NCBI GenBank assembly: GCA_016784105.1
Contig: JADHVG010000001.1
Coordinates: 16,238 to 48,237 of the forward strand
Reading direction: 5' to 3'
From: Candidatus Woesearchaeota archaeon
GTDB taxonomy: Archaea > Nanobdellota > Nanobdellia > Woesearchaeales > GW2011-AR4
DNA length: 32,000 nucleotides
Part shown: positions 1 through 32,000 of the stretch, one piece after another
Layout of the letters: the number at the start of each line of letters is the position of its first letter
Numbering within the stretch: the stretch's first letter is position 1
The notes under the pieces: model-generated
What the model was told of the DNA's origin: nothing
The model's input: only the letters and a program-made list of their open reading frames with translations
The model's database searches: none
Program-made: the position numbers and the translations under genes

Positions 1-65
1 TCAAGATATCATCATTTAAAAATTATTCTACTCAAGTAGGAAAATATAATAAATAGTTAGATCAA

Positions 66-650
66 ATGAATTTTATGAAATTTTTTTCAGATAAAAAATT
101 CATTTTTCTGCTCCTAATTTTGGATATCTTAGGAGTCCTGTTTTCATTTAACACTTACACTAACAGCATAAACAAACATATTTCGATTGGGAAAATTTAT
201 TTGATACCATTTTTTATGGTAAGTTTTTGGCTTTATTTGTTTGCAGCAATCTTCTTAGCATCAATAATTTTTAAGATAAAGATTCCTAATTTTTTGAAAG
301 GACTGATTTTCATTTATTGCTTCTCGTATGGATTCGGGTCTATGATCTTTTATCCATTGCTGATGAGTTTTGTGAAAGGATTTTCTTATTATCATTTCTG
401 GAATGTGTTTGCGCATGGCTTTGTTGGTTTGCAAAGTTTGATCTTTCTTAAACACATCAAAAAACCGAAAAATTTTAGCCTAATAACCTTAATTCTCATC
501 TTTTTAGCTAAAGATTTACTTGATCTTTTCTTGGGAGCTTTTCTTTATTTTACAAGATACGAGTTTTCATTACTTCTCAAAGGATTTATTGTATTCATTA
601 CCTTATCTTTGCAAATAACAGCTTTCTATATGTTGATAAAGAAAAATTAG
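66..650 (+). CDS. polytopic integral membrane protein, function unknown
   Basis: 194-aa ORF made almost entirely of hydrophobic helices (FIFLLLILDILGVLFSF, IYLIPFFMVSFWLYLFAAIFLASIIF, LITLILIFLAKDLLDLFLGAFLYF). No catalytic motif recognised. Confidence 0.6.
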   Translation: MNFMKFFSDKKFIFLLLILDILGVLFSFNTYTNSINKHISIGKIYLIPFFMVSFWLYLFAAIFLASIIFKIKIPNFLKGLIFIYCFSYGFGSMIFYPLLMSFVKGFSYYHFWNVFAHGFVGLQSLIFLKHIKKPKNFSLITLILIFLAKDLLDLFLGAFLYFTRYEFSLLLKGFIVFITLSLQITAFYMLIKKN

Positions 651-2389
651 ATGTAGGTTGCAGTGCACTTGACATCACAAGGCATACATAAAAATCCCTG
701 AATAAAATTACACTTCTCAACTTGAGCGCAAACAGTTCCAGCTTGACCAGCAGCCACGCTCCGGGAACCTTCAGGAGTGCACTTACCCGTTCCATCATTT
801 TCTTCTTTTTCAACATTTACATCTTGATTGCATGTTGAAATATAGTTCTGACAGTTCTCTGGAGATTCTTCGTAGAATAAAGTTGGGGCTCCTAAACTCA
901 AAACTCCCAAGCCAAGACTCAATCCTGTCAATCCTAAATAAATTCCTCCAATCAATGCTGGATTAGAAAATGTTGTTCCGATAGCCTCTCCTATGGCAGT
1001 ACCTGCTCCTTCAAGTCCTCCCTCCAATAGTTGAGTGAATAGGGGACCATCAAAATAAATTAAAGAACCAACAGATATTATTGTCAACCCCAAACTAACA
1101 TAACACAATGCACTTGGCTCTAAGCTATGTTCAACATCAACAGTCTTCTGTGTTTGTTCTGAACAACTCACAGCAGAAAACTCAGAAAACCCCTCAATAA
1201 CAGCAGAAACTTCATGGTCTTGAGGATTATCAAAGCTTCTCAAAGGGAACCAAAAATCATCCTTCCCTTCAAGAATCGCCATCTGGCTGATCTCATTAGG
1301 ATCATAATTAATAATCAATCTCTGTGGCTTGTTGAATTTCAATCCGTCAGGCTCAAAAGTATAAACTGGATTCGTTATGACATAAGATAAGTCTTGTCTT
1401 TGTAGCACATCAGCATTCCTCTTGGAAATAGGAACATTTTCTGCAAACACCTCATCAGGATATGTTTGATAAACATCTATCTTATCCACATCATTCCCAT
1501 ATAAATTAGCTGTTGTGCCTTCACTTATTTCTAAAACCACCTTATTGTCCGGACTTCTAACCTCAAAAGAGCTAAAGGCAGAGTTAACATCACTATGATT
1601 CTGCAAGTTAGTTGTTTTTTTCAAAAAAGTGTTTCCAAGTTTAGCCGCAAAAGACAAAGTATAAGGAACATCATCGGGAGTTATAGCTTTTTCATCCGTA
1701 ACACCAAAAATAAAATTATCTTGTGAACTTTCCACAACAGACAACTCAAAACCGTAATCTTCCACATCCAATAAAGGATCAAGAACATTAAAATCTGGAC
1801 TTAAGACATGCTGATTAACATTAGAAGCTGCTTCGAAAATTCTACGATAAGGAACCTTTAAACGCTCATTGAACTTATCATAACTAACCTCAAAATCAGT
1901 CTGTTTCAAAGTTATGGGATAACTAACAGAGATAAACACATCTTCATTCGCAAAATCTATTGACGCTTCCATTACTCCTTTATCTACTTGAAAACCTTGG
2001 GTTTCTATCAAAGTTTTATCAACACACAAAGGAAATTCATGAAGAATATATCCAAGAAGCTCTTTTTGGGTATGATTGAGGAAAGGCTGCACGTTAGCAT
2101 AATTAAAGTTCCAATAACTCTTCCCTTGATGCAAGAAAGATGAAGGAATGTCTATGTAGCCGCTTTGACCTCCAATTTTCTTAAGACCATCATAGCTGGT
2201 TTTCTTTAAACAGCTCTGCATGAAATTTCTCATCTCATCGGCCTGCAAAGATAATTTAGCGGCTTTCTCTGTTGCTGCTTTCGCATCAGCCTCTCTAATG
2301 CTTCTGTACACAATAAAAGATATAAGAAGAACAATCATTATTACGGCTGCAGTTACTAAAACAATAGAAAGCTGACCTCTTTTCCTCAT
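647..2389 (-). CDS. large membrane-anchored envelope protein, unknown family
   Basis: 580-aa ORF. N-terminus is MRKRGQLSIVLVTAAVIMIVLLISFIVY (basic residues plus one long helix). About 400 hydrophilic residues follow, then two Gly-rich hydrophobic segments and a 74-aa tail with 8 Cys. A TTATAAA element starts 30 nt upstream of the ATG. Confidence 0.75.
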   Translation of the reverse strand: MRKRGQLSIVLVTAAVIMIVLLISFIVYRSIREADAKAATEKAAKLSLQADEMRNFMQSCLKKTSYDGLKKIGGQSGYIDIPSSFLHQGKSYWNFNYANVQPFLNHTQKELLGYILHEFPLCVDKTLIETQGFQVDKGVMEASIDFANEDVFISVSYPITLKQTDFEVSYDKFNERLKVPYRRIFEAASNVNQHVLSPDFNVLDPLLDVEDYGFELSVVESSQDNFIFGVTDEKAITPDDVPYTLSFAAKLGNTFLKKTTNLQNHSDVNSAFSSFEVRSPDNKVVLEISEGTTANLYGNDVDKIDVYQTYPDEVFAENVPISKRNADVLQRQDLSYVITNPVYTFEPDGLKFNKPQRLIINYDPNEISQMAILEGKDDFWFPLRSFDNPQDHEVSAVIEGFSEFSAVSCSEQTQKTVDVEHSLEPSALCYVSLGLTIISVGSLIYFDGPLFTQLLEGGLEGAGTAIGEAIGTTFSNPALIGGIYLGLTGLSLGLGVLSLGAPTLFYEESPENCQNYISTCNQDVNVEKEENDGTGKCTPEGSRSVAAGQAGTVCAQVEKCNFIQGFLCMPCDVKCTATYI

Positions 2390-2442
2390 AAAAAGGATTC
2401 TGAAGAAAATGGTTTATAATATTTTCTAAATAAAAAAGAAAA

Positions 2443-3630
2443 TTAGGCCTTGACCTTGGCCTCTACTTTTAATCCAACAGTTTCTTGTAATTCTGAAACC
2501 TTATCAGTCTTTTCCCAAGTGAAATCAGGATCTTCTCTTCCAAAATGTCCGTAAGCAGCTGTCTTTTGAAAAATAGGCCTTTTAAGCTTCAATTGCTTTA
2601 CAATTGCCTTGGGTCTTAGATCAAATACTTTACCAACAGCATCAGCAATTTTTTCTTCATCTACATTTGATGTTCCAAAAGTCTCAATATTAACTGATGT
2701 GGGCTTAGAAATTCCGATTGAATAGCTTAGTTGAACTTCACACCTATCAGCTAGATCTGCTGCAACTATATTTTTCGCAACATAACGAGCCATGTAAGCA
2801 CCGGATCTATCAACTTTTGATGAATCCTTACCAGAGAAAGCTCCCCCACCATGTCTGCCCATTCCACCATAAGTATCAACAATAATTTTCCTTCCTGTTA
2901 AACCAGCATCTCCATGAGGTCCTCCAATAACAAACTTTCCAGTTGCATTGATGTGGATTCTCGCATCTTTATCTAGCCAATCTCCACAAACCTCATTAAT
3001 AACTTTTTCTTCGATTTCTTTCCTTAAGCCATCTTCAGAAACAGTATCAAGATGTTGTTGTGCTATAACAACTGCTGTGATTTTTTTTGGAACACCATCT
3101 TCATATCTTACAGAAACCTGAGATTTCCCATCGGGACCTAGGCCCTTAATAGCTCCACTTCTCCTTACTTCTGCTAACCTTAAAGTTAATTTATGAGCCA
3201 TAGTTATAGGAAACGGCATTAGTTCAGGAGTTTCTTTACATGCAAAACCAAACATCATTCCTTGGTCTCCAGCTCCCTGGTCTAGATCTTCTCCACTGCC
3301 TTCATCTACTCCTTGTGCAATATCCACTGATTGTTCGTGCAAAGCACTCCAAACACCACAATCTTCATGATGAAGACCAAATCTTGAATCAGTATAACCA
3401 ATTTTTTCTAAAGTTGCCCTAGCAATTTTTTGAATATCTACATAAGCTTTAGTTCTTGCTTCTCCTGCAACATGTACAGTTCCTGTTGTTGTTAATGTCT
3501 CCGCAGCACACCTTGACTCAGAATCTTGACGCAGCATCTCATCTAATATTGCATCAGAAACCTGGTCTGCTACCTTATCAGGATGTCCTTCCGTAACCGA
3601 TTCAGAAGTAAAATATTCTATTTTTGCCAT
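2443..3630 (-). CDS. metK: S-adenosylmethionine synthetase, bacterial/eukaryal MetK type
   Basis: Near full-length collinearity with E. coli MetK motifs: [58 protein letters not shown]. Start moved to ATG 3630 (MAKIEYF) because GAGGTGGT lies 7 nt upstream; the track start at 3642 is a GTG inside that SD. Confidence 0.95.
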
Positions 3631-3747
3631 TTTAATTACCACCTCAAATTTTGATTGTTTTTACATTATAATTCCATTTTCTTTTAAAAAGCTTCTTGTG
3701 TAGAATATTCCGAAAAGAATAAATAGGGATTGGGATTATTTTCTTAT

Positions 3748-4293
3748 ATGGTCTATGATTTATCAGAAATAAAAAAAATAAGAAAAAATTTAGGATTAAC
3801 ACAATTCCAACTTTCTAAACAAGCTGATGTTTCTCAGAGCTTGATTGCTAAAATTGAAGCTGGAAAAATAGATCCTACTTTTACCAAAGCCCAAAAAATA
3901 TTTGAAGCACTGACAAGGTTAGAGAAAAAAGAAGAGATAAAAGCAGAAGAGATAATGAACAATAGATTGGTTAGTGTGTCATCCTTCGAGGATATCAAGA
4001 ATGCAATAACCAAGATGAGAAAACTAGGTATATCTCAGATGCCAGTTATCGAGGACCATAAAGCTATTGGTACTATCTCAGAATCTATTGTTCTTGATGC
4101 TTTACTAGACAGCAAAGGGAAAAAAGTAGAAGACATAATGGAAGATGCTCCGCCAATAGTTTCCAGGAAAGCTTCCATAAAATTAGTATCAGATTTATTA
4201 CGACATTACCCCTTAGTTATTGTTTCTAAGACCGGAAAATTAGTAGGAGTTATAACCAAAGCAGATCTGCTTGGAAAATTATATAGAAATTGA
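3748..4293 (+). CDS. transcriptional regulator, N-terminal XRE-type HTH plus CBS domain pair
   Basis: The HTH is LGLTQFQLSKQADVSQSLIAKIEAG. Two CBS-like repeats follow (IMNNRLVSVSS...GISQMPVIED and VEDIMEDAPPIVS...VGVITKADLL). ATG 3748 is preferred over TTG 3730 because AATAAATAG starts 30 nt upstream of it. Confidence 0.85.
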   Translation: MVYDLSEIKKIRKNLGLTQFQLSKQADVSQSLIAKIEAGKIDPTFTKAQKIFEALTRLEKKEEIKAEEIMNNRLVSVSSFEDIKNAITKMRKLGISQMPVIEDHKAIGTISESIVLDALLDSKGKKVEDIMEDAPPIVSRKASIKLVSDLLRHYPLVIVSKTGKLVGVITKADLLGKLYRN

Positions 4294-4565
4294 TGATGAG
4301 AAAAGAACTTTTAGTTGTGGATATGCACCTAAGAGCTTTATTACTTTCAGGCCAGATTGCTCCATCTTCAGAGGTAATGGTTTTGTCAAGAGAATCAGAC
4401 TTCGATGTAAGCCTAGAAGATTTAATGCACAGAGAACCAATTGTTAGAGTTAGAAACCAACAACAATACCCCATTAATTTTAAAAAAAGTTTAGGTAAGA
4501 AACCAAAAAGAGATTTATTAAACACTACAAGCCACCATTCTTTGATGGGCTATTTAAGAGTTTAG
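4293..4565 (+). CDS. hypothetical small protein, possibly a degenerate CBS-like remnant
   Basis: The start ATG shares one nt with the upstream TGA (TGATG), suggesting translational coupling. LEDLMHREPIVRVR resembles the VEDIMEDAPPIVSR start of the upstream CBS repeat. No other support. Confidence 0.3.
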   Translation: MMRKELLVVDMHLRALLLSGQIAPSSEVMVLSRESDFDVSLEDLMHREPIVRVRNQQQYPINFKKSLGKKPKRDLLNTTSHHSLMGYLRV

Positions 4566-4567
4566 TT

Positions 4568-4891
4568 TTATCCAATCACATTAACCGGATCATACTTTGG
4601 GACTCCTTCTGGCCTTGTTGCAACACTAGACTCATATAAGACAGTAACTTGCTTCGAATGTGCAAAAGGAGTTCTTTCATCTCTCGGCACAAAAACTCTA
4701 GTGCCCCCTTCTAAAGGATGACTTACAGTATAATTACTGGAACTAGGTTCAATTCTTGATACTAAATGGTCTCTAAAAGTAAGTCCGGATTCATCTATTT
4801 TAGCACCTTCAGAGCTACCTCTGTTTGAGACTTGTTTTTTCTCTGGATGCTTATTCTGAGGTTCATATCCTACAGACAATATCGAGTTCAT
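4568..4891 (-). CDS. small hypothetical protein, paralog A of a tandem pair
   Basis: 107-aa ORF. It shares motifs with the 5000-5353 product (LEGGTRVFVPRDERT vs MEGSGSTTYFFRTPDRT; HSKQVTV vs HSKQVVV; LYESS vs LYEAS; KYDPVNV vs KFDVNTV). It sits behind a conserved promoter module with TATA 31 nt upstream of the ATG. Confidence 0.6.
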   Translation of the reverse strand: MNSILSVGYEPQNKHPEKKQVSNRGSSEGAKIDESGLTFRDHLVSRIEPSSSNYTVSHPLEGGTRVFVPRDERTPFAHSKQVTVLYESSVATRPEGVPKYDPVNVIG

Positions 4892-4916
4892 ACTTAGAAT
4901 TTAAGGAGTTTTAGTA

Positions 4917-4954
4917 TATAAACCTTTCTGTTTGTAGTTACTTTAAAGTAATGA
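4917..4954 (-). promoter_or_regulatory. 38-bp promoter module, copy A (palindrome plus BRE/TATA)
   Basis: Identical to 5378-5415. On the minus strand it reads TCATTACTTTAAAGTAACTACAAACAGAAAGGTTTATA. It contains the perfect 14-bp palindrome TTACTTTAAAGTAA (4938-4951) and GAAAGGTTTATA ending about 25 nt before the ATG at 4891. Confidence 0.7.
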
Positions 4955-4999
4955 AATATTATAGAAAAATCAAAAGGTTGTAACCAATTTGAATTAAGA

Positions 5000-5353
5000 T
5001 TATATCCTTCGGTTGATTGTTTCTGTTTTGGCAACAATGTCAAAATCAGGTTGTGTTGATAATTCAGGCAATAGTTTTCCTGATGCTTCATACAACGAAC
5101 CAGCAGGTTCGGGATTTATAGTTCTATCAGGGGTTCTAAAAAAATATGTAGTGCTTCCAGAACCTTCCATTCTTGCTCTTTCTGGATTTCCCAAGTAAGT
5201 ATCATTTATCCCTCCGAAGAAAAGATCAGTTTTCCCCGCCAAAGAGGTTGGACTATAAGTAGGATCGGCCTTAGCCTCCACCACAACAACCTGTTTTGAA
5301 TGTGGTGTAGGAACCGTATTTACATCAAACTTTATTGGTGCTACTGCGTCCAT
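5000..5353 (-). CDS. small hypothetical protein, paralog B of a tandem pair
   Basis: 117-aa ORF with shared motifs to 4568-4891 (see that entry). The region is locally more GC-rich than the flanks. The identical promoter module has TTTATA starting 30 nt upstream of the ATG. Confidence 0.6.
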   Translation of the reverse strand: MDAVAPIKFDVNTVPTPHSKQVVVVEAKADPTYSPTSLAGKTDLFFGGINDTYLGNPERARMEGSGSTTYFFRTPDRTINPEPAGSLYEASGKLLPELSTQPDFDIVAKTETINRRI

Positions 5354-5377
5354 AATAAATTAAGAATAAAGTCACTT

Positions 5378-5415
5378 TATAAACCTTTCTGTTTGTAGTT
5401 ACTTTAAAGTAATGA
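5378..5415 (-). promoter_or_regulatory. 38-bp promoter module, copy B
   Basis: Exact 38/38 match to 4917-4954, located 461 bp away. The palindrome TTACTTTAAAGTAA is at 5399-5412. Confidence 0.7.
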
Positions 5416-5424
5416 TTTTTAGGA

Positions 5425-6138
5425 TTAATCCAGGCTTTTCAACTTACCAAAATCATACAATTTATCGGAAACAACAATCGCTTGGAAGTTACTTAAATCC
5501 TGCTTCAATAACGGACTTAGAACTCTAGATTTTAACACATCGGTTCCTTCTGTTACTAAATTAAAGCTCGGAACAACAACTAAATTCTTTCTTTCCCATT
5601 TTCCCACTAGAAAACACTTGAACGTTTCTGCGCGCTTATTATCCTTAATAGAAACAGCAGGATGTTCATGACCCATAACAATAGTAGAAATCCCTTCTAA
5701 CTCTTTTTTTATAGGTAACTTATCACCGTGAATGCACAGGATCTTGCCTAATCTATAATGCTCTAAAACCTTAACTTTTCTTTTCTCAGCTATAGGCCCC
5801 AAGATCTTATCATGATTTCCCTTAAGCAAGATTATCTCAGAACAATGCCTTCCAAAAAAATCTATTAATTTTAGAGTATGACGCCATTCCTGCTCGGAAA
5901 TGATGCCAAATTCGTGCTTTAAATCTCCTAGAACAACAATTTTCTCTATTTTCTTACTCTTCAATCTATCAAATATCTTCTCTAATCTAAGAATTATTTC
6001 TTTAAATTGAAAGCGAGGAACTAACACTCCCCTTTTATTCAGAGCTTCTTCATAACCGATATGAAAATCAGTAAGAACAAGAGTATTATCCACAAATAAT
6101 GATAGATCAAACAGTTCAATGTTCTTTAATATTTTCAT
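5425..6138 (-). CDS. calcineurin-like metallophosphoesterase (archaeal SbcD/Mre11-related small phosphoesterase type)
   Basis: Ordered phosphoesterase motifs are present: DFHIGYEE, GDLKHEF, GNHD, GHEHP. 237 aa. Confidence 0.85.
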   Translation of the reverse strand: MKILKNIELFDLSLFVDNTLVLTDFHIGYEEALNKRGVLVPRFQFKEIILRLEKIFDRLKSKKIEKIVVLGDLKHEFGIISEQEWRHTLKLIDFFGRHCSEIILLKGNHDKILGPIAEKRKVKVLEHYRLGKILCIHGDKLPIKKELEGISTIVMGHEHPAVSIKDNKRAETFKCFLVGKWERKNLVVVPSFNLVTEGTDVLKSRVLSPLLKQDLSNFQAIVVSDKLYDFGKLKSLD

Positions 6139-6181
6139 AATAAGATAGAAATTTTTTGATAATTAAGAATTTATTGAAAAT

Positions 6182-6204
6182 AAAAAAGAAAAAAAAGGAA
6201 AAAA
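6182..6204 (-). terminator. oligo-T archaeal terminator
   Basis: Immediately after the stop at 6207 the minus strand reads GGTTTTTTCCTTTTTTTTCTTTTTT, three T-runs of 6, 8 and 6. Confidence 0.55.
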
Positions 6205-6206
6205 CC

Positions 6207-6563
6207 TTATTGGTTTTGTCCAAGAGCCCATACTTGTTTAAGTCCAACAACAACTGTTGCAGGAACAACAAAAGCAAGCATATTGGTCCAGATACCACTT
6301 AAGTATCCACCAATGAACTCAACAGATCCTAGTGTACTTGAAGCATCCCCAGCGAATGATGCAATGATCAAAACTGTAGCGACCACCATAAAATCCTTGG
6401 TTTCTTTTCCCTGTACGTTAAGGAATCCTGCTATCAAACCTAGCACCACTAACAATGAAGCTAGCATAGGTCCTGCATTTCCTAAACTACCGGAAGCTAC
6501 TCCAAGCACAACTGCTATAATTACTCCTCCAATAAAGGAATAATGTCCAATTTTCTGTTCCAC
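6207..6563 (-). CDS. small membrane protein (about 4 TM), unknown function
   Basis: 118-aa ORF with a GTG start. GAGGTGA lies 7 nt upstream. The sequence is Gly/Ala/Val-rich and hydrophobic throughout. Confidence 0.7.
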   Translation of the reverse strand: MEQKIGHYSFIGGVIIAVVLGVASGSLGNAGPMLASLLVVLGLIAGFLNVQGKETKDFMVVATVLIIASFAGDASSTLGSVEFIGGYLSGIWTNMLAFVVPATVVVGLKQVWALGQNQ

Positions 6564-6614
6564 TTTGGTTTCACCTCAAAATTTTTATATTATAATTAAT
6601 GCCCGATAATAGAC

Positions 6615-6627
6615 ATTGATAATCAAT
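6615..6627. promoter_or_regulatory. palindromic operator candidate, copy 1 (ATTGATAATCAAT)
   Basis: Perfect 6-1-6 palindrome. The 16-nt string ATTGATAATCAATAAT recurs at 6660-6675. It lies about 25-30 nt downstream of a minus-strand TTTATATA (6649-6642), near the expected TSS of the 6207-6563 gene. Confidence 0.55.
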
Positions 6628-6657
6628 AATTCATTTCAGAATATATAAACTTTTCGG

Positions 6658-6674
6658 TTATTGATAATCAATAA
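6658..6674. promoter_or_regulatory. palindromic operator candidate, copy 2 (TTATTGATAATCAATAA)
   Basis: Perfect 8-1-8 palindrome, centre 45 bp from copy 1. It lies directly upstream of CTTTAAATATAAG (6681-6693), the likely TATA of the wHTH gene. Confidence 0.55.
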
Positions 6675-6738
6675 TAGTAATCTTTAAATATAAGCAATAG
6701 CTATGCACCTCTTATAGCTAAAAACAAGGTAAATTAAG

Positions 6739-7362
6739 ATGTTTAACTCAGATAATGAAAAAAAGATAGTGGAATTCGTCAAAAAGAGTCCTTTCGGAGT
6801 CAGTTCTTCTGAGATTGCAAAATATATTGGCCTAAACCGGATGACAATAACTAAATACCTTGCCATTATCAAAGAAAAGGCTTTAATTGATTTTAAACAG
6901 TTTGGAATGGCAAAATTATGGTTCATTCCAGTAGATATCAGCAAAGAAAGCTTCTTTGAGAAAATAATGGCTTCTTATTCTGACAATATCTCTCTGGAAG
7001 AGTTAAAACACGCATCTGAGAACGCAGGGATCGATTTAGGAGAAGAAATAAATCTTATGTACTTACAATTTTACGATACTGAGAAATTAAGTTTTGACCA
7101 GCTATGTGATTGCTTTGTGGATGTTGGGAAAAAACTCAATGGTTCGTTCAAAGCATCTGGAAAATTCAATGAAAAAATAGATGTTGAGATATTGAAAAGT
7201 CCTTTTTCTGGAGGAAGTGTTAAAGCGATGAACACCGTACTATCAGGAGTCTTTGCCAAGATTGCTTCATTAAACTTAGGGTATGCACGTGCTTTAGTTA
7301 AAGAAGAAGAAAATAAAAATTCGATTATTGAAGTTTTCTTGAAGCAGGAAGAGAAACAATAA
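6739..7362 (+). CDS. winged-helix transcriptional regulator with uncharacterised C-terminal domain
   Basis: N-terminal wHTH pattern is IVEFVKKSPFGVSSSEIAKYIGLNRMTITKYLAIIKEKALIDFKQFGMAKLWF. About 130 further aa are of unrecognised family. AAGGT lies 8 nt before the ATG. Confidence 0.7.
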   Translation: MFNSDNEKKIVEFVKKSPFGVSSSEIAKYIGLNRMTITKYLAIIKEKALIDFKQFGMAKLWFIPVDISKESFFEKIMASYSDNISLEELKHASENAGIDLGEEINLMYLQFYDTEKLSFDQLCDCFVDVGKKLNGSFKASGKFNEKIDVEILKSPFSGGSVKAMNTVLSGVFAKIASLNLGYARALVKEEENKNSIIEVFLKQEEKQ

Positions 7363-7618
7363 TCCCCTCTCCGGTGTAATCCAGATTTGTTTCTGAAAAA
7401 ATCATCGTGCCATAGTTAGCGTTTTCTCTTACATTTGCTCCAAGTTCGATTACTGTGCCGCCTGGACAGAGAAATCTGCCATGTGCCTTGTCACCCGGAC
7501 CAAGAACCATCACTTCTAATCCCCCAAGTATTAGCAAACTTTGATTGGTTGGCCTTAGATAGATGTCAGGACTTGTTAATGAGGGGCTATCCAGTAAAAA
7601 TGAGTTGTAATCATCCAT
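7325..7618 (-). CDS. hypothetical protein
   Basis: 97-aa ORF in a locally GC-richer stretch. TTTTTAAAAAGG lies about 30 nt upstream of the ATG. No family recognised. Its 3' end overlaps the convergent gene by 38 nt. Confidence 0.4.
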   Translation of the reverse strand: MDDYNSFLLDSPSLTSPDIYLRPTNQSLLILGGLEVMVLGPGDKAHGRFLCPGGTVIELGANVRENANYGTMIFSETNLDYTGEGIIVSLPASRKLQ

Positions 7619-7704
7619 AGAAACAAGAAACTTTTGTCCTTTTTAAAAATTATTAATTCAAAAACTATAAAAGATACTTAATAATTCTAAATTTAGGTGA
7701 TATT

Positions 7705-8433
7705 ATGACTAAAGCATTGTACATGGATGATTCTTATCTTAAGGAATTTAAAGCTACTGTTGAGTCAGTTAAAGATAATAAATATGTTGTTCTTGATCAA
7801 ACAGCATTCTATCCAACTAGCGGAGGGGTTGCTTGTGATACTGGAGTGTTAATTAAAGATAATGAAGAATATCCTGTTGTTTATGCAGGAAAGTTTGACA
7901 GGAAAATTTCGCATGAAGTCTCTAAACCCGGATTAAAGGAAGGAGATAAAGTTACTGGAAAAATAGATTGGGAAAGACGTTATAAGTTAATGAGACTCCA
8001 TACATCAGCTCATGTTTTGTGTTCGATTTTTCATAATAAAGGTGGTGCACAGATTACCGGTGGAAATATTGAACCTGATAAAGCAAGAATGGATTTTTCT
8101 TTGGAAGAATTTGACAGAGAAAAGATAGATGAATACCTGAAAATAGCAAACACCTTAGTTGAGAATGGTGCTGAAGTAAAAAGTAGTTACATGAATCGAG
8201 AAGAAGCACTAAAAATCCCAGACATGGTTAAACTTGCAAATAAAATGCCCCCTAATGTTGAAAAACTTAGAATTCTGGAAATTGTAGGTATTGATACTCA
8301 AGCAGATGGTGGAGCTCACGTCAAAAACATAACTGAAATAGGGAAAATAGAACTTGTTAAAGTTGACAATAAAGGAAAATCAAACAGAAGATTGTATTAC
8401 ATGGTTGGAGAACTAAAAGAAGAAAGCCCCTGA
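7705..8433 (+). CDS. alaX: AlaX-type trans-editing protein (alanyl-tRNA synthetase editing-domain homolog)
   Basis: Motifs are QTAFYPTSGG, the Zn-binding HTSAHVL, and DGGAHV. The size is typical of AlaX-M. AGGTGAT lies 3 nt before the ATG. Confidence 0.85.
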   Translation: MTKALYMDDSYLKEFKATVESVKDNKYVVLDQTAFYPTSGGVACDTGVLIKDNEEYPVVYAGKFDRKISHEVSKPGLKEGDKVTGKIDWERRYKLMRLHTSAHVLCSIFHNKGGAQITGGNIEPDKARMDFSLEEFDREKIDEYLKIANTLVENGAEVKSSYMNREEALKIPDMVKLANKMPPNVEKLRILEIVGIDTQADGGAHVKNITEIGKIELVKVDNKGKSNRRLYYMVGELKEESP

Positions 8434-9530
8434 GTTCCAACAATTCTTGATGCTAATGGTCTGAACTTTTTTGAAGTTTCGATGAATGATCCTTGGCTTT
8501 TGTCCAATAACGCGGTTAATCCTAATGACAAAAAACTTCTAGCCATGTGTTCGTTGTGTGTGTTTGTTTCTGGGTTCTCAGTTAAAAAACTTAAAGAAGC
8601 CATAATTCTATCGTAAGTCTCAGCTTGGTTGAACGCTGTTAGCATGTCTAATTCCAGTAAATCATTTTTTGTAGCAACTACATTTTCATCATCCACCTGA
8701 GAGGAATCCATCAATCCTTTCTTCATAAGGAATTTTTTGACATCTCGTTCACCAAATTGCCCCGGTTCAGACCAAGACTTAGGTTCTGGTCCTACATCCA
8801 GCAATCCGGACATGATCTCAATATAATCCCTGCTAAACTTGCTTGCTGTGAACTTATCTTCGGAAAGGAAGGTTCCAGCAGGGTATAACATTCCAACTTT
8901 TGTCCTTTTTCCATCATACTTCATAATCATCAATTGTAAATTTTGATTTACCTGAGGGTCGTTTTCCGCTACATATCTTGCAAGCTGCATCGCTAAAGTT
9001 GTAGCGTAATCTATTGTGTCAGTGGCAAAGTTCCCCCTGTTTTTTTTGTGGCTTTGTAATGCTAAATCTATTTGGTCAAAACCAGAACCTCCTTGAGCAG
9101 AAACTACGCAATTTTTGTAACCTGATTCATGGAGGGCATCATCAATGTGCACTAATCCTAGTTCTTTATCTCTGGTTGGACCTGCAACAATGAATCCAGA
9201 AATTTGTGCATCGCTTCCGTTTTTAGACTCCCAAATATGGTCCAAAAGGATCTCAGTTACCTGATCTATGCTGGATAATCTGCCGTGTTCCATCAACTTT
9301 TGCCTCCCCCTATACAACAAACCAAGATTTCCGGAACCGGTTAGTAAGAAATCTTGAGTATAATCTTTATCAGGATTTTTAGGAATAACAAAATTTTTTG
9401 CCCAATTTTTTCCCTGTACTTTTTTTACTACGTCATTTGGTGCATGAGGATCGAGAGTTCCCTGGCTATCTGATAAGGTCATAGCGTACCCTAACCCGTT
9501 TTGTAACCTCATACCAAAATTGTAAGTCAT
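8397..9530 (-). CDS. proteasome beta/Anbu-like Ntn-hydrolase candidate with C-terminal extension
   Basis: With the start at ATG 9530 the product begins MTYNFGMRLQNGLGYAMTLSDSQGT. Later motifs are VVKKV, LTGSGNLG, ISGFIVAG, LGLVHIDD and AQGGSGFDQIDLAL, arranged like T1-family/Anbu sequences. GGAAAGGTTTATAAAG places TTTATA exactly 30 nt upstream of 9530. The track ORF extends to 9704 across the divergent rpoK promoter. Confidence 0.5.
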   Translation of the reverse strand: MTYNFGMRLQNGLGYAMTLSDSQGTLDPHAPNDVVKKVQGKNWAKNFVIPKNPDKDYTQDFLLTGSGNLGLLYRGRQKLMEHGRLSSIDQVTEILLDHIWESKNGSDAQISGFIVAGPTRDKELGLVHIDDALHESGYKNCVVSAQGGSGFDQIDLALQSHKKNRGNFATDTIDYATTLAMQLARYVAENDPQVNQNLQLMIMKYDGKRTKVGMLYPAGTFLSEDKFTASKFSRDYIEIMSGLLDVGPEPKSWSEPGQFGERDVKKFLMKKGLMDSSQVDDENVVATKNDLLELDMLTAFNQAETYDRIMASLSFLTENPETNTHNEHMARSFLSLGLTALLDKSQGSFIETSKKFRPLASRIVGTQGLSSFSSPTM

Positions 9531-9551
9531 AGCGAATTTTAGAGTTTCTTG

Positions 9552-9567
9552 CTTTATAAACCTTTCC
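9552..9567 (-). promoter_or_regulatory. BRE/TATA promoter (GGAAAGGTTTATAAAG) for 8397-9530
   Basis: It has the same GAAAGGTTTATA core as the 4917 and 5378 modules. TTTATA starts 30 nt upstream of ATG 9530, implying a leaderless mRNA. Confidence 0.6.
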
Positions 9568-9621
9568 ATTTTTTTATTATTCTTTAGTGGTGAATTTAGA
9601 AGATTATTTATAAATAAATAG

Positions 9622-9638
9622 ATGGAAAGGTTTAAAAA
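9622..9638 (+). promoter_or_regulatory. BRE/TATA promoter (ATGGAAAGGTTTAAAAA) for rpoK-rps17e
   Basis: It is a mirror image of the 9552-9567 element. TTTAAA starts 39 nt upstream of the rpoK ATG at 9670. Confidence 0.55.
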
Positions 9639-9669
9639 CCCACCATTTATCCTACTATTACTTCTAAAA

Positions 9670-9882
9670 ATGGAATACACAAAATACGAAATGGCAAGAA
9701 TCATCGGTGCAAGAGCAACACAGATATCACAAGGCGCACCCTTACTAATGAAATTCTCAGAAAAAGACTTAGAAATGTTATCTTATAGCCCATTAGAGAT
9801 AGCAAAAAAGGAATACCAAGAAGGAATGATCCCGATCACAATAAGACAAGAAGAGGAACTAAAAAAAGATGGGAAGAATTAA
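9670..9882 (+). CDS. rpoK: DNA-directed RNA polymerase subunit K (Rpo6)
   Basis: TKYEMARIIGARATQISQGAPLLM and PLEIAKKEYQEGMIPITIR match the conserved Rpo6/RpoK core. Start moved from 9622 to the ATG at 9670, because the upstream part of the ORF is the promoter element. Confidence 0.85.
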   Translation: MEYTKYEMARIIGARATQISQGAPLLMKFSEKDLEMLSYSPLEIAKKEYQEGMIPITIRQEEELKKDGKN

Positions 9883-10108
9883 AACAGTTCTAGTTAAAAG
9901 AGTAACAAAAAAACTTGTCAAAGAACACGCAGAAGAATTCTCAGAAGACTTTGCAAAAAACAAAGAAGCACTTAAAAAACATGCAATCATACAATCTCCT
10001 AAACTAAGGAATGTTATCGCAGGTTATGTTTCTAGATTAGTAAAACAAGCAAAAGAAGGCAAACAAGTAAGAAGAATGTCACAAGAAGATATTTCTAAAT
10101 TTTATTAA
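9869..10108 (+). CDS. rps17e: 30S ribosomal protein eS17
   Basis: MGRIKTVLVKRVTKKLVKEHAEEFSEDFAKNKEAL...PKLRNVIAGYVSRL is a typical S17e N-terminus. It overlaps rpoK by 14 nt. Confidence 0.9.
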   Translation: MGRIKTVLVKRVTKKLVKEHAEEFSEDFAKNKEALKKHAIIQSPKLRNVIAGYVSRLVKQAKEGKQVRRMSQEDISKFY

Positions 10109-10112
10109 AAAA

Positions 10113-10595
10113 TTATTTCTTAGAATACTTTTCCCTTAAAGCTTTTTCAACATTCTTAGGAACTAAATCATTCAAATTTCCATTAAATCTAGCCATCTCT
10201 TTAACAATACTAGAATTAAGATAAACATAATGTTCTTTTGTCATGATAAAAATTGTCTCTACACTATCATCAACAACTCGATTCATTAATGCACGTTGGA
10301 ATTCAAACTCAAAGTCCGATACTGCTCTCAAACCCCTCACTATTATCTTAGAGTTCTTGCTTTTTACGTAATTCAACAATAGACCAGAAAAAGAATCTAT
10401 CTCCACATTCTTTATTTTTTTAGTTGATTCCTCTAACATATCTAACCTTTCTTTTGTTGAGAACAAAGGTTTCTTATCAGGATTGTCACCAACCGTAACA
10501 ATTACCTTATCGAAAATTTTTGAAGCTCTCTTGATGACATCAATGTGTCCATTAGTTGCCGGATCAAAGCTTCCCGGATAAACTGCTGTTTTCAT
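10113..10595 (-). CDS. coaD: phosphopantetheine adenylyltransferase, bacterial CoaD type
   Basis: AVYPGSFDPATNGHIDVIKRA, IVRGLRAVSDFEFE and LNSSIVKEMARFNG are collinear with E. coli CoaD. Confidence 0.92.
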   Translation of the reverse strand: MKTAVYPGSFDPATNGHIDVIKRASKIFDKVIVTVGDNPDKKPLFSTKERLDMLEESTKKIKNVEIDSFSGLLLNYVKSKNSKIIVRGLRAVSDFEFEFQRALMNRVVDDSVETIFIMTKEHYVYLNSSIVKEMARFNGNLNDLVPKNVEKALREKYSKK

Positions 10596-10597
10596 AG

Positions 10598-11188
10598 TTA
10601 GGAGTATACTTGTCTGTTTTTTAAGAGTTTTGGAATCATAATATCAATCTGATTTGTAGAATTCCTTAAGGTTTTATCATTATCAACAACAAAATCTGCT
10701 TTTTTGATTTTTTCTTTTAACTGTATCTGGGAATCTATTATCTGAATTACTTCTTTTTTAGAATATTTCCTCTTTTTTAGGACTCTTTCAATTTGTTTTT
10801 TCTTGGAACATTTAACAACCATAATTTTATCAAAGTACTTTTCCAATTTAGCTTCAAACAGCAAGGGAATGTCAACAACAATCCTAGTTTCTTTTTTATC
10901 CAATTTTTTTATTTTATTAATCTCTTTCTTCATTGCTTTAATTATTACTGGATGAGTTATGTTATTGAGTTTTCTTAATTTCTTAGAATCATTAAACACA
11001 ATTTCCTTTAGTTTTTTTCTGTCAGTTGTTCCAAATTCTTTCTTAATTTTTAATCTTAATAGTAAATTCTTCCTATAGATTCCATGATACAATCTATCCA
11101 CATTAATCACCCTAAAACCATGCTTTCTGAACAATTCAGAAACAGTGCTTTTCCCAGTTCCAAAATTCCCGGTAATTCCTAAAATCAT
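10598..11188 (-). CDS. coaE: dephospho-CoA kinase, bacterial CoaE type
   Basis: The N-terminal P-loop is ILGITGNFGTGKSTVSELF. VINVDRLYH and ITHPVI follow, a typical CoaE layout. The gene ends 2 nt before coaD. Confidence 0.85.
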   Translation of the reverse strand: MILGITGNFGTGKSTVSELFRKHGFRVINVDRLYHGIYRKNLLLRLKIKKEFGTTDRKKLKEIVFNDSKKLRKLNNITHPVIIKAMKKEINKIKKLDKKETRIVVDIPLLFEAKLEKYFDKIMVVKCSKKKQIERVLKKRKYSKKEVIQIIDSQIQLKEKIKKADFVVDNDKTLRNSTNQIDIMIPKLLKNRQVYS

Positions 11189-11215
11189 TTTTTGATTGAA
11201 GAAACAACAATTTAA

Positions 11216-12217
11216 CTAATTTACTGAATTGCAAGGTTTTTTGCTAAAATAATTATCTATGTTCTCAGAAGTTGTGTCAAGTATCCTCATTAAAGCTTCA
11301 CTGCTATTGAACGCGTTGTGAGGAGTAAAAACCACATTGTCCATGTCAAATATCTTGTGAGCAGTAATGATATCCCCCAGCTTTTGAGTATTTTTTGATC
11401 TGTGTAATAATTCATGCTCTTCTTTAATGGATTCTTCTCCTTCTATGACATCTAGACCTGCCCCGCTGAGATGCTTTGTTTCAAGAGCTTGCAGCAAAGC
11501 ATCGGTATCGACTATTTGGCCTCGAGAAGTGTTAATCAGAATAGCACCTTCCTTCATCTTCGCAATATTCTTTTTATCAATTAGATGATGAGTATGTTTA
11601 TTATGTGGAACGTGCAAGCTTATGATATCTGAGTTCTTAAGAAGTTCGTTGAAAGTTACATACTTAAAATCAAGAACATCTTCCATGAAAGTGTTTTTGT
11701 GTAAGTCATAAACTAACACATCCATACCAAAAGCCCTTGCAGTTCTTGCAACATGAAATCCTATATTTCCTCCTCCAACTACCCCCAAGATCTTTCCTTT
11801 GAGATCAAAACCAGTAAGACCCTCAATAGAGAAATCATTTTTTAAAGTTCTAATGTAAGATTTGTGAATGTTTCTAGACAATGAAAGAATTAATCCAAAA
11901 GTGTGTTCTGCAACAGTATTCTCCCCGTAAGAAGGAACAGTGCAAATAGAAATCTGTCTTTTTTTGCATTCTTGGATATCTATATGGTCAAAACCAGTGG
12001 ATCTTGTTGCTATCATTTTTAGTTTTGGTAGTTTCATTAATGCATTCTTAGTTACATGAGAATAGATGAAAACCGAAATGATATCAAAACCTTTAATCTC
12101 AGAAATGTTTTCATTGTCTAAAGGCCCTTCAAAGAATTTTAACGTATGCTTTCTTAGACTTTTCTTGAGATGTTTTTCTTCCCATTTCTTGGTTTCAAAA
12201 AAAGCTATGCTTGCCAT
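11216..12217 (-). CDS. D-isomer-specific 2-hydroxyacid dehydrogenase (D-lactate/glycerate dehydrogenase family)
   Basis: The NAD fold is GVVGGGNIGFHVARTARAFGMDVLVYD. Catalytic-region motifs are LINTSRGQIVD, GAGLDV and TPHNAF. Confidence 0.88.
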   Translation of the reverse strand: MASIAFFETKKWEEKHLKKSLRKHTLKFFEGPLDNENISEIKGFDIISVFIYSHVTKNALMKLPKLKMIATRSTGFDHIDIQECKKRQISICTVPSYGENTVAEHTFGLILSLSRNIHKSYIRTLKNDFSIEGLTGFDLKGKILGVVGGGNIGFHVARTARAFGMDVLVYDLHKNTFMEDVLDFKYVTFNELLKNSDIISLHVPHNKHTHHLIDKKNIAKMKEGAILINTSRGQIVDTDALLQALETKHLSGAGLDVIEGEESIKEEHELLHRSKNTQKLGDIITAHKIFDMDNVVFTPHNAFNSSEALMRILDTTSENIDNYFSKKPCNSVN

Positions 12218-12273
12218 TTCCTAGATCTTGATTTTGGAGAATAAAAAAGTTTTGAAATTATCCTATCAACAAA

Positions 12274-12281
12274 TTTATATA
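12274..12281 (+). promoter_or_regulatory. TATA box (TTTATATA) of the hydrogenase operon
   Basis: It starts exactly 30 nt upstream of the hydB ATG at 12304, the same spacing as several other genes here. No SD is present, so the mRNA is probably leaderless. Confidence 0.55.
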
Positions 12282-12303
12282 CTTATAAACCTCGTTTTTT
12301 TCT

Positions 12304-13272
12304 ATGCAAGTCTTTAAGTTGCAGAAAAAGGGGTTTAATGAGTTTCTTGAAAAAGTAAGAAGTAGCTATGAACTCATAGCCCCAATAAAAGAAGATTTAG
12401 TTAAATTTGAAAAGATAAATAATGTAAAAGATATTCACTTGGAAAAGAATTCTTATTTCCCGGTAAAAGAATATTTTTTTAGAAAAGAAGAAACCTTGTT
12501 TCAATTTGACGGGAAGAAGTTTATAACTCCAAAACTTAAAACTCCTACAAGAGCATTCTTTGGATTAAGGAGATGTGATTTAGCTGGAATTCAACATCAA
12601 GACAAAGTTTTCATGGAAGATGTTAATGATCCTTATTATTTGGAAGCCAGAAAAAACAGTTTCTTGTTAGGTTATCATTGTCCTTCTGCACCATCCGAAT
12701 ACTGTTTCTGTGGGTCTATGAACCTTGAGGAGTTCTTCGACATCATGTTCTATGACCATGAAACATTCTTTCTAGCAGAAATAGGTTCTAAAAAAGGAGA
12801 ATTCTTAGTAAAAAAATTCTCAAAATACTTTTCTAAAACAAACGAGATAATCTCCGAGGTTGAAAAAACAATTCCTGGAACTGAAAGATTAGAGAAAAAA
12901 GATATCTCCAAGCTATATGATCATAAAGACTGGAAAAAAGGAGTAGATATCTGTTTGTCATGTACGGCATGTACGGCCTTATGTCCAACGTGCTACTGTT
13001 TTAGCATCCATGATGAAATTTCTATTAAAAACACAAAAGAAAGTGAAAGAAAAAGAAGCTGGAGTTCATGCCAAGTTCCCGAATTTACAAAAGTAGCTGG
13101 AGATCATGTCTTTAGACAGGAAAGAGAAGAAAGGTTCAAACACAGAATATACCATCAACTTGATTATTTCAAGGAAAAGTATAATGTGAATATGTGTACT
13201 GGCTGCGGAAGGTGTATAGAAGGATGTCCTACCAGAATAGATTTTGTCAAGATAATAAATGAAATGGAATAA
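12304..13272 (+). CDS. hydB: group 3b [NiFe]-hydrogenase (sulfhydrogenase) beta subunit, Fe-S protein
   Basis: Two ferredoxin-type clusters are present, CLSCTACTALCPTCYC and CTGCGRCIEGCP. The gene is first in a B-G-D-A order, as in Pyrococcus sulfhydrogenase. Confidence 0.85.
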   Translation: MQVFKLQKKGFNEFLEKVRSSYELIAPIKEDLVKFEKINNVKDIHLEKNSYFPVKEYFFRKEETLFQFDGKKFITPKLKTPTRAFFGLRRCDLAGIQHQDKVFMEDVNDPYYLEARKNSFLLGYHCPSAPSEYCFCGSMNLEEFFDIMFYDHETFFLAEIGSKKGEFLVKKFSKYFSKTNEIISEVEKTIPGTERLEKKDISKLYDHKDWKKGVDICLSCTACTALCPTCYCFSIHDEISIKNTKESERKRSWSSCQVPEFTKVAGDHVFRQEREERFKHRIYHQLDYFKEKYNVNMCTGCGRCIEGCPTRIDFVKIINEME

Positions 13273-13390
13273 AAAAAATATGAGAGTATCAGACAATAGA
13301 AGCACAGATTAATAACCAACAATTCAATGGACAGGCAACATAAAAACAATAAAAAAAAATTCAATATCAAAATATAAATAATAATTAAAA

Positions 13391-14197
13391 ATGGAAAGAC
13401 AAAAAACTTTTGAGAACCCTTACTTGCCTAAGCCCTACAAGGTTTTAAGCTTTACAAGAGAAAGCTCTGATAGCTTCACCATAAAAGTAGACATGAGGAT
13501 AAACCACGAACCTGGACAGTTTGTGCAAGTTTCTGTTCCGGGAATCGGAGAATGCCCGATTTCTATCTGTTCTGATTCCAACAAATACATTGAACTTAAC
13601 ATCCGAGAAGTTGGAAATGTAACAAATGCCCTATCTAAGTTGAAAAAAGGTAGTGTGGTGTTTGTCAGAGGTCCTTACGGTAACGGATATCCTATGCGGT
13701 CGTTAAGAGGCAATAATATCTTGATAATTGGAGGCGGATGCGGAGTTGCACCCCTAAGAGGAATCATAGAGTTTGTTGCAAATAACCGAGAAGACTATGA
13801 AGATGTTAATTTGTTCCTGGGCTATAGAAGTCCGGCAGACATGATATTCAAGAAAGAGACAAAAAAATGGAAGAAAGATTACCAGGTTGATGTTAGCGTT
13901 GATAAGGTTCCTCACGGACAGAGCTGTCATGATATGCGTGTTGGATTCATAACTGATGCACTAAAAGAAATGCACCTTGATAAAAATAATAGAGTTGTGT
14001 TTATCTGTGGACCTCCCATCATGATGAGATATGTGATTGAAATTCTTAAAAATAAAGGATTTAACGACAAACAAATATTCATAAGCGCAGAAAGGCTGAT
14101 GTATTGTGCATTAGGAGTTTGCTGCCACTGCATGATAAAAGGCAAATTTACCTGTATAGATGGTCCGGTTTTCAGATATGATGAGGTGCCAAAATGA
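13391..14197 (+). CDS. hydG: sulfhydrogenase gamma subunit, FAD/NAD(P)-binding with 2Fe-2S
   Basis: It has a ferredoxin-NADP-reductase-like fold (GQFVQVSVPGIGECPISI, IIGGGCGVAPL) and a C-terminal cluster CALGVCCHCMIKGKFTCIDGPVF. Confidence 0.88.
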   Translation: MERQKTFENPYLPKPYKVLSFTRESSDSFTIKVDMRINHEPGQFVQVSVPGIGECPISICSDSNKYIELNIREVGNVTNALSKLKKGSVVFVRGPYGNGYPMRSLRGNNILIIGGGCGVAPLRGIIEFVANNREDYEDVNLFLGYRSPADMIFKKETKKWKKDYQVDVSVDKVPHGQSCHDMRVGFITDALKEMHLDKNNRVVFICGPPIMMRYVIEILKNKGFNDKQIFISAERLMYCALGVCCHCMIKGKFTCIDGPVFRYDEVPK

Positions 14198-15006
14198 AGC
14201 TCAAAGTTGGGTTTTACGGCATCACTGGCTGTGCAGGCTGTTTACTTTCCGTGATATTCAATGAAGATGAAATTCTGGATCTGGTAGATTTAGTGGATCT
14301 AAAAGCATTCCCTTTCGTGAAAGAAGTAAACATAGATGAAAAGTTTGACTATGTTTTTATGGAAGGCCTAGTTGCTGATAACGATGACCTTAAAACGTTA
14401 AAGAAATTAAGAAAGAACTCAAAGTTTTTAGTTTCTTTAGGAGCTTGTGCATCCACCGGTTGTGTTCCTGCTTACCGACAGTATACATTAAAAGAAAATT
14501 ATGAACATCTGATATACAAAAAACAGAAAAGATTACAAGATCTGAAAGCAAGTCCGATTGATGATCATGTAAAAGTTGATTATTATATTCCTGGATGTCC
14601 ACCGGACAAAAAAGAAATCGTTAATTTTGTTAAAAACCTAGTTATAGGAAAAGAACCTAAACCTTTTGAAAGTCCTGTTTGCGTGGAGTGCAGACAAAAC
14701 GGAAATCAGTGTTTACTTGATTTAGGAAAACCATGTTTAGGCCCAATAACTGCAGGAGGATGTGATGCTGTTTGCATAAACGGAAAGTTTGAGTGTTGGG
14801 GATGTAGAGGGCCTACAAAAGACATGAATCTGGATTTAATGATAAAGATGTTACGTGATAGGGGTTTTGATGATAAGTTCATCCAAGACCGAATGCGAAC
14901 TTTTGTAGGATTAAAGATGCCGATGATAGAAGAATATATGTGCAGTACCGGAACCGCAAACAGATTAAAAACATCATTTAAAGGAAAAAAAGAATATTTT
15001 GAATAA
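14194..15006 (+). CDS. hydD: [NiFe]-hydrogenase small (delta) subunit
   Basis: The N-terminal motif is GITGCAGCLLS. Further Cys clusters are GACASTGC, PGCPP, CVECR and GGCDAVC. The ATGA start overlaps hydG. Confidence 0.88.
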   Translation: MKLKVGFYGITGCAGCLLSVIFNEDEILDLVDLVDLKAFPFVKEVNIDEKFDYVFMEGLVADNDDLKTLKKLRKNSKFLVSLGACASTGCVPAYRQYTLKENYEHLIYKKQKRLQDLKASPIDDHVKVDYYIPGCPPDKKEIVNFVKNLVIGKEPKPFESPVCVECRQNGNQCLLDLGKPCLGPITAGGCDAVCINGKFECWGCRGPTKDMNLDLMIKMLRDRGFDDKFIQDRMRTFVGLKMPMIEEYMCSTGTANRLKTSFKGKKEYFE

Positions 15007-15007
15007 G

Positions 15008-16282
15008 ATGAGCAAAACAATAACCTTAAACCACATAACCAAGATAGAAGGACACGCTTCTCTAAGCTTAGGAATAAAAAACGATAAAGTTACTAAATGT
15101 GAACTATCGGCAACGGAAGGAAGTAGGTATTTTGAAGGTATCGTGAAAGGACGTCGTTATTACGAAGCACACGAGATGACTTCTCGTATTTGTGGAGTAT
15201 GCAGTTGTGCGCACGTAGTTGCAGCAATTTCAGCTGTGGAAAATGCTTTTGGTTATAAACCAAGCAAACAAACAAAGCAACTTAGAGAATTAATGACATT
15301 AGGAGAAAGAATAAGGAGTCATGCAACTCATTTGTACTTTCTTGCATTGCCCGATTATGTAGGGTACGGTTCCGCATTAGCAATGGCCAAAAAATACCGG
15401 AAAGAGTTGCAGAATGCTCTTAATTTAATGAAGTGCGGGAATGGCATCATAAAATTACTTGGAGCTCGGGAGTTGCATCCAGTTTCTGCAACGGTTGGCG
15501 GTTGGCTCAAAATACCAAAAGAAAAAGAGATAGAAAATGTAAAGAAAACTCTTATTTCAGTAAGGGAAGATGCTCTCAAAACCTTTTCTTTATTTTCTTC
15601 CCTCAACTATCCTGAGTTTGAAACAGAAAGTGTTATGTTTTCTTTAGTTGATAAAAATAAATACTCAGTTTTGGATGGAACGTTTTCTTCTGGCAATATG
15701 AAAACTACAAAGAAAAAATATAGGGAACATATCAAAGAGTACCAAGTTCCACATTCAAATGCAAACTTTGTAACGTATGATAACTACCAGTATCAGGTTG
15801 GAGCTATGGCTCGTATAAATAATAACAAAAAACAATTGCACAATAAAGCAAAAAAACTTCTTAATAAGTCTAAAATAAAGTTTCCTTCAAAGAATCCTTA
15901 CACCAATAATTTTGCGCAGGCAGTTGAGTTGGTGCATTGCATCGAGGAGGCTATCAAGCTATGTGATTCATTAAATCTAAAAGAAGAGAAACTAGATAAA
16001 TTAAAAGTTAAAGCTGGAACCGGAATAGGATGCATAGAAGTTCCTAGAGGAACACTATGGCATGAATATACCCTAGATAAAAAAGGAATCATTACCAATG
16101 CGAACATAATAACTCCCACTGCACAAAACCTTTTCAGTGTTCAAGAAGACATAAAAGAACTTGTTCCTTCTATAATAAAGAAAAAGAAAAAAGACATAAT
16201 AATGGACATAGAAAAACTGATAAGGAGTTACGATCCATGTTTCTCATGTTCAGCACATTTTTTGGAGGTTAAATGGGTATGA
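15008..16282 (+). CDS. hydA: [NiFe]-hydrogenase large (alpha) subunit
   Basis: The Ni-binding motifs are RICGVCSCAH (N-terminal) and DPCFSCSAHF (C-terminal). A short FLEVKWV peptide after the His would be removed by the maturation protease. ATG 15008 is preferred over the TTG at 14999. Confidence 0.92.
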   Translation: MSKTITLNHITKIEGHASLSLGIKNDKVTKCELSATEGSRYFEGIVKGRRYYEAHEMTSRICGVCSCAHVVAAISAVENAFGYKPSKQTKQLRELMTLGERIRSHATHLYFLALPDYVGYGSALAMAKKYRKELQNALNLMKCGNGIIKLLGARELHPVSATVGGWLKIPKEKEIENVKKTLISVREDALKTFSLFSSLNYPEFETESVMFSLVDKNKYSVLDGTFSSGNMKTTKKKYREHIKEYQVPHSNANFVTYDNYQYQVGAMARINNNKKQLHNKAKKLLNKSKIKFPSKNPYTNNFAQAVELVHCIEEAIKLCDSLNLKEEKLDKLKVKAGTGIGCIEVPRGTLWHEYTLDKKGIITNANIITPTAQNLFSVQEDIKELVPSIIKKKKKDIIMDIEKLIRSYDPCFSCSAHFLEVKWV

Positions 16283-16419
16283 AAAACAAAAAAGGACATT
16301 TTGATCTTGCAACATTACTAATTGCAATAATTGGCGGAATTATTGCTTACATTACTGTTGAAAAGAAACTATGGAAATTGTTTGTTAAAGATGAGAAACC
16401 TATACGTGTTCGGAAATGA
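16279..16419 (+). CDS. candidate 46-aa single-TM micro-protein
   Basis: Below the track cutoff. GGAGGT (16265-16270) lies 8 nt before ATG 16279. The product is MKNKKGHFDLATLLIAIIGGIIAYITVEKKLWKLFVKDEKPIRVRK. It overlaps the hydA stop and 29 nt of the protease gene. Confidence 0.3.
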   Translation: MKNKKGHFDLATLLIAIIGGIIAYITVEKKLWKLFVKDEKPIRVRK

Positions 16420-16750
16420 GTTTTTAGAAGAAGATAGAAAAGCAAGAGAGCTTTCTTCTATGTTGGAAGGGTTTAATGTAGTACATTGTAGGAGCCCAGA
16501 TGAATTACTGGAATGTGAAGAGGATGAGATACTTATATTGGATGTTGTTTCCGGGATAAAAAAACCAATGATAATCACAGATATAGAACAGATAAAAACA
16601 ACCAAAATGTTAAGCTTACACGATTTTGATCTAGGATTTTTCCTAAAACTGATGAAAGAAATGGGAATGGACAAAAAGATTAAAATACTAGGAATTCCTC
16701 CATCAGGGGACTTAAAAAAGATAAAAGAAGAAATAAAGGTGATGACATGA
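16391..16750 (+). CDS. hydrogenase maturation endopeptidase (HycI/HoxW family)
   Basis: The motifs VFGNEFLEEDRKA, ILILDVV, SLHDFDL and IKILGIPP are collinear with the HycI motifs (GN..gDD, VDA, H, GIqP). Start set at ATG 16391 instead of TTG 16331. Confidence 0.75.
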   Translation: MRNLYVFGNEFLEEDRKARELSSMLEGFNVVHCRSPDELLECEEDEILILDVVSGIKKPMIITDIEQIKTTKMLSLHDFDLGFFLKLMKEMGMDKKIKILGIPPSGDLKKIKEEIKVMT

Positions 16751-17661
16751 ACAACAAAGGACTAATGCTAGTTTTCTTAACAGCTTTAATATCAGGATTT
16801 TCGATATTTATCAACGCATTTGGAGTCAAAGGTTTCGATTCATCCGTATTTACATTCTCTAAGAATATTGTGGTTGCTTTATTCTTGTTTTCTATCTTAA
16901 TGTTCTTTAACAAGTTTAATGAGTTAAGAAAATTAAGTTTAAAACAGTGGAAACAATTAATGTTTATTGGTCTAATAGGAGGTTCCATACCGTTCTTACT
17001 ATTCTTCAAAGGATTGCAAATGACAACAGGAACATCCTCCGCTTTTATACACAAAACATTGTTTATTTACGCTTCAGTATTTGCTTTATTGTTTTTGAAA
17101 GAAAAACTCAATAAGGGATTTATTCTGGGAGCAGGTTTATTGTTGATAGGGAATTACTTGATGTTAAAACCAAGTTTTGAATTTTCTTTTTGGCATGTGT
17201 TGGTGCTTGTTGCTACAATCTTCTGGGCAGCAGAAAATGCGATTTCTAAGAATGCTCTAAAAGAATTATCAGGAACTATCGTTGCTTTTGGAAGAATGTT
17301 CTTTGGTTCATTATTCATTTTAGTTTTCTTAATCTCAACAGGAAAATTCAGTTCAATATTTTCCATGTCTATTGAACAGTACGGATGGATACTGATAACA
17401 TCAGTATTCTTGCTAGGTTATGTTTTAACTTATTACAATGGGCTGAAAAGGGTTAAATTGAGTGTTGCAGCTCCTGTTTTAGCATTAGGAAGTCCAATAA
17501 CTACATTGTTAAATTTGGTGTATAAAGGGATTGCTTTGTCACTGAACCAATCACTAGGAATACTATTGATAATAGCTGGAATAATGTCAATAGTGTGGTT
17601 TGTTAAAGTATCAGAATTATTGAAGTATATGTTTAAAGTTGGTCAACATGGAAGGAGTTGA
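16747..17661 (+). CDS. EamA/DMT-superfamily transporter (10 TM)
   Basis: 304 aa with two similar five-helix halves, typical of EamA. The ATGA start overlaps the protease gene. Confidence 0.75.
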   Translation: MNNKGLMLVFLTALISGFSIFINAFGVKGFDSSVFTFSKNIVVALFLFSILMFFNKFNELRKLSLKQWKQLMFIGLIGGSIPFLLFFKGLQMTTGTSSAFIHKTLFIYASVFALLFLKEKLNKGFILGAGLLLIGNYLMLKPSFEFSFWHVLVLVATIFWAAENAISKNALKELSGTIVAFGRMFFGSLFILVFLISTGKFSSIFSMSIEQYGWILITSVFLLGYVLTYYNGLKRVKLSVAAPVLALGSPITTLLNLVYKGIALSLNQSLGILLIIAGIMSIVWFVKVSELLKYMFKVGQHGRS

Positions 17662-18361
17662 GTTATGTTCCAGGTTTTCATACATAACAAATTCTTTATG
17701 TTTTTGCGGCCCTAAAGATGCACATCTGGAATTCTTGAAATATCTTAATAGCAAAGAAGATAAAAGCAAAGTAGAAGAATTACTAAAGAAGTTTGAAGGA
17801 ATCTTACCCTATGTTTCTGTTATCGCTGAAAGGAATGGTAAAGAAATATTTGATAAAGAAGTTATTGAAGCTTACTGGTTGGGAAATAGTTTGTTAGATA
17901 ATCTTGATGATGAAGACAACAAAAAAATAATAGATAATTTAGTTTCTAGAGGACTTCTAAGATCAATAGGGGACAAGTTAATTTCTAACTTACCTTCAGG
18001 ATTATTACCTTGTCACTTATTCAATGTCATGTACGTCGGAGTTGGCATGCTTACCGGTTCTGTTGAAACTTCCTTGCACAACATGGACAATTGCAGAATT
18101 TCGTGGGGAAACGTAATAGAAGTTTTGGATGATAAACTAATAGTATCAACAAACAAACTAGTAAAAGAAAACGAAAAATATTTTCTAAAAAATGATGAAA
18201 CCAAAACAGTTGTCTACCTAAAAGAAATGTTGCCAGATATTTCTAAAGGAGATAACATAGCAATCCACTGGGGTTTTGCTTGCATTAAATTAAATGAAAC
18301 ACAGTTAGAGAATTTAAAGAAATATACTGGGAAAGTAATGGTCCGGTTGAATGGTCTTTAA
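17648..18361 (+). CDS. uncharacterised protein with Cys-rich N-terminal domain and HypC-like C-terminal domain
   Basis: The N-terminus carries ELCSRFSYITNSLCFCGP. The C-terminal part, NCRISWGNVIEVLDDKLIV...GDNIAIHWGFACIKLNETQLENLKKY, parallels the neighbouring HypC, MCLAVPGKIVEIEEDIAIV...GDYVILQGGIVVTKVDKKEAQEALKLY. The start overlaps the EamA gene by 14 nt. Confidence 0.7.
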   Translation: MEGVELCSRFSYITNSLCFCGPKDAHLEFLKYLNSKEDKSKVEELLKKFEGILPYVSVIAERNGKEIFDKEVIEAYWLGNSLLDNLDDEDNKKIIDNLVSRGLLRSIGDKLISNLPSGLLPCHLFNVMYVGVGMLTGSVETSLHNMDNCRISWGNVIEVLDDKLIVSTNKLVKENEKYFLKNDETKTVVYLKEMLPDISKGDNIAIHWGFACIKLNETQLENLKKYTGKVMVRLNGL

Positions 18362-18573
18362 TTATTTCCCAATGAACTTTTATACAACTTTAATGCTTCT
18401 TGTGCTTCTTTTTTATCAACTTTGGTAACTACAATTCCCCCTTGCAAGATTACATAATCTCCAACAGAATAATATTTTTCTAATAATTTTCCTTTTCTTT
18501 CTTCTAGATCATAATCAACAATAGCAATATCTTCTTCTATTTCTACTATCTTTCCTGGAACTGCTAAACACAT
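18358..18573 (-). CDS. hypC: hydrogenase maturation chaperone HypC/HupF
   Basis: It has the MCLAVPGKIVEI N-terminus with the essential Cys2, the GDYV motif, and is 71 aa. Confidence 0.92.
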   Translation of the reverse strand: MCLAVPGKIVEIEEDIAIVDYDLEERKGKLLEKYYSVGDYVILQGGIVVTKVDKKEAQEALKLYKSSLGNN

Positions 18574-18574
18574 C

Positions 18575-18898
18575 TTATCTTACCTTAACACTAACCAAGT
18601 TTATGTCTTTTCCTTCCAAAATATCCATGACATTACTCTTGCAGTTAGGACACTCAATAAGAAAACTATCGTGACCCCTCTCAAGAACTTTAGGATTTCC
18701 CGTGAAACCACACTCACACTTAACCTTAGATTTAAGCTCAGAATAATTTATCTTCCAGCTAACAAGTTCTTTCAAACAAGCAATAAGTTCCGGAGTAGGT
18801 AGGTGAGCTAGTTCGCCAACTTCCAGAGTTATCTCTTCTACTTCCCCCTGCGCTTTAGCAGCATCAATAATCTTTTCTGATATTATCGTCTCGTGCAT
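18575..18898 (-). CDS. hypA: hydrogenase nickel-incorporation protein HypA
   Basis: The N-terminus is MHE (Ni site). The zinc knuckle is CECGF...CPNCKS. 107 aa. Confidence 0.9.
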   Translation of the reverse strand: MHETIISEKIIDAAKAQGEVEEITLEVGELAHLPTPELIACLKELVSWKINYSELKSKVKCECGFTGNPKVLERGHDSFLIECPNCKSNVMDILEGKDINLVSVKVR

Positions 18899-18899
18899 T

Positions 18900-19100
18900 T
18901 TATTCTGAAAACATCACATACAAAGGCCTTATCATCGCTAAAACTCCAATCAAAAGGTACCAGTACCATTCCAAAGCAAGCAAATCACTCCAAATTTTTG
19001 CAAGAAACAAAACAAAACCTGCAACAGACAACTTAACAAAACCAATATCGTACCATTTCATTTTAGGAATCTTAGATTCCATCCAATTAAAAAGTCTCAT
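18900..19100 (-). CDS. small two-TM membrane protein, first gene of the hypA-hypC operon
   Basis: 66 aa. TGGTGAT lies 3 nt before the ATG, the same SD spacing as alaX and ftsZ. The stop is 1 nt from the hypA start. Trp/Tyr-rich hydrophobic segments. Confidence 0.6.
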   Translation of the reverse strand: MRLFNWMESKIPKMKWYDIGFVKLSVAGFVLFLAKIWSDLLALEWYWYLLIGVLAMIRPLYVMFSE

Positions 19101-19145
19101 GATATCACCAAAATTGTATGAGGGAACTAACTATTTAAAATTACC

Positions 19146-21731
19146 TTATTTCTTCAAAGAAATCTTTGCCAAAACATTTTGATGCATTCTTTTTAAGAAT
19201 TCAACACGATCCTCTATTTTTAAGATATCTGAAATTCCTTGTGCAACAAGATTGAAAGCAAACGGAGAAGGAACGTCAGTCGATATTTCTTCAATCTTGA
19301 TTTTCTTTTTTTCAATACCTTCAATTACCTTGCTAGCACTATCCACATCCATAAGATCTTCTAAAACTTCTCGTCTGGCCTCTTTCAATATAGAAAAATC
19401 CGGAGAAATTCTTCTTACTGCACTTATTAAGATCATAGAAGAAACTTGTTGTCTACCAACCCGTTTCTTTCTTCCTTTATACATCCTCAAAATCATCAAG
19501 GCACGAGTTGCACAATGTCTAAACCGTCTTTTCAAAACCTCAGTTTTATCAATCGCAAGATCCAAAACCTTCCTAAAATCTTTTGACTTAATAAGCTTAA
19601 AAGCGTGCATGACATTAATGGATTTATCGGAAGCAACATAAAAACCATTATCGTTAATTCCTATTTCCACATCTCGATGCTGACTTCTGGATATTGCTAG
19701 AGCAATTGCCCTTGACAAGCAATCATTAACCCTCCTACCATACAAAGTGTGAAAGATAGTATGTTTTAGGCCTTTCTCATTAGTATAATGCTCAACTATT
19801 ATCCTGGAATGGGAAGGAATTTCTGCATACTCAAACTGCTCCTTGAAATATTCATAGATTGATGAAGCTGCGTTCTTATCAACATAAATATAATCATTAA
19901 TGAATTTCATTATTTCTTTCTTGCTTTTCTTTGCGCAAAATTTTTCATTAAGAAGTTTCCTAAACCTTCCTATTTCCAAAGCAAGATCAAAACTCAACGG
20001 AAGCATTTCACTAAACCATGAAGGGACGGTTGGAGATCTATTAACGGCCGCAGAAACTTGAGCTACCATGCCGCGAGCAAACTTAAACACATAAGTTTGG
20101 CCTCCAAGAACAAAAACATCTCCTGCTCTTAATTTTTCTAGGAAAACCTCTTCAATCGTACCAACAACCTCAGTTCCAACTTTAACTATAACCGAAGTCT
20201 CATCCGGAATCGTCCCGATATTGGTCATGTACAAGACTCTAGCCAATTTACCTCTCTTCCCAATCATTCCGGTTTCTGGATCATACCAAATCTTCGCGTA
20301 GATATGCCGATCTTCTAACGTAGTATACTCTCCTGCCAGATAGCTAAGGACTTCATTAAAGTCTTTTTTTTCAAGAGTATGATAACAATAAGAGCTCGTT
20401 ACTAATTTCCACAAATCTTTTTTTAGAATTCTATCTTGTATAGCAATACCATAAATGTGTTGAGCTAAGACATCCAGTGCATTTGTTGGAATATGAATTT
20501 TGTCTATCTTTTTTTCTACTGCACTCTTTAATATGACCGCACACTCCACCAGATCATCTCTGCCTAAAACAATAATGCGTCCTTTGGTTGTGTCGCGTAA
20601 TCTGTGACCGGATCTTCCAATACGTTGCAAAGCTCTTGCAACAGATTTTGGAGAACCTAAACAAATAACAAGATCAATAAACCCTATGTCTATTCCGAGT
20701 TCTAAAGAAGTTGAACAGACAACAACTTTTATTTTACCTTTCCTTAAATTATCCTCTAAAGTTAACCTATGCTCTTTGGATAAAGAACCGTGATGTGCTC
20801 CGATGTTCTCATGATAAAGTTTAGGGAATTTATCTTTAAGATTGTGAACAACACGCTCGGTAGCGGATCTAGTATTGGTAAAAACTAAAGTTGTCTTGTG
20901 AGTTTGGATAAGATTATGCATAAGATCATACATCGCAGTATGCATACTTTTATGATCAATGTTTATCAAGTCTGGAACCGGAGACAAAACCTTAAGATCC
21001 AATTTTTTGATAAATTGTACATCGACAACCTTACAAGGCCTTTCATGCTTTCCTTCATATCCAGTAAGGTATCTAGCTATTTCATCCAAAGGAGCTATGG
21101 TTGCCGATAAACCAACTCTTGTTAAAGAAGGAGCTATGCTTTGCAATCGTTCCATACTCAAAGATAGATGAGTTCCTCTTTTATTCTCAGCAAGAGCATG
21201 AATCTCATCTACAATCATCCACTGTGAATCTCTCAAGTTGTCAATGAATTTAACAGAAGACAAAACTATAGCTAAAGATTCAGGAGTTGTAATCAAAATA
21301 TGCGGAGGTTTTTTTAGTTGCTGAGATTTTTCATATGAAGTTGTGTCTCCAGTCCTTACTCCAACTCTTATCCCGAATTTTTCTTTTGCTAATTTTTCAA
21401 GTTCCGCTAAAGGTTCCAACAAATTTACTTTTATATCTGAGTTTAAAGCTCTTAGGGGTGAAATGTAAACACAATAAATTTTGTCTTCTAAACACTTTTT
21501 TTGTGAACAATCGATAAGTTCGTTGAGAATGGAAAGGAACGCTGTTAAGGTTTTACCGGAACCGGTTGGGGAAGAGATAAGAATATTTTCTCTTGAGTGT
21601 ATGGGGATAACACCATATTGCTGTGGAACAGAAAAAGTCTTGAATTTCTTTTGAAACCATTTCTTTACTAGAGGGTTCAAAATAGCAAAAACTTGTTTGT
21701 CAGTGTTGGGTTTTTCTAATCTGGTTATCAT
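19146..21731 (-). CDS. lhr: Lhr-type ATP-dependent DEAD/DEAH-box helicase
   Basis: Motifs are SSPTGSGKTLTAF (motif I), VDEIHAL (motif II), SATI and LQRIGRSGHR (motif VI), followed by a long DEAD/H-associated C-terminal region. 861 aa. Confidence 0.88.
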   Translation of the reverse strand: MITRLEKPNTDKQVFAILNPLVKKWFQKKFKTFSVPQQYGVIPIHSRENILISSPTGSGKTLTAFLSILNELIDCSQKKCLEDKIYCVYISPLRALNSDIKVNLLEPLAELEKLAKEKFGIRVGVRTGDTTSYEKSQQLKKPPHILITTPESLAIVLSSVKFIDNLRDSQWMIVDEIHALAENKRGTHLSLSMERLQSIAPSLTRVGLSATIAPLDEIARYLTGYEGKHERPCKVVDVQFIKKLDLKVLSPVPDLINIDHKSMHTAMYDLMHNLIQTHKTTLVFTNTRSATERVVHNLKDKFPKLYHENIGAHHGSLSKEHRLTLEDNLRKGKIKVVVCSTSLELGIDIGFIDLVICLGSPKSVARALQRIGRSGHRLRDTTKGRIIVLGRDDLVECAVILKSAVEKKIDKIHIPTNALDVLAQHIYGIAIQDRILKKDLWKLVTSSYCYHTLEKKDFNEVLSYLAGEYTTLEDRHIYAKIWYDPETGMIGKRGKLARVLYMTNIGTIPDETSVIVKVGTEVVGTIEEVFLEKLRAGDVFVLGGQTYVFKFARGMVAQVSAAVNRSPTVPSWFSEMLPLSFDLALEIGRFRKLLNEKFCAKKSKKEIMKFINDYIYVDKNAASSIYEYFKEQFEYAEIPSHSRIIVEHYTNEKGLKHTIFHTLYGRRVNDCLSRAIALAISRSQHRDVEIGINDNGFYVASDKSINVMHAFKLIKSKDFRKVLDLAIDKTEVLKRRFRHCATRALMILRMYKGRKKRVGRQQVSSMILISAVRRISPDFSILKEARREVLEDLMDVDSASKVIEGIEKKKIKIEEISTDVPSPFAFNLVAQGISDILKIEDRVEFLKRMHQNVLAKISLKK

Positions 21732-21918
21732 TTTATTTCTATATTGAAAATAAATATTGTTACCTTAATTATAACCTATGAGAATAGTGGCAAACTTATA
21801 AAGCTTGTCTCAGAATGTCCAGTGCATAAACAACAACTTTTATAAATCAGCTATCTTTCCCAATACTGTGCTCATATGAGCTAATCTAGTGCCGCAAGGT
21901 ACGACATACTACAATAAA

Positions 21919-22557
21919 ATGGGAACAATATACAACTGCGATCCTGCTGAACTAATACAAAAAGCTTCAGCAGAAATGAAAAAACTTGATAGTTTCAAAG
22001 CTCCAGATTGGGCATCATTCGCTAAAACTGGAATGCACAAGGAAAGACCTCCTTTTTCTGAAGAGTGGTGGCAAGTAAGAGCAGCATCAGTTCTAAGACT
22101 AGTATACAAAAGAGGACCTGTAGGAGTTCAAAAAATAAGGAACAAGTACGGTGGAAAGAAAAATAGGGGAGTAAAGAAAGGACATTTCTACAAAGGATCA
22201 GGAAACGTTGCACGTAAAGTATTACAACAACTGGAAGCAGCAGGATTCGTAAAACAAGAAAAAGATAATGTACACAAAGGACGTGTTATAACCGCAGAAG
22301 GAAAGAAATTTCTGGATACAATAGCATCATCAATCTCAAAAACTCAACCTGCTAAAAAGACTGAGAAAAAAGAATCCAAAAAAGAAAAAAAGGAAGCCAA
22401 AGCAACAGAAAGTAAAACTGAAGCTGTTAAGGAAGAAGCTAAAGAAAAACCTTCTGAAACAAAAAAAGAAGCAACTCAAGATAAAAAAGAAGTTAAAGCA
22501 GAATCTGTTAAGGAAGAACCTAAAGAAACTGCTTCAGAAGAAAAAAAAGCTGAATAG
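21919..22557 (+). CDS. rps19e: 30S ribosomal protein eS19 with about 70-aa Lys/Glu-rich C-terminal extension
   Basis: The core is APDWASFAKTGMHKERPP, WWQVRAASVLRLVY, GSGNVARKVLQQLE. Start set at ATG 21919 (MGTIYNCDPAELI aligns with S19e N-termini) rather than GTG 21889. Confidence 0.88.
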   Translation: MGTIYNCDPAELIQKASAEMKKLDSFKAPDWASFAKTGMHKERPPFSEEWWQVRAASVLRLVYKRGPVGVQKIRNKYGGKKNRGVKKGHFYKGSGNVARKVLQQLEAAGFVKQEKDNVHKGRVITAEGKKFLDTIASSISKTQPAKKTEKKESKKEKKEAKATESKTEAVKEEAKEKPSETKKEATQDKKEVKAESVKEEPKETASEEKKAE

Positions 22558-22568
22558 ATTCCATAAAA

Positions 22569-22886
22569 ATGGATGAGCTAGAAGCAATAAGAAAGAAAAA
22601 ACTTGAAGCTTTGCAAAATCAACAAGCAGAACAATCACAAGAACATCAAGCACAGGAACAATTACAACAACTAGAAGGCATGGTGAAACAAGTCTTCACC
22701 AAAAAAGCTCTTGAAAGATACGGAAATATAAAAACAGCATTTCCGGAAAGAGCAACACAGATTATTGTTTTATTATCACAAGCGATACAATCAGGGCAAC
22801 TCACACAAGTTGACGATAACACATTAAAAGAAATTTTAAAAAAAATAACACCCAAGAAAAAAGACATTAAAATTACGAGAGTATAA
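22569..22886 (+). CDS. PDCD5/TFAR19-like double-stranded DNA-binding protein
   Basis: ALERYGNIKTAFPERATQIIVLLSQAIQSGQL matches the conserved core. The position between S19e and L39e is as in many archaea. Confidence 0.8.
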   Translation: MDELEAIRKKKLEALQNQQAEQSQEHQAQEQLQQLEGMVKQVFTKKALERYGNIKTAFPERATQIIVLLSQAIQSGQLTQVDDNTLKEILKKITPKKKDIKITRV

Positions 22887-23059
22887 TGGCACGATACATA
22901 CACCCAAGCCGGAAGAAAAGATTATCAAAATTAGCACTTTTAACTAGATGGGCTCCTTTCTGGACAGTTCCTAAAATATACGGTAAAAATCGAAAAGTTC
23001 ATCCTGGACGTCATACTAAAGTAAAAAGAAATTGGAGAAGAGTAAAGACCAAAGCATAA
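22886..23059 (+). CDS. rpl39e: 50S ribosomal protein eL39
   Basis: Not in the ORF track (57 aa). My translation is MARYIHPSRKKRLSKLALLTRWAPFWTVPKIYGKNRKVHPGRHTKVKRNWRRVKTKA, which has the L39e P-x-W and RNWRR signatures. The ATG shares one nt with the upstream TAA (TAATG). Confidence 0.85.
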   Translation: MARYIHPSRKKRLSKLALLTRWAPFWTVPKIYGKNRKVHPGRHTKVKRNWRRVKTKA

Positions 23060-23060
23060 G

Positions 23061-23351
23061 ATGGCACATATATTTCCTAAAAAACAGAAAGAAGGAATAT
23101 CAGAAGCATTAATAATTAATAATTTAAGTCATGGTGAAGTTCAAACTTACGAAGGATTAAAGGGAACAATTGGAGAGAGGGTTATGGTAGATATTGCTAG
23201 TGAACATGGATGGTCAGAACCATTCAAAATGCCTGAAACTCTATATAATAAAGCTTTAGCTAGTCTTGTGGGGAGAGGAGAAATATTTAGTACTGGATAT
23301 AGTGCAATGTTGAATCCTGATTTTGACCCAGGAATAGGCGGAACAGATTAA
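23061..23351 (+). CDS. hypothetical 96-aa protein inserted between rpl39e and rpl31e
   Basis: The ORF starts 1 nt after the L39e stop and ends 2 nt before the L31e start. No family recognised. LYNKALASLVGRGEIFS is faintly wHTH-like. Confidence 0.55.
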   Translation: MAHIFPKKQKEGISEALIINNLSHGEVQTYEGLKGTIGERVMVDIASEHGWSEPFKMPETLYNKALASLVGRGEIFSTGYSAMLNPDFDPGIGGTD

Positions 23352-23353
23352 AA

Positions 23354-23959
23354 ATGGCGAAAAAAGAAACAGCTCCAAAAAATGTATTAGAAAGAACTTA
23401 TAACGTTCCTTTAAGAAAAGAATTCCTTAAAGCTCCAAACTGGAACAGAACTCCTAAAGCAGTCAGAGCTTTAAAACAATTTATTGTCAAACATATGAAA
23501 TCAGAAGATGTTTCTATAGGTCGTTATGCAAACGAATTATTGTGGAAAAAAGGAATAAAAAGTCCTCCACACCACATCAAGGTCAATGTTACCAAAGATA
23601 ACAAAGGAAAAGTTGTTGCTGAATTAGTGGAACTTCCTGGAAAAGCTAAAAGGGCTATAGAAAACCTAAAGCAAAGAGAAAAGAAAAAAGAAGATACTGA
23701 AAAACAAAAAGAAGCAGAGACAAAAGTAGAACCAGCAAAAGAAAGCAAGAAGACAACAGATGTTAAAGATGCTCTAGCTGGAAAAGAAGTTAAGGATGCA
23801 GAAGTAGTTGAAGAAAAGAAAGAAGGTAAAGCTAAAGAAGTTCAAAAAGAAGGGATTAAAGAATTAAAAGAAGATGCAAAGAAGCATCATGCAGCTCCAA
23901 AACAAGAATCGATTCCAAAGAACGTACAGAAACAACAGACTGCTCCTAAAAGTCAATAA
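23354..23959 (+). CDS. rpl31e: 50S ribosomal protein eL31 with about 105-aa Lys/Glu-rich C-terminal extension
   Basis: The core is ERTYNVPLRKEFLKAPNWNRTPKAVRALKQFIVKHMK...ELLWKKGIKSPPHHIKV. A long KEKKKEDTEKQKEAE...-type tail follows. Confidence 0.88.
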   Translation: MAKKETAPKNVLERTYNVPLRKEFLKAPNWNRTPKAVRALKQFIVKHMKSEDVSIGRYANELLWKKGIKSPPHHIKVNVTKDNKGKVVAELVELPGKAKRAIENLKQREKKKEDTEKQKEAETKVEPAKESKKTTDVKDALAGKEVKDAEVVEEKKEGKAKEVQKEGIKELKEDAKKHHAAPKQESIPKNVQKQQTAPKSQ

Positions 23960-24050
23960 GAATTCTAAAAAAGTTTTAAGAAAAGTAAAATTCTATTTAT
24001 ACCATTAGATAACACAAACTTTTATTAAAAAACATGGTTTCTTTTCTAGC

Positions 24051-25031
24051 ATGGAATTACCATTTGAAAAAATAGAAAGAAAAGTTCTTGTCAAAAAGGA
24101 AGCAACAACAAACAAAGAGTTAGGATGCAACCCAGAAGATAGAAAAACAGAACAAATAATCAATTACGGAATTGTTAACATAAACAAACCTATAGGGCCA
24201 ACGTCCCATCAAGTTGCCGATTTTGTGCAAAAAATACTCCATATAAATAAATCCGGTCACGCAGGAACACTAGATCCAGGGGTGCATGGTTCTTTGCCAA
24301 CAGCACTTGGAAAAGGAACAAGAATCGTACAGGCTTTATTGAATAGTGGAAAAGAGTACGTGGGAATTATGCATCTGCACAAAGATGTTTCTGAAAGAAA
24401 AATAAAAAGTAACATAAAAAAATTTTTTACCGGAAAAATAAAACAGATGCCACCACTAAAGAGCGCGATAAAAAGACAGCTAAGAGAAAGAGAAATATAT
24501 TATTGGAATATTATGGAAAAAAATGGACAAGACCTATTATTCAGAGTTGGGTGTCAAGCTGGAACTTACATAAGGAAGTTAATACATGATTTAGGACAAA
24601 AACTAAAGGTTGGGGCTCACATGCAGGAACTGAGAAGAACAAAAGCCGGACCGTTTAGAGAAGATACATTATTCACCCTACAAGATCTTGCGGATGCTTA
24701 CTACTTCTATAAAGAAGAAAACAAGGATAAATTTCTAAGAAAAATAATACAACCAATAGAAAACGCAACTTTGCATCTAAAAAAAGTGTGGGTTTTAGAC
24801 AATGCAGTTGCCACAATCTGTCACGGCGCATCATTAAACGTTCCGGGAATTACCAAATTAAATGATGATATTGAGAAAGAAGACGTTGTTGCAATCATGA
24901 CACTAAAAGATGAACTTGTTGCTCTAGGTATTGCTAACTTAACTTCTAAAGAAATCATGAAAGAAGAGAAAGGGTTAGCCGTTAAGATAAATAAAGTGTT
25001 TATGGAAGCTGATTTGTATCAGATAAAATAA
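24051..25031 (+). CDS. cbf5: H/ACA RNP pseudouridine synthase Cbf5 (TruB family) with PUA domain
   Basis: Collinear with archaeal Cbf5: NINKPIGPTSHQV, GHAGTLDPGV, PPLKSAIKRQLR, QAGTYIRKLIHDLG, and the PUA region VATICHGASLNVPGI. TTTATTAAAA starts 30 nt upstream of the ATG. Confidence 0.93.
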   Translation: MELPFEKIERKVLVKKEATTNKELGCNPEDRKTEQIINYGIVNINKPIGPTSHQVADFVQKILHINKSGHAGTLDPGVHGSLPTALGKGTRIVQALLNSGKEYVGIMHLHKDVSERKIKSNIKKFFTGKIKQMPPLKSAIKRQLREREIYYWNIMEKNGQDLLFRVGCQAGTYIRKLIHDLGQKLKVGAHMQELRRTKAGPFREDTLFTLQDLADAYYFYKEENKDKFLRKIIQPIENATLHLKKVWVLDNAVATICHGASLNVPGITKLNDDIEKEDVVAIMTLKDELVALGIANLTSKEIMKEEKGLAVKINKVFMEADLYQIK

Positions 25032-25049
25032 AAATTGAACCTTAATTTA

Positions 25050-25057
25050 TTTTTTTT
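25050..25057 (+). terminator. oligo-T terminator after cbf5
   Basis: A T8 run lies 19 nt after the stop codon. Confidence 0.5.
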
Positions 25058-25116
25058 CTATATTGACAATATTGATTTTGTTTATAAACTATTTAAATAT
25101 TTTAATAAAAAATGTA

Positions 25117-25153
25117 AACTAGTATACAAAATCGTAACATTTATATACTAGTT
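25117..25153. promoter_or_regulatory. 10-bp inverted repeat overlapping the ftsZ TATA box
   Basis: AACTAGTATA (25117-25126) and TATACTAGTT (25144-25153) are separated by 17 nt. The right arm overlaps TTTATATA (25140-25147). Confidence 0.4.
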
Positions 25154-25216
25154 GCTCAATTGATATTAATACTAAAAATAATAAAATACTACCAAGTTAG
25201 GTATTGAGGTGATAAA

Positions 25217-26293
25217 ATGGATTTTATTGTAAAAGAAGCGGTTAAAAATTCCCAAAACATAGACTATGACACAGATAGCATGGTAGGCCAAGCTAACATC
25301 AAAGTCTTTGGAGTAGGAGGAGCAGGAAGCAACATGGTTTCCTGGCTATACAAAAAAGGTATCAAAGGTGCAGAAATTATTGCTGCAAACACAGATCAAC
25401 AACATTTGAACCTAACAGGATCTGACAAAAAATTTCTTATCGGAAAAGATCTAACTAGAGGTCTTGGTTGTGGAGGATTCCCAAACAAAGGAGCGGAAGC
25501 AGCACAAGAAAGTATGGGAGAGATCAAGGAAGCTCTTAAAGATACAGACATGGTATTTGTTTGCGCAGGTATGGGCGGAGGCACAGGAACGGGAGCTGCT
25601 CCAGTAATTGCCCAAACAGCAAAAGAACTGGGAACGATAGTTATTGGAACAGTGACCATGCCTTTTAGCATAGAACGTGCTAGAATCGATAAAGCAGAAT
25701 TCGGATTGCAACAATTAAGGCAAGTTTCCGATACTGTTATCGTTATTGACAACAATAGACTTGTGAGCATCGCTGGAAATCTTCCAGTACAACAAGCCTT
25801 TGCAGTTGCAAACGAACTAATCTCAACAATGATCAGAGGAATAGTTGAAACGATTGCAGTACCAAGCCTAGTTAACTTAGACTATGCAGACGTTAAAGCA
25901 ATCATGACAAATGGCGGCGTAGCTGCTATCGGTGTTGGCGCATCGGACACAACAAACAGAGTAGATGAAGCAGTAAAAGGAGCATTAAGCAACCCTTTAC
26001 TGGAGATATCCTACAAAGGGGCCACTGGTGCTTTAATCCACATTGAAGGAGGCCCAGACATGACACTAGACGAAGTATCGAAAGCTGGAGAGATGGTAAC
26101 AGAATCCCTGGATGTGGATGCAAACGTCATATGGGGAGCTAGAGTTTCAGATGAAATGAAAGGAAAGCTAACAATAATGACCATAATAACCGGTGTCAAG
26201 AGTCCGTGGATAATTGGAAAAGAAACCCAACAAACACCACAAGAAGCAGGCAACGAAATAAGCAGTGAGTTGGGCATAGATTTTGCTCAATAA
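25217..26293 (+). CDS. ftsZ: cell division GTPase FtsZ
   Basis: Motifs are GVGGAGSNMV, the tubulin signature GMGGGTGTGAAPVIA, and NLDYADVK. GAGGTGAT lies 3 nt before the ATG. Confidence 0.95.
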   Translation: MDFIVKEAVKNSQNIDYDTDSMVGQANIKVFGVGGAGSNMVSWLYKKGIKGAEIIAANTDQQHLNLTGSDKKFLIGKDLTRGLGCGGFPNKGAEAAQESMGEIKEALKDTDMVFVCAGMGGGTGTGAAPVIAQTAKELGTIVIGTVTMPFSIERARIDKAEFGLQQLRQVSDTVIVIDNNRLVSIAGNLPVQQAFAVANELISTMIRGIVETIAVPSLVNLDYADVKAIMTNGGVAAIGVGASDTTNRVDEAVKGALSNPLLEISYKGATGALIHIEGGPDMTLDEVSKAGEMVTESLDVDANVIWGARVSDEMKGKLTIMTIITGVKSPWIIGKETQQTPQEAGNEISSELGIDFAQ

Positions 26294-26294
26294 A

Positions 26295-26307
26295 TTTTTT
26301 TATTTTT
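26295..26307 (+). terminator. oligo-T terminator after ftsZ
   Basis: TTTTTTTATTTTT begins 2 nt after the stop. Confidence 0.55.
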
Positions 26308-26399
26308 ACTTATAGGGAAAAAGAGGTGAATTTTTTTCTTTTTTTTATTTATTTTTGGATTACAAAAACTATTTAGATTCTTAGACTAAACTATATGTT

Positions 26400-26756
26400 A
26401 TGGAATCAGATTCTATTGTTATTGGAAGTGTAGCTGCTGGTTTGTTTGCAGGTTCAGTGGCAATTAATTATGCCCTGACTGAACATATCCTCCCAAGAGT
26501 AGATGCTTTTGTTGGAGAAAAGCTTGCTAATAAATCTTCAGATAGAGTTATATCTGTTGACCCTAGAACCAGCTTTGAAAAATTCATGAACAACAGAGGA
26601 TATGACCTGTTTTGGCAAATTTTCGATGACGATGCAGGACTATTAGATTATTGTCCTTGTCCAAACCCTAATCCAGATACAAAAACTGGAAGATTAGCAG
26701 CAGAAAACGGATATTTCAAAAGACAAGAAGAACCCACAAAACTTCCATTTCAATAA
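26400..26756 (+). CDS. hypothetical protein with N-terminal TM helix
   Basis: 118-aa ORF. The TM helix is IVIGSVAAGLFAGSVAINYAL, followed by a hydrophilic domain with the CPCPNPNPD motif. No family recognised. Confidence 0.5.
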   Translation: MESDSIVIGSVAAGLFAGSVAINYALTEHILPRVDAFVGEKLANKSSDRVISVDPRTSFEKFMNNRGYDLFWQIFDDDAGLLDYCPCPNPNPDTKTGRLAAENGYFKRQEEPTKLPFQ

Positions 26757-26810
26757 TTATTCTTTAAAACAATCTAAAAAATTATAAAGTGATTTTAATA
26801 ATATCATTCT

Positions 26811-28115
26811 ATGACAAAAGTATTCATACAAACGCATGGATGTACTGCAAACTTGGTAGAAACTCAAAGCATGATGGGGTTATTGCAAGAAGCAAGCTTC
26901 AAGATTGTGGATGATCCAGAGTACGCAGATGTCAACATAATAAACATCTGTACAGTTAAGGGTAATAATGTTGCTTTGAAGAGCATTAAGGATATTGTAA
27001 CACACTATCCTGACAAAAAACTAATCGTTACGGGATGCATAACCCAAGACATTATCAAACCAATAAGAAACCTACATGAAGATACTTCTTTGATTAACAC
27101 ACACAACATTCACCGGATCGTGGATGCAGTTGAAGAAAGTTTACAAGGAAATTTTTTAGAAGCTTTAACCCAAGAAAGAATCAACAAAGTAATCTTACCA
27201 AAAATAAAAACCAATAATGTCATAGGGATAATTCCAATAGCATCAGGTTGTGCAGATAACTGTGCTTACTGTTCTGTCAAACAAATAAAAGGAGACATTT
27301 TTTCTTATCCAGAAGAGTTTATCATAAATGAGATAAAAAAAGCATTGAAATCTGGCTGTAAGGAAATTTGGTTAACATCACAAGACAATGGATCTTATGG
27401 CCTTGATAAAGGCGAAAGAAAACTACACTTGCTTCTCCAAAAAATACTTGATGAAATTCCTGGAGACTATAAACTAAGATTGGGAATGACCAACCCACGA
27501 CACATAATCGAGATAACAGACAACTTAATAGAAATATTCCAAGATGATAGGATGTTCAAGTTCATCCACCTACCTGCTGAATCCGGAAACAATGAAATTC
27601 TGGGAAAGATGAATCGGAAATATACTGTGCATCAGTATCGAGAGTTAGTTGACAAGCTCAGAAGATACGTAAAGGACATCACAATAGCATCAGACCTCAT
27701 TGTTGGTTTTCCAGGTGAAACAGAACTGCAATTCCAAGATTCTTTACATCTCATACAAGAAACAAAACCGGATGTACTGAACGTAGCAAGATTTTCCCCT
27801 AGACCAAATACCCTGGCAAAAAAGATGGAAGGTCAAATTTCTAGTGATGAAAAGAAGGAAAGAAGTCAAGCAATGGCCGACCTATATTTAGGAATAGCTT
27901 CCAAGAAAAACAAAGAATGGATTGGTTGGGAAGGAGAACTAATAATAGACGAGAAAAGTAAAGACCAAACATTTATTGGAAGAAATTTTGCGTACAAACC
28001 AATAACAGTAAAAGGAAATCTTAAGCTTGGAGATGTAGTTCAAGTAAAGATAAAAGATGCTTCTGCTCATGACCTAACAGGAGAAATAATAAAAGAAATT
28101 TCTTTAAAAAAATAA
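26811..28115 (+). CDS. radical-SAM methylthiotransferase, archaeal/eukaryal MtaB (CDKAL1-like) type
   Basis: It has the N-terminal UPF0004 domain (THGCTANLVETQ), the radical-SAM cluster CADNCAYCSV, and a C-terminal TRAM-like domain. TTATAAAG starts 29 nt upstream of the ATG. Confidence 0.88.
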   Translation: MTKVFIQTHGCTANLVETQSMMGLLQEASFKIVDDPEYADVNIINICTVKGNNVALKSIKDIVTHYPDKKLIVTGCITQDIIKPIRNLHEDTSLINTHNIHRIVDAVEESLQGNFLEALTQERINKVILPKIKTNNVIGIIPIASGCADNCAYCSVKQIKGDIFSYPEEFIINEIKKALKSGCKEIWLTSQDNGSYGLDKGERKLHLLLQKILDEIPGDYKLRLGMTNPRHIIEITDNLIEIFQDDRMFKFIHLPAESGNNEILGKMNRKYTVHQYRELVDKLRRYVKDITIASDLIVGFPGETELQFQDSLHLIQETKPDVLNVARFSPRPNTLAKKMEGQISSDEKKERSQAMADLYLGIASKKNKEWIGWEGELIIDEKSKDQTFIGRNFAYKPITVKGNLKLGDVVQVKIKDASAHDLTGEIIKEISLKK

Positions 28116-29495
28116 TTAACCTAATTGAATCTTAGCTTTTCTTGCTGCATTCCTAACAATCTCAGGCAATGCTGGATGAACATAAATCATATTCAGAAGG
28201 TCGTCTACTGTTGCACCAAAAGTCATCGCATAAATAAGTTGATGAATCATTGTTGCTGATTCATCCCCTAGGATTCTTGCACTTATTAACTTTTTAGTTT
28301 TTTTATCTAATATCAGTTTGCAAAATTCTAATTCAGAAAGTCTTGCCATTCCTTGGGCAGATTGCTTGTAAAGATTGATACCTGTAACATATTTTATCTT
28401 TTTAGCTTTTAACTCTTCTTCAGTTGGACCTACAGCCCCTATCTCCGGATGTGTAAAGACCGCGTAAGGCATCGGAGGATACTTAATAGGTTTTTTTGAT
28501 TTTCCGAACAATTGTTTTAGTAAATATTCTCCTTCAAAGTTTGCAGAATGACGGAACATGTAATTTCCAACAACATCCCCCATAGCATAAACTCCCTTTA
28601 CAGCTGTTTCCAGATGCTTGTTAACTTTAATAAAACCAAACTTGTTAGTTTTGATCTTAGTATTCTCTAAACCAAGATTCTTAGAATTTGGCTTCACACC
28701 AGTAGCTAAAAGCAAAGCATCTCCTGAAACTTTCTTGATCTTATTTTTCTTATCTTTGATAGTTATTGTGAACTTCTTGTTATTATAAGCTATTTTTTCA
28801 ACACCAACTTCAAATAAAGTTTTATGAGTTTTCTTGAAAACTTTAGTGAACACTTCGGAAACTTCTTGATCTTCGCGCACAAGGAATCTTGGATATCTCA
28901 ATAAATAAGTAACATCACTACCATAAGAAGAATAAGCATGACCTAACTCACAAGCAATATATCCCCCACCAATAATCAAAAGTTTCTTTGGAAGTTTCTT
29001 GCTTCCTAAGGCTTCCGTGGAGGTCATAAACGGAGTTCCTTTAAGGCCTGGAATCGGTGGAACATTTTTCTCAGCTCCTGATGCTATGACAATTTTTGGA
29101 GCAGTTATCAGCTTCCCAGTTACTTTGATAACTTTATCAGAAACAAATTCTGCATGTCCATGATAATAATCCAAATTTTTAGCATTTTTGTAAGACCTTC
29201 CAATAGAACTTGAATCAGAATCAACAACTTTAGAGATTCTTGAAGTTATTTTACTAAAACTAGGAATTTTAACAGTTACGTTAACTCCCAGCTTCTTTGC
29301 TTCCTTAGCCTGCATTATCACATCAGCAGGATGAATCAGCATCTTAGAAGGAATACAACCCCGGTTCAGACAAGTTCCACCTAACTTCCATTCTTCTACG
29401 ATGGCAGTTTTCTTGCCCATTATGGAAGCAGGAGTTGAAACCTTGGTTCCGGCACCTGCACCAATAACAATAAGATCATATTTTTTCACTTTCAT
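28116..29495 (-). CDS. class I pyridine nucleotide-disulfide oxidoreductase (dihydrolipoyl dehydrogenase/glutathione reductase family)
   Basis: Motifs are the FAD fold YDLIVIGAGAGT, the redox-active disulfide GGTCLNRGCIPSK, a second Rossmann fold LLIIGGGYIACE, and C-terminal HPALPE. The physiological substrate cannot be told from sequence. Confidence 0.85.
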   Translation of the reverse strand: MKVKKYDLIVIGAGAGTKVSTPASIMGKKTAIVEEWKLGGTCLNRGCIPSKMLIHPADVIMQAKEAKKLGVNVTVKIPSFSKITSRISKVVDSDSSSIGRSYKNAKNLDYYHGHAEFVSDKVIKVTGKLITAPKIVIASGAEKNVPPIPGLKGTPFMTSTEALGSKKLPKKLLIIGGGYIACELGHAYSSYGSDVTYLLRYPRFLVREDQEVSEVFTKVFKKTHKTLFEVGVEKIAYNNKKFTITIKDKKNKIKKVSGDALLLATGVKPNSKNLGLENTKIKTNKFGFIKVNKHLETAVKGVYAMGDVVGNYMFRHSANFEGEYLLKQLFGKSKKPIKYPPMPYAVFTHPEIGAVGPTEEELKAKKIKYVTGINLYKQSAQGMARLSELEFCKLILDKKTKKLISARILGDESATMIHQLIYAMTFGATVDDLLNMIYVHPALPEIVRNAARKAKIQLG

Positions 29496-29541
29496 TTTTT
29501 AGAATTGAATTTATTTATTTTATATTTATAAGATTATTGGT

Positions 29542-30108
29542 TTATGCTTTGCCTTTACTTTCCCCCAACTCTATTCCGGCAGCAATAATATGGGAATACC
29601 TAATGGCTTCTGGGATGTTGCTTTTTGTACATACAATTTTAAGGATTTCTTTTGCTCTTTCCAAAGTAATTCCAGATAACTGGCAATATATTTTTCCAAC
29701 TTTTTCTATGTTTCCAGCACGTTCCAGTAATTTTATTTTATTTTTCTTATTTATTTTAATCAAAATTTCTCTTATTTTCTTTAAGTTAGGTTTCTTCCTT
29801 ATTATGATGATAACCGGGATCTTTGTTTTTTTGCTTAACTCTTTAATGTCAATGATGTTAAAACCACCAACAGCAATGCCATCCAATAAGATACCTTGAA
29901 GTTGAGGTTTAAAACGACACTTGTTTACCATCTCTGCAATTTTTTGAGTTGCGTTATTACCATCAACTCTTGCTTTAGTTGAAACAACACCATCTAAGGA
30001 ACAACCACCACGAAAAATAGAACCAACAATCAAAACATCGCCTTTCTTCTTAAACTTATGAGGAGCATCATCAATCCCAATAACACGAATCTCTTTTTTG
30101 ACCATCAT
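29542..30108 (-). CDS. DUF99/UPF0215 family protein
   Basis: [34 protein letters not shown] and [12 protein letters not shown] are collinear with archaeal UPF0215 proteins. The ATGA start overlaps the recombinase stop. Confidence 0.75.
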
Positions 30109-30863
30109 AACAGTTTTGCAAGGTTCTTTATATCTTTATTAGCAACATGAGTATAAATTTGAGTAGTCTTAAGATCTTTATGACCTAAAAGCTGCTGAAT
30201 ATATCTAATATCTGCACCATTTTCTAATAAATGAGTAGCAAAACTATGCCTTAAAGTGTGAGGCGTCACTTTTTTCTTAATTCCTGCTTTTTTAGCAGCA
30301 TTTTTAACAATCTCCTGGACTGACCTTTGAGAATATTTGGTTCCTCTTGATGATTTAAAGACAGAGTTTTGCATTGGCTTTATATCTTTTAACCTTTCAT
30401 GCAAAAAAATTATTCTGTCCTTACTTCCTTTTGTTTTTTTAAGGTGAATTATTTCCCTCCCATAATCAATATCTTCCAATCTTAAATTTATCAATTCATC
30501 CAGCCTCAACCCGGCATAATAAAGGAACATTATAACCTGCTTATGGTTTATATTAAATGTTAAATTAATCATTTTTTGAACCTCTTCTTTGCTTAAAACT
30601 ATCGGAAGCTTATGATGAGCTTTAGCCAAAGGAATTTTTTCTTTAAAACTTTTATTCAAAAATTCTTTATGATAAATTTGCAAAGCAAAATAAGAAGTTC
30701 TAACAGAAGACCTACTATTATCAGATTTTTTTAACAGAAACTCTTCAACACTTTTTTTAGATTTAAGAAAATTTGAAACAATATTCAGATATGATTTTAT
30801 TGTTTTTGGAGAATACCCCTTCAGTTTCAACAAACCCCCAAATCCTTCAATTGAACTTTCCAT
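30105..30863 (-). CDS. tyrosine recombinase/integrase (Xer-like, short form)
   Basis: The C-terminal catalytic region is [39 protein letters not shown] (R, H-x-x-R, H, Y). The N-terminal SAM-like domain contains [12 protein letters not shown]. Confidence 0.88.
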
Positions 30864-30867
30864 CCAT

Positions 30868-30949
30868 CCTATTTAGCGCAATCCCTATAAATAATTTCGC
30901 AATAACCCATAAATAAGTTCACATAACGAAATAAACCGCGCTAAATAGG
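30868..30949. repeat. 12-bp perfect inverted repeat flanking a 58-bp spacer, with internal CGCAAT direct repeats
   Basis: The arms are CCTATTTAGCGC (30868-30879) and GCGCTAAATAGG (30938-30949). Direct repeats CGCAAT-N-ATAAATAA start at 30877 and 30898, and a third CGCAAT is at 30957. Confidence 0.6.
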
Positions 30950-31162
30950 TGTTATACGCAATTAAATTTTCACTATTTTCTTTTTAGAAAAAAGAAACAA
31001 AAAGGGGGATTTTCTAAAACAAAACGGGGCACACTCTTATGGTGCTACGCACTTTATATTTTTCTTTACAGAATCGAGGGCTTAACGAAACATTTATATA
31101 TGTATTAATATTGTATCTATATTGTGGCTAAGAATATATATTAATGTATTTAACTATGAGGT

Positions 31163-31444
31163 ATGCAAAAAGAGATGGTAAACGCAATATCATTATTGAA
31201 ATCGAGTGGATATCGCTTAAAGATAATCAAAGCTATCGGAAAAGATACGGTAACTCCATCTGAAATTGCGAATAAAATAGGGATACGTTTAAATCATGTT
31301 AGTATGTTTCTTAAAGAATTAAAAGAAAATAAACTAGTAAAATGCCTTAATGAAGATACAAGAAAAGGCAGATTATATGAATTAACACAGTTGGGGGAAA
31401 ATGCAATCAACAAACTTACAAATGGAAAAGCCCAAAAAATTTAA
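31163..31444 (+). CDS. small winged-helix (ArsR-like) DNA-binding protein
   Basis: 93 aa. RLKIIKAIGKDTVTPSEIANKIGIRLNHVSMFLKELKENKLVKCLNEDTRKGRLYELT is a typical wHTH plus wing. Confidence 0.7.
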   Translation: MQKEMVNAISLLKSSGYRLKIIKAIGKDTVTPSEIANKIGIRLNHVSMFLKELKENKLVKCLNEDTRKGRLYELTQLGENAINKLTNGKAQKI

Positions 31445-32000
31445 AGACGAAAGTTGGGACTTTAGGAAATCATTTACTAAATATAATAATCATGGTTTCC
31501 ATACATATCCTGCTATGATGATTCCTCAAGTAGCAAGAAGATTAATAGAAATGTATGGAAAAGATAAAGAAATTCTTTTAGATCCATTTATGGGTTCAGG
31601 CACAGCACTTTTAGAAGCTTCTATTCATAAGAATTTTAAAAAAGCTTATGGTATAGATATAAACCCTCTTGCACTTTTAATATCAAAAGTTAAAACAACC
31701 CCTATTAATCCAGAACAATTAAAAAAAGAATATACAAAATTAATTGCTCAGTGCAATTCTGATAAAAATTCAGTAGATTCCAAACAGAAAAAAATTGATA
31801 CCCCTGATTTTTTTAATATTGAATTCTGGTTTAAACCAAATGTGATAACAGATTTATCTGTCATTAAACATAATATTAACAAGATTAAAGATAAAAATGT
31901 AAAAGATTTTTTTTTAATTGCCTTTTCCGAAACAGTTAGAAATGTATCCAATACTCGAAATAGAGAATATAAACTTTACAGAATGAGTAAAGATATGTTA
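31422..32000 (+). CDS. DNA methyltransferase (N6-adenine or N4-cytosine type), 3'-truncated by window end
   Basis: Not in the track because the reading frame is open to the window end. My translation is MEKPKKFKDESWDF...HTYPAMMIPQVARRLIEMYGKDKEILLDPFMGSGTALLEA...GIDINPLAL. The H-x-x-P...DPFxGSGT SAM-binding motif is present. It overlaps the wHTH gene by 23 nt. Confidence 0.7.
   Translation, partial: MEKPKKFKDESWDFRKSFTKYNNHGFHTYPAMMIPQVARRLIEMYGKDKEILLDPFMGSGTALLEASIHKNFKKAYGIDINPLALLISKVKTTPINPEQLKKEYTKLIAQCNSDKNSVDSKQKKIDTPDFFNIEFWFKPNVITDLSVIKHNINKIKDKNVKDFFLIAFSETVRNVSNTRNREYKLYRMSKDML

Follow-up and report, generated by a model that had tools for sequence, protein, structure and literature searches.

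A small family of divergent, propeptide-less proteasome-like proteins, probable threonine peptidases, in one clade of Woesearchaeota

A gene on the minus strand of the window analysed here (the whole stretch of 32,000 nucleotides from a Candidatus Woesearchaeota archaeon) encodes a protein which profile alignment and structure prediction confirm as a genuine, though highly divergent, relative of the proteasome catalytic subunit. Judged from sequence and model, the product is probably an Ntn threonine peptidase of the proteasome superfamily (MEROPS T1 type) that has no propeptide and belongs to a small, fast-evolving family of one Woesearchaeota (DPANN) clade. The best reading of this family is that of a divergent, lineage-specific subfamily of a known superfamily and not a new kind of system. 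In public data the gene carries the wrong start codon and is annotated as hypothetical, because it is invisible to Pfam and NCBIfam. The open reading frame extends from 9704 down to the stop codon at 8397-8399, and the coding sequence within it, defined from the ORF list and its translation, gives a product of 377 aa that begins MTYNFGMRLQNGLGYAMTLSDSQGT when read from the ATG at 9530. The gene and its surroundings are laid out as follows.

8397-9530, minus strand: coding sequence of the proteasome-like protein, 377 aa plus stop; the relatives P0002, P0003, P0004 and P0007 align from residue 1, all with MTY
8871-9530, minus strand: N-terminal Ntn-hydrolase (proteasome beta/Anbu-like) domain, residues 1-~220, from the AF2 model, Foldseek and hhalign
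8400-8870, minus strand: C-terminal all-helical extension, residues 221-377, from the secondary structure in both models; no Pfam match
9552-9567, minus strand: BRE/TATA promoter GGAAAGGTTTATAAAG, read from the sequence and conserved in five loci
9567-9569, minus strand: upstream in-frame ATG, the gene callers' start (390-aa product P0001), within or 5' of the BRE; relatives have ATAG there
9586-9594, minus strand: conserved upstream motif TTCACCACT (TTCACTACT in relatives), a candidate regulator site 17-19 nt upstream of the BRE

An earlier sequence-only reading of this DNA had placed the first codon at ATG 9530, so that Thr is the second residue, and this is well supported by comparison with the relatives, as the four full-length ones all begin MTY and a leaderless-type promoter is conserved. 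The same reading placed a BRE/TATA element 30 nt upstream, and this is indeed the distance from the first base of the TATA box TTTATAAA (9560-9553, -30 to -23 relative to the ATG) to the A of ATG 9530. The BRE/TATA sequence GAAAGGTTTATAAA, at leaderless distance from the start, is kept in five loci, and its counterpart in the most divergent locus, L012, is TTTAAAAA. The promoter consensus GAAARRTTTATAAA has five copies in the window as against 0.6 expected, three of them 22-23 nt before an ATG. Its conservation and spacing suggest that the element drives a leaderless mRNA with ATG 9530 as its first codon. Further upstream, the 9586-9594 motif is kept in five close loci irrespective of the divergent neighbour; it is the sole copy in the window, a single match that is not significant alone (0.49 expected). 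A scan for sigma-70 promoters and terminators found nothing above expectation, the model being irrelevant for an archaeon.

Automatic gene calls picked ATG 9569, and the reading frame is indeed open upstream, which would allow for a 390-aa precursor from which a 13-residue propeptide (MERFIKQETLKFA) would be cleaved off by autolysis, in the manner of 20S beta subunits. Autolysis of beta subunits uses Gly-1, as illustrated by the G9-T10 pair of the PsmB at locus L018, whereas here the residue preceding Thr would be Met. Moreover, the upstream codon falls within the BRE and precedes the TATA box, and the relatives have no ATG at this place and begin at MTY. ATG 9569 is thus probably not the true start, and the processed-precursor scheme as a whole appears highly improbable.

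Homology to Ntn hydrolases of the proteasome type, which had likewise been suggested from the letters of the sequence, was borne out by aligning the family profile with profiles of genuine Anbu and PsmB proteins, with scores above those of shuffle controls. With target profiles made from 4- and 6-sequence sets of PsmB/Anbu, the family profile gave hhalign E-values of 4e-6 to 1e-5 against Anbu and 1e-5 to 3e-5 against archaeal PsmB, at probabilities of about 74-88% from very shallow profiles (Neff about 2.5). The PsmB alignment, at E 1e-5 next to 9.5e-6 for Anbu, joins residues 4-204 to 3-185, and that to Anbu covers residues 1-139. For the N-domain alone, the Anbu and PsmB scores were 47.2 and 39.7 as against 14.7+/-3.1 and 13.8+/-2.6 for column shuffles (n=60); the maxima among these controls were 24 and 21, and the real scores lie ~10 sd above the shuffled profiles. 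Aligned to a single PsmB sequence, too shallow a profile, the probability was 5%, in the correct register. The Pfam proteasome model PF00227 matched two relatives end to end, P0004 with 21.7 bits (E 1.7e-4) and P0007 with 16.9 bits, without reaching the gathering threshold of 22.4 bits; genuine Anbu proteins score 21.4-35.9 bits against this model, in the same range. The same model gave no match to the window protein, P0002 or P0003. A Pfam search with the window protein returned only a chance 12.7-bit match to Arg_tRNA_synt_N, and the NCBIfam search returned none; TIGR03634 (arc_protsome_B, equivalog cut-off 224 bits) did not match it and gave at best 11.6 bits for a relative. No PDB sequence was found by phmmer with the window protein, and profile searches of the PDB with the family alignments brought up, at most, a de novo design at E 0.14. 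Matches of P0004 to Cmr6 and AAA entries of the PDB were set aside as spurious (E>0.05).

Structure prediction pointed in the same direction. The AF2 model, of moderate confidence given an alignment of 6 sequences (pTM 0.69, core pLDDT 70-90, mean pLDDT 65), has the elements of the Ntn domain in the order S1-S4, H1, H2, S5-S8, H3, H4, S9, S10, which is the canonical proteasome order, and displays the four-layer alpha-beta-beta-alpha Ntn fold by which the T1 superfamily is recognised (S1-S10 with H1-H4). A Foldseek search of the PDB with this model gave 542 matches with E<1e-3, and the best 50 of the 542 are all Anbu or 20S subunits at probability 1.00. The top matches are the Anbu structures 5nyj, 5loy and 5nyw at ~2e-7 (best 1.9e-7, TM on the target about 0.6), with alpha and beta subunits of the 20S particle at about 7e-7 and weaker. 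The suggested fold was therefore recovered by structure search, with only proteasome-family structures among the matches listed and Anbu the best of them.

The residues of the predicted active site can be mapped through the hhalign alignments, in which the assignment T2/D21/K45/G67/S149/D191 is consistent for both PsmB and Anbu.

9525-9527, minus strand: Thr2 codon ACT, predicted catalytic nucleophile (Thr1 after removal of Met), invariant in 6/6 family members
9468-9470, minus strand: Asp21 codon, Asp17 equivalent in the SDS motif, invariant; matched by Glu/Asp17 in PsmB and by the Asp in Anbu DSR/DTR
9396-9398, minus strand: Lys45 codon, Lys33 equivalent in the NWAK motif, 5/6 members; aligns to PsmB Lys33 and the lysine of Anbu FRK
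9330-9332, minus strand: Gly67 codon, equivalent of Gly47 (oxyanion hole) in TGSGN, invariant; aligns to PsmB Gly47 and the glycine of Anbu AGN
9084-9086, minus strand: Ser149 codon, Ser129 equivalent in GGSG; G148-S149-G150 is invariant and aligns to PsmB G128-S129-G130
8958-8960, minus strand: Asp191 codon, Asp166 equivalent in NDPxVN; aligns to PsmB Asp166

Thr2 shares its alignment column with Anbu Thr1 and, in a Woesearchaeal PsmB, with the Thr that follows the propeptide. Which residue of the divergent L012 homologue corresponds to Lys33 is ambiguous, Asp191 is kept in the window protein, P0002, P0003 and L012 (4/6) with a shift of one column in P0004 and P0007, and Ser169 is not conserved, its position being taken by Val194. 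All motifs listed in the sequence-only reading are present in the translation and in the order it gave, namely SDSQGT (20-25), VVKKV (34-38), TGSGNLG (64-70), GFIVAG (112-117), LVHIDD (126-131) and GGSGFD (147-152). One of them, VVKKV, does not contain the catalytic lysine; it lies in a variable, low-confidence loop that is not conserved in relatives, and it is K45 that corresponds to Lys33. In the family, the S2-S3 and S3-S4 loops each exceed those of PsmB by ~8 residues.

The fold could in principle have been kept without its function, in a catalytically inert, structural proteasome-like subunit, either alpha-like or a degenerate paralogue. The loss of Ser169, the lack of a PF00227 signal in the window protein and a rate of evolution ~2x that of its neighbours would agree with this. 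The nucleophile, Asp17, Gly47 and Ser129 equivalents are nevertheless invariant in all six members, those of Lys33 and Asp166 are kept in five and four, and the N-terminus is exactly Met-Thr, without the N-terminal extension of alpha subunits, all of which makes an inert protein quite unlikely.

If the protein is the active peptidase that we favour, Met1 would be removed by methionine aminopeptidase, since residue 2 is Thr, and the alpha-amine and hydroxyl of the Thr would be exposed, as may be expected from the specificity of that enzyme and from the precedent of Anbu. N-acetylation of such a free N-terminal Thr, which could occur in archaea, would inactivate it. For Anbu, both the lack of a propeptide and the in vivo exposure of the Thr by removal of Met were shown by Fuchs et al. 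(2017, PMC5666114). By the equivalences found in the alignments, Thr1 would then attack peptide bonds with the help of Lys45, Asp21, an oxyanion hole at Gly67 and a support network of Ser149 and Asp191, whilst the two lengthened loops would lie on either side of the substrate cleft and probably determine specificity.

The family resembles Anbu (COG3484; PDB 5NYJ, 5NYW, 5LOX) in its proteasome-beta-like Ntn fold, in an MTY start without a propeptide (MTYC in six Anbu sequences, MTY in the full-length members of the family), in the DS(R/Q) motif, in GN after the oxyanion glycine, in a predicted helical continuation C-terminal of the core and in having no AAA+ partner. The MTY, DS(R/Q) and GN features, together with the place of Anbu at the top of the Foldseek matches, might speak for a true Anbu orthologue gained from bacteria by horizontal transfer, yet such an origin seems extremely unlikely. 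With an HMM made from 6 genuine Anbu sequences, no family member exceeds 3.1 bits, as against 2.2-29 bits for PsmB; the Anbu signatures RTNAG, (F)QIGExKYGKP and S(M/x)DSTLRSN are missing; and PsmB-type equivalents of Ser129 (in GSG) and Asp166 are found in the alignment where Anbu has QIGE and Asn. Anbu is bacterial whereas the family is archaeal, and in place of the one long C-terminal helix of Anbu, which pairs in an antiparallel coiled-coil dimer, the low-confidence model of the family region has ~155 aa with several helices. The Anbu operon with ATP-grasp, alpha-E and transglutaminase genes is seen in Paracoccus, a linkage that is frequent though not universal in Anbu, and none of the three was found in the 32-kb window or the 5 related loci; the description of the gene as solitary and set in an archaeal context, here Woesearchaeota, was thus accurate. 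The proposed likeness to Anbu and T1 beta subunits survives in part: the protein is a relative of the proteasome type, but by hhalign and the Anbu HMM it is no closer to Anbu than to archaeal PsmB and does not belong to the Anbu family.

With PsmB (PF00227, TIGR03634; PDB 1PMA, 1J2Q, 3H4P) the family shares the fold and the order of secondary structure, in an hhalign alignment that spans nearly the whole domain, and equivalents of Thr1, Asp17, Lys33, Gly47, Gly128-Ser129-Gly130 and Asp166. It differs in having neither propeptide nor Gly-1, in the change of Ser169 to Val, in the extra C-terminal domain and in showing no sign of an alpha partner. An Anbu-type Met-Thr-Tyr start is found here in combination with a beta-type Ser129/Asp166 network.

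The distribution of the family is narrow. When 1.84 billion representatives were searched exhaustively with phmmer, 5 matches came up besides the protein itself, 4 of them true relatives, all on metagenome contigs and none a named or RefSeq protein. The family comprises about six sequences (the window protein, P0002, P0003, P0004, P0007 and L012). A pattern scan of 185,579 GTDB species genomes revealed no member, a metagenome scan found only P0003 again, and word-indexed searches retrieved nothing beyond P0004, P0007 and the protein of the window or, with the L012 protein, only itself. When the family was compared by tblastn with 38 AlaX-anchored loci, the weak L012 match was the only one. Four other metagenomic loci have the gene at 37-42% identity, and one more has a fragment, each time beside the same neighbours; together with the conserved promoter, this led to the rejection of a chance ORF. 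The synteny CoaD-S17e-RpoK-[x]-gene-><-AlaX is fixed in 5 loci, and the family is restricted to a Woesearchaeota (DPANN) clade, always between rpoK/S17e and alaX. Its divergence is ~2x that of the neighbours (37-42% as against 65-81% identity; for L012, 22% as against 73-75%). This could reflect relaxed constraint, and it hints at a lineage-specific, possibly interaction-related role.

Several clusters of archaeal proteasome homologues have been catalogued, and ACC, WPH and some PHI members are propeptide-less with predicted long C-terminal coiled-coil helices (Fuchs, Alva and Lupas 2021, PMC8665760). The present family is alike in being an uncharacterised archaeal proteasome homologue without a propeptide, and its Foldseek matches to Anbu as well as to 20S subunits of the alpha and beta types agree with what is described for WPH and 'group II', so that it might be a divergent member of one of these described families. 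Reports of ACC and WPH come from Euryarchaeota, Crenarchaeota and others (PMC8665760), whereas our family is confined to its one clade, and no protein of the ACC, WPH or PHI kind (published representatives WP_161937350.1, WP_040339656.1 and WP_012956871.1) appeared in the exhaustive phmmer search with its four relatives, which speaks indirectly against a close membership. Neither the Anbu nor the PsmB HMM detects the family, and the scan of GTDB species genomes, as noted above, was empty. Membership in a catalogued cluster is on balance rather doubtful, although of the alternatives considered it is the least improbable. Literature searches found no description of the family.

The C-terminal extension follows the core directly. 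An H5-like helix (226-240) with a conserved MSGL is followed by a variable linker (242-285) that is absent in P0004 and P0007, by helices at ~288-318, 324-343 and 346-366 and by a disordered tail in both models; a helix with the motif EFYDRF is conserved in the family. Modelled alone, the region has a low pLDDT of 58, and Foldseek with this model found only generic helical bundles (E>=1). An unrecognised helical extension of ~130 aa had been proposed; it is real, helical in the models and without a match, and its length is ~155 aa (residues ~221-377). H5 mediates subunit pairing in Anbu and 20S beta. The helical region, which continues from the H5 position, would most likely serve in oligomerisation or in the docking of a partner or substrate.

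An extra C-terminal domain also occurs in connectase, an archaeal protein ligase which, like the present family, is propeptide-less, has an N-terminal Thr and is narrowly distributed (PMC8665760). A highly specific processing enzyme or transpeptidase/ligase of this kind, instead of a general self-compartmentalising protease, in which specific enzyme the loops and the C-terminal domain recognise one substrate, is therefore worth weighing, the more so as the lengthened S2-S3 and S3-S4 loops are conserved near the active site, S3/S4 is the signature insertion site of connectase and no gene for an unfoldase, ATPase or ring partner lies nearby. Connectase (DUF2121) has no H1/H2 and carries a two-helix lid between S3 and S4 (PMC8665760), whereas the model of the family has both helices (H69-82 and H88-103) and joins S3 to S4 (E42-49 to E61-68) by a loop only, with an insertion of ~8 residues. 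No connectase structure is among the best 50 of 542 Foldseek matches, and no candidate substrate gene is conserved beside the family gene in the related loci. A connectase-like role is thus unlikely.

For the threonine peptidase that we consider probable, an ATP-independent, stand-alone mode of action would be expected because no ATPase or Anbu-operon partner is encoded nearby; both the peptidase activity and the oligomeric state are inferred. The current view is that archaea have lost an Anbu-like lineage preceding the split of alpha and beta subunits (Fuchs 2017, PMC5666114). More speculatively, and with little likelihood, the family could be an archaeal survivor of that stage, its C-terminal domain giving an assembly unlike either rings or Anbu helices, and could serve genome-reduced DPANN cells as a protease that needs no ATP.

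Proteasome-like Ntn hydrolases are a model for the evolution of self-compartmentalising proteases and have many uncharacterised branches, one of which, connectase, proved to be a useful protein ligase. As 22 comparable families were already described in 2021 (Fuchs, Alva and Lupas, PMC8665760), the gain from this one is incremental rather than conceptual. It adds a DPANN branch in which Anbu-like features (MTY, no propeptide) are mixed with beta-like ones (GSG, Asp166) and joined to an unclassified helical domain and, if active, would represent a small threonine protease that works by itself in a genome-reduced organism.

The proteasome-like gene (8397-9530, minus strand) lies in a reading frame that is open up to 9704 and closed by a stop codon at 8397-8399. 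Translation from ATG 9530 gives a 377-aa product with the N-terminus MTYNFGMRLQNGLGYAMTLSDSQGT, in which all of the motifs named in the sequence-only reading occur in the order claimed, and the BRE/TATA element placed 30 nt upstream of this ATG was recovered.

Promoter features of the window
9567-9552, minus: promoter sequence GGAAAGGTTTATAAAG; TATA box 9560-9553, at -30 to -23 relative to ATG 9530
4915-4928, minus: copy of the promoter consensus GAAAGGTTTATAAA
5376-5389, minus: copy of the consensus
6642-6655, minus: copy of the consensus
9553-9566, minus: copy of the consensus
9625-9638, plus: copy of the consensus

The sequence GAAA(G/A)(G/A)TTTATAAA is kept 5' of the gene in all five loci compared, 21 nt from the ATG in the window and the related metagenomic loci L006 and L007, and 29 nt in L003 and L005. 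The consensus occurs five times in the window against 0.6 expected, and three of the copies are placed 22-23 nt 5' of an ATG (4891, 5353, 9530); this enrichment and spacing identify it as the standard promoter of leaderless genes in this organism. By implication, leaderless transcripts would be common in its genome. A start at ATG 9569, which gives the 390-aa gene call, was rejected, as this codon falls inside the BRE, 5' of the TATA box, relatives read ATAG there, and all four full-length relatives begin with MTY. ATG 9530 is well supported as the predicted start, and the public gene calls appear to be 13 residues over-long. The longest ORF of the divergent RpoK gene (9622-9882, plus; 86 aa from ATG 9622) covers its own promoter-like GAAAGGTTTAAAAA (9625-9638) and seems to be another over-extension into a promoter; gene callers start it at ATG 9670 (70 aa).

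A further motif, TTCAC(C/T)ACT (9586-9594, minus), lies 17-19 nt 5' of the BRE and is kept in the same five loci despite differing divergent neighbours behind it (RpoK, a haem-oxygenase-like gene or small ORFs). It was found neither at L012, a locus with a very divergent syntenic homologue, nor as a second copy in the window, and may be a candidate regulator-binding site specific to the gene.

The proposed Ntn-hydrolase fold of the proteasome type was confirmed by modelling, structure searches and profile alignment. In an AlphaFold2 model made from the six-sequence family alignment (pTM 0.69, core pLDDT 70-90), strands and helices follow the order of proteasome subunits. Foldseek against the PDB gave 542 matches at E<1e-3, the best 50 of which were all proteasome-family chains, headed by structures of Anbu, the bacterial proteasome-type protease (5nyj, 5loy, 5nyw; E about 2e-7, TM on target about 0.6), with eukaryotic and archaeal 20S subunits closely behind. 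The comparison with PF00227 stood in part: the relatives P0004 and P0007 match the whole length of this profile just under threshold (21.7 and 16.9 bits), comparable to the range of genuine Anbu proteins (21-36 bits), whilst the target protein itself gave no match.

For profile comparison, Anbu was represented by six real sequences from plasmid and chromid records, and PsmB, the archaeal 20S beta subunit, by four archaeal sequences (three PDB chains and one Woesearchaeal PsmB).

Local hhalign comparisons
Family vs Anbu: probability 83%, E 9.5e-6, columns 1-139
Family vs PsmB: probability 82%, E 1e-5, columns 4-204
Anbu vs PsmB: probability 96%, E 5e-9

The N domain alone scored 47.2 against Anbu and 39.7 against PsmB; 60 column shuffles gave 14.7+/-3.1 (maximum 23.9) and 13.8+/-2.6 (maximum 21.0), respectively. 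Plain Anbu or PsmB HMMs leave the family undetected (6 bits or less) and pick up most members of each other's family. The family therefore truly belongs to the proteasome-like superfamily. It is about equidistant from Anbu and PsmB, and these two are closer to each other than either is to it.

Active-site equivalences (Anbu and PsmB alignments in agreement)
T2: Thr1
D21: Asp17
K45, in NWAK: Lys33
G67, in TGSGN: Gly47
G148-S149-G150: Gly128-Ser129-Gly130
D191: Asp166
V194: position of Ser169, which is not conserved

None of the six members, the L012 protein included, departs from T2, D21, G67 or G148-S149-G150. VVKKV, previously read as a family-type motif, did not hold up; it lies in a variable loop (residues 24-40, pLDDT<50) and is not conserved. 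Compared with PsmB, insertions of about eight residues separate Asp17 from Lys33 and Lys33 from Gly47, the latter (IPKxPxKxxTQDF) being conserved within the family.

The Met-Thr-Tyr start, DS(R/Q) and G-N are common to the family and Anbu, whereas GSG and Asp166 are common to the family and PsmB, Anbu having QIGE and Asn instead. Identity with Anbu was rejected, as the family fails by sequence cluster, signature motifs, operon and taxon alike. A canonical PsmB was rejected too, since the target lacks a propeptide and scores with neither TIGR03634 nor PF00227. A connectase-like protein was rejected because the model contains H1/H2 and has no lid between S3 and S4. A further 22 clusters of proteasome homologues were catalogued by Fuchs, Alva and Lupas (2021), among them the archaeal ACC, WPH and PHI, in which C-terminal coiled coils are predicted (PMC8665760). 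No protein of these kinds came up in an exhaustive search of 1.84 billion representatives, which would argue against close membership.

The core strands finish at about residue 217 and are followed by an H5-like helix with a conserved MSGL, a variable, low-confidence linker (missing in P0004 and P0007), three or four helices with a conserved EFYDRF and a disordered tail. The extension is thus helical and unrecognised, as had been claimed; modelled alone (pLDDT 58) it gave no Foldseek match at E<1. As the region extends from the H5 position, through which subunits pair in Anbu and 20S beta, oligomerisation or docking would be the most economical guess at its role.

The target protein matched nothing in Pfam, NCBIfam or PDB sequences, and a word-indexed search returned solely its own 390-aa gene call (start ATG 9569). 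Exhaustive phmmer against the 1.84 billion representatives yielded four true relatives, P0002 (41% identity), P0003 (37%), P0004 (37%) and P0006 (a C-terminal fragment), and a profile search added P0007. No family member turned up when 185,579 GTDB species genomes were scanned by pattern, nor did a literature search yield a paper describing the family. Among 16 AlaX-anchored Woesearchaeal loci, the syntenic position is occupied by a gene in one (L012); its 323-aa product (N-terminus MTNILG), a singleton in the protein database, is related to the family at hhalign E 2.6e-6. Between loci, target proteins share 37-42% identity, against 65-81% for the flanking AlaX, RpoK, S17e and CoaD (window vs L003, L006, L007 and L008); at L012 the values are 22% against 73-75% for AlaX and CoaD. 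By these identities the gene diverges about twice as fast as its housekeeping neighbours, and this unusually fast evolution explains the orphan look of the family.

The gene is flanked by divergent RpoK/Rpb6 and S17e on its 5' side and convergent AlaX on its 3' side, with S19e, L31e, Cbf5, FtsZ and a NiFe-hydrogenase cluster farther along; relatives' loci share the order CoaD-S17e-RpoK-(sometimes haem-oxygenase-like gene)-target-><-AlaX. Neither an ATPase nor an Anbu-operon partner is encoded nearby, in agreement with the solitary gene in an archaeal setting described earlier. The window's AlaX is 60-76% identical to those of MAGs labelled Woesearchaeota or Nanoarchaeota (DPANN), and these relatives place the host in the Woesearchaeota (DPANN). 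Several of the GTDB records L010, L012, L014, L016 and L021 are titled 'uncultured Methanosarcinales archaeon'; with AlaX 62-75% identical to the window's and Woesearchaeota-like synteny, these labels look wrong. Target and alaX run towards each other and share 37 nt at the 3' end (8397-8433); the part of the target's C-terminal tail encoded there shows no conservation, and disorder is predicted for it. In another Woesearchaeote (L018), a canonical PsmB (6682-7320, plus; PF00227, 170 bits) lies directly 3' of alaX in the same orientation, with a 630-aa ORF after it. This PsmB adjoins the position held by the divergent homologue in the window's clade, which could be chance or could hint at where the target paralogue came from.

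Other features of the window
66-650, plus (194 aa), and 647-2389, minus (580 aa): ORFs with no Pfam match at E<=1e-3
2443-3642, minus: S-adenosylmethionine synthetase, MetK (PF00438/PF02772/PF02773)
10113-10595, minus: CoaD-like cytidylyltransferase-family protein
10598-11188, minus: CoaE-family dephospho-CoA kinase
12304-16750, plus: five-gene soluble NiFe hydrogenase cluster (4Fe-4S protein, FAD/NAD-binding subunit, small subunit, large subunit, HycI-like maturation protease)

MetK and CoaE, which we take to be bacterial-type versions, were so probably horizontally acquired.

The fold, residue equivalences, start codon and synteny have been demonstrated. For the N-terminal processing, activity and oligomeric state of the protein we infer a scheme in which a leaderless mRNA would be translated from ATG 9530 and MetAP would expose Thr1, such Met removal having been shown for Anbu (PMC5666114). 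Thr1 would then carry out hydrolysis with the Lys33 and Asp17 equivalents, the loop insertions may influence specificity, and assembly or partner binding may fall to the helical C-terminal domain. The finding is real and the sequence-only reading was correct in substance; overall, a well-known enzyme superfamily gains a new and divergent variant that is restricted in lineage.

Follow-up and report, generated by a model that had tools for sequence, protein, structure and literature searches.

The window, by which we mean the whole 32,000-nt stretch of the Candidatus Woesearchaeota contig analysed here, carries a [NiFe]-hydrogenase locus whose features are collected in Table 1. The hydrogenase, which we take to be group 3b-like from its subunit composition and not from a classifier, is encoded by four genes, and its large subunit carries its own C-terminal extension for the protease. 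Downstream lie a HycI-like maturation endopeptidase gene (given from the gene caller's start; a longer TTG ORF begins at 16331), an EamA/DMT-family permease gene, and the gene under study. The sequence-only reading had called this the last gene of the hydrogenase operon; it does not adjoin the hydrogenase genes, since the endopeptidase and permease genes intervene. On the opposite strand are hypC, which is convergent with it, and the gene for the nickel metallochaperone HypA. The 71-aa product of hypC begins Met-Cys and is a genuine HypC, as that reading held; it has Gln at the position of HypC His51 (ILQGG). No hypD, hypE or hypF was found within the window. The membrane segments of the EamA partner contain no conserved Cys or His, and its conserved polar residues are S16, N23, N40, E119, E163, K168 and R183.

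Table 1. Features of the hydrogenase locus, in window coordinates
Feature	Position	Strand	Evidence or remark
[NiFe] hydrogenase, four subunits	12304..16282	+	Pfam Fer4_22, NAD_binding_1 + DHODB_Fe-S_bind, Oxidored_q6, NiFeSe_Hases
Hydrogenase FeS subunit	12304-13272	+	
Hydrogenase NAD/FAD subunit	13391-14197	+	
Hydrogenase small subunit	14194-15006	+	
Hydrogenase large subunit	15008-16282	+	
HycI-like hydrogenase maturation endopeptidase	16391..16750	+	PF01750 E 2.3e-5, NF045519 E 2e-7, both weak
EamA/DMT-family 10-TM permease	16747..17661	+	PF00892 E 7e-34; conserved upstream partner
DUF6390 gene	17648..18361	+	237 aa + stop; ORF list and sequence, PF19927
N-terminal all-helical domain, residues 1-148	17648..18091	+	Conservation, AF2, Foldseek, hhalign
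HypC-like OB-fold domain, residues 149-237	18092..18358	+	hhalign, PDB profile matches, Foldseek, AF2
Canonical HypC, 71 aa, Met-Cys start	18358..18573	-	PF01455 E 3.4e-16; TIGR00074 above cutoff
HypA nickel metallochaperone	18575..18898	-	PF01155 E 1.1e-10

The gene runs from an ATG at 17648 to a stop codon at 18359-18361. Independent gene callers chose the same start, and the same call is found in four assemblies; the extent and the peptide strings given in the sequence-only reading are correct. It overlaps the end of the EamA gene by 14 nt, and its stop overlaps the convergent hypC stop by 4 nt. The product matches Pfam DUF6390 (PF19927) with 148.5 bits (E 3.1e-43; gathering threshold 25 bits), residues 2-233 covering profile positions 4-236 of 244, and PF19927 also matches all 54 aligned relatives. 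The protein is thus a full-length member of a catalogued family without a described function. This supersedes its earlier description as unrecognised, as does the automatic JGI name "hydrogenase maturation factor" borne by two members. Literature searches on DUF6390, on EamA with hydrogenase and HypC, and on "HypC-like" returned nothing on the family and no paper naming a DUF6390 protein; the M. smegmatis Huc/Hhy paper makes no mention of it. We discounted the long apparent fusions in P0221 (401 aa) and P0232 (414 aa): both have Arg/Pro/Ala-rich tails and come from a frameshift or a wrong reading frame.

The last ~90 residues are a HypC-type OB fold. In the AF2 model this domain consists of five strands (within residues 152-215) and a C-terminal helix (217-235), at pLDDT >95. 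Aligned by hhalign against 36 neighbouring HypCs, the C-terminal region of the family scores a probability of 96.3% (E 1.7e-9), with Cys149 (tgc, 18092-18094) paired with HypC Cys2 and His207 (cac, 18266-18268, within H207-W208 at 18266-18271) placed on the His51 position. A search of the whole PDB with the DUF6390 profile gave Thermococcus kodakarensis HypC as the best matches (E 0.001), and Foldseek returned the same HypC chains at the top of its list (2z1c_B, 3vyr_A, 3vyt_A and 3vys_A; target-normalised TM 0.60-0.84). The proposed HypC-like C-terminal domain with an internal Cys is therefore borne out. The homologous Cys is residue 149, between a helix and strand 1, and not residue 2, and none of the best 150 representatives starts at it.

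This homology is real at the family level and is visible only to profile and structure comparison. PF01455 matches 38 of the 54 family members at E<=1, all below threshold (best E 1.7e-5); the window protein itself scores 13.8 bits against a cutoff of 28.5 and has no match to TIGR00074. The earlier comparison with the neighbouring HypC holds to that extent, but not as a pairwise one: BLASTP of the C-terminal 93 aa against that HypC gave no alignment at E<=100.

The N-terminal domain, modelled as 10 helices, has no known fold relative (best Foldseek E against the PDB, 2.8), and as an hhalign control it aligned with HypC at a probability of 0.1%. It is as strongly conserved as the C-terminal domain and has more invariant positions, namely N15, C20 (codon 17705-17707), Y55, D69, E74, Y76, W77 and H123 (codon 18014-18016). 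Conservation in the "Cys set" that had been noticed here extends to Cys20 and to no other Cys (Cys7, Cys18, Cys122); His123, next to the last of these, is conserved as well. AF2 places both domains in one compact unit (pLDDT 97.1, pTM 0.93). Mean-field DCA (Meff 347), in which beta-sheet controls were recovered, gave an inter-domain pair, F10-A205, as the top coupling overall. Further couplings are F10/L6-I213, Y12-F210, N148-G209, S152-I206, L124-M146, L124-A205, C20-C149 and P22-V127. The surfaces of the OB domain that face HypD in HypC (beta4-beta5, the C-terminal helix and residues 146-150) thus co-evolve with the protein's own N-domain. These covariation patterns suggest that the HypD-facing surface is occupied in cis.

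Four Cys and His residues, two from each domain, are nearly without exception across the family (C20 in 83 of 84 sequences, H123 in 85/85, C149 in 85/86, H207 in 83/83), and the sole member to lose C149 (L020) lacks C20 and Y55 too, as well as an EamA partner. In the known scaffold, HypC C2 and HypD C41 ligate Fe(CN)2CO (PMC11565642), and HypC H51 adjoins C2 at the HypC-HypD interface (PMC9002611; PMC12134894). We consider it reasonably likely that C20, H123, C149 and H207 form a metal site at the domain interface. The DCA links among the neighbourhoods of the four residues come no higher than about places 130-260 in 27,000 pairs, and the alignment is of modest depth. Nickel is a tentative choice for the bound metal, and iron would be a somewhat unlikely one; such a 2Cys/2His site could also be a structural zinc site. 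Assignment to a nickel metallochaperone or sensor class is circumstantial, drawing on the four invariant residues and the nickel-related neighbourhood.

We examined ~160 related loci, in which DUF6390 lies almost always inside [NiFe]-hydrogenase/hyp clusters of several hydrogenase groups, usually with one of these as its neighbour: hypC, hypD, or a gene for a transporter, be it EamA or a Nik-like ABC system. Hydrogenase or hyp genes occur in 42 of the 43 well-flanked genome loci, which upholds the proposed tie to [NiFe] hydrogenases. The tie is not specific to group 3b, as had been supposed, since [NiFe] hydrogenases of the cytochrome-b-linked group 1, of 1h/1l-like type and of other kinds also have DUF6390 in their clusters. 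The association spans Archaea and at least seven bacterial phyla. Hosts number at least several hundred species and include DPANN archaea, Thermoplasmata, soil Chloroflexota, Actinomycetota and Dormibacterota, and many cultured mycobacteria; the soil Chloroflexota, Actinomycetota and Dormibacterota hosts are atmospheric H2 scavengers. Few members lie outside hydrogenase loci (L007 beside an integrase, L076 between ftsH and murJ). Most loci encode a canonical HypC as well, and only 20 of the 82 neighbouring HypCs keep His51, a residue whose equivalent DUF6390 always keeps. Replacement of HypD or HypC by DUF6390 was considered and rejected, given the adjacent HypC in most loci and the full hypF-C-E-C-D set upstream in mycobacteria.

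EamA adjoins DUF6390 in 55 of the 61 adequately flanked genome loci, and the two are covalently fused in two independent assemblies. In the bacterial soil clade the order is HypA-HypB-HypC-DUF6390-[SBP_bac_5 + 2 permeases], with hypC immediately upstream of DUF6390, and in Armatimonadota it is HypC-ABC-DUF6390-HypA-HypB. The ABC components score best against NikA/NikB-type models, the binding proteins falling below NCBIfam cutoffs, with peptides or opines as possible cargo. Transporter genes are absent from 13 of the 31 flanked loci of the bacterial clade; in Mycobacterium/Mycolicibacterium, DUF6390 overlaps the end of hypD in the hypF-C-E-C-D set and is followed by a soluble 280-aa protein, and in Sulfobacillus it follows tatA. 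Two kinds of fusion to DNA-binding domains were seen: PadR-DUF6390, which precedes a Nik-like ABC system in 8 contigs, and XRE-DUF6390, between hypC and a Nik-like ABC system and beside a 640-aa large subunit. Fusions to an HTH are uncommon, with 3 cases among the best 150 representatives.

Taken together, these observations make it very probable that DUF6390 is an accessory factor with a role in [NiFe]-hydrogenase maturation, and it probably handles metal during enzyme assembly. The best single explanation, to which we give slightly less than even weight as a whole, is an interface metal site that serves metal supply or sensing for maturation. The protein combines an OB-fold domain derived from HypC with a helical domain not described before, and in it Cys149 and His207, the equivalents of HypC Cys2 and His51, would be covered in cis by the N-domain, itself adding Cys20 and His123 to give a closed 2Cys/2His site. 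DUF6390 would take up or sense the hydrogenase's metal (nickel somewhat likelier, iron possible), and the metal, or a signal, may then be handed on to the Hyp machinery. In most lineages its partner would be a membrane transporter translated along with it, which is EamA in the window and a Nik-like ABC system in other loci, and where DUF6390 is fused to a PadR or XRE domain it would act as the regulator's sensor. Two points about EamA count against this: its membrane segments lack conserved Cys and His, and no nickel importer is known from the DMT family. A precedent is the EamA-family protein CntI, which moves a Ni/Zn metallophore (PMC5719457). Against the transporter partnership as a general rule, adjacency is not universal, as the bacterial loci without a transporter, the mycobacteria and Sulfobacillus show.

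Several other explanations have to be weighed. DUF6390 could be an iron-side paralogue of HypC, carrying Fe or the Fe(CN)2CO precursor on Cys149 and His207 together with HypD/HypC; in variants of this idea the HypCD scaffold might receive Fe(II) from it, or it might make good the His function lost from neighbouring HypCs. Exactly those two residues that have been implicated in HypC's iron binding are retained in the C-domain, among them the His that most neighbouring HypCs lack; the gene's overlap with hypD in mycobacteria and its place behind hypC in the bacterial clade also fit, and PMC10847431 states the source of HypCD iron to be unresolved. We nevertheless think this rather unlikely. HypC's N-terminal Cys is modelled as protruding into HypD or the large subunit (PMC11565642), which an internal Cys could not do; the HypD-facing surfaces co-evolve with the protein's own N-domain, and this reading would leave unexplained both the regulator fusions and the association with HypA, HypB and Nik-like ABC systems. 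Alternatively, the protein may be purely a sensor or regulator, its metal or small ligand gating the transporter, or transcription when an HTH is fused, with no delivery to the hydrogenase, by analogy with the Mop/TOBE OB domains of molybdate systems. The module does occur stand-alone beside transporters, fused to a transporter's C-terminus and fused to PadR or XRE, a distribution typical of sensory domains, as in TOBE/Mop. Yet the HTH fusions are rare, the closest relatives of P0212 are all stand-alone, many members have no nearby transporter, and the domain derives from a maturation chaperone, all of which leaves a sensor without delivery improbable.

The sequence-only reading had also suggested a pro-form needing cleavage, in which the N-domain is a pro-peptide cut off before Cys149 to give a HypC with an N-terminal Cys. 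The alignment of Cys149 with Cys2 and the HycI-like protease gene in the cluster speak for this idea, but residue 148 varies (N 24, A 24, S 14, R 11, K 5), with no fixed residue or protease site before the Cys. The greater number of invariant positions in the N-domain, the compact model and the inter-domain co-evolution also speak against it, as do the canonical HypC present in most loci and the large subunit's own C-terminal extension, and we regard it as highly improbable. An intein-like Asn cyclisation at Asn148-Cys149 was discarded on the same lack of conservation at residue 148. Equally hard to credit is a role with no relation to hydrogenases, as a generic EamA partner that lies near these genes by chance. 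The members beside an integrase or between ftsH and murJ would suit it, but the association holds across Archaea and at least seven bacterial phyla and in different hydrogenase groups, persists where EamA is absent, and involves a domain homologous to HypC.

Maturation of [NiFe] hydrogenases is usually described as complete with HypA-F and the protease (plus HypX in air). DUF6390 is a conserved additional protein inside hyp clusters, widespread yet unstudied. It reuses the HypC fold against the rule that the Cys must be N-terminal, and does so with a helical domain whose structure is without a known relative. Should DUF6390 handle nickel or iron, this would touch on where the cofactor metal comes from and on how small-genome and oligotrophic organisms secure it. 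Cultured hosts exist (Mycobacterium/Mycolicibacterium, and Sulfobacillus acidophilus DSM 10332), making the accessory role directly testable. In a further-reaching and, in our view, unlikely version, DUF6390 would join the Hyp factors as a widespread seventh member: one chain would mimic the HypC-HypD metal site, and an importer dedicated to it would load it directly with nickel or a nickel chelate. In its EamA/DMT partner that superfamily would gain a nickel-uptake system for the first time, and the PadR and XRE fusions would be a new class of nickel-responsive regulators of hydrogenase and nik genes.

Among known systems, the closest likeness is to HypC/HybG/HupF (PF01455, TIGR00074), the Fe(CN)2CO chaperone. 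Both are OB-fold beta-barrels followed by a C-terminal helix, with a Cys where strand 1 begins and a His within a "V-H-x-G-F-A" strand, and both are encoded in hyp clusters. They differ in that the Cys is residue 2 in HypC and internal (149) in DUF6390, which alone has a conserved 148-residue helical domain on the face that HypC uses for HypD; DUF6390 falls below the PF01455 threshold and co-occurs with canonical HypC, for which it does not substitute. HupF retains the N-terminal Cys and has a C-terminal extension. In Rhizobium leguminosarum it is likewise an extra HypC-derived accessory protein in a hydrogenase cluster beside HypC (PMC3534401); in DUF6390, by contrast, the added domain is N-terminal and the Cys lies inside the chain. 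A mycobacterial 236-241 aa "HypC/HybG/HupF family" protein (WP_069954230.1; L175 10106-10816, L177 6024-6749) resembles DUF6390 in having a C-terminal HypC-like domain (187-235) after a long N-terminal region, with an internal Cys ("CVTCSDEG") and a His in "LVHAGMAI"; the two are encoded in one cluster. The N-terminal region of the mycobacterial protein gives no DUF6390 match and is unrelated, and the protein is a separate family. The HypC-HypD scaffold joins Cys2 (and His51) of HypC to a Cys from a second polypeptide, a site that DUF6390 appears to recreate within one chain. Its N-domain has no structural similarity to HypD or to anything in the PDB and lacks [4Fe-4S] motifs, and mycobacteria retain a hypD gene adjoining that for DUF6390. 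The likeness to TOBE/Mop modules and NikR-type sensors is one of functional analogy only: like them, DUF6390, with its putative ligand binding, is a small module that occurs either on its own beside transporters or as part of a larger protein, joined to a transporter or to a DNA-binding domain.

The 237-residue product is a full-length member of Pfam family DUF6390 (PF19927; E 3e-43), a catalogued family without assigned function. A literature search found no paper containing the word DUF6390, and there is no functional literature on the protein; cultured hosts for testing do exist. The family is large: a profile of its N-terminal domain (residues 1-148), searched against 1.84 billion representatives, matched 939 clusters made at 50% identity, 643 of them with E<=1e-10; relatives are encoded in at least 536 of the scanned species genomes, and a single mycobacterial member used as query drew 4615 clusters at 90% identity, with many named species of Mycobacterium and Mycolicibacterium among them. 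The nearest named relatives of the window protein come from Woesearchaeota/Nanoarchaeota MAGs. Its ATG start is called in four independent assemblies and the homologues all open with M-[DE]-G-x-E-L; a TTG three codons earlier is a possible alternative.

The sequence-only reading had proposed an internal HypC-like domain from Cys149, quoting peptide strings that our translation reproduces exactly. The domain is borne out at the level of the family, not pairwise: BLASTP of the C-terminal domain against the neighbouring HypC gave no alignment, and the window protein reaches PF01455 at an E-value of only 0.066. PF01455 is matched by 38 of 54 DUF6390 relatives (best E 1.7e-5), and hhalign of family residues 140-237 against 36 neighbouring HypCs gives a probability of 96.3% (E 1.7e-9, 65 columns), versus 0.1% for an N-domain control. 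The best match of the DUF6390 profile in the whole PDB is Thermococcus kodakarensis HypC (E 0.001; 'gdvvalHWgfacevL' against 'GDWVIVHTGFAIEKL'). The AlphaFold2 model (pLDDT 97.1, pTM 0.93) has five strands (152-215) and a C-terminal helix (217-235) in this domain, and Foldseek against PDB places HypC chains on top (2z1c_B, 3vyr_A, 3vyt_A, 3vys_A; 23-26% identity, target-normalised TM 0.60-0.84). Cys149 aligns on HypC Cys2, a ligand of the Fe(CN)2CO iron jointly with HypD Cys41 (PMC11565642), and His207 on HypC His51, which adjoins Cys2 at the HypC-HypD interface (PMC9002611; PMC12134894). These comparisons firmly show a protein built from HypC parts, its OB domain HypC-derived and the Cys and His kept.

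Ahead of this OB domain lies a new helical domain of about ten helices, and the two-domain architecture is equally firm. Foldseek against PDB found no match to the N-domain within the full model, and with the domain alone the best E was 2.8. Its conservation equals or exceeds that of the C-domain. In 86 locus-derived sequences N15 and C20 are each kept in 83/84, D69, E74, Y76, W77 and H123 in 85/85, C149 in 85/86, and H207 and W208 in 83/83; of the N-terminal Cys set singled out earlier, C20 is conserved and C7, C18 and C122 are not. Mean-field DCA (498 sequences, Meff 347) reproduces the beta pairings to be expected (K170-K181, S152-I206 and V188-I206) and places helix 1 on OB-domain strands 4-5, F10-A205 being the strongest of all couplings, followed by F10/L6-I213 and Y12-F210. 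Residue 148 is coupled to 209; couplings from around H123 reach residues 145-150, A205 and the C-terminal helix. In the ranking of pairs, P22-V127 comes 133rd and C20-C149 184th. Moderate support from these covariation patterns thus exists for a convergence of C20, H123, C149 and H207 at the domain interface, and they suggest that the N-domain takes up the faces with which HypC meets HypD.

Two divergent copies were also seen. The sole sequence without C149 (locus L020) has lost C20 and Y55 as well, and may be a decaying copy. A second, degenerate paralogue (locus L005) keeps Y55, D69, E74, Y76, W77, H123 and C149; its C20 and H207-W208 regions are not aligned.

Features of the window and of fetched genomic loci carrying DUF6390 relatives (L handles)
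Location	Coordinates	Strand	Feature	Remarks
Window	66-650	+	ORF, 194 aa	no Pfam match at E<=0.001
Window	647-2389	-	ORF, 580 aa	no Pfam match at E<=0.001
Window	2443-3642	-	S-adenosylmethionine synthetase	MetK type (PF00438/PF02772/PF02773)
Window	8397-9704	-	ORF, 435 aa	no Pfam match at E<=0.001; gene caller's version (390 aa) likewise
Window		+	HycI-like protease gene, four-subunit [NiFe] hydrogenase	upstream of DUF6390
Window	16747-17661	+	EamA permease gene	stop overlapped 14 nt by DUF6390 gene
Window	17648-18361	+	DUF6390 gene	ATG 17648, stop 18359-18361
Window	18358-18573	-	hypC	convergent; 4-nt stop-stop overlap with DUF6390 gene
Window	18575-18898	-	hypA	next after hypC
Window	18900-19100	-	ORF, 66 aa	1 nt after hypA; two hydrophobic stretches; no Pfam match; not called in matching assemblies
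Window	29542-30863	-	endonuclease dU gene beside tyrosine recombinase (phage-integrase family) gene	near window end
L005 (Woesearchaeota contig)	10750-11385		degenerate DUF6390 paralogue, 211 aa	weak Pfam match; directly after full-length copy
L020 (Nanoarchaeia)	9983-10714		DUF6390, C20W + Y55S + C149A	no EamA or hypC detected at locus
L041; L094	4048-4914; 10725-11213		cyclic-nucleotide-binding-domain protein	
L088	2466-3650		394-aa protein	no Pfam or NCBIfam match
L091; L114	8262-9512; 9013-11472		Nramp gene; HMA-domain P-type ATPase gene	single loci
L175; L177	10106-10816; 6024-6749		'HypC family' protein, 236-241 aa	mycobacterial hyp clusters
L175; L177	14759-15601; 10753-11592		soluble 279-280 aa protein	overlaps DUF6390 end by 4 nt; no Pfam match

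The window is archaeal, encoding S17e, S19e, L31e and Rpb6. MetK-type S-adenosylmethionine synthetases such as the one found here are the bacterial/eukaryotic form, not the usual archaeal one. The hydrogenase has the subunit set of group 3b. DUF6390, described earlier as the last gene of its operon, does end the + strand run, yet it stands apart from the structural genes because the protease and transporter genes lie between.

In the fetched loci, stop-to-stop ORFs were scored with jackhmmer profiles whose seeds came from the window and from annotated loci. The genome set comprises 80 species (Nanoarchaeota/Woesearchaeota, Thermoplasmata, Micrarchaeia, Actinomycetota, Chloroflexota, Dormibacterota, Patescibacteria and Bacillota). 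Of its 61 loci with enough flanking sequence, 55 have EamA immediately next to DUF6390. Where the flanks reach 7 kb or more each way, 42/43 loci have a hydrogenase or hyp gene and 39/43 the large subunit (LSU), typically in the order HydB-HydG-SSU-LSU-(HycI or HypA-HypC)-EamA-DUF6390 (SSU, small subunit). A bacterial clade from soil metagenomes (80 loci, 31 flanked) has SSU-LSU-HycI-(HypA-HypB)-HypC-DUF6390, followed by SBP_bac_5 and two permeases (10/31), EamA (8/31) or no transporter (13/31); the best NCBIfam models for its ABC components are NikA/NikB-type, with the binding proteins below cutoff. An Armatimonadota MAG reads HypC-ABC-DUF6390-HypA-HypB-...-3b hydrogenase, and the Sulfobacillus acidophilus DSM 10332 plasmid HypF-C-D-E-TatA-DUF6390-(IS)-hydrogenase-...-HypA-HypB. 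Mycobacterium intracellulare (plasmid) and Mycolicibacterium (chromosome) share NifU/Rieske-NHL-HypF-HypC-HypC(long)-SIS-HypE-HypC-HypD-DUF6390-279/280-aa protein; DUF6390 overlaps the hypD end, the transporter is absent, and the 279-280 aa protein sits where the transporter stands in other lineages. The gene also accompanies hydrogenases of further types: in a Ktedonobacteraceae cluster, five small ORFs separate a 435-aa SSU from a 626-aa LSU, and another enzyme is cytochrome-b-linked. The few members away from hydrogenases include one beside an integrase (L007) and one between ftsH and murJ (L076). It is firmly shown that the gene nearly always lies in a [NiFe]-hydrogenase/hyp cluster, with several groups and many phyla represented, so that the suggested link with 3b enzymes holds for hydrogenases more widely; its translational coupling to the transporter, hypC or hypD is just as clearly frequent.

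Several other genes occur in these neighbourhoods. Integrases lie near DUF6390 in L007 and L091, and a cyclic-nucleotide-binding-domain protein is found in or beside 3b-type operons, at about 29 loci in Thermoplasmata and also in the Armatimonadota MAG. An Nramp gene upstream of an EamA-DUF6390 fusion and a convergent P-type ATPase gene near DUF6390 may be coincidence.

Fusions are rare: nearly all of the best 150 representatives measure 230-260 aa and begin with the N-domain. A 563-aa EamA-linker-DUF6390 protein beside a [NiFe] hydrogenase turned up both in an NCBI MAG and, independently, in a Logan assembly. PadR-DUF6390, seen on eight contigs, precedes a Nik-like ABC system. XRE-DUF6390, whose nearest relatives all stand alone, has hypC on one side and a Nik-like ABC system on the other, next to a 640-aa LSU. 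Two further long matches were rejected as frameshift products. In L088, the gene for the 394-aa protein separates PadR-DUF6390 from the Nik-like ABC genes.

To the sequence-only reading the internal Cys suggested a pro-form whose N-domain is cleaved off before Cys149, or a distinct scaffold or chaperone for the 3b enzyme. Its observation is confirmed and its interpretation stands in part. Cleavage would be very improbable, since residue 148 varies (N/A/S/R/K), the strongly conserved N-domain co-evolves with the C-domain, and a canonical HypC is encoded alongside. We propose instead that C20, H123, C149 and H207 make up a single metal site shut in by the two domains, which would reproduce within one chain the site that HypC shares with HypD. 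The role proposed for the protein is to supply or sense metal for maturation; site and role together make a tentative model, to which we give slightly less than an even chance.

The metal of such a site might be nickel or iron. Nickel is favored by the Nik-like ABC systems, the HypA/HypB neighbours and the HTH fusions, which recall nickel-responsive control; CntI, an EamA-family protein, moves a Ni/Zn metallophore (PMC5719457). In favor of iron are the HypC ancestry of the C-domain, the position next to hypD in mycobacteria, and the statement in PMC10847431 that it is unresolved where HypCD obtains its iron. His207 is invariant, whereas only 20 of 82 HypCs neighbouring DUF6390 (loci L005-L174) keep His51, a position described as highly conserved; the others include 36 with Gln, eight with Asp, seven with Asn and five with Ala, and the window HypC has Gln there (ILQGG).

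The mycobacterial clusters hold a second protein with an internal-Cys ('CVTCSDEG') HypC-like domain, also C-terminal (residues 187-235), in the 'HypC family' protein of 236-241 aa; its N-terminal ~180 aa have no Pfam match, and it is unrelated to DUF6390. With such a domain now seen in two unrelated proteins of the same clusters, internal-Cys HypC domains may be a broader, overlooked theme. Compared with HypC itself, DUF6390 falls below the family threshold, lacks the N-terminal Cys and carries an extra domain, and is not a member by that family's own criteria. HupF reportedly has an architecture unlike that of DUF6390. As an extra HypC-derived accessory protein, it is the nearest described analogue (PMC3534401).
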